From Podarcis muralis (Eukaryota): 64,000 bases of DNA. The notes under the pieces are model-generated. The model was not told where the DNA came from. It saw only the letters and a program-made list of their open reading frames with translations, and ran no database searches. The translations under genes and the position numbers were made by a program. Location of the stretch: assembly GCF_964188315.1 (NCBI RefSeq), contig NC_135667.1:24986001-25050000 (forward strand). The letters run 5' to 3'. Position 1 is the stretch's first letter; each line of letters starts with the position of its first letter. Below, piece after piece: positions 1 through 64,000 of this stretch.

Positions 1-10975: not shown

Positions 10976-13142
10976 AGATCTATCGCCCAGACTGTGTCCC
11001 TGGACTGTGTGCAGACTGTGATGAACTGTCCTCAGAGTGTGTTCTGGACTGTGCCAGATTGCTGTGTGATTCCTGGCAAGAACTGTTTCGGCTGGAGGAC
11101 AATGGAATGTAAATCGGGTCCTCCCTTAAAGAGGGTATGTGTTGCGGTTGGACATGGCAACCTAACCCTGTGTTGTGGGTGGGTATGTTTGGACAGCACA
11201 ACACCCAAGTGGTAGGTCCCTTGATGCAGGGTTCAATCAGGCCAATGGGATACAGGCTAAACGGATCAAGGGACCTATATATACCTATGCACATGATCCA
11301 GAGCTTCCTCTTTTGGTGCGTGCATCGGAACACCAGCAACGTGTCCGCTGCGAGCCGAGAGAGAGCACAATCTACTTTGATGATCTGCTTGTTGAATCTG
11401 TTTCTTTTTATTCCCCCTTTTCCCCCAGTTTCTCCTTTACTCATTATTCCCTTGATTTAATTTCCCCTCCATGCCTTGCCTTTCCCTTTTCCCCTTGGGA
11501 GGCTTTCTGCCTCATGGGGCTTCGGCCCCTTGAGCTTTGAGCTTGCCGCTGCCTCTGTTCAGCCAGATGGCTTCGCTCATTCTCTGGCTGCGGCTGCAGC
11601 GTTGGGGCTTAGAAATTCAAGTTGATTTCATTTTTAGTGCAGAGAGTCCCCTCTTTGAGCGGTTGCCTTTTATTCTGCTTACAGTCTGTGGGGAATTGCT
11701 CTGGGCTGGAAACCTGCCCCCCCCCCAAAGTGACCCGACTGTCATTTTGCACCTTCTTCTTGTAGGGGTGCCGGGTCTTTTGGTGGGAGCGCCATCTTGT
11801 TTTCGCGGGAGCGCCATCTTAATTGTGTGGATCAATTTTGCTTTGTTCTGTAACCATACTGAGAAAAGTATCCATCATGCTGTCCATTGCCTTGGTGCAA
11901 TGGATGCAATTCTGTCACCAGAAAGCAAAGCACACAGAGGAAGATGGATGGGATGGGAGGAGGAAGAGGATGAATGGCTTTCATCCTAGCTAGCTCACTT
12001 CTGCCCCAGTTCCTCCTCAATGTATGTGAAAGGAGGGAAATGGGGTATTTGCCATCACACTCTTAAAAAAGACTCAAGGTAAAGCAGTTATGGGTAAATG
12101 GTTAATATGATTTGGGAACTTTAATAAGCTAGTGGTTATCTCAGTCATTTATTTATTTATACAATTCAAAGGTGCACACTGTATGAAGGGAGAAAGATGG
12201 CGTCACATTATCAGTGGTCAAGAAGAATCTAAAACACACACATATCACGAAAATATCACTATAATACATCAGAATGCACCTTTAGTTCAGAGATTTGTTT
12301 CTTCTCCTGAAGAAAAAAAAAAAAGCCCCTTGTAAAATCTTCTGGGAATCATTGCTCTGGGGAAGTTTCTGTTATGTTGTGTGGGTTTAGTTATTAAACC
12401 ATAAGCCATAGATTTCCCCTTTGAATTTTATTCATTTATGGTACAGGATGCCCAGTGAAGTCCAGTGTCCTACTTGAGGAATTTGTTTTTCCATTGATTG
12501 TAAATGGTGACCAATAAAGCTGCTGGAGCTGAAAGAAGATCTGATATGGGATTAAAAACCGAATTGTCTTTTGCTGTGTAGTTTTTCATTTTGTTTTGCT
12601 AAATCAAATATTCTGTATCACACCTATTTTTCTTCATTTTTCAATAAACCTTGTTCGAGTGTTAATTCATGGTGCATGTATGTGGGTGGTTGGGGGGGGG
12701 GGGAGTGCAAACCAGGGATGCTTCTGTTGCATCTTATCCCACCTCAAAAATACATGAATTGTTTAAAAATCAATCCCTCTCCCCAGGTAACTATGCTATT
12801 TGGAGCTCTCCTGGGAGGATAGACTCCTAAAAACTCTTGTCTTTTTGTTTAAATACAGAACCCCTGTTAAGTGTCTAAACTTCACCTAAAGAACAGCAAG
12901 TTATTGCTCTAGAATTCTCGGAAAGTTGTAATAGTGGCCCATAAATAAATAATTAATAGAACTTACACATATAAAATGTCTCACAAAATCTATGGAAATG
13001 ACAAAAGATGAATAGTTAATATTGAGGAAGGTCCTATTTCAAAATATAAAGGGGTATATCTAAGTTTACGTGGCAGACCTCAAATTCCCATTTAGTGTTT
13101 CCATGTTTAACATTTTTTTAAAAAGAATTTGGAACTGATTAA

Positions 13143-14096
13143 TCATGCTACAAGCTGTTTTAATTTTCTGGGTATTTTCCAGATTGCCAGCTGGATGTCC
13201 TTGTTCCTGAGGCTATAAATAATGGGATTAAGAACCGGTGGTAAAACTGTATATAATACAGCAGAAACCAAGTCCACAGTGGGGGAAGAAAGTGCTTTTG
13301 GTCTCATGTATGAAAACACAGCTGTGATGATGAATAAAGAAAAGACAGTCAGGTGAGGAGTACAGGTAGAAAAAGCTTTATATCTGCCTTGGACAGATGG
13401 GATCCTCAGCACAGCAGAAAATATGTAGCCATAGGAAGTAAAGATGAAGGTAAAAAAGAAAGAGTCCAGAAAAAACCCAAGGACAAGAATTAGAATTTGA
13501 TTCACTTTTGTATCACTGCAAGAAATCTTTTGCAATTGAGGAATGTCACAAAAATATTGCCCAATCATATTGGTTCCACAGAAATTTAGTATGAAAGTAA
13601 AACTTGTTTCCAGTACTGCATGGATCAGGCTGCCTATCCAGCAGGTAGCTGCCAATTGGATACAGGCATCCCGATTCATGATTAAGGTATATTGTAGTGG
13701 ACGGCAGATTGCTACGTAACGGTCATAAGCCATAACAGTGAGCAAGGCAAGCTCCCCACCAACAAATGTGACCACTAAGAAGACCTGTGTGACACATCCC
13801 GCAAAAGAAATCATGTTGTTGTTTGTCAATGAAATGACGATGGATTTGGGCACAGTGGTGGAGATGGAGCACACATCAAACAATGACAGGTTGGTTAAAA
13901 AGAAGTACATCGGGCTGTGAAGGTGGCGGTCTAGGGCCACAGCTGTGATGATGAGAGAATTTCCCACTAAAGCTGTTAAGTAAATGAAGAGAAACATTGC
14001 AGAATGCAAAATCTGCAAATCACGGGTTTCAGAAAACCCCATGAGAAGGAACTCTGTTGGAGTAGATTGGTTAGCCATTTCTCTCATTTCTGTCAT
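13143..14096 (-). CDS. Olfactory receptor, family 14-like (317 aa subtype)
   Basis: Intact ORF, close paralog of 1155-2108. Confidence 0.96.
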   Translation of the reverse strand: MTEMREMANQSTPTEFLLMGFSETRDLQILHSAMFLFIYLTALVGNSLIITAVALDRHLHSPMYFFLTNLSLFDVCSISTTVPKSIVISLTNNNMISFAGCVTQVFLVVTFVGGELALLTVMAYDRYVAICRPLQYTLIMNRDACIQLAATCWIGSLIHAVLETSFTFILNFCGTNMIGQYFCDIPQLQKISCSDTKVNQILILVLGFFLDSFFFTFIFTSYGYIFSAVLRIPSVQGRYKAFSTCTPHLTVFSLFIITAVFSYMRPKALSSPTVDLVSAVLYTVLPPVLNPIIYSLRNKDIQLAIWKIPRKLKQLVA

Positions 14097-16852
14097 TCTG
14101 CAAATAGAAGTTAAATAATTTTAAGTTAGTGGCGCTTATAAATTTTTGGACTTTCTTTTTTTTAAAAAAGATCACATAGTCATTGCTCTAGTGCACAACT
14201 ACACATCTATCCAAATCAACAACCAAGTATGCACACTATCAATTGTTGATGTATTCTTTCATCCTGATATGACATGAAGCCTAATGGGGATAGTATGTAC
14301 ACTCACATATTTTCAGCTAATATGATTTATCCACCCTCAAAGACTGGGTACATACATATACTTTCTAAGCCATGTGCCACATGATGTAAATGGTGCAGTT
14401 TTTACAGAAGTCTTCCATTTTGCCATCAAATGTACATAAACCATTTTATGAAACATGTAACATTGGGGGGGGGGGGAGAGATCATACTGAATTAACTAGA
14501 TGGGGTAAAGGAACCACCATTCTAGAAAGCTGATATGAAATTTCATATAAAACGAAAAACCCAAAAGTGTTGAAATTTGGAAAGATTGCATTATGTGTAT
14601 TCTCAGTGAGGCTTTTCTATTTCTCCCTAAATACTTTAGTAATGTAAAACATGGAAATGGAAGCTTTCTTCAAGTATATTGGAATAAAAAATTGTCAGAT
14701 CTCAAATATTTGGAGGTTTTCCATCAGAAATAAATAACAAAAAGCTATCATGCGAGTGTATGTGTTTTAAAAGGTGCTCTCCATCCCCCCCCCAATTGAA
14801 CAACAGCATTGCAATTCACATATTACCTAAGAGCAATGAAGAATCAGCCTGAATGAATTAAGTTCCAGGAATGAAGACTGATTGCCGGAATACTGAAACA
14901 GCAAAGATTTCAACAACCTGCAAGGAGAATTGAAAAAAACCCCAAAACTATATTTTATTTATTTCTAGAAACATAGCCCATGGAAACACCAGAAGATGCC
15001 TATACTCTATGTGCAGGCAGAATCATATCAAGTTCTACCCTATTAAAATAATACAAGAAGAGAAGGGATGGACTTCCTTTAATTCCATTTGAATAAGTAA
15101 CTTCTTTTCTAGTGATTATATTACCATATATTATAATTCATTTCATTTTTGTAAAAAAATGGAAAAGATAACCCAGATGAGAGCATCTCCCAATTAATTT
15201 GTGTCAAATGCAAATCTAATGAGCCGAGAAGATGAAGACTGCACACTGAATCATTAAAAGTTTCCTATTGTCAGAAAAGCCATAGAATGCCAGAATATCT
15301 GCCTACCATCATTGTTGCTATGAACAAGAGAATCATGGAAGCACTTAACTCAATCCACTATCACATTCTTTGGGAAGCAAATGTGAGTTGTCCATATTCC
15401 AGGTGAAATATTTCTCTGTGCAGTTTCCCCAAGGTTTCTGTTGCCTTCTCCTATAGATAAAAGAAATGATTTTTTTTAAAAAGAAAAACACAAGAAGTCC
15501 ATTTTATGATAGTATGATAATATCAGCATTAAACCAACTACTGGATGAATCATTTCACAATCTCTTCAGAATTGAAAGCTTGAGCATCCTTGAATCCCTT
15601 CTGTTTCTTTAAAATGAACAATAAGGATTGTACTCACTGCTGTTTCTCTCAGAAGATTAGAGTGCCAATGTGCTTGACGGGGATATTTATTTGAAGGTAC
15701 ATGGGTTGCCAGGAGGAGGTGATGTCATCCTCCTTTCCTGTGCTATTTCAGGGTCTCTCTTGGGAGAACATACCAGTCCCATGATGCTGTGCAAAACAAA
15801 TGTTGTCCATTTCCCTACTAGTTCTTTTAATATGCATAAGAATATAAGAGTCTGCTGGATCAATCCAGAAAGCAATGGACACAAAGGGAGCTGAGGAGGA
15901 GAAAGACTCAACCTAGCCAGCCCAGTTCTGCCCCAGATACTCCTCAATATATGTGAAAAGGAAGACAATCAGGAGAAGAGTGATATCGCATCAGAGTATT
16001 TCTACCCAGTCCTTGTATGCTAATGTTTTCTCATTCATTAATTTCTGCCACTGAAATGTACATAATGTATAAATGAAAAGAAGTGGCAATGTTTCATGGA
16101 CAACAGAAATCCAAAACACGCAAACCAATATAAATATCAGCATGTTTCATTCCCCAGTTCAGGAAATTCATTGTTCTCAGATATCCAAACAAAGATGCCA
16201 TTGCAAAATCTCTTGGGAATCTTTGCTCCAGGGAAATTTATGCTTTCCCATGTTGGTGCCATTTGAATTAATTCATGTTTGCTGAAGGATGTCCGGTGAG
16301 GCACAATATTTTACTCCTAGAATTTATTTGGCCCTTCTGTTTTTTCATGGATTTTAAACTGTAGCAAAGAAAACAGCAGGAACTAAAAGAAAGATGAAAA
16401 AGGCTCAAAAAATAGTATGCAAGGATAATTTTCCCCCCCTTATAGTGCATACCTAAATTTTGTATAACATCACAACTATTTTTATTGTCCTCTCTCCCCA
16501 CCTCATCTGTTTGCAAAACTGGCAAATTCTTTCTGATCATGAACTACTTTGAGCTTCCATCAGTGTTCAGCTGAAGAAGCTTAGGTTGCCTTTCATATGA
16601 AGTGTGCTCATCCATCATGTGCACTAGAGCTTACATTTGAAGGTTGGTGCACCCAATGGCAGTAATAGACATTATGGTAGTGCAGTGGCTCTCAATTGAC
16701 CTCGACTCAATTGCATCAGTGCTGCTTAGCAGGAGTTAAGAAGCCTGCACCTGAATGGCTTTCTTTAGTTGTGTCTGTCTCTTCCCTTCTGAAAACTCTC
16801 ACAGCCAAAGTGATAATAATTTAAATTAAAAGATCAGGTGATTGACAGGTAC

Positions 16853-17287
16853 TGTCAGAAGGTCCTACATACGAGTAGGAGTCTGGTAGAGACACATGCC
16901 TGACTGGCATGTTCTCTCCCTCCTGGTCGGTCATTCAGGAGATTCAAAATCTCTCTCCAGCCCGAACATCACAGCGACTGATACTGAATCATCAGCATAC
17001 TTCAGGGTCAGCAGAGTATAGGCAGTCAGCGTTCAGACTCAGTAGCACAGCAATTTGGCTAATCTACGTTTATTTACATATACACACTTGGAGCATCGTA
17101 ACTCAGCTCCTTCCTCTTCAGCATCAGACAGCAAAGAGCAAGAACAGAGGACAAATGTCCTACATCACGGAAACACAGTAATAAAAACATCCTGCCTCTG
17201 TCACTTCCCACTATGTGGAATGAAAACATACAGCATCATGTGATAAAAACAATCCCATGACTGCAACACAGGAAAAGAATCCTAGCA
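16853..17287 (-). mobile_element. Solo LTR (435 bp)
   Basis: TG...CA termini with a 5-bp TSD GGTAC (16848-16852, 17288-17292); empty paralogous sites gacaGGTACatgg at 31605 and 43475; AATAAA on the minus strand near 17070. Confidence 0.9.
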
Positions 17288-17754
17288 GGTACATGGCCTG
17301 CTCAAACTTAGACACCAGCCAGTAGCAGACAGCATAATGGGGTGCTGGCATACACCTGAGCTCTGCTCACTCACACTGCTGCTTACGAAGAATAATCCAG
17401 TAACGACCAGTTGTGCTAGGAACTCAAAAAGAAGTTATCTTCAGGGTTCCATTTAATCCCAATTATCTAGCAATAAGACAAAATGAATTCAGTTGAGCTT
17501 ATTTTGAGCAAACATTGTTTGGATTGCAGAAAAAAGTGATCAGATCAGATTAATTTTATTTGAATCAAATCATCAGATTATCACACATCATTCACATATA
17601 TATATATGTATGTATAGATGTATAGATGTATATATATATCCCCAAAAATATTCGATAACATTTATTGGCATTGATAAATGTATTTTCCCCAACAAAAATT
17701 CCTTCTTGACTTCCCACTCCTCCTTTCCTGCTTTTTAAAAAAGCCTCTCCTCCT

Positions 17755-18184
17755 ACCATAGACGTGCCACGCCCCTCCCTGGTTGGGCACCCAATAGGGA
17801 AGCTCGGCGGGTGCGTGGCTTGCCGTTCAAATGCGGCCGCGCCAGCCATCCCTGCCATTGCACACACATTTTCTTCAATGCCCGTGTGGCATTTGCTTCA
17901 ATGCCCGTGTGGCAGGGGGCCATGGCACGACCCTCGGTGACATCAGGAGAGAGCCTATAGTTGTATTAGCATCAACAGGCTCCACCTTCTGGTGAATAAA
18001 CCCCCTTTGGGCTCACCCCTCTCCGAGTGGGTGGAGTCTAATGTTCCGTGGTCCAATGCCTAAGCCAATACCTTCTCATATGCTGCAATCAATAAAGTTG
18101 TGGCCTTTTCCTTACCCATTAACCTTACATACTGTGTCCACGTGTCTTTATTCCCCAAGCGGGGATCGGGTCCTCAAATCACAA
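17755..18184 (+). mobile_element. Non-coding YR-family derivative (3' module), 5' boundary approximate
   Basis: gggccatggcacgaccctc...ccaatgcctaagccaatacc...caatcaataaagttgtggcc...cccattaacctt...gcgggga...tcacaa matches the 3' ends of 24781-25577 and 31780-33987. Confidence 0.75.
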
Positions 18185-18189
18185 ACTGA

Positions 18190-18815
18190 CTTTTACAATA
18201 CATATGTTTTTATTCTCTGAAATTCACTATCATTAGATCTTTCAGTAATCCAATCCTGTCCCCAACTTCATGTATGGGTGATACTTTGAAAGATCCATGA
18301 TTGGCCTCCATTCTTCCTTATGCACTTCCTCCTTATGTTTTCTTAGTTTGGTGGTTAATTTTTGCAATTTCAGCAAAGTCTATTTATTTCATAAGCCAAT
18401 TCTCCTTCCTTGGTAATCCTTCTTCTTTCCACTTCTGTGCATATAAAGTTGTAGCTGCTGTTGCATATAAAAATAAATTGGTCAATTTTGGGGTGGGGGT
18501 GGGGGACTTCCATTCCTGTTATTCCTAGCAGAAAGGCTTCAGGGGCAGGTTTGTGTTTTTTTAAAAGGAATTATCAGTCTAAACATCATTTTCAACTCAT
18601 TATATATAATTTCCCAAAAATAGCTTTTTCTCAGGACCACTACATGTGATAAGATGACCATTCCTCCTGTTGGCATTTCCAGCACATATTTGGAACATTT
18701 TAATACATTTTTGCTAACTTATTATGGTTCTAAGTACCACTTATGCATTATTTTCATATAACATGCACTAAATTTCAGATATACTTTCCAAAGTCTCTCC
18801 CATGCAGTCATCACT
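18190..18815 (-). mobile_element. L1-type LINE ORF2 3' fragment
   Basis: Frameshifted WERLWKVYLKFSACY..MKIMHKWYL, CWKCQQEE..YHM (CCHC knuckle), FWEIIYNEL..PEAFLLGI, YAQKWKEE. Confidence 0.8.
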
Positions 18816-18819
18816 TGGC

Positions 18820-19340
18820 AGGTTCTGATTTTATACCACAGCAAGGAAAACATGTCTATAAACTCCCCATTAAGAATACGCTCACTTTTTTTTACTTTTT
18901 TTTTTTTTTTGCAAGCAAATCCCACAGGGCTGATCCATACGTTTAAAATTACTCTCTCTAATGTGCTTCCCTGGAGTCTAAGCCCTCGTCGCCAAAAGGG
19001 GCTATGACACCATTGTCATGCCTGTGCCTCTTATTTCTACTTTTCCAGACCCATTTTGGGAGACCAGGCAATTTAGCTGTTGTGACCCAGTACCCCTTAA
19101 TCTGGTCCTCATAGTCCATGTCTGAGTAGTCAGACCTACGTGAGGAATCCAATGAATCTGATGAGTCCCATCTGGACTTGCATCCTCTTCTCTTGGTTCT
19201 GTGGGGTCTTGTTCTCTTGCACCGAGACCTATGTGGTTCAGGGCTCAAAGAATTGTCAGATAGGTTAGAGGTGGAAGGAGACCTACAATTGGGCCGAGAC
19301 ATCTGTGAATGGCAGTAGGGAGAATGTGATCTCACTGTGC
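18820..19340 (-). mobile_element. DIRS/Ngaro-type ORF1 (gag-like) remnant
   Basis: SPVGF...ERILNGEFIDMFSLL resembles the SPLG..L...KEKI..GE.ID.FSLL motif of vertebrate DIRS-order ORF1; preceded by the Ser/Arg-rich ORF 18958-19335. Confidence 0.65.
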
Positions 19341-19552
19341 ATGCCTCAACCCACTCTTGATGCTTTTGAAGGCAGACAATAGTTCTGTCCCTAGAGACTG
19401 AGCAGGAGGAATATTCACTTGAATAAGAGTAATGTTTGAAGTCATGTTGAGGCCTGCTGTGATGCCACTCTGGGGGAGAAACGCAGCAGGGTTATAGTGT
19501 CCCCTGGTGAAGCCCAGAAAAGGCCCATTGGCTTTGCTTGGAATTAATTGTG

Positions 19553-20090
19553 AACCTGCAAGCTTGGCATTATGAACATAGAATCGAGAGTATATAACAC
19601 ATGGGGCTTTTGGGGATGAAGAGCTGCAACAAGGTGGCTAAAGCAAAGAGCTGTGGGCTCTTTAATGCTGCCACACTTTGCTCTCAAATACTCAAAAACG
19701 CTGCATCGCTCTAGCAAGACACCGCAAGGGAGGGTCCTTCAATGAGGCCTCCAGACAGTTGAAGCTGGCTAGGAAGGCAGTGGCAGTGGGCAAAAAACAG
19801 GTGCTCCTAGCTGGCGCTCAAAAGGTGGGATAAAGATTGTGAAGGGATGGTGATGCATTGCTCCTGATGCTCTGAGCTGACTGTGCTGCCAGCGTCAGCT
19901 CTGGGCCCCTTTTATGCTTCTGGAGCAGGCTGCTGTGGATAGCCTGGAATGTGAATTGGGTTTGGTGAACCCATTCAGTACTGTGGTGGCCAGAAGAGCT
20001 GAGCAACGGTTGGCAGAACAGCATGGCTTCAGGAGGATGAGGAAATCGTGCGCTGTGCTGCAAATTCCACCCACCGCAGGACCAAGTGAG
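19553..20090. repeat. Partial tRNA-SINE head plus unclassified module
   Basis: Homologous to 34560-35300 and 46545-47290 with a ~200 bp internal deletion. Confidence 0.8.
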
Positions 20091-20365
20091 CAGCCATTTT
20101 CATATAACATGCACTAAATTTAAAATATACTTTCCAAAGTTTCTCCCAAACAGTCATCTCTATGCTTTGCCATAGGCCCAATATACGTCTTTTTACGAAG
20201 CACTATTGCTATTTTTAATAATAAATGCATTTTTATTCACTCTTTACCTGAGTACATTCATTCTGAACAACAGGAGATGGGCTGGAAGAGGAGGGCATCA
20301 CTCAAAAGTGGGCACTAGAAATTTGCACAAAAAATTGTGATATGTGTGACACACAACTTGAGCAA

Positions 20366-20548
20366 TAATGCTAGGAGACTTCTAATTCTTTTTGGTATTT
20401 TCAGCTTGGCCTCTTGGATATCTTTATTCCTAAAGCTATAAATAATGGGATTCAGTAATGGTGGCAAAACATTATACAATGCAGCAGAGAACAAATCCAT
20501 TGTTGTAGAAGAAAGTGCTTTCATGTATGAAAACACAGCTGTGCTCAG
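20366..20548 (-). pseudogene. OR14-like 3' fragment (TM6-C terminus)
   Basis: LSTAVFSYMKALSSTTMDLFSAALYNVLPPLLNPIIYSFRNKDIQEA..KIPKRIRSLLA; RP deleted, stop lost, 5' part absent. Confidence 0.9.
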
Positions 20549-20699
20549 ACAGCAGCTCAATGTTGGCCATACTTGCCCACAATGGATCTCCACGGATTTA
20601 GACAGAAGTATTTGTTCAACCTACCTGTATGTTACAGAGACTGAACTTGGGACTTTTCCCATGCATTGTATGTTCTTTACCAGAGCTGAACAAAGGTAT

Positions 20700-20841
20700 T
20701 AGCTAAAAAGGCCCCCTGAACCAATACCGCTCACATTGTGTAATCAATAAAGATGTGGCCTAAATTTTGCCCATCAACCTTTAAACTAAAATACGTGTGT
20801 CAATTCATTTATAGGGGTGACCTGGGGTTCTCAAAGTGCAA
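20700..20841 (+). mobile_element. Short 3' terminus of YR-family element
   Basis: ccaataccgctcacattgtgtaatcaataaagatgtggcctaaattttgcccatcaacc...ctggggttctcaaagtgcaa parallels the end of 31780-33987. Confidence 0.7.
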
Positions 20842-21352
20842 ATAGCATGTTTGCAAAACAGTGAAGGAGGAAGGGGCAGATTTTATGTGAGAAATTGAGG
20901 AGTGTGGACTGAATCTAATTCTTTTTTGGAAAGCAAAGCACTTGTGCAAAGATTTTGTTTATCCTGTCCTGTCCTCTACCACTCCCCACTCCAAAAAACC
21001 CAACTGAATAGTTTGGGAGTTGGAATGGGTAAAAACGTCAATTTCATTTTCTCTCAGTTTCTCATTTTCCCAATCTTAAGTTCAGTTTTCCATATTTCCA
21101 TGTCGGTTTGCACAAGCATACACAAACACACACGTGAAGTCAGATTCCCAGTGCAAATTTTTAATACATATGTTGCATGGAATTTTGCATAATATGCATA
21201 TTCAGCTAAATCACAATTCCCCAATATAATTAATCTTTGCATACTATTAAGATTAATACAGGATCTTTAATGGTAAGCAGCCATTTACAAAAACAACCTT
21301 TTTGTGGTTAGGGAAGTGATAGAGAAACACACTGAAAATTGTGGGATAAATG

Positions 21353-21353
21353 G

Positions 21354-21389
<36 letters not shown>
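21353..21389. repeat. (TTGA)n microsatellite
   Basis: Run of gattgatt. Confidence 0.95.
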
Positions 21390-21390
<1 letters not shown>

Positions 21391-21793
21391 GGGGAAGTGA
21401 ATAAGCCCTGCTCAGGCAAATCAGGATGAAATCAGAATAAATGTTATATAGAATCAAAACAGCAATTCATACTTATTGAACTGAACTGACATAGCTCTTT
21501 TAAAAAAGAAATACCAATAAAATGTGCCATGCACACCTACATGCATAACCTAGTTAGTATAGTGCTAGAATAGCACACCTCTAAAACAGTATAGGAGGAA
21601 GGGCCACAGTTATGGGAGAAACTGAGGAGAGAGTATTGGATCCACACATGGTTCAGAGACCTCATCACTTCCGCGAAGACTTATTCTACTCTTCCTCCCA
21701 CCTAACACCCCCACTTAAAAAGAAACCCAATCCAGCATGCTGCGAGTCGCAAGGGTGAATGTGTCAATTTCATTTTCTTTCATTTTATCAGTA

Positions 21794-21986
21794 CAGTGGT
21801 ACCTCGGGTTACATACGCTTCAGGTTACATACGCTTCAGGTTACAGACTCTGCTAACCCAGAAATAGTACCTCAGGTTAAGCAGCAGGAGGCCCCATTAG
21901 CTAAAGTAGTGCTTCAGGTTAAGAACAGTTTCAGGTTAAGAACGGACCTCCGGAACAAATTAAGTACTTAACCCGAGGTACCACTG
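21794..21986. mobile_element. Tc1/pogo-type MITE
   Basis: TIR CAGTGGTACCTCGGGTTA / TAACCCGAGGTACCACTG with TA TSD. Confidence 0.93.
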
Positions 21987-22020
21987 TATTAGATCCAGTT
22001 CCTCGCATTTTCACATCTCT

Positions 22021-22024
<4 letters not shown>

Positions 22025-22082
<58 letters not shown>

Positions 22083-22100
22083 CTGTGTCTGTGTCTGTGT
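22025..22100. repeat. (TC)n/(TG)n microsatellite
   Basis: Long ct run followed by gt/gtgtct repeats. Confidence 0.95.
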
Positions 22101-22295
22101 CCTAATGAAAACTCATCAGACATCATGTGTGAAATTTTCCTAATATACACATTTTATATGCAGATTTGCCCCAAACACATCTATTTGCAAAGCACTATTA
22201 TGTAGTATAATGCATTTTTATGCTATTTTCACTGACATTTGCATTCTTATACAATGCACAGGAATTGTGATGTGTATGAGACACAATGCAAGCAA

Positions 22296-23231
22296 TCATG
22301 CTAGGAGATTTCTAATTCTTTTTGGTATTTTTAACATGGCCTCTTGGATATCTTTATTCCTAAAGCTATAAATAATAGGATTCAGTAAGGGTGGTAAAAC
22401 ATTATACAATACAGCAGAGAGCAAATCCATCATTGTTGAAGAAAGCACTTTAGGTCTCATGTATGAAAACACAGCTGTGCTCATAAATAAAGAAAAGACA
22501 GTCAGATGGGGGATGCAGGTAGAGAAAACTTTATATCTGCCTTGAACAGAAGGGATTCTCAGCACAGCAGAGAAGATGTAGCTATAGGAAACAAAGATGA
22601 ACCCTCCACAAAATGAACCTCCAGTAATTCCAATGACAAGAATCAAAATTTGGTTAACCTTTGTGTCAGTACAAGAAATCTTAAGCAACTGAGGGATATC
22701 ACAGAAATACTGCCCAATAATATTGGACCCACAGAAATGTAGCCTGAAAGTGATAATGGTATGTAATGATGACTGGATTGGGCTGCTTATCCAGGAAGCA
22801 GCTGCCATTTGAATGCAGGCATCCCAGTTCATGATTAGCTCATACTGTAAAGGATGGCAGATTGCAACATAGCGATCATAAGCCATGATAGTGAGCAAGC
22901 CAAGCTCAGACCCTGCAAAGGTCAAAACTAAGAAAACCTGTGCAACACAGCCAGCAAAATAAATCCTTTTGTCATCTGACAAAGAAGCAGCTATGGATTT
23001 GGGGATTGTGGTTGAGATGTAGCAAATGTCTGTTAATGATAGATTGACCAGAAAGAAGTACATCGGAGTGTGTAGTTTGTGGTTCAGGGCAACAGCAATG
23101 GTGATGAGGAAATTCCCCACTAAGACGATTAAATAAATGGAGAGAAATATCACAAAGTAAAACAATTGTTCTTCTTGGTCACTGGAGAAGCCCATCAGAA
23201 GAAATTCTGTCACTGTAGACTGGTTGGCCAT
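22296..23231 (-). CDS. Olfactory receptor, family 14-like (311 aa subtype)
   Basis: Intact ORF with full OR motif set. Confidence 0.96.
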   Translation of the reverse strand: MANQSTVTEFLLMGFSSDQEEQLFYFVIFLSIYLIVLVGNFLITIAVALNHKLHTPMYFFLVNLSLTDICYISTTIPKSIAASLSDDKRIYFAGCVAQVFLVLTFAGSELGLLTIMAYDRYVAICHPLQYELIMNWDACIQMAAASWISSPIQSSLHTIITFRLHFCGSNIIGQYFCDIPQLLKISCTDTKVNQILILVIGITGGSFCGGFIFVSYSYIFSAVLRIPSVQGRYKVFSTCIPHLTVFSLFMSTAVFSYMRPKVLSSTMMDLLSAVLYNVLPPLLNPIIYSFRNKDIQEAMLKIPKRIRNLLA

Positions 23232-24285
23232 CTTAACTATTGGAAGTATTTCTTTTTTAAAAGTTCTAGAAGAGTGGCTCTGTTATTGTGTTTTAGCAAC
23301 ACCAGCAGAGCAGTTGTGGCACCTAAAATTAGAAAGGATTTAATGAAAGTCTGTTGGTTGAGGGGAATATGCAGGCAATTGTCTGTGGGGTTTGCCCCCT
23401 ATCTCTATATGAGGTAATGAGTGATGCCAGTAGTAGACATTCAGCTGACACCACTAATTCACCCAGTGCTCATAGCATTTTAGAGTTGGAAGGGAGCATG
23501 GAGAGCCTCTCAGTTGAGACCCATCTTGATTGCATGTTGAATCAAGAATGAGAAAGCAGAATCAAATCCTAACTATAGGTTATAAGGGCAACCTTGTTAT
23601 TAGTTGTAAATGGGGGGGGGGACACCTCCTTGGAGTGTGGTTACATAAAGGAACTTAACTGTGATGTTTCAGATTTTGTTTGCTAACAGTAATGCTTTTA
23701 CTTTATTTTTTTAAAATGCAAACCACACACCACCTAGCATTAATGAAATATCATGTGGCTTTGATGAGAGCTCAGGGTTTAAGTCCAATCACCAGAATTT
23801 TGAAACATCACATTATTATCTTCTCTTACTGATAAATGTAATCTATTTTTATCATAGAATAATCATGTCTGCATTAATCTTACTGCTGTATTAAACACTT
23901 CAAGGTCTTTTCAGAACTGAAATATGAGCAGCTTTCAAGCCCTAGTCTCCTCTGTGGTTGAACAAATGGAATTCCACTCACCTGTCTTTTTGTCTGGAAA
24001 AAGAAAGGCCAAAATTCTGGAGTGCGGTCTTTAGAAGAAGATATAGATTTTATGACAAGGAAGAATAAATTAAGCCTCCCTGCTGTCTGTAGTGTTTCAG
24101 ACAGTAGGTCCATGGAGAAGATATTTAAATTTCTGTAGTGCTTCAGAGAATCACTCCTTGGAGAACCTCACCATAATGATTTGCAAGTCCTGATTTACAC
24201 AACAAGTGGTGCAATTGTCTTTATCATAATAAAGTATTGTATATATTGTGGCGGTTAGAGTGTTGAACTTGATTAACTTATGTAC

Positions 24286-24442
24286 CACTGCAAAAAATAT
24301 TTTGTAACTGAGGAAGGTCACAAAATATGAGTTTGGTCCCACAGAAATTTAGCATGAAACTGAAACTGGATTACAATGCTTCGTGGATAAGGTTGCATAT
24401 CCAGGACGCAATTGCCATTTGAATCCAGACACTCCAATTCAT
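24286..24442 (-). pseudogene. Degenerate OR14-like internal fragment (TM4-ECL2), 317 aa subtype
   Basis: Minus strand reads MNWSVWIQMAIASWICNLIHEAL*SSFSFMLNFCGTK...FCDLPQLQNIFCS; not called as an OR by the ORF track. Confidence 0.85.
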
Positions 24443-24780
24443 TTTCCATCTGGGAGGGCATCCATAGCTTCTTCACTACTGCCTAAAATAAGTCATACTT
24501 TGTGTATTTACACTGTCGAAGGTTGATTCTCAAACAAGCCAGCTGACAAGGAGGAATAATCAATCTTGCTCAGATCAAATGATCAAAGAGCACAAGGGTG
24601 CAAATTATCAGCACTGTTTGATACTGAGGGATAGTAATCCTATTACTAGAGCAATGCTGGAATCCTATTACTAGAGCAATTGCTTCAGTGATATGCCATC
24701 ATGGACAAAGTCCTGGAAGAAAAGGCCTTAACATAGCCTGCCCAGTTCTGTCCCAATTGCTCTATCCAAAAAAGCATGAT

Positions 24781-25577
24781 TTGTGAGTCGAGGCCCCACT
24801 CCCCGCTTTGTGATGAAATAAGACTCACGGAGACAAGTATTTTAGATTAATGGGCTAAAAATGCCACAACTTTATTGGTTACAGAATGTGAGTGGCATTG
24901 GCTTAGGCATTGGATCCGAACAGACTATACCTGACTCCTGCCCGCTCTGCAGGAAGTCACACAAGGTTTAACAACCAGTAGGGGGAGCTTGTTGATGGAA
25001 ATCAACTGGAAGCTTTCCCTAGAGTCACCAGAGGGTTGTGCCATGGCCCTAGCCACCACCTGGGCTTTGGACAGGAACCACGACCACCAGATTCCTTTAA
25101 CAGAATACCCTTCAAAGGGAGGGGTAGGTGATGGCAACAACCTCCCCTCTAACACACAACACATTTCCAATGCCTAACCACCAAACCTTACAAAGTTGTG
25201 ATGATTTGCTACGAGGTAGGTGAAAAACCAAGTGGCTGGTGCCAATCTGCCAAGTGGAAAAAAATTCCTACCAGGCCCCTTGGACAACCAAGTTGACCAA
25301 CCTAGGTCCATAGCAAGGTCAGGTGCTGAAGCGAAATCTAGAGGGAGGGAGGGAGGGAGGGTGATCTGAGGAAGCCAGAACAACAAGGAAGACCTTGTGG
25401 GCCTGTGACCATTTAAAAACCGCTAAACCACGCCCCCAGCCAGTTGGATTGGATGGCTGGGGTGCATGACATGGGCCCAGGACTCCAGTGATGCAGGGGC
25501 CACACACCCCCTGTGAGCATGGGAAGTGATTCCTGCTCACAACCGCTCCCTTCCAGGAATAAGTAAGTTTTCCATTT
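24781..25577 (-). mobile_element. Non-autonomous YR-family element
   Basis: 5' AAATGG...GGGAGCGG-TTGTGAG, CCAAT/TTTAAA region, 3' module homologous to 31780-32170 (ttaggcattgg, ggccatggcac, ccaatgcctaagccaa, aataaagttgtggc), ending in CTCACAA. Confidence 0.78.
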
Positions 25578-25808
25578 AAACCCCATGGGGGAGCGGGGAA
25601 TGAGGCCAGCTATGCACCCGTGGATGGTGAAAATACTATTGATACTATCATTTCTGGACTATTAATTAGTCAAGGTCCTTTCACTTATTCATTTCTACAA
25701 CCAAAATATTCACAATGTTTCAAGTTAAAAGTCAAGTTTGGATATAAAATTACAAACAAAAGGGTTGTCATTTGAATTTATTTTAGGTAAAGGATGCTCA
25801 GTGAGATA

Positions 25809-26050
25809 CAGTGGTACCTCAGGTTACAGACACCTTGGGTTACAGACACTTCAGGTTACAGACTCCACTAACCCGGAAGTAGTATCTCAGGTTAAGAACT
25901 TTGCTTCAGGATGAGAGCAGAAATCCACTGGTGGCAGCACAGTGGCAGCGGGAGGCCCCATTAGCTAAAGTGGTACCTCAGGTTAAGAACAGTTTCAGGT
26001 TAAGAACAGATCTCCCGAACAAATTAAGTTCTTAACCAGAGGTACCACTG
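25809..26050. mobile_element. Tc1/pogo-type MITE
   Basis: TIR CAGTGGTACCTC / GAGGTACCACTG, TA TSD. Confidence 0.93.
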
Positions 26051-26234
26051 TACAATGAAATACACTGGGGATTTATTTGGTCCTTTTGTATTTATTTTGC
26101 TTGTACATTGTTGCAAAGAAAGCAGTTGGGTGTGAAAGAAGAAATGATAAGGGATGCAAAACTGAATTGTATTCCATTCTCTGGTATGCGGGGGTGTTAC
26201 ATTCGCATTAGAATTTGTAACCTTTGTCAAAAGT

Positions 26235-26510
26235 CCAGAAGCTTTTTTACTAGGCATTATAGGTCAAGATCTGCCGAAAGAGAAGAATTAAATCTTCATG
26301 TATGCTACAACAGTGGCTAGGATACTCCTAGCCCAAAAGTGGAACAGTGACAAGATACCAACTAAAGATAAACTCATGGACTACGCTGAAATGGCCAAAT
26401 TGAGAGATTAAGAGGCAAAGACAATAGATACTTTATAAAGGAGTGGGAACCATTTGTGATGTATTCACAGAAAAACTGTAAAGAAATGAACTCACTAGGA
26501 GGATTTGATT
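26235..26510 (+). mobile_element. L1-type LINE ORF2 3' fragment
   Basis: FLLGIIGQDLPKE...MYATTVARILLAQKWNSDKIPTK..KLMDYAEMAKL...KEWEPF. Confidence 0.8.
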
Positions 26511-26819
26511 AAACAATCAACAATAAGAGTGTCTCTCTGTCTTCCTCCCCCCCCCCCCAGAGAAGTCCCCAGAAACCAGATGCGTTTTCATACTTGCAGT
26601 CTAGCACTTACTACCACTCGAGCAATATGGGTTTACTCTGTCACACTCATAACTGCAGCATCAAGGACCTGCTTCTCTGCTTCTGAGTGACGCTGCTGAG
26701 GCCGGTGCAGGGTCCTTCTGCCACCGCCGCTGCTGCAGCTTGTCCCCAGGAGTAACTGCCAAAGCATTCCCTCGCAGGGCACAGGATGGCATGGTCAGGG
26801 TAAGGGCTTTTATACTGGG

Positions 26820-27045
26820 TAGTAGATTGCAGCCTGGTCCATTGCTTTCTTTTTATGGATCAATGGTCTCGTTAGACAGTAAAATTATTGTTGAATTGCT
26901 GTTTTAGGGGTTGTTTTTCATCATGTGGAATGGATTAATCCATTTCCCATTACTTTCTATGGGAAAGCAAGCCTTGGTTTAAGTACGCTTGGGTTTAAGA
27001 ATGGACTTCCAGAATGGATTAAGTTCATAAGCCGAGGTAGCACGG
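26820..27045. mobile_element. Partial Tc1/pogo-type MITE (right arm)
   Basis: ttactttctatgggaaagc...ggattaagttcataagccgaggtagcacgg+TA, a degenerate version of the GAGGTACCACTG TIR. Confidence 0.65.
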
Positions 27046-27911
27046 TATTAAGATATAACCAAAAAAAGCAGGGAAATGATTATGCAACAAACCAGGAGAG
27101 GAAGTTGAGTGAAGTCACGGGGGGAGGGGGGTATTTGGGTTTGTCTTTATATTTGAGATTATGTTACTGTGATCAAGATAAAAATGTTAAAATCAATAAA
27201 AACTACCGGTAATAGAAAAGAATTTGTAATGTAAATTGTGTATCACATCTATTTCAATTCATTCCACCAACATGCTTATGGGTTTTTATTTTTATTTACC
27301 CTAAGCCATGTCCAAGAATCCATTCCCCACGCCCCCACATGCATATATACCAGATGGAGAATCACAGATCCTTCTGTTCCCTCCATTCCCACCTTGGCAT
27401 TCCCAAAGTCCTTTAACATGCAACCCCCTCCCCAGGAAATCTGGATATTGCAGCTTTGTAGGGGTAACAGTTTTCACTCAATAACTATTTATTATTTGTA
27501 CATTATTGTTAATCTACAGCACCCTCTGTCATACATTCACTACGTTTAACGAGAAACTAGACAAGCATATCTTAAAACAAATACCAGGGCTTCAATTTTA
27601 AGAGAGTCAGATTTGTGAGTAACAACACAAAAACATAATTCTTTCGAAAATGTCTACATAAGATACAATCAAGATAGTTCTCTGCAGCACTGTAGCAGCA
27701 GCAATAATGGTCCATAACTGAAGAAATAATAAGATCGACATATTCTCTGTCACTAAATTTGTAAAAATGGCAAGGAGCATTTTAATATGATAAATAGTTA
27801 ATATTATGAAATCCTCTATTTCAAAGGTGAAGAAATACAGTTAATTTCCTAAATTCAACCTCAGATATACATTAAGTGTTTCCATTTTTCCAAAAATCTG
27901 GAAGTGATGAA

Positions 27912-28865
27912 TCATGCAATGAGATGTTTCAGTTTTCTGGGTATTTTCCACACCGCCAGATGGATGTCCTTGTTCCTAAGGCTATAAATAATGGGATTAA
28001 GAACTGGTGGCAAAACTGTATATAACACAGCAGAAACCAAGTCCACTGTGGGGGAAGAAAGTGCTTGTGGCCTCATGTATGAAAACACACCTGTGGTGAT
28101 GAATACAGAAAAGACAGTCAGGTGAGGAGTGCAGGTAGAGAAAGCTTTATATCTGCCTTGGACTGATGGGATCCTCAGCACAGCAGAGAAGATGTAGCCA
28201 TAGGAAGCAAAGATAAATGCAAAACAAAAAGAGTCAATAAAAAACCCAAGGACAAAAATCAGAACTTGATTCACGTTTGTATCACTGCAAGAAATCTTTT
28301 GCAATTGAGGAATGTCACAAAAATATTGCCCAATGATATTGGTCCCACAGAAATTTAGCACGAAAGTAAAACTGGTTTCCAATACTGCATGAATCAGGTT
28401 GCTTATCCAGGAAGCAGCTACCATTTGCATGCAGGCATCCCAATTCATGATTAAGGTATATTGTAGTGGGTGACAGATGGCTACAAAACGGTCATAAGCC
28501 ATAACAGTGAGCAAAGCAAGCTCACCACCAACAAATGTGACCACTAAGAAGACCTGTGTGACACATCCGGCAAAAGAAATCATGTTGTTGTTTGTCAATG
28601 AAATGGCGATGGATTTGGGCACAGTAGTGGAAATGGAGCAAACATCAAGCAATGACAGGTTGATCAAAAAGAAGTACATCGGGCTGTGAAGGTGGTGGTC
28701 TAGGGCCACAGCTGTGATGATGAGAGAATTTCCCACTAAGGCTGTTAAGTAAATGAAGAGAAATATTGCAGAATGCAAAATCTGCAAATCACGAGTTTCA
28801 GAAAACCCCATGAGATGGAACTCTGTTGGAGTAGATTGGTTAGCCATTTCTCTCATTTCTGTCAT
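27912..28865 (-). CDS. Olfactory receptor, family 14-like (317 aa subtype)
   Basis: Intact ORF with full OR motif set (MAYDRFVAIC). Confidence 0.96.
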   Translation of the reverse strand: MTEMREMANQSTPTEFHLMGFSETRDLQILHSAIFLFIYLTALVGNSLIITAVALDHHLHSPMYFFLINLSLLDVCSISTTVPKSIAISLTNNNMISFAGCVTQVFLVVTFVGGELALLTVMAYDRFVAICHPLQYTLIMNWDACMQMVAASWISNLIHAVLETSFTFVLNFCGTNIIGQYFCDIPQLQKISCSDTNVNQVLIFVLGFFIDSFCFAFIFASYGYIFSAVLRIPSVQGRYKAFSTCTPHLTVFSVFITTGVFSYMRPQALSSPTVDLVSAVLYTVLPPVLNPIIYSLRNKDIHLAVWKIPRKLKHLIA

Positions 28866-31800
28866 TCTGCAGATAGAAGTTAAATAGTTGTGCGTTAGTG
28901 GAGCTTACCAATTTTTGGACATTCTAATTTTTTAAATTATCACCTTAGATATTGCGCTAGTTCACAACAACACATTTATCCACATCAAGAACCATGTATG
29001 CACACTATTAACTGCTGATGTGTTCTTTCATTCTGATATGACATGAAGCTTCATGGGGATAGTATGTGCACTCACATATCTTCAGCTAATATGATTTATC
29101 CACCCTCAAAGACTGGGGGAAAGGCAACAGAGACTGAGTACATACATATACTTTTTAAGCCATGTGCCACATGATGTAAATGGTGCAGTTTTTACAGAAG
29201 TCTTCCATTTTGCCATCAAATGTACATAAACCATTTTTATGAAACATGTAACATTTGGGGGGGGGAGAGAGAGATCACACTGAATTAACTAGATGGGGTA
29301 AAGGAACCACCATTCTAGAAAGTTTATCTGAAATTTCATATAAAACAAAAAAAATGAAATCACTGTGGATATTTTGAAAGATTGTATTATGTGTATCCTC
29401 AGTGAGGCTTTCCTATTTCTTGCTAAATACTTTAGTAAAACATGGAAATGGAATCTTTCTTCAAGTATATTGGAATAAAAAATTGTCAGTTCTCAAATAT
29501 TTGGAGGTTTTCCATCAAAAATATATGACAACAAACTATCATCCAAGTGTATGTGTTTTGAAAGGTGCTCTCCACCCCCCCCCCCAATTGAACAACAGCA
29601 TAGCAATTCACATATTACCTAAGAGCAATAAAGAATCAGCCTGAATGAATTAAGTTCTAGGAATGAAGACTGATTGCTAGAATACTGAAACAGCAAAGAT
29701 TTCAACAACCTGCAAGGAGAATTGAAAAAAATCCAAAACATTATTTTATTTATTTCTAGTAACATGGCCCATGGAAACACTCAAAAAATGGCTATACTTC
29801 TCAATGTGTAGGCAGAATCATATTAATTTCTATCCTATTCAAAAAAGACAAGACAAATTCCATTTGGATAACTAATTTCTATTCTAGTGATTGTATTACC
29901 ATATATTATAATTTATTTCATTTAATTTTTTTGGAAAAGATGACCCAGAAGCATCCATCTCTCAATTAATTTCTGTCATATGCAGTAGGTAATTTGTTTA
30001 ACCAGCCAATCTAATGAGCTGACAAGATAAAGACTGCGCCCTGAATCATTAAAAGCTTCCCATTGTCGGAAATGCCATAGTTACTGAAGAATTCCGGAGT
30101 ATCTGCTTACCACCATTGTTGCTGTGAACAAGAGAGAGTTATGGTAGCACTTGAACTTACTCCATTATCATATTTCTTGTCAATTGTCAAATGTCAGTTG
30201 TCCATATTCCAGCGTGAAATATATCTCTGCACAGTTTTTCCAAGTTTTCTGTTGCCTTCTCCTATATATATATAAAATGATACTTTTTTAAAAAAATAAG
30301 AAGTCCACTTTACACCAACTACTACATCAGTCATTTTGCAATCTTTTTAGAATTGAAAGCTCGAGCATCCTTGAGTCCCTTCATTCTCTTTAAAGAGATC
30401 AATAAGGATTATACTCACCACTGTTTCTCTCAGATTAGAGTGCCAATGTGCTTGACGGTGATATTTATTTGAAGGTACATGGCTTGTCAGGAGGAGGTGG
30501 AGAAGGTGATGTCATCCTCCTTTCCTGTGCTATTTCTGGTTCTCTCTTTGGAGAACATACAAGTCCCATGGTGCTGTGGAAAACAAATGTTGTCCATTTC
30601 CCTACTAGTTCTTTTAATATGCATAAGAATATAAGAGCCTGCAGGATCAATCCAGAAAACGAAGGACACAAAGGGCAGATGAAAAACTCAACCTAGCCAG
30701 CCCAGTTCTGCCCCAGTTGCTCCTCAATATATGTGAAAAGCAAGACGATCAGGAGAATAGTGATATCGCATCAGAGTATTTCCACCCAATCCTTGTATGT
30801 TAAGGTTGTCTCATTCATTAATTTCTGCCAGTGAAATGTACACAATGTGTAAATGAAAAGAAGTGGCAATGTTTCAAGGACAACAAAAATCCAAAACACA
30901 CACACCAGTATAATATCAGCAAACTGCATTCCCCAGATTTACTTGTTCTCAGATGTGCAAACAAAGATGTCATTGCAAAACCTCTTGAGAATCTTTGCTC
31001 CAGGGAAGTTTGTGCTCTCCCCATGTTGGTGCCACTTGAATTAATTTATATTTGCTGAAGGAGACCCCTTGAGGCACAATATTGTACAAAGAAGATGAAA
31101 AAGGCTCCAAAAATTAATTGACTTCTAGTATGCAAGGATACTTTTTCATTTTTTTTCTTGTCGTGCATACCTAAATTTCATATACGTAACATCACGACTA
31201 TTTTTATTGCTCCCCCCACCTCATCTGTTTGCAACACTGGCAAATTCTTTCTGATCATGAACTTCTACTTCTACTTTCTGATCATGAACTTCTATTTTGA
31301 GCTTCCATAAGTGTTCAGCTGAAGGAGCTTAGGTTGCCCTTCATATGAAGGGTGCTCTTCCATCATGTGCATTAGAGCTTACATATGAAGGTTGGGGAAC
31401 TGGGTGCACCCAATGGCAGTGATAGACATTATAGTAGTGCAGTGGCTCTCAATTGACCTCCGCTCAATTGCATCACTGCTGCTTAGCAGGAGTTAAGAAG
31501 CCTGCACCTGAAAGGCTTTCTTTAGTTGTGTCTGTCTGTTCCCTACTGGAAACTCTCACAGACAAAGTGATAATAATTTAAATTAAAAGATCAGGTGATT
31601 GACAGGTACATGGTCTGGTCAAACTTAGACATCAGCCAGCAGCAGACAGCGTAATGGGGTGCTGGCATACACCTGAGCTCTGCTCACTCACATTGCTGCT
31701 TGCAAAGGATAATCCAGTAATGGCCAGTTCTGCTAGGAACTCAAAAGGAAGTTATCTTCAGGCTTCCATTTAATCCCAATTGCGCATCAAGACCCCAGAG

Positions 31801-32138
31801 CATCCCCAAGGATAAATAAATATACACTGAAACAGAATTTTAGATTAAGGTTAATGGGCAAAACTTTAGGGCAAAACTTTATTGATTGCAGCAATGTGAG
31901 TGGTATTGGCTTAGTCATTGTCAATAACTATATCTGGCTCCTGCCCACCTTGCAGGAAATCTGGAAGGAGCTCCGTTGATGGCAACCAACTGATGCTCAC
32001 CCTGGGGTTCCTGCTGGGTCCTGGCATGGCCCTAACCCCTCAAGCGGACTGCGGATGAGATCTAGACCCACAGATTCCTTTACTGGAATACCCTTGTATT
32101 CCAGTAGATGATGATGACCACACCTCCCTTCCGCCGCA

Positions 32139-32770
32139 TCACAATAAGCCAATGCCTAACCGCCACACGAGCCCCACACGAGGCACCAATACCCTCAGAT
32201 CCTGTAACCAATCCTTCAAACCTCTAACAATCTCGTCCATCCACACATCATTTCCGCCATCAGAAAAATGCATACTATCAGCCCGAAACAGGGCTCTATC
32301 ACTGAAGGTAATACCAGGGTGGTGAATCACTATGCCACCCAGCGCCAACACCTTGTTTGACACCTCAGGGTCAACATGCTTCCTGGTTCTGTTGGTGGCA
32401 GCTGGGCATGAACTATTGTGCCAAACCTGACGCACCAGGAACTGCGACCAAAATATTGTGGTTTCTGGGAGCACTGCTGCCAGCTCCTCCAAGTCCTTCT
32501 TAATGCAAGTCCTCAAGTCCATGCCCTTCAGCAGTGGCAAGTCATTTTCGCCCAGCTGCACAACCAACGCAGAAGGTGGGCCCCAAGTGGTCACCTGAGC
32601 CTTCACCAGTGGTAAAACTTCTTTCCAGTGCATCCCACATCTGGACACCCAGGAAACCTTGACTTGAGCAGGTAAGCCGAGCTGGCACCCAAAGCCAGTC
32701 TCCACTGCTCGCACACTGGCCCAGTGCACGATGCTGTGACCCACGATCCACACATGCAACTCTGGCAACA
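32139..32770 (-). CDS. SGNH/GDSL-type hydrolase exon of YR retroelement (open, no ATG)
   Basis: Blocks VWIVGHSIV (S), RCGMHW (G), QLGEND (N), ADSMH (D-x-x-H); the track start is GTG overlapping a splice AG. Confidence 0.82.
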
Positions 32771-32801
32771 CTGAAAAAAAGGAAAAGACAAAACATGTTA
32801 G
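32771..32801 (-). promoter_or_regulatory. 3' splice acceptor before SGNH exon
   Basis: CTAAC-atgttttgtcttttcctttttttCAG|TG; identical in copy B at 44658-44688. Confidence 0.75.
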
Positions 32802-32816
32802 GAGGTGGACAACATG

Positions 32817-33698
32817 CTACTTGCTTTTCTGGATGTATCCCTTATAGGCATTGGACTTTCACCAACCCAAGTTTTTTATCCTGTCCACTGAAAGGCCCCA
32901 ATGAACTGCCGTAATAGCGGCGCCAATCCTGAAAGAATGGGCAGCAAATTCCAATGCTGGCAAGCCACAGGCCGCAATAGCCTTCCACGTAACCCTAGTG
33001 AATTGATGCCTTGCTAAAGGGTTTCTATCCTCATGTATCAAGAAGGGGCAAATCTGTAGGATTCCAGGAGGCCTAATCTGTAAATACCTCCTGGTGTTTT
33101 TTACATGCGCCATTGCAGGCAACTTAAGCAGGGGCCCCTTAGCCCTTTGGTCCATTTTGGACCGACTATCCTGGACTACCAATTCCGCCTCTCCCAAAGA
33201 TATGTCCTCCAAGTGCAGACCCATAGGAACTCCCCCACAGACCTCCTCAAAAACAACCTCACCCATTCTATTGCGATAGAATAATTGGAAGATAACAACC
33301 GTGCCTCATACCGGGACCAGTTTTTTGTGAATTTTACATAATAGGTCAAAGGTGACAGGCCTGCGGCCAACACCAGAAGATGGTTGAAGTCTACGCCAGC
33401 CCTCCAGAGCCTTCCGGAGCACAAAAGCTGCACACAGATCATGGGCAAACAGGGGTTTGCTAAAAAAAGAAATGGCAGCAAACTGGATTTTAAGAGTCTT
33501 AGCTGCATGCCAAATCTAATATAAGTGTGCTATGTATTGTGAAACCTGATCTGTAGAAGAGGGTTGATCCACAGCAATAGATACATTCTGCACATGGAAC
33601 GTTATAAAATCAGCCCAGGTTTTCTTGTAAGATTTAAATGTGGAGGGGGCCAAGGAAGAGACTACTCCCTGCATAACTATGCACTTCCAAGGCTCCAT
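32817..33698 (-). pseudogene. DIRS-type tyrosine recombinase, disrupted
   Basis: SSLAPSTFKSYKKTWADF (N-terminal domain), RKALEGWRR, HEDRNPLARHQF, HSFRIGAA, LGW*KSNAYKGY; internal stops and frameshifts. Confidence 0.9.
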
Positions 33699-34016
33699 AG
33701 GTAAACCAGAAAGGGCTCCGGCAACTGCTATGCGTCCAGTGCCAAAGATCTGAAGTGGTCCATGTGAAAGCAAGACAGAGAAGCCAGGTGAATCCCCAGA
33801 AATGTGCCACCACCTTTTATATGCCGCCACGATCACACCACCGATCTCTAATTGGCCAATAGGCCATGGTGTGATTGTGGGGCCATTGTGTGGACTGGGC
33901 TCAATCTCCCACCTCCTCAAGGATAGTAGAGGGGACACACCTTGGGCCTGCATGCAAGGCGGACCCTCAGTTAGGAAGATCCCATTTATCTAGCAATAAG
34001 CAAAAATGAATTCAGT

Positions 34017-34190
34017 CGAAAAATGTATTTGATCCCCTGCTAAATTTGTCCATTTGCCCTCTGACAAAGAAATGATCAGTCCATAATTTTAATGGTAGGT
34101 TTATTGTAGCTGTGAGAGACAGAATAACAACAAGTAAACCCCCAGAAACCCAGAAGACAAAAGTCAGAGATTGATTGACTTTTAAAATAC
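34017..34190 (+). mobile_element. Tc1 transposon terminal fragment
   Basis: gtatttgatcccctgct...ctgacaaagaaatgatcagt.cataattttaatggtaggtttatt...gtgagagacagaataacaaca resembles the terminal repeat of a Tc1 family I recall from fish/amphibians. Confidence 0.7.
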
Positions 34191-34384
34191 CGTAATCAAC
34201 TCATCGTGGAATATGTGCATATACATATCTACACACACACACAAACATAAATATACATGCCGATACACACATGCATGCATACATACATAAATACACACAT
34301 ACATACACACGGAACCGAGCAATTCCTTGCCGCGCCTATGTGGCTACATAATTCGTTCCAGATATATAAGGTATTTTGCAAACA

Positions 34385-34600
34385 TGAAGTTCATCTTGTC
34401 TAACCCCCTGCAATGTGGGATTATGTTGTGGCCCCCTGCAGGAGATGAACCTGCAAACTTGGCATTATCAGCACACTGCTCTAACCACTGAACCATCCAC
34501 AGTCTTCAGGAGCCAACTTTCTGGTTGATACCCTTACAGTGTATGGAAGTGTTGCTGCCCCTGCAGGAAATGAACCTGCAAACCTGGCATCATGGGCATA
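34385..34600 (-). mobile_element. Tandem tRNA-Ile-derived SINE units
   Basis: Same unit as 4739-5065. Confidence 0.8.
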
Positions 34601-35300
34601 GAATTGAGAGTATATGACACACAGGGTTTTCTCGGATGAAGAGCTGCAACAACGTGACTAAAGTAAAGAGCTGTGGGAGCTTTAAGGCTGCCACACTTTG
34701 CTCTCTGGGAAGAAGGGCGGCTCATACTTGCCTCAGACACATGGGCCAATGACCCCCTCAAAATGGCGTTGGTGTGAGAATGGGATAGTGACACAGAAAG
34801 GGAAGGATACTGGATGCTCTTCTTCCCACAGAAGCGGCACATGGAGGAAGAAGGTGGCAACAGCCGTGGCCAAGCGAAGATCGCAGGTAAAATACTCAAA
34901 AAGGCTGCATCGCTCTGGCAAGGCACCACAAGGGGGATCCTTCAATGAGGCCTCTAGATGGTTGACGCTATCTAGGGAGGCAGTGGCAGTGGGCCGAAAA
35001 CGGGTGTTCCTAACTGGTGCTCCAAAGGACCGATGCCTCCACAGGTGGGATAAAGATCAAGAAGGGATCTAGATCCGATGCTCCTGATGCTCTGGGCCAA
35101 CTGTGCTGCCAGTGTCACCTCTGGGACCCTTTTATGCTTCTGGAGCAGGCTGCTGCAGATATGCGGAATGTGAATCGGGTTTGGTGGGAACCATTAAGTA
35201 CTGTGGTGGCCAGGAGAGCCGAGCAACGGTTGGCAGAACAATGTGGCTTCAGGAGGACGAGGAAGTCGTGCCCTGTGCTGCAAACAACGCCCACTTCAGG
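34600..35300. repeat. Unclassified ~700 bp module
   Basis: Also at 46580-47290 and (deleted form) 19600-20090. Confidence 0.7.
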
Positions 35301-35347
35301 ACTTCAGCACTCATGCGTGAAACATCATGTGTGAAACTTTCCTAATA

Positions 35348-36061
35348 CCGTATTTTTCACTCTATAGGGCACACCGGATCATAGGGCGCACGTATTTTTT
35401 TTTGGGGGGGGAGAATAAAGAAAAAAAACTTTATTCCCCCCCCCCCGGGCCCCAAAGAAGCCATGACAGCGAGCGGGATGGATCCTGCTCGCTGTCTTGG
35501 CTTCGTTTTTAGCCTCGGGGCTTGGGGTCCGGGAGCGAAGGCGAGGTTGCGCTCAACCTCGCCATTCCTCCCGGAGCTTGCTGCTATCCGAGGACCCTGG
35601 GAGCGCAGCGCTGTAGCCTGCTGCACACCACAAGCTTAGGGCAGCTATCTGCAAGCCTGTGGCGCCTGGAGGGAACTCCCGCCGGGCTCTGCAAGCTTCT
35701 GGATAGCTGCCGAAAGCCCAGGGTGCGCAGTGCGGCGCTCCCCGGACTTCGGGCTGCAAGCACCTATCCACAAGCCTGCGGATAGCTGCCCTAAGCCCAG
35801 GGTGCACAGTGCCACGCTCCCCGGGCTTCGGGCTGCAGGCAGGTATCCGCAAGCCTTCGGAGCCCTGCGGGAGTTCCCGCTGGGCTCTGTAGGCTTGCGG
35901 ATAGCTTCCTGAAGCCTGGAGAATAAGAGGGGTCAGTGTGCACCAACCCCTCTCATTCTCCAGGCTTCAGCAAAAGCCTGCATTTGCTCCATAAGATGCA
36001 CACACATTTCCCCTTCATTTTTGGAGGGGAAAAAGTGCGTCCTATAGAGCGAAAAATACGG
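35348..36061. mobile_element. pogo/Tc2-like non-autonomous DNA transposon
   Basis: TIR CCGTATTTTTC(A/G)CTCTATAG, TA TSD; empty site ttcctaaTAtacac at ~22137-22150; GC-rich internal repeats. Confidence 0.9.
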
Positions 36062-36213
36062 TATATACATTTTATATGCAAATTTGCCCAATACACATCT
36101 ATTTGCAAAGCACTATTATGCAGTATAATACATTATTATACCATTTTCAATGGCATTTGCATTATTATGCAAAGCACAGGAATTGTGATGTGTTTGAGAC
36201 ACAATGCAAGCAA

Positions 36214-37149
36214 TCATGCCAGGAGACTTCTAATTCTTTTTGGTATTTTCAACACGGCCTCTTGGATGTCTTTGTTCCTAAAGCTATAAATAACGGGATT
36301 CATTAGTGGTGGCAAAACATTATATAATAAAGCAGAGAGCAAATCCATTGTTGTAGAAGAAAGTGCTTTAGGTCTCATGTATGAAAACACAGCTGTGCTC
36401 AAAAATAAAGAAAAGACAGTCAGATGGGGGATGCAGGTAGAGAAAGCTTTATATCTGCCTTGAACAGAAGGGATTCTCAGCACAGCAGAGAAGATATAGC
36501 CATAGGAAAGAAAGATGAACCCTCCACAAAATGAATCTACAATAAACCCAATGGCAAAGATCAAAATTTGGTTAACCTTTGTGTCAGTACAAGAAATCTT
36601 AAGCAACTGAGGGACATCACAGAAATACTGCCCAATAATATTGGACCCACAGAAATGTAGCCTGAAAGTGATAATGGTATGTAATGATGAATGGATTGCG
36701 CTGCTTATCCAGGAAGCAGCTGCCATTTGGATGCAGGCATCCCAGTTCATGATTAGCTCATACTGTAAAGGATGGCAGATTGCAACATAGCGATCATAAG
36801 CCATGATAGTGAGCAAGGCAAGCTCAGAACCTGCAAAAGTGAAAACTAAGAAAACCTGTGCGACACAGCCAGCAAAAGAAATCCTTTTGTCATCTGACAA
36901 AGAAGCAGCTATGGATTTGGGGATAGTGGCTGAGATGTAGCAAATGTCTGATAATGATAGGTTGACCAGAAAGAAGTACATAGGAGTGTGCAGTTTGTGG
37001 TTCAGGGCAACAGCAATAGTGATTAGGAAATTCCCCACTAAGGCTGTTAAATAAATGGAGAGAAATATCACAAAGTAAAACAATTGTTCTTCTCGATTAC
37101 TGGAAAACCCCATCAGAAGAAATTCTGTCACTGTAGATTGGTTGGCCAT
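36214..37149 (-). CDS. Olfactory receptor, family 14-like (311 aa subtype)
   Basis: Intact ORF with full OR motif set. Confidence 0.96.
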   Translation of the reverse strand: MANQSTVTEFLLMGFSSNREEQLFYFVIFLSIYLTALVGNFLITIAVALNHKLHTPMYFFLVNLSLSDICYISATIPKSIAASLSDDKRISFAGCVAQVFLVFTFAGSELALLTIMAYDRYVAICHPLQYELIMNWDACIQMAAASWISSAIHSSLHTIITFRLHFCGSNIIGQYFCDVPQLLKISCTDTKVNQILIFAIGFIVDSFCGGFIFLSYGYIFSAVLRIPSVQGRYKAFSTCIPHLTVFSLFLSTAVFSYMRPKALSSTTMDLLSALLYNVLPPLMNPVIYSFRNKDIQEAVLKIPKRIRSLLA

Positions 37150-38676
37150 CTTAATTCTTTAGTATTTCTTAAAACAATTTCTTGAAGAGCAGCTCTGTTA
37201 TTGTGTTTTAGCAGCACCAGCAGAGGTGTTTGTAACACCTAAAATTAGAAAGGAGTTAATGAAAGTCTGTTGAATGAGGAAACATGCAGGCAATTGTATG
37301 TGGGGTTTGCCCCCAAACCAAATATGAGGTAATGGGTGATGCCAGCAGTAGACATTCAACTGACACCATTCATTCTCCCCGGTACTAATAGAATTTTAGA
37401 GTTGAAAAGGAGCATGGGGAGCATCTCAGCAAAGACCCAACTTGGTTCCATGTTGAATCAAGATTGAGAAAGTAGAATCAAATACACACTACAGCTTATC
37501 AGAGCAACCTTGCTATTAGATGTAAATAAGCAGATTCACATTGGTTTTTTTGCATAAAGGATCTTAATGATGGTGGGGTTTTTTGTTTTTTGCGAACCAT
37601 AATGCTTCTACTTTATTTTGAAAAAGCAAGTCACACACCACCTAGCATTAATTAAGTATCATTTGGCTTTGATGAGCGTTCAGAGTATAAAACCAATCAC
37701 CAGAATTTGGTAACACCCCTGTATTACCTTCTCTTACCTATAAATACTACCTATCTTTTCGTAGAATAATCATTTCTTCATTAATCCTACTACTGTATTA
37801 AACGTTTTGTGGTCTTTTCAGAACTGAAATATGAGCACTAGATGTAAATAAATTTAAAAATCCTCCTTGGAGTGTGGTTGCATAAAGGAAATTTACACTT
37901 GATGTTTTGGTATTTTTGCTAACCATAATGCTTTCACACACCTCCTAGCGTTAATGAAAAATCATGAGGCTTTTAGGCCCAATCACCAGAATTTTGAAAC
38001 ATGCAGGCAATTGTATGTAGGGTTTGCCTCCTTTCTTAATATGAGATAATCATCCCAAACGCCAGAATTTTGAAACACCACTTTATTATCTTCTCTTACC
38101 TATAAATACGACCTATTTTTTCATAGAATAATGTTTTCTTCATTAATCCTACTGCTGTATCAAACCTTTTACAGTCTTTTCGTAACTGAAATATGAATAC
38201 CTTCCAAGCCCTAGTCTACACTGAGGATGAAATAATAGGATTCTACTCACCTCTGTCTTTGTCTGGAAGAAGAAAGTGTCAAAATGTTGAAGTGTGGTCT
38301 TTAGTAGATGATTTATAGTTTGTGACAAAGAGGAATCAATTGAGCTTCCCTGCTTTCTGTAGTGTTTCAAAGAATCACTCCTTGGAGAACATCACCATGA
38401 GGATTTGCAAATCCTGATTTACAAAACAAGTGATGCAATTGTCTATATTTCCTAGAAATATTTCCCCTCTATCTTTAAACCACTGACCCTTAACTTCAGT
38501 CTTATGTAAGGAATGCTTAAGAGTGAAGTGCTGACTGAATGCAGACTGAATGGGAAACTGATTTCAAAACTTACATGGTGGTTATATCTTTTTTATTGAC
38601 CAAAATATCATGCTGCAGCTCAAATTAAGTACTGAATCTGATTAACATAAGTAAATTATTCTGACTATTCTGAGCC

Positions 38677-38830
38677 GGTATAGTGTAGAACTTAGAGTGT
38701 TGGACTAGGACTAGGGAACCCAGGTTCAAATCTCTGTTCAGCCATTAAGATAACTGGGTGATGAGGTTAAACTTGGGAAGGATGACCTCCAGCTCCTTGG
38801 AGGAAAGGGGGGGATATAATGACAATAAGT
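38677..38830 (+). mobile_element. tRNA-derived CORE-type SINE (Squam3-like), internally deleted
   Basis: tagtgtag..ttagagtgttggactagga..gggaacccaggttcaaatc...ctccttggaggaaagg. Confidence 0.7.
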
Positions 38831-40396
38831 AAATATTGGGTGCAAACCATCTGAGACAGGTCTATGATCTTAAACTGGAGCAATAGATTTGGTTAAAGAA
38901 GCTTGGGAAGGGTCCAAAGCAAAATGTTATGCTTTGAAATAGGATGTGGGTGTGTTAGGTGTTCACACCTATGGTGGAGATGAATTAGGAAAGGCTGAAG
39001 GACTCTAGCTGGAATGAAGCTGGTTTGAGAAACAATACTGTTACTGTTTCATCTGTATTCCTAGACCCCCCCCCCCCATCAAATCCCAGGATCTGGCAAG
39101 TGTTAAAATCTGAGCAAGGATTTTCATTCCTGGAATAGCCTCTGCTGTACCTCATTTCAAAGGAAACACAAACCCTGTTCATTTTGAAATGATTAACAAT
39201 GTCTGCATTTAAATTGCATCCATTTTTTACACTTTCTTAATGCACTCCTCCTGTAAAATACACATTTTTCATTTTTTTACATTTTCAATTCTTTACAATT
39301 AATTTCCCTATTAAATGTCCACTTTGTACATAAATATGTATTGTGAGGTATTCTTGCATTTGGAAACCTCATTGCAAATGCCAGTGTTGGACACAATTAT
39401 GGATCAGTCTTAAATATTGAGTCGTGTTGTTGAAGTTATCAATGGGCTTGTCCCTACTTTTTCCAGTCTTCACTACTTTGATGATTGCTTCCATGATCTT
39501 TTGATGTGAACTACCAACACAGGAATTTTATTCAACATTAAATGAGCAGAAATTTCACATATGATCATTTTGTGAGAAGCGTGTTAGATAATTTCAGCCC
39601 CTTCTCTCCCTCCCATCACAGGTTATTTATGTTACAAATAAGCACCCACAAACAGCATAAGAGATTTTGGAAGAGCATTTCGCATCAGCTTTTATTTCAT
39701 TCACCAGCTGCTAAGGAGTCTCTTTTATGTTCGAAGCATTAATGTCTGGCATGGAAAACTGTACGTTGACTTTCATTGCTGGAACTGGAAGTGCAACCCA
39801 CTCACATATTGAAAGCAAAACTTGTTGTTACTAACCCAACAAAGTAATGGTCAATGAATTCAATAACAATGACTCTGATGAACGAATCAAAATAGTTATC
39901 AAAAATTAGTTGCCAAAGACCTTTATTTGTACTATAGGTTTTTAAAAAATAAAATACGAATATTTCTGACTTTCTATCCACAGTCATAACCTTCAAGACA
40001 ACTGAATTTATAGTAAATATAATGAAATAAAGGTTTAAAAAATCTGTTCTAGGAACAAGTCAATAGAAATTGTATCTCTTTATCTCTTTTCATACACCAC
40101 ACACAGCCTCAGCAGCAATAACCGGGAAATGCATAAAAAAGAGCCCAGGTCATTCCTGTGGGATCCATTTCATATGCATGCTGAAATGTCATTATCTTAG
40201 CCTTACATCTAAAGACAAGCAGAGATGAAGTGAAAAGAACCTACCAGTAACACCATGATCTAGTCTAGTTTAGTCACAATTACACAATCGTACGTGTCTG
40301 CCCACTTTATTAAAAACAAAAACAGAAACAATGGGACACAGAGCAGAACAGGGTCATAGATGAAGACATAAGAACAAGGGTAGGTATACTTCAAAT

Positions 40397-40667
40397 CAGG
40401 GGAGCCGACTTGCCCCCACATTGAGGGAGCCCACGCATGTGATGCATTACATGATGGCGCTGGGAGGAGGCAGGATGCATGGAGAGTGATCTGTGCCCTT
40501 TGTTCATCTCAGCCCCTGCCTGGCTCCTGGGTGAGGGCAGGGGCACTTGGAGGACACCCGGTGGTGGTGGAGACTGGTTGCTCCCTTAATATTGCAGGGC
40601 TCAGCCCCCTGCCCACCAATATTGAGGGGGCCAAAGCCCCTTCCGGTCCCTATATGTGGCGCCCCTG
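40397..40667. mobile_element. hAT-type MITE
   Basis: TIR CAGGGG(A/C)GCC with 8-bp TSD CTTCAAAT. Confidence 0.88.
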
Positions 40668-40718
40668 CTTCAAATCATCTTGTGTATTATGTGCCAGTCA
40701 GAAACTTCCATATCTGAC

Positions 40719-41711
40719 TCAGGGAGTAGATGTTCCTGTTTGCATGTTATCCCACAGACCTATACAGCCACATTTTCCTTTGGTATGCTTTTTCCAGGAT
40801 CTGCCATAGATTTTCCACAACACTGCTTTGATCTCCTTGTTTCTCATGCTATAAATTATTGGATTCATCAGTGGGGGAAGGACACAGTAAGCCATGGCAA
40901 CTGAACTTTCCAGACCCACCACAGATTTGGAAGTTAGTTTTAGGTTGGCGAAGATGCCAGTGAAAGTAAATAAGGAGACAACGCTGAGATGAGGAATGCA
41001 GGTAGAGAAGGCTTTGTCTCTACTCTGTGCCGAAGGAATTCTGAACACTGTTTTGAAGATCTCCACATAGGACACAACTATGAATCTGAAGCAGCCGAGT
41101 CCTAGACATGCACTCAAGCCCAGAGCCACAGCTTCAATAAGGTACAAGTCAGTACAGGAGAGCTTAAGTAGTTGAGGTATCTCACAGAAGAACTGATTGA
41201 TGGTGTTGGAACAGAAAGGAACAGCGAAGGTGGCTCCAGTGTGTAATGTTGCAAAAAGGAGACCACTGATCCATGTACTAGTCACCATTTGGATGCAGGC
41301 TTCCTTATTCACTACTGTTTCATAATGCAATGGGTCACAAATGGCAACATACCGGTCATACGCCATGACTGTGAGGAGGAAAAAGTCGGATGCCATGAAG
41401 AAAAAGAGAAAGAAGACTTGAGCAATGCACTCCGAATAAGATATCAACCTGGTATTCATGAGACAGTTAGCCATGGCTTTTAGTAATGTGACTGAGATGT
41501 ACCCAAGGTCCATAACAGACAAATTTGCCAGGAAGAAGTACATGGGATTGTGAAGATGGGGATCTGTGACCACAGCCACAAGGGTGAGGATGTTCCCTAG
41601 CAATGCTGCCATATAGATCAGTAGAAAGATCACAAAATATACAAGCTGTATCTCCCGAACGTCAGAGAAACCCAAGAGGAGGAATTCCGTAATGGTGCTT
41701 TCATTGGACAT
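40719..41711 (-). CDS. Olfactory receptor, family 14-like (330 aa subtype, extended C terminus)
   Basis: Intact ORF; [54 protein letters not shown]. Confidence 0.94.
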   Translation of the reverse strand: MSNESTITEFLLLGFSDVREIQLVYFVIFLLIYMAALLGNILTLVAVVTDPHLHNPMYFFLANLSVMDLGYISVTLLKAMANCLMNTRLISYSECIAQVFFLFFFMASDFFLLTVMAYDRYVAICDPLHYETVVNKEACIQMVTSTWISGLLFATLHTGATFAVPFCSNTINQFFCEIPQLLKLSCTDLYLIEAVALGLSACLGLGCFRFIVVSYVEIFKTVFRIPSAQSRDKAFSTCIPHLSVVSLFTFTGIFANLKLTSKSVVGLESSVAMAYCVLPPLMNPIIYSMRNKEIKAVLWKIYGRSWKKHTKGKCGCIGLWDNMQTGTSTP

Positions 41712-41893
41712 TTTGTCCTTAATACATTTTGCCCTACAAAAAAACAGGCAGCATAACCAAAGTTAGTAAGGCGGAATTCTCTTTTTCTTACTCATATGCC
41801 CCCTTTTAAAAGGCTACTTTTAAAGTACACATTCATCACATACAAAAAGTTTCATTGCCCCATCCCCCACCTAACCCCTCTATTTTAATAGAA

Positions 41894-42133
41894 ATGGATT
41901 TGGGGGCAGTGGTTGAGATGTAGCAAATGTCTGGTTATTGTAGGTTGACCAGAAAGATGTACATAGGAGTGTGGAGTTTGTGGTTCAGGGCAACAGCAAT
42001 GGTGATTAGGAAATTCCCCACTAAGGCTGTTAAATAAATGGAGAGAAATATCACAAATTTAAAAAAAATATTCTTCTCGGTCACTGGAAAACCCCATCAG
42101 AAGAAATTTTCTCACTGTAGACTGGTTGGCCAC
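41894..42133 (-). pseudogene. OR14-like 5' fragment (~80 codons)
   Basis: ANQSTVR..LLMGFSSD...LHTPMY..LVNL...ICYISTT.PKSI; ATG changed to GTG, frameshifts, truncated at ATGGA. Confidence 0.9.
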
Positions 42134-44026
42134 CTTAATTCTTTAGTATTTCTTTAAACAATTTCTTGAAGAGCAGCTCTGCTATTGTGTTTTAGCAGCA
42201 CCAGCAGAGGTGTGCTGCTAAATGTCTAAAATTAGAAAGGAGTTAATGAAAGTCTGTTGGATGAGGAAACATGCAGGCAATTGCATGTGGGGTTGGCCCC
42301 CTATCCCAATATGTGTTAATGGGTGATGCCAGCAGTAGACTTTCAACTGACACCATTCATTCTCCCCAGTACTAATAGAATTTTAGAGTTGAAAAGGAGC
42401 GTGGGGAGCATCTCAGCAAAGACCCATCTTGGTTTCATGTTGAATCAAGATTGAGAAAGTAGAATCAAATACACACTACAGCTTATCAGAGCAACCTTGC
42501 TATTAGATGTAAATAAGCAGATTCGCATTGGTTTGAATGCATAAAGGACATTTACTATGGTGGGTTGTTTTTGTTTTGTTTTTTTGGGTTTTTTTGCGAA
42601 CCATAATGCTGCTTCTTTATTTAAAAAAGCAAATCACATACCACCTAGCATTAATGAAAAATAATTTGGCTTTGGTGAGCGTTCAGAATTTAAGATCAAT
42701 CACCAGAATTTTGAAACACCACTGTATTATCTTCTCTTACCTATAAATACTACCTATTTTTTCATAGAATAATCATGTCTTCATTTATCCTACTGCTGTA
42801 TTAAACATTTTATGGTCTTTTCAGAACTGAAATATGAGCACTAGATGTAAAGAAATTTAAAAAATCTCCTTGGAGTGTGGTTGCATAAAGGAAATTTACA
42901 CTTGATGTTTCAGTATTTTTGCTAACCATAATGCTTTAACTTTCTTTTTAAAAATGCAAACCACACACTTCCTAGCATTAATGAAAAATCATGAAGCTTT
43001 TAAGCCCAATCACCAGAATTTTGAAACAACACATTATTATCTTCTCTTACCTATGGATGTAATCACTTTTTATCAGAGAAAAATTATGTTTGCATTAACC
43101 TTATTTGCAACACTGGCAAATTCTTTCTGATCATGAACTTCTACTTTCTGATCATGAACTTCTATTTTGAGCTTCCATAAGTGTTCAGCTGAAGGAACTT
43201 AGGTTCCCCTTCATATGAAGTGTGCTCTTCCATCATGTGCATTAGAGCTTACATTTGAACGTTGGGGAACTGGGTGCACCCAATGGCAGTAATAGACATT
43301 ATGGTAGTGCAGTGGCTCTCAATTGACCTCCACTCAATTGCATCACTGCTGCGTAGCAGAAGTTAAGAAGCCTGCACCTGAACAGCTTTCTTTAGTTGTG
43401 TCTGTAGGTTCCCTTCTGAAAACTCTCACAGCCAATGTGATAATAATTTAAATTAAAAGGTCAGGTGATTGACAGGTACATGGCCTGCTCAAACTTAGAC
43501 ATCAGCCAGTAGCGGACAGCATAATGGGGTGCTGGCATACACTTGAGCTCTGCTCACTGACACTGCTGCTTAAGAAGGATAATCCAGTAATGGCCAGTTC
43601 TGCTAGGAACTCAAAAGGAAGTTATATTCAGGCTTCCATTTAATCCCAGTTGTGTATCAAGACCCCAGAGCATCCCCAAGGATAAATAAATACACACTGA
43701 AACAGAATTTTAGTTTAAGGTTAATGGGCAAAACTTTAGGGCAAAACTTTATTGATTTCAGCAATGTGAGTGGTATTGGCTTAGTCATTGGCAATAACTA
43801 TATCTGACTCCTGCCCACTTTGCAGGAAATCTGGAAGGCTAAACAACCAAACGAAGGAGCTCCGTCGATGGCAACCAACTGATGCTCACCCTGGGGTTCC
43901 TGTTGGGTCCTGGCATGGCCCTAACCCCTCAAGTGGACTTCGGATGAGATCTAAACCCACAGATTCCTTTACTGGAATACCCTTGTATTCCAGTAGATGG
44001 TATGCCCGCACCTCCCTTCCGCCGCA

Positions 44027-44657
44027 TCACAATAAGCCAATGCCTAACCGCCACACGAGCCCCACACGAGGCACCAATACCCTCAGATCCTGTAACCGAT
44101 CCTTCAAGCCTCTAATGATCTCGTCCATCCACACATCATTTCCGCCATCAGAAAGATTCATACTATCAGCCCGAAACAGGGCTCTATCACTGAAGGTAAT
44201 ACCAGGGTGGAAAATCACTCTGCCACCCAGAGCCAACACCTTGTTTGACACCTCAGGGTCAACATGCTTCCTGGTTCTGTTGGTGGCAGCTGGGCATGAA
44301 CTATTGTGCCAAACATGACACACCAGGAACTGCGACCAAAATATTGTGGTATCTGGGAGCACTGCTGCCACTCCTCCAAGTCCTTCTTAATGCAAGTCCT
44401 CAAGTCCATGCCCTTCAGCAGTGGCAAGTCATTTTCGCCCAGCTGCACAACGAACGCAGAAGGTGGGCCCCAAGTGGTCACCCGAGCCTTCACCAGTGGT
44501 AAAACTTCTTTCCAGCGTATCCCACGTCTGGACACACAGCAAACCTTGACTTCAGCGGGTAAGCCGAGCTGGCACCCAAAGCCAGTCTCCACTGATCGCA
44601 CACTGGCCCAGTGCACGATGCTGTGACCCACGATCCACACGTGCAACTCTGGCAACA
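44027..44657 (-). pseudogene. SGNH hydrolase exon, frameshifted
   Basis: Split between ORFs 44215-44658 and 44027-44371; catalytic His replaced (DSMN). Confidence 0.85.
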
Positions 44658-44703
44658 CTGAAAAAAAGGAAAAGACAAAACATGTTAGGAGGTGGACAAC
44701 ATG

Positions 44704-45600
44704 CTACTTGCTTTTCTGGATGTATCCCTTATAAGCATTGGACTTCCACCAGCCCAATTTTTTTATCCTGTCCACTGAAAGGCCCCAATGAACTGCCGTC
44801 GTAGCGGCGCCAATCCTGAAAGAATGGGCAGCAAATTCCAATGCTGGCAAGCCACAGGCCACAATAGGCTTCCATGTAACCCTAGTGAATTGATGCCTTG
44901 CTAAAGGGTTTCTATCCTCATGTATCAAGAAGGGGCGAATCTGTAGGATTCCAGGAGGCCTAATCTGTAAATACCTCCTGGTGTTTTTTACATGCGCCGT
45001 TGCAGGCAACTTAAGCAGGGCCCCCTTACCCCTTTGGTCCATTTTGGACCGACTATCCCGGACTACCAATTCTGCCTCTCCCAAAGATATGTCCTCTAAG
45101 TGCAGACCCATAGGAACTCCCCCACAGACCTCCTCAAAAGCAACCTCACCCATTCTATTGTGATAGAATAATTGGAAGAGAACAACTGTGCCTCATACCG
45201 GGACCAGCAAACAGATCTTAGTTTTTTGTGAAGTTTACATAATAGGTCAAAGGTGACAGGTCTGCGGCCAACACCAGAAGATGGTTGAAGTCTACGCCAG
45301 CCCTCCAGAGCCTTCCAGAGCACAAAAGCTGCACACAGATCATGGGCAAACAGGGGTTTGCAAAAAAAAAGAAATGGCAGCAGACTGGATTTTCAGAGTC
45401 TTAGCTGCACGCCAAAGCTAATATAAGTGTGCTATGTATTGTGAAACCTGATCTGTAGAAGAGGGTTGATCCACAGCAATAGATAAATTCTGCACACGGA
45501 ACGTTATAAAATCAGCCCAGGTTTTCTTGTAAGATTTAAATGTGGAGGGGGCCAAGGAAGAGACTACTCCCTGCATAACTATGCACTTCCAAGGCTCCAT
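44704..45600 (-). pseudogene. DIRS-type tyrosine recombinase, disrupted N-terminally
   Basis: C-terminal HSFRIGAATTA...LGWWKSNAYKGY is open; a stop after AHLY and frameshifts lie upstream. Confidence 0.9.
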
Positions 45601-46017
45601 AGGTACACCAGAAAAGGCTCCGGCAACTGCTATGCGTCCAGTGCCAAAGATCTGAAGTGGTCCATGTGAAAGCGAGACAGAGAAGCCAGGTGAATCCCCA
45701 GAAATGTGCCACCACCTTTTATATGCCCCCACGATCACACCACCGATCTCTGATTCGCCAATAGGCCATAGTGTGATTGTGGGGCCATTGTGTGGGCTGG
45801 GCTCAATCTCCCACCTCCTCAAGGATAGTAGAGGGGACACACCTTGGGCCTGCATGCAAGGCGGACCCTCAGTTAGGAAGATCCCATTTATCTAGCAATA
45901 AGCCAAAATGAATTCAGTCGAGCTTATTTTGAGCAAACATTATTTCGATTGCAGAAAAAAGTGACCAGATCAATTTTATTTCTATCAAATCACCATATTA
46001 CCACACATCATATATAT

Positions 46018-46165
46018 CCCTGCTAAATTTGTCCATTTCCCCTCTGACAAAGAAATGATCAGTCCATAATTTTAATGGTAGGTTTATTGCAGCTGTGAGA
46101 GACAGAATAACAACAAGTAAACCCCCAGAAACCCAGAAGACAAAAGTCAGAAATTGATTGACTTT
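46018..46165 (+). mobile_element. Tc1 transposon terminal fragment
   Basis: Duplicate of 34017-34190 with a different left-side deletion. Confidence 0.68.
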
Positions 46166-46374
46166 TTAAATATCGTAATCAACTCATCGTGGAATATGTG
46201 CATATACATATACATATCTACACACACACACAAACATAAATATACATGCCGATACACACATGCATGCATACATACATAAATACACACATACATACACACG
46301 GAACCAAGCAATTCCTTGCCGTGCCTATGTGGCTACATAATTCGTTCCAGATATATAAGGTATTTCGCAAACAT

Positions 46375-47290
46375 GAAGTTCATCTTGTCTAAAAATGTGG
46401 GATTATGTTGTTGCCTCCTGCAGGAGATGAACCTGCAAACTTGGCATTATCAGCACACTGCTCTAACCACTGAACCATCCACAGTCTTCATGAGCTAACT
46501 TTCTGGTTGATACCCTTACAGTGTATGGAAGTGTTCCTGCCCCCTGCAGGAAATGAACCTGCAAACCTGGCATCATGGGCATAGAATTGAGAGTATATGA
46601 CACACAGGGTTTTCTCAGATGAAGAGCTGCAACAACGTGACTAAAGTAAAGAGCTGTGGGAGCTTTAAGGCTGCCACACTTTGCTCTCTGGGAAGAAGGG
46701 CGGCTCATACTTGCCTCAGACACATGGGCCAATGACCCCCTCAAAATGGCATTGGCATGACAATGGGATAGTGACACAGAAAGGGAAGGATACTGGATGC
46801 TCTTCTTCCCACAGAAGCGGCACATGGAGGAAGAAGGTGGCAACAGCCGTGGCCAAGCAAAGATCGCAGGTAAAATACTCAAAAGGCTGCATCGCTCTGG
46901 CAAGGCACCACAAGGGGGATCCTTCAATGAGGCCTCTAGATGGTTGACGCTGGCTAGGGAGGCAGTGGCAGTGGGCCAAAAACGGGTGTTCCTAACTGGT
47001 GCTCCAAAGGACCGATGCCTCCACAGGTGGGATAAAGATCAAGAAGGGATCTAGATCCGATGCTCCTGATGCTCTGGGCCAACTGTGCTGCCAGTGTCAC
47101 CTCTGGGACCATTTTATGCTTCTGGAGCAGGCTGCTGCAGGTAGGCGGAATGTGAATCGGGTTTGGTGGGAACCATTAAGTACTGTGGCGGCCAGGAGAG
47201 CTGAGCAATGGTTGGCAGAGCAGTGTGGCTTCAGGAGAATGAGGAAGTTGTGCCCTGTGCTGCAAACACCGCTCACTTCAGGACTTGAGC
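46375..47290. repeat. tRNA-SINE units plus unclassified module
   Basis: Duplicate of 34385-35300. Confidence 0.8.
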
Positions 47291-47329
47291 ACTCATGCAT
47301 GAAACATCATGTGTGAAACTTTCCTAATA

Positions 47330-48044
47330 CCGTATTTTTCACTCTATAGGGCGCACCGGATCATAGGGCACACCTATTTTTTTTTTGGGGGGGGGGAATA
47401 AAGAAAAAAAAACCTTTATTCCCCCCCCCCGGGCCCCAAAGAAGCCATGACAGCGAGCGGGATGGATCCCGCTCGCTGTCTTGGCTTTGTTTTTAGCTTC
47501 GGGGCGGCGGGTCCGGGAGCGAAGGCGAGGTTGCACTCAACCTCGCCATTCCTCCCGGAGCTTGCTGCTATCCGAGAACCCGGGGAGCGCAGCGCTGTAG
47601 CCTGCTGCGCACCACGGGCTTAGGGCAGCTATCTGCAAGCCTGCGGCGCCTGGAGGGAACTCCCGCCGGGCTCTGCAGGCTTGTGGATAGCTGCCAAAAG
47701 CCCAGGGTGCACAGTGCCGCGCTCCCCAGACTTTGGGCTGCAAGCACCTATCCGCAAGCCTGCGGATAGCTGCCCTAAGCCCAGGGTGCACAGTGCCACG
47801 CTCCCCGGGCTTCGGGCTGCAGGCAGGTATCCACAAGCCTTCGGAGCCCTGTGGGAGTTCCCGCTGGGCTCCGTAGGCTTGCGGATAGCTTTCTAAAGCC
47901 TGGAGAATGAGAGGGTCAGTGTGCACCAACCCCTCTCACTCTCCAGGCTTCAGCAAAAGCCTGCATTCGCTCCATAAGACGCACACACATTTCCCCTTCA
48001 TTTTTGGAGGGGGAAAAGTGTGTCCTATAGAGCGAAAAATACGG
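47330..48044. mobile_element. pogo/Tc2-like non-autonomous DNA transposon
   Basis: Duplicate of 35348-36061; same TIR and TA TSD. Confidence 0.9.
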
Positions 48045-48196
48045 TATATACATTTTATATGCAAATTTGCCCAATACACATCTATTTGCAAAGCACTATT
48101 ATGCAGTATAATACATTATTATACCATTTTCAATGGCATTTGCATTGTTATGCAAAGCACAGGAATTGTGATGTGTTTGAGACACAATGCAAGCAA

Positions 48197-49132
48197 TCAT
48201 GCCAGGAGACTTCTAATTCTTTTCGGTATTTTCAACACGGCCTCTTGGATGTCTTTGTTCCTAAAGCTATAAATAACGGGATTCATTAGTGGTGGCAAAA
48301 CATTATATAATAAAGCAGAGAGCAAATCCATTGTTGTAGAAGAAAGTGCTTTAGGTCTCATGTATGAAAACACAGCTGTGCTCATAAATAAAGAAAAGAC
48401 AGTCAGGTGGGGGATGCAGGTAGAGAAAGCTTTATATCTGCCTTGAACAGAAGGGATTCTCAGCACAGCAGAGAAGATATAGCCATAGGAAAGAAAGATG
48501 AACCCTCCACAAAATGAATCTACAATAAACCCAATGGCAAAGATCAAAATTTGGTTAACCTTTGTGTCAGTACAAGAAATCTTAAGCAACTGAGGGACAT
48601 CACAGAAATACTGCCCAATAATATTGGACCCACAGAAATGTAGCCTGAAAGTGATAATGGTATGTAATGATGAATGGATTGCGCTGCTTATCCAGGAAGC
48701 AGCTGCCATTTGGATGCAGGCATCCCAGTTCATGATTAGCTCATACTGTAGAGGATGGCAGATTGCAGCATAGCGATCATAAGCCATGATAGTGAGCAAG
48801 GCAAGCTCAGAACCTGCAAAAGTGAAAACTAAGAAAACCTGTGCGACACAGCCAGCAAAAGAAATCCTTTTGTCATCTGACAAAGAAGCAGCTATGGATT
48901 TGGGAATAGTGGCTGAGATGTAGCAAATGTCTGATAATGATAGGTTGACCAGAAAGAAGTACATAGGAGTGTGCAGTTTGTGGTTCAGGGCAACAGCAAT
49001 AGTGATTAGGAAATTCCCCACTAAGGCTGTTAAATAAATGGAGAGAAATATCACAAAGTAAAACAATTGTTCTTCTCGATTACTGGAAAACCCCATCAGA
49101 AGAAATTCTGTCACTGTAGATTGGTTGGCCAT
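48197..49132 (-). CDS. Olfactory receptor, family 14-like (311 aa subtype)
   Basis: Intact ORF; differs from 36214-37149 at two residues I could see. Confidence 0.96.
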   Translation of the reverse strand: MANQSTVTEFLLMGFSSNREEQLFYFVIFLSIYLTALVGNFLITIAVALNHKLHTPMYFFLVNLSLSDICYISATIPKSIAASLSDDKRISFAGCVAQVFLVFTFAGSELALLTIMAYDRYAAICHPLQYELIMNWDACIQMAAASWISSAIHSSLHTIITFRLHFCGSNIIGQYFCDVPQLLKISCTDTKVNQILIFAIGFIVDSFCGGFIFLSYGYIFSAVLRIPSVQGRYKAFSTCIPHLTVFSLFMSTAVFSYMRPKALSSTTMDLLSALLYNVLPPLMNPVIYSFRNKDIQEAVLKIPKRIRSLLA

Positions 49133-50658
49133 CTTAATTCTTTAGTATTTCTTAAAACAATTTCTTGAAGAGCAGCTCTGTTATTGTGTTTTAGCAGCAC
49201 CAGCAGAGGTGTTTGTAACACCTAAAATTAGAAAGGAGTTAATGAAAGTCTGTTGGATGAGGAAACATGCAGGCAATTGTATGTGGGGTTTGCCCCCAAA
49301 CCAAATATGAGGTAATGGGTGATGCCAGCAGTAGACATTCAACTGACACCATTCATTCTCCCCGGTACTAATAGAATTTTAGAGTTGAAAAGGAGCATGG
49401 GGAGCATCTCAGCAAAGACCCAACTTGGTTTCATGTTGAATCAAAATTGAGAAAGTAGAATCAAATACACACTACAGCTTATCAGAGCAACCTTGCTATT
49501 AGATGTAAATAAGCAGATTCTCATTTGTTTGTTTGCATAAAGGATCTTAATGATGGCGTTTTTGTTTGTTTGTTTGCGAACCATAATGATTCTACTTTAT
49601 TTTTAAAAAGCAAGTCACACACCACCTAGCATTAATGAAATATCATTTGGCTTTGATGAGCGTTCAGAGTTTAAAACCAATCACCAGAATTTGGTAACAC
49701 CCCTGTATTACCTTCTCTTACCTATAAATACTACCTGCTTTTTCATAGAATAATCATGTCCTCATTTATCCTACTGCTGTATTAAACGTTTTGTGGTCTT
49801 TTCAGAACTGAAATATGAGCACTAGATGTAAATAAATTTTAAAATCCTCCTTGGAGTGTGGTTGCATAAAGGAAATTTACACTTGATGTTTTGGTATTTT
49901 TGCTAACCATAATGCTTTCACACATCTCCTAGCATTAATGAAAAATCATGAGGCTTTTAGGCCCAATCACCAGAATTTTGAAACATGCAGGCAATTGTAT
50001 GTAGGGTTTGCCTCCTTTCTTAATATGAGATAATCATCCCAAACGCCAGAATTTTGAAACACCACTTTATTATCTTCTCTTACCTATAAATACTACCTAT
50101 TTCTTCGTAGAAGAATGTTTTCTTCATTAATCCTACTGCTGTATCAAACCTTTTACAGTCTTTTCATAACTGAAATATGAATACCTTCCAAGCCCTAGTC
50201 TACACTGAGGATGAAATAATAGGATTCTACTCACCTCTGTCTTTGTCTGGAAGATAAAAGTGTCAAAATGTTGAAGTGTGGTCTTTAGTAGATGATTTAT
50301 AGTTTGAGACAAAGAGGAATCAATTGAGCCTCCCTGCTTTCTGTAGTGTTTCAAAGAATCACTCCTTGGAGAACATCACCATGAGGATTTGCAAATCCTG
50401 ATTTACAAAACAAGTGATGCAATTGTCTATATTTCCTAGAAATATTTCCCCTCTATCTTTAAACCACTGACCCTTAACTTCAGTCTTATGTAAGGAATGC
50501 TTAAGAGTGAAGTGCTGACTGAATGCAGACTGAATGGGAAACTGATTTCAAAACCTACATGGTGGTTATATCTTTTTTATTGACCAAAATATCATGCTGC
50601 AGCTAAAATTAAGTACTGAATCTGATTAACATAAGTAAATTATTCTGACTATTCTGAG

Positions 50659-50860
50659 CCGGTATAGTGTAGAGTTTAGAGTGTTGGACTAGGACTAGGG
50701 AACCCAGGTTCAAATCTCTGTTCAGCCATTAAGATAACTGGGTGACCTTGCACCAATTTTCTCAGGCTAAGCTACCTTACAGAACTGTCATGAGGTTAAA
50801 CTTGGGAAGGATGACCTCCAGCTCCTTGGAGGAAAGGGGTGATATAATGACAATAAGTAA
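50659..50860 (+). mobile_element. tRNA-derived CORE-type SINE (Squam3-like)
   Basis: More complete paralog of 38677-38830. Confidence 0.72.
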
Positions 50861-51655
50861 ATATTGGGAGCAAACCATCTGAAACAGGTCTATGATTTTA
50901 AACTGGAGCAATAGATTTGGTTAAAGAAGCTTGGGAAGGATCCAAAGCAAAATGTTATGCTTTGAAATAGGATGTCGGTGTGTTAGGTGTTCACACCTAT
51001 GGTGGAGATGAATTAGGAAAGGCTGAAGGACTCTAGCTGGAATGAAGCTGGTTTGAGAAACAATACTGTTACTGTTTCATCTGTATTCCTAGACCCCCCA
51101 TCAAATCCCAGGATCTGGCAAGTGTTAAAATCTGAGCAAGGATTTTCATTCCTGGAATAGCCTCTGCTGTACCTCATTCCAAAGGAAATACAAACCCTGT
51201 TCATTTTGAAATGATTAACAATCTCTGCATTGAAATTGCATCCATTTTTTACACTTTCTGAATGCACTCCTCCTGTAAAATACACATTTTTCATTTTTTT
51301 TTACATTTTCAATTCTTTACAATTAATTTCCCTATTAAATGTCCACTTTGTACATAAATATGTATTGTGAGGTATTCTTGCATTTGGAAACCTCATTGCA
51401 AATGCCAGTGTTGGACACAATTGTGGATCAGTCTTAAATATTCAGTCATGTTATTGAAGTTATCAATGGGCTTGTCCCTACTTTTTCCAGTCTTCACTAC
51501 TTTGACGATTGCTTCCATGATCTTTTGATGTGAACTACCAACACAGGAATTTTATTCAACATTAAATGAGCAGAAATTTCACATATGATCATTTTGTGAG
51601 ACGCGTGTTAGATAATTTCAGCCCCTTCTCTCCCTCCCATCACAGGTTATTTATA

Positions 51656-52010
51656 CAGTGGTGCCTTGCAAGACGAAAAGAATCCGTTCCGCGATTCTTT
51701 TCGTCTAGCGGTTTTTTCGTCTTGCGAAGCAACCCCATTGGTGGCTAAGCGGATTAGTGCTATTAGCGATTTAGCACTATTAGCGGCTTAGCGGGCTTAG
51801 CGGCTAAGCTGTTAAAAGCCTATTAATGGCTTAGCAGCTTTGAAAAAGGGGGGGAAAGCGGGGGGGAAATGGCGAGACTCGCAAGACGTTTTCGTCTTGC
51901 AAAGCAAGCCCATAGGGAACTTCGTCTTCCGAAGCGCCTCCGTGATGGAAAACCCTTTCGTCTTGCGGGTTTTTCGTCTTGCAAGGCATTCGTCTTGCGG
52001 GGCACCACTG
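51656..52010. mobile_element. Tc1/pogo-type MITE (second family)
   Basis: TIR CAGTGGTGCC.(T/C)GCAAGACGAA, TA TSD; absent from paralogous sites at ~39630 and ~57050. Confidence 0.92.
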
Positions 52011-52768
52011 TATTACAAATAAGCACCCACAAACAGCATAACAGATTTTGGAAGAGCATTTCACATTAGCTTTTATTTCATTCACCAGCTGCTAAGGAGT
52101 CTCTTTTATGTTCGAAGCATTAATGTCTGGCATGGAAAACTGTACGTTGACTTTCATTGTTGAAATTGGAAGTGCAACCCATTCACATATTTAATGCAAA
52201 ACTTGCTGTTACTAACCCAACAAAGTAATGGTCAATGAATTCAAGTAACAATGACTCTGATGAATGAATCAAAATAGTTATCAAAAATTAGTTGCCAAAG
52301 ACTTTTATTTGTACTATAGGTTTTTTAAAAATAAAATAAGAATATTTCTGACTATCTATCCACCGTCATAACCTTCAAGACAACTGAATTTATAGCAAAT
52401 ATAATGAAATAAAGGTTTAAAAAATCTGTTCTAGGAACAAGTCAATAGAAACTGTATCTCTTTATCTCTTTTCATACACAACACACAACCTCAGCAGCAA
52501 TAACTGGGAAATGCATAAAAAAGAGCCCAGGTCATCCCTGTGGGATCCATTTCATATGCATGCTGAAATGTCATTATCTTAGCCTTACATCTAAAGACAA
52601 GCAGAGATGAAGCCAACAGAACCTACCAGTAACACCATGATCTAGTCTAGTTTAGTCACAATTACACAATCGTACGTGTCTGCCCACTTTATTAAAAAAA
52701 CAATGGGACACAGAGCAGAACAGGGTCATAGATGAAGACATAAGAACATGGGTAGGTATACTTCAAAT

Positions 52769-53039
52769 AAGGGTAGCCGACTTGCCCCCACATTGAGGGA
52801 GCCCACTCATGTGATGCATTACATGATGGCGCTGGGCGGAGGCAGGATGCATGGAGGGTGATCTGTGCCCTTTGTTCATCTCAGCCCCCGCCTGGCTCCC
52901 AGGTGAGGGCAGGGGCACTTGGAGGACACCCGGTGGTGGTGGAGACTGGTTGCCCCCTCAATATTGCAGGGCTCAGCCCCCTGCCCACCAATATTGAGGT
53001 GGCCAAAGCCCCTTCCGGTCCCTATATGTGGCGCTCCTG
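52769..53039. mobile_element. hAT-type MITE
   Basis: Paralog of 40397-40667; TSD CTTCAAAT. Confidence 0.85.
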
Positions 53040-53090
53040 CTTCAAATCATCTTGTGTATTATGTGCCAGTCAGAAACTTCCATATCTGAC

Positions 53091-54083
53091 TCAGGGAGTA
53101 GATGTTCCTGTTTGCATGTTATCCCACAGACCTATACAGCCACATTTTCCTTTGGTATGCTTTTTCCAGGATCTGCCATAGATTTTCCACAACACTGATT
53201 TGATCTCCTTGTTTCTCATGCTATAAATTATTGGATTCATCAGTGGGGGAAGAACACAGTAAGCCATGGCAACTGAACTGTCCAGACCCACCACAGATTT
53301 GGAAGTTAGTTTTAGGTTGGCGAAGATGCCAGTGAAAGTAAATAAGGAGACAACGCTGAGATGAGGAATGCAAGTAGAGAAGGCTTTGTCTCTACTCTGT
53401 GCCGAAGGAATTCTGAACACTGTTTTGAAGATCTCCACATAGGACACAACTATGAAACTGAAGCAGCCGAGTCCTAGACATGCACTCAAGCCCAGAGCCA
53501 CAGCTTCAACAAGGTACAAGTCAGTGCAGGAGAGCTTAAGTAGTTGAGGTATCTCACAGAAGAACTGATTGATGGTGTTGGAACAGAAAGGAACAGCGAA
53601 GGTGGCTCCAGTGTGTAATGTTGCAAAAAGGAGACCACTGATCCATGTACTAGTCACCATTTGGATGCAGGCTTCCTTATTCACTACTGTTTCATAATGC
53701 AATGGGTCACAAATGGCAACATACCGGTCATACGCCATGACTGTGAGGAGGAAAAAGTCTGATGCCATGAAGAAAAAGAGAAAGAAGACTTGAGCAATGC
53801 ACTCTGAATAAGATATCAACCTGGTATTCATGAGACAGTTAGCCATGGCTTTTAGTATTGTGACTGAGATGTACCCAAGGTCCATAACAGACAAATTTGC
53901 CAGGAAGAAGTACATGGGATTGTGAAGATGGGGATCTGTGACCACAGCCACAAGGATGAGGATGTTCCCTAACAATGCTGCCATATAGATCAGTAGAAAG
54001 ATCACAAAATATACAAGCTGTATCTCCCGAACTTCAGAGAAACCTAGGAGGAGGAATTCCGTAATGGTGCTTTCATTGGACAT
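53091..54083 (-). CDS. Olfactory receptor, family 14-like (330 aa subtype)
   Basis: Intact ORF, paralog of 40719-41711. Confidence 0.94.
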   Translation of the reverse strand: MSNESTITEFLLLGFSEVREIQLVYFVIFLLIYMAALLGNILILVAVVTDPHLHNPMYFFLANLSVMDLGYISVTILKAMANCLMNTRLISYSECIAQVFFLFFFMASDFFLLTVMAYDRYVAICDPLHYETVVNKEACIQMVTSTWISGLLFATLHTGATFAVPFCSNTINQFFCEIPQLLKLSCTDLYLVEAVALGLSACLGLGCFSFIVVSYVEIFKTVFRIPSAQSRDKAFSTCIPHLSVVSLFTFTGIFANLKLTSKSVVGLDSSVAMAYCVLPPLMNPIIYSMRNKEIKSVLWKIYGRSWKKHTKGKCGCIGLWDNMQTGTSTP

Positions 54084-54264
54084 TTTGTCCTTAATACATT
54101 TTGCCCTACAAAAAAACAGGTAGCATAACCAAAGTTAGTAAGGCGGAATTCTCTTTTTCTTACTCATATGCCCCTTTTAAAAGGCTACTTTTAAAGTACA
54201 CATTCCTCACATACAAAAAGTTTCATTGCCCCATCCCCCACCCCACCCCTCTATTTTAATAGAA

Positions 54265-54508
54265 ATGGATTTGGGGGTTGTGGTTGAGATGTAGCAAATG
54301 TCTGGTTATTGTAGGTTGACCAGAAAGAAGTACATAGAAGTGTGGAGTTTGTGGTTCAGGGCAACAGCAATGGTGATTAGGAAATTCCCCACTAAGGCTG
54401 TTAAATAAATGGAGAGAAATATCACAAATTTTAAAAAAAATATTCTTCTCGGTCACTGGAAAACCCCATCAGAAGAAATTTTCTCACTGTAGACTGGTTG
54501 GCCACCAT
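54265..54508 (-). pseudogene. OR14-like 5' fragment
   Basis: Duplicate of 41894-42133, truncated at the same ATGGA. Confidence 0.9.
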
Positions 54509-55775
54509 AATTCTTTAGTATTTCTTTAAACAATTTCTTGAAGAGCAGCTCTGCTATTGTGTTTTAGCAGCACCAGCAGAGGTGTGCTGCTAAATGTCTA
54601 AAATTAGAAAGGAGTTAATGAAAGTCTGTTGGATGAGGAAACATGCAGGCAATTGTATGTGGGGTTTGCCCCCTATCCCAATATGTGTTAATGGGTGATG
54701 CCAGCAGTAGACTTTCAACTGACACCATTCATTCTCCCCAGTACTAATAGAATTTTAGAGTTGAAAAGGAGCATGGGGAGCATCTCAGCAAAGACCCAAC
54801 TTGGTTTCATGTTGAATCAAGATTGAGAAAGTAGAATCAAATACACACTACAGCTTATCAGAGCAACCTTGCTATTAGATGTAAATAAGCAGATTCTCAT
54901 TTGTTTGTTTGCATAAAGGACATTTACTATGGTGGGGTTTTGTTGTTGTTTTTGTTTTTTTGCGAACCATAATGCTGCTTCTTTATTTAAAAAAGCAAAT
55001 CACATACCACCTAGCATTAATGAAAAATAATTTGGCTTTGGTGAGTGTTCAGAATTTAAGACCAATCACCAGAATTTTGAAACACCACTGTATTATCTTC
55101 TCTTACCTATAAATACTACCTATTTTTTCATAGAATAATCATGTCTTCATTTATCCTACTGCTGTATTAAACGTTTTATGGTCTTTTCAGAACTGAAATA
55201 TGAGCACCAGATGTAAATAAATTTAAAAAATCTCCTTGGAGTGTGGTTGCATAAAAGAACTTTACACTTGATGTTTTGGTATTTTTGCTAACCCAATGCT
55301 TTAACTTTCTTTTTAGAAATGCAAACTACACACTTCCTAGCATTAATGAAAAATCATGAAGCTTTTAAGCCCAATCACCAGAATTTTGAAACAACACATT
55401 ATTATTTTCTCTTACCTATGGATGTAATCACTTTTTATCAGAGAAAAATTATGTTTGCATTAACCTTACTGCTGTATTAAACATTTTGAGATCTTTTCAT
55501 AACTGAAATATAAGCACCTTCCAAGCCCTGGTCTGCACTGAGGATGAACTAATAGGATTCTACTCACCTCTGTCTTTGTCTGGAATAAAAAAGTTCAAAA
55601 ATGTTGAAGTGTGGTCTTTAGTAGATGATTTATAGTTTGTGACAAAGAGGATTCAATTGAGCCTCCCTGCTTTCTGTAGTGTTTCGGAGAGTCCCTCCTT
55701 GGAGAACATCACCATGCGGACTTGCAAATTCTAATTTACAAAACAAGTGATGCAATTGTCTATATTTCTTACCAT

Positions 55776-55955
55776 CAGTGGCGTATCGTGGGGGGTGCAG
55801 GGGGGGCCGGCCGCACCGGGCGCAACATCTGGGGTTAGGGCAAATCCACAGGTTAGGGGGCGCAAATCCACGGGTTAGGGGGTGCAAATCCACGGGTTAG
55901 GGGGCGCAAATTATTTGCCTTGCCCCGGGTGCTGACAACCCACGCTACGCCACTG
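55776..55955. mobile_element. hAT-type MITE (180 bp)
   Basis: TIR CAGTGGCGTA(T/G)CGTGGG, 8-bp TSD CTTACCAT; internal ~22-bp tandem repeats. Confidence 0.93.
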
Positions 55956-56178
55956 CTTACCATTATTTCCCTTCTATCTTTAAACCACTGACCCTTAACT
56001 TCAGTCTTATGTAAAGGATGCTTAAGAGTGACTTGCTGATGAATGGAGACAGAATGGGAAACTGATTTCAAAATCTGCTTGGTTGTTATATCTTTTTTAT
56101 TGACCAAGATGTCAAGCTGCAACTCGAATGAAGTACTGAATCTGATTAACATAAGTAAATTATTCTGACTATTCTGAG

Positions 56179-56375
56179 CCAGTATAGTGTTGTGCTTGGA
56201 GTGTTGGACTAGGACTAGGGAACCCAGGTTCAAATCTCTGTTCAGCCATTAAGATAACTGGGTGACCTTTCACCAATTTTCTCAGGCTAAGCTAACTTAC
56301 CAAGCTGTCTGGAGGTTAGACTTGGGAAGGTGACCTTCAGTTCCTTGGAGGAAAGCTGGGATATAATGACAAAAA
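56179..56375 (+). mobile_element. tRNA-derived CORE-type SINE (Squam3-like)
   Basis: Third paralog of 38677 / 50659. Confidence 0.72.
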
Positions 56376-57812
56376 GTAAATATTGGGAGCAAACCATCTG
56401 AAACAGGTCTATGATAATGAACTGGAACAATAGTTTTGGTTAAAGAAACTTGGGATGGATCCAAAGCAAAATGTTATGCTTTGAAAGAGGATGTGGGTGT
56501 GTTAGGTGTTCACACCTATGGTGGAGATGAATTAGGAAAGGCTGAAGGACTCTAGCTGGAATGAAGCTGGTTTGAGAAACAATACTGTTATGAGTTTCAT
56601 TTTTATTCCTAGTTCATTTTGAAATTATTAACAATCTCTGCGTTTAAATTGCACCCATTTTTTACACATTCTGAACACACTCCTCCTGTAAAATACACAT
56701 TTTTCAATTCTTTACATTTTCAATTCTTTACAATTAATTTCCCTATTAAACGTCCACTTTGTACATAAATACATTTTGTGAGCACTTCTTGCATTTGGAA
56801 ACCTCATTGCAAGAAGGATCGGTGGATCTTAAATATTGAATCATGTTGTTGAAGTTATCAATGGGCTTGTCCCTACTTTTTCCAGTCCTCACTCCTTTGC
56901 CAATTGCTTCCATGATCTTTTGATGTGAACTACCAACACAGCAATTTTATTCAGCATTAAATGAGCAGAAATTTGACATATGATAGATTTCTGAGAAGTG
57001 TGTTGGATAATTGCAGCCCCTTCTCTCCCTCCCATCACAGGTTATTTATGTTACAAATAAGCACCCACAAACAGCATAAGAGATTTTGGAAGAGCATTTC
57101 GCATCAGCTTTTATTTCATTCACCAACCGCTAAGGAGTCTCTTTTACGTTTGAAGCATTAATGTCTGGCATGGAAAACTGTACTTTGACTTTCATTGCTG
57201 GAATTGGAAGTGCAACCCACTCACATATTTAAAGCAAAACTTGTTGTAACTAACCCAACAAAGTAATGGTCAATGAATTCAAGTAACAATGACTCTGATG
57301 AATGAATCAAAATAGTTATCAAAAATTAGTTGCCAAAAGCTTTTATTTGCACTCTAGGATTTTTAAAAATAAAATAAGAATAATTCTGACTTTCTATCCA
57401 CAGTCATAACCTTCAGGACAACTGAAGTTATACTAAATATAATGAAATAAAGGTTTAAAAAATCTGTTCTAGGAACAAGTCAATAGAAACTGTATCTCTT
57501 TATCTCTTTTCATACGCCACACGCAGCCTCAGCAGCAATAACCAGGAAAAAGCATTTAAAAAGCCCTGATCATCCCTGTGGGATCCATTTCATATGCATG
57601 CTGAAATGTCATTATCTTAGCCTTACATCTAAAGACAAGCAGAGATGAAGCCAAAAGAACCTACCCTTAACACCATGATCTAGTCTAGTTTAGTCAACAT
57701 TACACAATTGTATGTGTCTGCCCACTTTATTAAAAAAAGAGAAAGCAATGGGACACAGAACAGAACAGGGTCATAATGAAGACATAAGAACATGGGTAGG
57801 TACACTTTAAAT

Positions 57813-58066
57813 CATGGGAGCTGACTAGCCCCCCATACTGATGCGTCACATGATGGCGCTGGGCGGAGGCAGGATGCATGGAGGGTGATCTGTGCCCTTT
57901 GTTCATCTCAGTCCCCGCCTGGCTCCTGGGTGAGGGCAGGGGCACTCGGAGGGCCCCCGGTGGTGGCGGAGGATGGTTGCCCCCTCAATATTGCAGGGCT
58001 CAGCCCCCTGCCCACCAATATTGAGGGGGCCAAAGCCCCTTCCAGTCCCTATATGTGGCGCCCCTG
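57813..58066. mobile_element. hAT-type MITE
   Basis: Third paralog of 40397-40667. Confidence 0.83.
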
Positions 58067-58117
58067 CTTCAAATCATCTTGTGTACTATGTGCCAGTCAG
58101 AAACTTCCATATCTGAC

Positions 58118-59110
58118 TCAGGGAGTAGATGTTCCTGTTTGCATATTATGCCACAGACCTATACAGCCACATTTTCCTTTGGTATGCTTTTTCCAGGATC
58201 TGCCATAGATTTTCCACAACACTGCTTTGATCTCCTTGTTTCTCATGCTATAAATTATTGGATTCATCAGTGGGGGAAGGACACAGTAAGCCATGGCAAC
58301 TGAACTGTCCAGACCCGCCAGGGAGTTGGAAGTTGGTTTTAGGTTGGCGAAGATGCCAGTGAAAAGAAATAAGGAGACAACGCTGAGATGAGGAATGCAA
58401 GTAGAGAAGGCTTTGTCTCTACTCTGTGCCGAAGGAATTCTGAACACTGTTTTGAAGATCTCCACATAGGACACAACTATGAAACTGAAGCAGCCGAGTC
58501 CTAGACATGCACTCAAGCCCAGAGCCACAGCTTCAACAAGGTACAAGTCAGAGCAGGAGAGCTTAAGTAGTTGAGGTATCTCACAGAAGAACTGATTGAT
58601 GGTGTTGGAACAAAAAGGAACAGCGAAGGTTGCTCCAGTGTGTAATGTTGCATAAAGGAGACCACTGATCCATGTACTAGTCACCATTTGGATGCAGGCT
58701 TCCTTATTCACTACTGTTTCATAATGCAATGGGTCACAAATGGCAACATACCGGTCATACGCCATGACTGTGAGGAGGAAAAAGTCGGATGCCATGAAGA
58801 AAAAGAGAAAGAAGACTTGAGCAATGCACTCAGAATAAGATATCAACCTGGTATTCATGAGACAGTTAGCCATGGCTTTTAGTATTGTGACTGAGATGTA
58901 CCCAAGGTCCATAACAGACAAATTTGCCAGGAAGAAGTACATGGGATTGTGAAGATGGGGATCTGTGACCACAGCCACAAGGATGAGGATGTTCCCTAGC
59001 AATGCTGCCATATAGATCAGTAGAAAGATCACAAAATATACAAGCTGTATCTCCCGAACGTCAGAGAAACCCAAGAGGAGGAATTCCGTAATGGTGCTTT
59101 CATTGGACAT
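58118..59110 (-). CDS. Olfactory receptor, family 14-like (330 aa subtype)
   Basis: Intact ORF, third paralog; retains KP in ANLKPT. Confidence 0.94.
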   Translation of the reverse strand: MSNESTITEFLLLGFSDVREIQLVYFVIFLLIYMAALLGNILILVAVVTDPHLHNPMYFFLANLSVMDLGYISVTILKAMANCLMNTRLISYSECIAQVFFLFFFMASDFFLLTVMAYDRYVAICDPLHYETVVNKEACIQMVTSTWISGLLYATLHTGATFAVPFCSNTINQFFCEIPQLLKLSCSDLYLVEAVALGLSACLGLGCFSFIVVSYVEIFKTVFRIPSAQSRDKAFSTCIPHLSVVSLFLFTGIFANLKPTSNSLAGLDSSVAMAYCVLPPLMNPIIYSMRNKEIKAVLWKIYGRSWKKHTKGKCGCIGLWHNMQTGTSTP

Positions 59111-60580
59111 TTTGTCCTTAATACATTTTGCCCTACAAAAAAACAGGCAGCATAACCAAAGTTAGTAAGGCAGAATTCTCTTTTTGTTACTCATATACCC
59201 CCCCCCCTTAAAAAGGCTACTTTTGATCTGGGGGGAAGAAAATGTCATAATTTTGACATGGGTGTTGCCCCCCACCCCCTATTTCCTCCCCATTAACAAT
59301 AACTGAACGGATTTAAAGTTTTAAGGGGGGAGAGAGATAAGTTTTATCATCTCTTAATACCAGAGAACAGCATAGTGCTGCCCGCTCTCCCCATACCAAG
59401 CTTATCCAATATACCCGTCTCTCAAATCATTAGAACTACAATAGAAGTTAAATTCTTTGAATCTTATGGCACACACATAGTGCTCAGTGAAGAGCAGTTT
59501 ATCATGTCGTGGTAGTATTGATTGGGGATGGACACATTAGATTACAAAGTCCTACTTTTCCTTCCCCAGACACAGATAACTGCTATCAATTCTGATCACA
59601 TATTTGGAGTAGGAGGCAGGGGTCTAGGAACTGTGTGAATCAAATGGCAACATTCATCCTGTCCTCGCATGGAAATAAAATTCAGTGCCCCATCCCCCAC
59701 CCCCACCCCTCTATTTTAATAGAGATGGAAAGAAATGTCAAGAAAAATACATGAACTATTTTGATTGTGAGAGCGAAAGGCACTCATTGGTTAAGTGCAG
59801 GCAGGAACAAGGAAGGCAAGAATTATGAACTGCTTAATTTTTACCTTTCAGTTGGATGACATGAGGTTGCAAAATATGAATAGGTGCTGAACAGGTTGAG
59901 GGAACATTCAGGTTAACCCCGATGATACGCCATGTGTTCAATTTGCCCTACTGAAATCCTCAGAAGCTCACTTCTCCCCCAACAGAGCCTGTTAATAAAT
60001 GCATTGCAGCCTACAGATGGCATCATACATTGTTTCTGTGGTCCCAAGAGTGCAAAAGACATTGGGAAAGAGACTACCAAACTTATTCTCAGTAGAACTG
60101 GAGGCTCTCAGGTAGTCTCTAAAGCTCATCAGGAGGGAATACGTGAAATATTGTGTGTGTTTCAAAAGGATCAGAAACTTGAAAGTAATAGTTAATGCAG
60201 ATTCAGGTTGTGAAGTCAGAATTTTGGAAATTAATTCTTCTCATTTACTTGCCTGTATATTTACTTCTATTGATACATGTGCATACTGCACAAAATACTA
60301 GAACATCACCATTCCCTGCATCAGGATGTCAGCATGCCCTCTCTATATGACCCCAGTTCAATTTCATAAAAAGGTGCGATGAAACAGCCATATCATAATG
60401 ATACGTGGCATTCTCCAGTTGTGTAAAAACTTACATAGCCCAAATAGTACCAAACAGGCACAGTAGGGAGATATCTGCATCCCTGGGTTTGTAGTTTGTG
60501 AGAGAGTGTGTGAGTTTTGTAAAAGAGACAGGGAGGGAGAGAAATTGGTACCAAATGCTGCCTGACTGTTGCAGGAAGAG

Positions 60581-60760
60581 CAGTGGCGTAGCGTGGGTTG
60601 TCAGCACCCGGGGCAAGGCAAGTAATTTGCGCCCCCTAACCCGTGGATTTGCGCCCCCTAACCTGTGGATTTGCGCCCCCTAACCCATGGATTTGCCCTA
60701 ACCCCAGATGTTGCGCCCGGTGCGGCCGGCCCCCCCTGCACCCCCCACGCTACGCCACTG
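60581..60760. mobile_element. hAT-type MITE (180 bp)
   Basis: Same family as 55776-55955, opposite orientation, 8-bp TSD AGGAAGAG. Confidence 0.93.
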
Positions 60761-60851
60761 AGGAAGAGTAGAAAACCAGAACACTGGAGGGGATTGAATG
60801 GATATCCTGGAATAGGGCAAGGACATGACTTGCTGGAACCATAATAGAAGC

Positions 60852-60855
<4 letters not shown>

Positions 60856-60896
<41 letters not shown>
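60856..60896. repeat. (CA)n microsatellite
   Basis: About 20 CA units. Confidence 0.97.
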
Positions 60897-60898
<2 letters not shown>

Positions 60899-60994
60899 TG
60901 TGTGTGAATCCCATTTATTTGTGACTGATTCTCTACAACAGAGAATTGTGTAACCACCAAAAACTGAATTGTTGCTTAAGTTTTCAAACGTAAC

Positions 60995-61860
60995 AATGAC
61001 CGCTCCCCGCTTAAAACAGGGGGCGCCCTTTGCATGGACACGTGCAGCCCCTAGATCTGGAGCGGCTCCAACAGCATAGGCTTGGCCTTGCTTTCCCTCA
61101 GGTGGGATACCTGGAGGTCTCCGCCTACCTCAGTCAGTTGTCCAATCCCACCTGGGGGAAGCGTTGCCAAGGAGACCAGGGCAGGTAGGGGAGGGATTAC
61201 CTGCCCACACAATAGAGGGAGGATCTTACCTGGGAATCCTCACTTGGCTCCAGAGCTTCTCCCACCCTACCCACCCTCAGTTAATGTCTTATTTTGCAGG
61301 TTAACTTTTCTTCACAGGTTTTGCAGGTTAACTTTTCTTCACAGGTATGCGGGCGCTGCTACGTTAAGGTCGCTGTTAAAGGGCCGGAAAGGAATTTCCC
61401 TGCATTGGCAGGTTTTGCCTTTCCCGTAGCAAAACGTCACAACTTTGGCGGTATCAGGCCTTGGGCGGAATCCTTTAGTCCATCTTCCTCTTTGCAGTGG
61501 CGATACCAGGGTTCCCCGTTAATGGGGTTTCTGAAGGGAGGCTTTGACCGTACGCCGAAAGGTCGTCATTGCTCTCCCCTGCGGCGGCGGCGTAACGGGG
61601 GCGGCTATCTCTGCTTGAACATATGTTCTCCAGAGCTGGCCCATCCCCCCCCCACACACACACTGGATAACCCTGATGCTCCCTAGGTCCCCGGCTGGGG
61701 ACTGGGGAGGGAGAACGCCCAATGCCTGAGCCAAGGTCTACCCACATTTGAAATTTAATAAAGTTGTGGCCAATTTAATCCCATAGCATGTTGTCTTGAG
61801 TCGTTATTCCACATGACGGGGGGACCGCGCAGGATCTGGGGACTCCGCCTGTCCACGCAA
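60995..61860 (+). mobile_element. Non-autonomous YR-family element
   Basis: AATGACC...CCCT-TTGCATGGACA ... aataaagttgtggcc ... TGTCCACGCAA; reverse complement of 5970-6819. Confidence 0.78.
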
Positions 61861-62444
61861 TTAAAGTTTATCACAATTAGCTTCATGAAATTCACAGCTG
61901 GATACAGTGTGATAAAAATGTTTGTTGGAAAATTATAGTTAACGAAGAAATTTAAATCGTAAAATTGATGTCTCTCAGAAATGCAATTGCATAACTGTCA
62001 TTAACCAAGTAAAACATTTTATATTGAGGTTACATTTTCTTTATCTGAGACTCACACAATAGAGTTTTCAGGTCATTCTCAGCCTCATCATTATCAAAAT
62101 TATTAATAACAGCTATATGCCCCTTTTCACAGGAACTCAGAAAGTAAAAAAAGTGGATTATAGTGTTACTGTTTTCAAACCCACTCTCTGAGGTAGCTGA
62201 GACTGTAAGACAGTATCTGTTCAAAGACTGTCCTGTGAGATTCATCACTGAGTAAATTTTTTAATGAATATCGCCTCACTGAAAGCCAGAAGCTCCACCA
62301 CACCACATTTGTTAGAGATTTCGAACAGTAACAAAGAATAGATGTTTCCCAGGAAAATGATCTACACATCTAGAAAATTCAGCTGAACCATTTCCCCACC
62401 CTTGTAGATGTGTGTACACCTTCCCACCAACCTCCCCACCTTTA

Positions 62445-63446
62445 TCAACTTCCATTATTTAATACTACACAGTGCATAGGTCCATTTTCCTGTTTCAGAA
62501 ATCTGAGCTTAATTAAGGGGGAAGTCTTTCTCCTGGCAAGATGTTTCAGGGCCTCCTTGACTTTCTTGTTTCTCAGACTATAAATGAAAGGGTTCAGCAA
62601 TGGAGTTACCACTATGTTCAGTATGCTGACTACCTTGTTCAGGTCTAAAGAGTGATTTTTTTGTGGCTGAACATACATGAAAATGCAACTCCCATAGTAG
62701 AGTGTCACCACAATTAGATGAGAAGTACACGTAGAGAATGCTTTCTGTCGTCCTTTGGCTGCAGGGATCCTAAGCACTGTTCCAATGATGAAGATATAGG
62801 ACAAACTTGTCACCAGTAATGAGCCCAGAAGCAGCAAAGCTGCACTTACAAAATCAATCATTTCAATTTTCCTTACATCAAAACAGGCCAGCTTGAGTAA
62901 GGGGTCAACATCACAAAAGAAATGTTTAATGACATTGGGTCCACAAAATGGCAGCTGGCCTATCAGGATTGTAGGTGGTAAGACTGCAAAGAAGCCCCAC
63001 ATCCAGGAGGCAGCAATAAGCTGGAGGCAAAGGCGCATGGTCATGATGGCTGCATATCTCAGTGGGTTGCAAATGGCAAGATAGCGGTCAAACGACATGA
63101 CAGCCAAAAGGAAGAACTCACTGGAACCTGCTGAGAAGAAAATGTAGGCTTGCAAGATACAACTATGGACGGAGATGGATTTTCTCTGACTCATGAAGTT
63201 GACTAGCATTTTGGGGATAACTGTGGTGGTGTAGAGAGCCTCCAAAATAGACAAGTTGGCAATGAACATGTACATTGGGCTATGAAGGCTGTTCTCACAG
63301 CACACCAAGGTAATAATGATAAAGTTGCCTACCATAGCAACAGTGTAGGTGATGAAGAATAAAGTGAAGAGTACTGGTTCATCCACCTTAGTATCAGAGA
63401 AACCTAAGAGGATGAATTCAGTTACAATCGTTGTCTGGTTCCTCAT
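62445..63446 (-). CDS. Olfactory receptor, family 6-like (333 aa)
   Basis: LHSPMYMFIANLS.LE, EFFLLAVMSFDRYLAICNPLRY, LPFCGPNVIKHFFCD, GRQKAFSTCTSHL, YGSCIFMYV. Confidence 0.93.
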   Translation of the reverse strand: MRNQTTIVTEFILLGFSDTKVDEPVLFTLFFITYTVAMVGNFIIITLVCCENSLHSPMYMFIANLSILEALYTTTVIPKMLVNFMSQRKSISVHSCILQAYIFFSAGSSEFFLLAVMSFDRYLAICNPLRYAAIMTMRLCLQLIAASWMWGFFAVLPPTILIGQLPFCGPNVIKHFFCDVDPLLKLACFDVRKIEMIDFVSAALLLLGSLLVTSLSYIFIIGTVLRIPAAKGRQKAFSTCTSHLIVVTLYYGSCIFMYVQPQKNHSLDLNKVVSILNIVVTPLLNPFIYSLRNKKVKEALKHLARRKTSPLIKLRFLKQENGPMHCVVLNNGS

Positions 63447-64000
63447 TGTGATGTGCTGCTGAAACAGTCACTTGAGGAAATGGAGAGATGGGTAGCAGCT
63501 GGGCAGTCAAATTCTTTTTCCACTCTGAAATTTTAGATAAGATAAGACAGGCATGAAAACTGAGTTTGAGAAGCATGGAAGAGTCCATATGGCATTCCCA
63601 GTCGGACCATGCATGGAGAAATCAATTATGCTTGTTTAAACTAAGGGAAAGGAGGGAAGAGAAAAGTATTGAAAGAACCAAAACTGGAATTCTATGTTTC
63701 ATGAATGCAAAACATTTGCCCTCTATCAAATTAAACAATAGAAATGTGCAATAAGGCCAATATTTCATTTTTAAACATAAATAAATAAAATAAAACACTT
63801 TAGAGAGTGTTAAACATGTTTATCACCCATTAATTTCAAATGCAAGACATGTGAGTAATTCCCTAAATGTTCCAGTTTAAAATCAATGGTACTGAAAAGC
63901 ACTAATTGATAACCTGACTCTTATTATTTAATTCATCCAACATGCCCCCAGCTTCTGTTTTAAACTCTTACCGTTGGAATATTTTAATAAAATAAATACA

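What the first reader, a model, noticed from the sequence alone, without database searches (positions are those of the whole stretch)
31780..33987. Shared terminal architecture of a YR retroelement family: AA ends plus offset short inverted repeat that would fold the circle junction
Seen: five elements of three sequence subtypes have the same end design when read in element sense. Each starts AA(A)TG, runs a ~30-35 nt leader, then a 7-11 nt box complementary to the extreme 3' end, which finishes in CAA. Examples: 60995-61860 (AATG...CCCT-TTGCATGGACA / TGTCCACGCAA); 5970-6819 (TTGCGTGGAC / GTCCATGCAA); 24781-25577 (AAATGG...GCGG-TTGTGAG / CTCACAA); 31780-33987 and 43650-45889 (AAATGG...CCGCC-TTGCATGCA / ...GCGCAA or CACAA, weaker match). 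Established: classic DIRS have long ITRs, a 3' extension and an internal complementary region; Ngaro have split direct repeats. Neither design is visible here. Inference: in a circular intermediate the 3' end, the AA and the leader would form a short hairpin with the crossover at its base. That resembles folded single-stranded substrates used by other tyrosine recombinases (integron attC). It could be an undescribed YR lineage with a non-autonomous retinue.
Basis: partly seen in the sequence, partly recalled or inferred. Interest (0 to 1): 0.8.

Follow-up and report, generated by a model that had tools for sequence, protein, structure and literature searches.

The report
Ngaro retrotransposon remnants with palindromic ends
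These are leftover pieces of an already known kind of lizard jumping gene (Ngaro-like retrotransposons), not a new lineage, but the short matching sequences at their two ends are real and form a conserved hairpin-shaped junction that probably marks where the element's recombinase cuts and joins.

Summary
The end design is real, but the "new lineage" reading is not supported.

**Boundaries.** An empty paralogous site (17463-17464) fixes the ends of 31780-33987 exactly. It also shows a single AA duplicated at both ends. 31780-33987 and 43650-45889 are one insertion copied by a ~12 kb segmental duplication.

**What the element is.** It is a Ngaro-like retrotransposon with gag and almost all of RT/RH deleted. 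It keeps the last ~33 RT/RH codons, a stop-ridden tyrosine recombinase (YR), an open SGNH-hydrolase ORF and one B repeat.

**The ~800-870 bp elements.** These are single A-X-B units, like the "solo AB repeats" already described for Ngaro.

**Full-length relatives.** Copies in Zootoca, Lacerta, Eublepharis, Anolis, Hemicordylus, a frog and Podarcis muralis (probably the window's own genome) all carry ordinary A1...B1A2B2 split direct repeats.

**What survives.** In all these families:
- B ends in ...CAA and A starts AA.
- A 28-36 nt leader carries its own small palindrome.
- A box at position 31-39 is complementary to the B end.

Box and B end co-vary across nine families (cognate pairing is the best of 362,880 permutations). 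Real B1|A2 junctions fold as one long hairpin (z -3.1 to -7.0 in five of six). For 31780-33987 itself the box match is only 4 nt.

I read the junction as the element's recombination site. That function is inferred, not shown.

The parts
31780..33987 (-). E4: internally deleted Ngaro-like element. It has the A region, an RT/RH C-terminal remnant, a YR pseudogene, an SGNH ORF and a single B region.
   Evidence: Boundaries fixed by the empty site. Content.
33958..33987 (-). E4 terminal AA plus the 28-nt leader (element positions 1-30).
   Evidence: The leader hairpin is not significant in this old copy.
33947..33957 (-). E4 5' box TTGCATGCAGG at element position 31. Only TTGC pairs with the 3' GCAA.
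31780..31790 (-). E4 3' terminus ...TTGATGCGCAA. The terminal AA is the duplicated or crossover dinucleotide.
33815..33855 (-). Promoter-like CCAAT (33851-33855) and TATAAAA (33815-33821) inside the A region. They imply a transcription start near element position 200, downstream of the leader and box.
   Evidence: Motif scan. Promoter function is inferred, not tested.
33683..33781 (-). Remnant of the last ~33 codons of the RT/RH ORF (SLSCFHMDHFRSL...LWSLGS), abutting the A region. It marks the internal deletion of gag and RT/RH.
   Evidence: tblastn with the Zootoca and Podarcis pol ORFs, E = 7e-4 and 6e-6; blastn.
32826..33698 (-). Tyrosine recombinase pseudogene: a 291-codon frame with three in-frame stops (the first at 33516-33518) and a locally disturbed frame.
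   Evidence: tblastn 47% identity to the Zootoca YR over 305 aa, E = 1e-82; translation; homologue searches.
32139..32771 (-). Open 210-aa SGNH/GDSL-type hydrolase ORF downstream of the YR.
   Evidence: 53% identity to the SGNH ORF of an intact Podarcis element. Relatives hit Pfam PF13472 at E = 6e-5 to 9e-5, below Pfam's cut-off. Lizard homologues.
31780..32165 (-). Single B region (3' UTR) with AATAAA at 31878-31883, about 100 nt before the element's end. No A2 or B2 follows.
43650..45889 (-). E5: segmental-duplication copy of E4, with the same flanks and 95% identity.
17455..17471 (+). Empty paralogous target site. The single TT (AA in element sense) lies at 17463-17464.
60995..61860 (+). 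E1: single A-X-B unit (solo AB type). Box at 61030-61040, X motif at 61429-61445, AATAAA at 61757-61762, 3' end at 61850-61860.
5970..6819 (-). E2: second copy of the E1 family (92% identical, different flanks). Box at 6774-6784, 3' end at 5970-5980.
24781..25577 (-). E3: single A-X-B unit of another family. The exact 7-nt box is 25536-25542 (the first 7 nt, in element sense, of the 11-nt stretch 25532-25542 listed). X motif at 25193-25209, 3' end at 24781-24791. It is colinear with A2-X-B2 of Lacerta, Zootoca and Podarcis elements.
17917..18184 (+). E6: B-region fragment ending ...ATCACAA. Its 5' boundary was not determined.
20700..20832 (+). E7: 5'-truncated B fragment ending ...GTGCAA. The start coordinate is approximate.

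Best explanation
**What it is (shown)**
- The elements are derivatives of Ngaro-like tyrosine-recombinase retrotransposons in a lacertid lizard genome, probably Podarcis muralis.
- Full-length relatives read A1-gag-RT/RH-YR-SGNH-B1-A2-X-B2.
- 31780-33987, and its duplicate 43650-45889, keep the A region, the last ~33 RT/RH codons, a dead YR, an open SGNH ORF and one B.
- The 800-870 bp elements are single A-X-B units.

**Architecture (shown)**
In every squamate family examined:
- B ends ...CAA and A starts AA.
- One AA is shared by the B1|A2 junction, both element ends and the empty target.
- The next 28-36 nt contain a centred small palindrome.
- A box starting TTG at position 31-39 is complementary to the B end.

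The B|A junction is therefore one long imperfect palindrome: outer stem, AA/TT, internal loop, inner hairpin.

**How it works (inferred)**
- The junction is the element's attachment site. The YR recognises it and exchanges strands at the AA with an AA in the target, which leaves AA on both sides.
- The internal B1|A2 copy preserves this site. It lets transcripts that start about 200 nt inside A, and end about 70-100 nt before the end of B, regenerate full ends.
- Recombination between A1 and A2 gives the A-X-B units. Recombination between B1 and B2 gives the single-B copies. It could be homologous, or YR-mediated between the directly repeated sites.
- Such single units lack an internal junction copy, so they should be dead ends for retrotransposition.

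**Confidence by part**
About 0.85 for the identity (Ngaro-like derivatives, single units). About 0.45 for the junction being the recombinase's attachment site. The overall figure of 0.6 is for the whole statement.
For: **Identity**
- SGNH ORF homologues are found only in lizards.
- The window's SGNH ORF is 53% identical to that of an intact Podarcis element.
- The YR is 43-47% identical to YRs of elements that carry SDRs.
- An RT/RH remnant sits next to the A region.
- Relatives carry RVT_1, Phage_integrase and GDSL domains.
- An SGNH ORF after the YR, and the absence of a methyltransferase, are stated features of Ngaro-like elements (PMC9210276).

**Split direct repeats in relatives**
Zootoca, Lacerta, Eublepharis, the frog Eleutherodactylus, Anolis, Hemicordylus and Podarcis all show A1/A2 and B1/B2 at about 99-100% identity.

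**Single-unit forms**
- The same family occurs with SDRs (L012) and as a single-B copy with intact ORFs (L004), 94% identical.
- E3 is colinear with A2-X-B2, not with A1-5'UTR.
- The X motif is present in E1, E2 and E3 and absent from E4 and E5.
- Solo AB repeats are already described for Ngaro (PMC8547959).

**AA crossover**
- Empty site in the window.
- B1|A2 junctions carry a single AA.
- A terminal di- or trinucleotide shared with the target is known for DIRS elements (PMC7192593, PMC9210276).

**Palindromic junction**
- Permutation test, p = 2.8e-6.
- Junction folds: z = -7.0, -5.5, -3.6, -3.6, -3.1 and -2.5.
- Leader hairpins: combined p = 2e-5 by Fisher's method.
- The frog element has unrelated sequence (crossover CAGTC; TCCCTCCAGTC against GACTGGAGGGGA) but the same design.
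- In young copies the arms are imperfect, with bulges. They are therefore not simply copied from one another in each cycle.
Against: - No full-length copy of the window's own three families was recovered. That these families once had SDRs is inferred from relatives.
- In E4 and E5 the box is barely detectable.
- The recombination-site role is untested.
- The two outer arms lie about 30 bp apart. That is far more than the 6-8 bp spacer of canonical tyrosine-recombinase sites (from my knowledge of Cre, Flp and Xer sites, not tested here). A plain double-stranded arm-spacer-arm site does not fit without folding or extra binding sites.
- The AA lies outside the inner palindrome, which on its own looks like a canonical core site.
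- The sense strand folds slightly better (G-T pairs 11 against 5, not significant). That fits an RNA role as well as a DNA one.
- I could not read the original Ngaro descriptions. The junction palindrome may already be described there.
Confidence: 0.6

Rival explanations
1. The junction palindrome is a structure of the single-stranded genome (RNA or cDNA) that serves replication, not the recombinase. Possible roles are self-splinting of cDNA ends for circularisation, priming, strand transfer or packaging.
For: - Stems extend to about 30 nt with bulges, longer than one recombinase footprint.
- Outer-arm sequence is free to vary as long as pairing is kept.
- The sense strand folds slightly better, with more G-T pairs.
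- DIRS-1 intermediates are single-stranded cDNA and need an internal copy of the junction (PMC7192593).
- A second co-varying long-range complementarity exists between X and the poly(A) region of B, which looks like an RNA or cDNA feature.
Against: - The strand asymmetry is not significant (p = 0.21).
- The crossover dinucleotide sits exactly at the inner edge of the outer stem. That is expected if the structure positions the recombinase.
- The two roles do not exclude each other.
Confidence: 0.3
2. The A-X-B units (E1, E2, E3) and the single-B copies are not passive recombination leftovers. The YR excises them as DNA circles by recombining directly repeated junction sites, and the circles re-integrate at AA. 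They would then be a DNA-level non-autonomous retinue.
For: - Each unit carries both halves of the junction site.
- E1 and E2 are 92% identical at different loci, with AA on both sides.
- A related unit sits at a third locus in Podarcis (L003 14091-14813).
- An intact single-B copy (L004) exists beside its SDR-bearing sister (L012).
Against: - Homologous recombination between A1/A2 or B1/B2 gives identical products, as it does for solo LTRs (PMC8547959).
- No circle junction or excision footprint was observed.
- Nothing here separates the two routes.
Confidence: 0.25
3. One reading: an undescribed tyrosine-recombinase retroelement lineage without split repeats or ITR/ICR. Its minimal ends fold into an attC-like single-stranded substrate, and it mobilises short non-autonomous elements.
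For: - The window copies have no A1/A2 or B1/B2 repeats and no internal complementary region.
- The junction folds as stem, internal loop, stem, loop.
Against: - Coding content and homology are Ngaro-like.
- Full-length relatives with the very same end design carry ordinary SDRs in seven genomes, including Podarcis.
- E4 and E5 are a dead, internally deleted copy.
Confidence: 0.05
4. 31780-33987 is a Crypton-type DNA transposon: a YR without RT.
For: - It has no RT domain.
- It has a YR plus an accessory ORF.
- It shares short microhomology with the target.
Against: - It keeps the C-terminal ~33 codons of an RT/RH ORF just upstream of the YR, as full-length Ngaro-like elements do.
- Its A and B regions are homologous to those of retroelements.
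- The YR clusters with YRs of RT-bearing lizard elements.
Confidence: 0.02

Closest known systems
Ngaro-like retrotransposons (order DIRS), such as the zebrafish and Xenopus elements with an SGNH hydrolase ORF (DIRS-53_XT)
   Same: - YR followed by an SGNH/GDSL hydrolase ORF, with no methyltransferase.
- Full-length relatives have gag, RT/RH and A1...B1A2B2 split direct repeats (PMC9210276).
   Different: - The window copies are single units without RT and without split repeats.
- A unique spacer X (48-174 nt) lies between A2 and B2.
- The B|A junction is an extended palindrome. I did not find this described in the papers I could read.
Solo AB repeats of Ngaro elements in Cafeteria burkhardae (PMC8547959)
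   Same: Isolated A-B units scattered in the genome. They are interpreted as recombination products of the 5' and 3' repeats, like solo LTRs.
   Different: - This is a vertebrate host.
- The units include the X spacer with a conserved motif.
- Single-B full-length copies also occur (L004).
DIRS1-like elements (inverted terminal repeats plus an internal complementary region)
   Same: - The circle junction is palindromic.
- One arm is offset by a terminal extension.
- A short di- or trinucleotide is shared by both ends, the junction copy and the target.
- An internal copy of the junction restores the ends (PMC7192593, PMC9210276).
   Different: - Arms are only about 5-30 nt rather than hundreds.
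- The internal junction copy is direct (B1|A2), not complementary. No ICR was found.
- There is an SGNH ORF rather than a methyltransferase.
Folded single-stranded recombination substrates of bacterial tyrosine recombinases (integron attC, CTX phage attP)
   Same: Predicted geometry is stem, internal loop, stem, terminal loop. The exchange point lies at a stem boundary. The comparison rests on my recollection of those systems.
   Different: - No sequence relation.
- This is a eukaryotic retroelement.
- Single-strand recombination is untested here.
- Which strand folds is undetermined.
Cryptons (YR DNA transposons)
   Same: A YR, and short microhomology with the target rather than a fixed-length target-site duplication (PMC13465315).
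   Different: The window element descends from an RT-encoding element and shares its A and B regions with retroelements.

Membership tests
Ngaro-like retrotransposons | Encodes a tyrosine recombinase | tested here: met
   - 291-codon YR frame at 32826-33698, 47% identical to the Zootoca element's YR.
- HxxR and the C-terminal Y motif are visible.
- It is a pseudogene with in-frame stops.
Ngaro-like retrotransposons | Encodes reverse transcriptase / RNase H | tested here: not met
   - Only the last ~33 codons of the RT/RH ORF remain in the window copies.
- Full-length relatives encode RVT_1.
- The window copy is a deletion derivative, not an intact member.
Ngaro-like retrotransposons | Split direct repeats A1-[ORFs]-B1-A2-B2 | tested here: not met
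   - No A1/A2 or B1/B2 repeat in any window copy.
- The repeats are present in seven full-length relatives.
- The window copies match single units, A-X-B or A-int-B.
Ngaro-like retrotransposons | SGNH hydrolase ORF downstream of the YR and no methyltransferase domain (vertebrate Ngaro, PMC9210276) | tested here: met
   - ORF 32139-32771 is 53% identical to the Podarcis element's SGNH ORF.
- Relatives hit PF13472 at E about 1e-4, below Pfam's cut-off.
- No methyltransferase hit in any ORF scanned.
Ngaro-like retrotransposons | RT/YR phylogenetic placement with Ngaro rather than DIRS, PAT or VIPER | not tested
   No reference DIRS, PAT or VIPER sequences were in hand. Placement rests on domain order, SDRs in relatives and the SGNH ORF.
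DIRS1-like retrotransposons | Long inverted terminal repeats | tested here: not met
   Only a short offset inverted repeat of 4-40 nt.
DIRS1-like retrotransposons | Internal complementary region matching both termini | tested here: not met
   - No internal reverse-complement copy of the ends above shuffle level.
- In full-length relatives the internal junction copy is direct, B1|A2.
Crypton DNA transposons | YR-only element with no reverse-transcriptase ancestry | tested here: not met
   An RT/RH C-terminal remnant lies directly upstream of the YR.
Folded single-stranded YR substrates (attC-like) | The recombination site forms by intrastrand pairing of imperfect inverted repeats | tested here: inconclusive
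   - Predicted hairpins are significant and the arms co-vary.
- Co-variation is equally expected for two protein-binding arms in duplex DNA.
- The strand bias is not significant.
Folded single-stranded YR substrates (attC-like) | Single-strand exchange on the folded strand by the recombinase | not testable with these tools
   This needs biochemistry.

The most novel reading that the evidence does not exclude
In tetrapod Ngaro elements the B|A junction is a conserved hairpin of stem, internal loop, stem and loop. It acts as a folded single-stranded substrate for the element's tyrosine recombinase, with strand exchange at the AA on the inner edge of the outer stem, as in integron attC or CTX phage. 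The same sites let the recombinase resolve the A-int-B / A-X-B tandem into circles that can re-integrate as DNA. A retrotransposon would then also have a Crypton-like DNA route and a mobile mini-element.
Probability: 0.15. Interest if true: 0.7.

Novelty: new member of a known kind. Interest (0 to 1): 0.4.

Why it matters
How tyrosine-recombinase retrotransposons integrate is still largely a model. Only DIRS-1 has been tested experimentally.

If the reading here holds, it gives a defined candidate attachment site for Ngaro elements that is short enough to synthesise. The site has an outer arm, an AA crossover, an inner palindrome and a second arm. It co-varies across squamates and a frog, and the crossover is pinned by an empty site.

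That makes the recombinase's substrate directly testable: duplex or folded strand, and which strand. It also offers a common logic for DIRS and Ngaro. In DIRS, long inverted repeats form a palindromic circle junction. In Ngaro, split direct repeats hide a short palindromic junction.

For annotation, ~800 bp A-X-B units and single-B copies should be called Ngaro derivatives rather than new families.

Tried and rejected
- **Split direct repeats or an ICR inside the window copies.** I compared the first 120 nt of each copy with the rest, on both strands. Nothing rose above shuffle level.
- **Pfam on the window ORFs.** No significant family. Identity had to come from homologues and relatives.
- **Rfam and tRNA scans of the whole window.** Nothing found, so these are not SINE-like or known RNA elements.
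- **Strand asymmetry of the hairpin.** I compared folding energies and G-T counts on the plus and minus strands. There is a slight plus-strand bias but it is not significant.
- **5' ends of three elements.** I could not fix the 5' end of E6 (17917-18184), of the L003 Ngaro or of the L011 element. The L004 5' end was tentative until L012 confirmed it.
- **L009 (Paroedura).** No split repeats seen; not pursued.
- **Literature.** One search was too loose and returned nothing useful. The original Ngaro description and the 2015 review are not held. I therefore cannot say whether the junction palindrome was noted there.
- **Extended target homology.** The E4 target shares TGGGAT with the element start just after the AA. 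The other ten insertions show at most CAA or GCAA. I treat the E4 case as probable coincidence.

Full report
**Setting**

The window is a tandemly duplicated cluster of class II olfactory receptor genes. Repeat units recur at spacings of about 12 kb. One receptor matches, at 99%, a protein whose name and source the tool hides. The tool hides these for proteins encoded by the window itself. That protein's longest contig is 59,601,746 bp, the length of Podarcis muralis OZ076966.1. The next best hits are from Lacerta agilis and Zootoca vivipara at 90-93%. I therefore infer a lacertid host, probably P. muralis.

**Checking the observation**

Read on the minus strand, 31780-33987 starts AAATGGGATC... 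and ends ...GATGCGCAA.
- Its twin, 43650-45889, has the same flanks on both sides and is 95% identical. The two are one insertion carried along by a segmental duplication.
- A third paralogous unit lacks the insertion. It reads aatcccaa-TT-atctagc at 17455-17471, and its flanks align at about 92% right up to that dinucleotide.
It also shows that one AA (element sense) is present once in the empty site and at both ends of the insertion.

The other window copies:
- E1 (60995-61860) and E2 (5970-6819, minus strand) are 92% identical and have different flanks. Their ends are AATGACC... and ...CCA(C/T)GCAA.
- Their 5' box at position 36 and their 3' end are complementary over 10-11 nt, with one mismatch each. 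Each mismatch is a CpG transition, and each box matches the other copy's 3' end perfectly.
- In E1 the repeat continues imperfectly to about 40 nt, scoring above all 300 shuffles.
- E3 (24781-25577, minus strand) has an exact 7-nt box at position 36.
- For E4 and E5 only TTGC/GCAA pairs, which is not above chance.
- Two further 3' fragments end in CACAA (18184) and GTGCAA (20832).

**What the 2.2 kb element encodes**

Reading in element sense, E4 contains:
- A 291-codon tyrosine recombinase frame, 47% identical to the YR of a Zootoca element. It is interrupted by three stops and a locally disturbed frame. E5 has more damage, and two disruptions are shared by both copies.
- An open 210-aa ORF, 53% identical to the SGNH/GDSL hydrolase ORF of an intact Podarcis element.
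- Immediately upstream of the YR, at 33683-33781, the last ~33 codons of an RT/RH ORF, joined to about 206 nt of 5' sequence.

E4/E5 is therefore an internal-deletion derivative of a gag-RT/RH-YR-SGNH retroelement. It is not a YR-only transposon. A YR followed by an SGNH ORF, with no methyltransferase, is the published signature of vertebrate Ngaro-like elements (PMC9210276).

**Full-length relatives**

I fetched loci through the SGNH and YR homologues. Seven full-length elements all show classic split direct repeats, with A1/A2 and B1/B2 about 99-100% identical:

| Locus | Species |
|---|---|
| L001 | Zootoca vivipara |
| L005 | Lacerta agilis |
| L006 | Eublepharis macularius |
| L008 | Anolis carolinensis |
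| L010 | Hemicordylus capensis |
| L007 | Eleutherodactylus coqui (frog) |
| L012 | Podarcis muralis |

A unique spacer X of 48-174 nt lies between A2 and B2.

**What the short elements are**

- E3 aligns with the end of A2, then X, then B2 of the Lacerta, Zootoca and Podarcis elements. It does not align with the sequence that follows A1.
- A conserved X motif (GCAAA-nnn-TCACAACTT) is present in E1, E2 and E3 and absent from E4 and E5.
- So E1, E2 and E3 are single A-X-B units, and E4/E5 is A-(deleted interior)-B.
- Such units are known. Solo AB repeats of Ngaro, attributed to recombination between the terminal repeats, were described in Cafeteria (PMC8547959).
- In Podarcis the same family exists with SDRs (L012) and as a single-B copy with all four ORFs open (L004), 94% identical.
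- L003 and L011 also end in a single B.

**What survives: the junction design**

Because SDR-bearing elements define their ends internally, the B1|A2 junction can be read exactly. In every squamate family:
- B ends ...CAA.
- A single AA joins B to A.
- The following 28-36 nt hold a centred palindrome. One example is GCGCTTTATAT-CATACA-ATATAAAGCG in Zootoca.
- A box starting TTG at position 31-39 is complementary to the B end.

The frog element uses a different crossover (CAGTC) and unrelated arms (TCCCTCCAGTC against GACTGGAGGGGA at position 42), but the same layout.

Four tests support this:
- *Co-variation.* I scored each family's 5' region against every family's 3' end, using an alignment anchored at the terminus. 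The cognate assignment was the single best of 362,880 permutations for nine independent families, p = 2.8e-6. Cognate pairs averaged 11.5 and non-cognate pairs 5.7.
- *A co-varying pair.* The base after TTG pairs as C-G in six families and T-A in three.
- *Folding.* The real internal junctions fold as one long hairpin. The outer stem (B end with box, AA with TT) is followed by a small internal loop and the leader hairpin. Z-scores are -7.0 (Zootoca), -5.5 (Lacerta), -3.6 (Eublepharis), -3.6 (Hemicordylus) and -3.1 (frog). Anolis scores -2.5 with an alternative fold.
- *Leader hairpins.* These give a combined p of 2e-5.

Old window copies score weakly: E1 z = -2.1 and E4 z = -0.1. In young copies the arms are imperfect and bulged, so they are not regenerated from one another. 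Complementarity is maintained by selection.

**Mechanism**

Shown:
- The exchange point lies within or beside the AA.
- The internal junction is a full copy of the site formed when the two ends are joined.

Inferred:
- The A region carries CCAAT and TATAAAA motifs at element positions about 133-173, so transcripts should start near position 200.
- AATAAA lies about 100 nt before the end of B.
- Transcripts should therefore lack the leader, the box and the B end, and restore them from B1|A2. This is the usual logic of split repeats and of the DIRS internal complementary region (PMC7192593).
- I take the palindromic junction to be the recombinase's attachment site.

A plain duplex arm-spacer-arm site does not fit, because the outer arms lie about 30 bp apart. 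If the strand folds, the outer stem, the AA with the internal loop, and the inner stem together give such a geometry. It remains untested, and the sense strand folds only marginally better. A role in RNA or cDNA, such as end-joining, priming or packaging, is a serious rival and may coexist with the recombinase role.

Single units could arise by homologous recombination. They could also arise by YR-mediated resolution between the directly repeated sites, which would release circles able to re-integrate. The data cannot separate these routes.

**Comparison and novelty**

- The elements are new members of a known kind: Ngaro-like retrotransposons, solo AB units and a deleted copy.
- A terminal dinucleotide shared with the target is known for DIRS elements (PMC9210276, PMC7192593).
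- I did not find the junction palindrome, its co-variation or the X spacer motif described in the accessible papers. I could not read the original Ngaro papers.

**Verdict**

It is strong for the set of elements and weak at the finding's own coordinates.
The architecture and the fold hold; the new lineage does not.
- Interest is moderate.

Noticed in passing
window 61437-61445 with 61757-61771; 25193-25201 with about 24862-24876; L001 15495-15511; L007 and L010 X/B regions: A second long-range complementarity. The motif at the end of spacer X (CACAACTTT) is the reverse complement of AAAGTTGTG, which lies immediately 3' of the AATAAA in B. Both sides change together in the frog (CACAGCC / GGCTGTG) and in Hemicordylus (GGCCACG / CGTGGCC). 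This may be an RNA or cDNA pairing involved in poly(A)-site choice or priming.
   Followed up: partly
window 17463-17475 compared with 33975-33987: The E4 target shares TGGGAT with the element's own start just after the AA: target AA-t-TGGGAT, element AA-A-TGGGAT. The L012 insertion shares GCAA with its target. Other insertions share only AA or CAA. This is either occasional microhomology or coincidence.
   Followed up: partly
window 1155-63446 (for example 36214-37149, 48197-49132, 53091-54083, 58118-59110): A dense tandem array of intact OR14-like olfactory receptor genes in units duplicated at up to about 95-99% identity. The hidden 99% hit lies on a 59,601,746-bp contig, the length of Podarcis muralis OZ076966.1. 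This suggests the window's source.
   Followed up: partly
window 19003-19323 (-): A weak gag-like remnant (32% identity to the Zootoca Ngaro gag region, E = 0.006), followed by an A-rich tract. It may be another decayed Ngaro fragment lying between E6 and E7.
   Followed up: no
window 32772-32825 and 44659-44703 (-): Between the YR stop and the SGNH start lies a polypyrimidine tract ending in CAG, which resembles a 3' splice site. NCBI gene models in Podarcis fuse YR and SGNH parts. Whether the hydrolase is expressed by splicing, by reinitiation or not at all is unknown.
   Followed up: no
window 34000-34130 and 45960-46100: The sequence flanking the E4/E5 insertion resembles the terminal region of a Tc1/mariner-type transposon. 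I recognised this by eye and from memory and did not test it. If so, the Ngaro copy lies beside or inside another transposon.
   Followed up: no
L003 8143-8371 and 13013-13368: A degraded Podarcis Ngaro copy is bracketed by two direct copies (94% identical) of about 230 bp of non-Ngaro sequence. This could be a host repeat, a local duplication or something linked to insertion. It is unexplained.
   Followed up: no
window 32160-32165; L001 about 14556; L004 about 12820-12860: The B region begins with a conserved TGGCGG(T)TAGGC motif that overlaps the end of the SGNH ORF. It is repeated at the start of B2 in full-length elements. Its position recalls a primer-binding or strand-transfer site. Not tested.
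   Followed up: no
L008 8639-8640; L007 9817-9823: In two elements whose A1 and A2 are otherwise 99-100% identical, the only difference sits at the very first nucleotides of A1. Anolis has AG against AA. The frog has CAGTAC against CAGTC. This is what imperfect homology at the crossover would leave behind.
   Followed up: no
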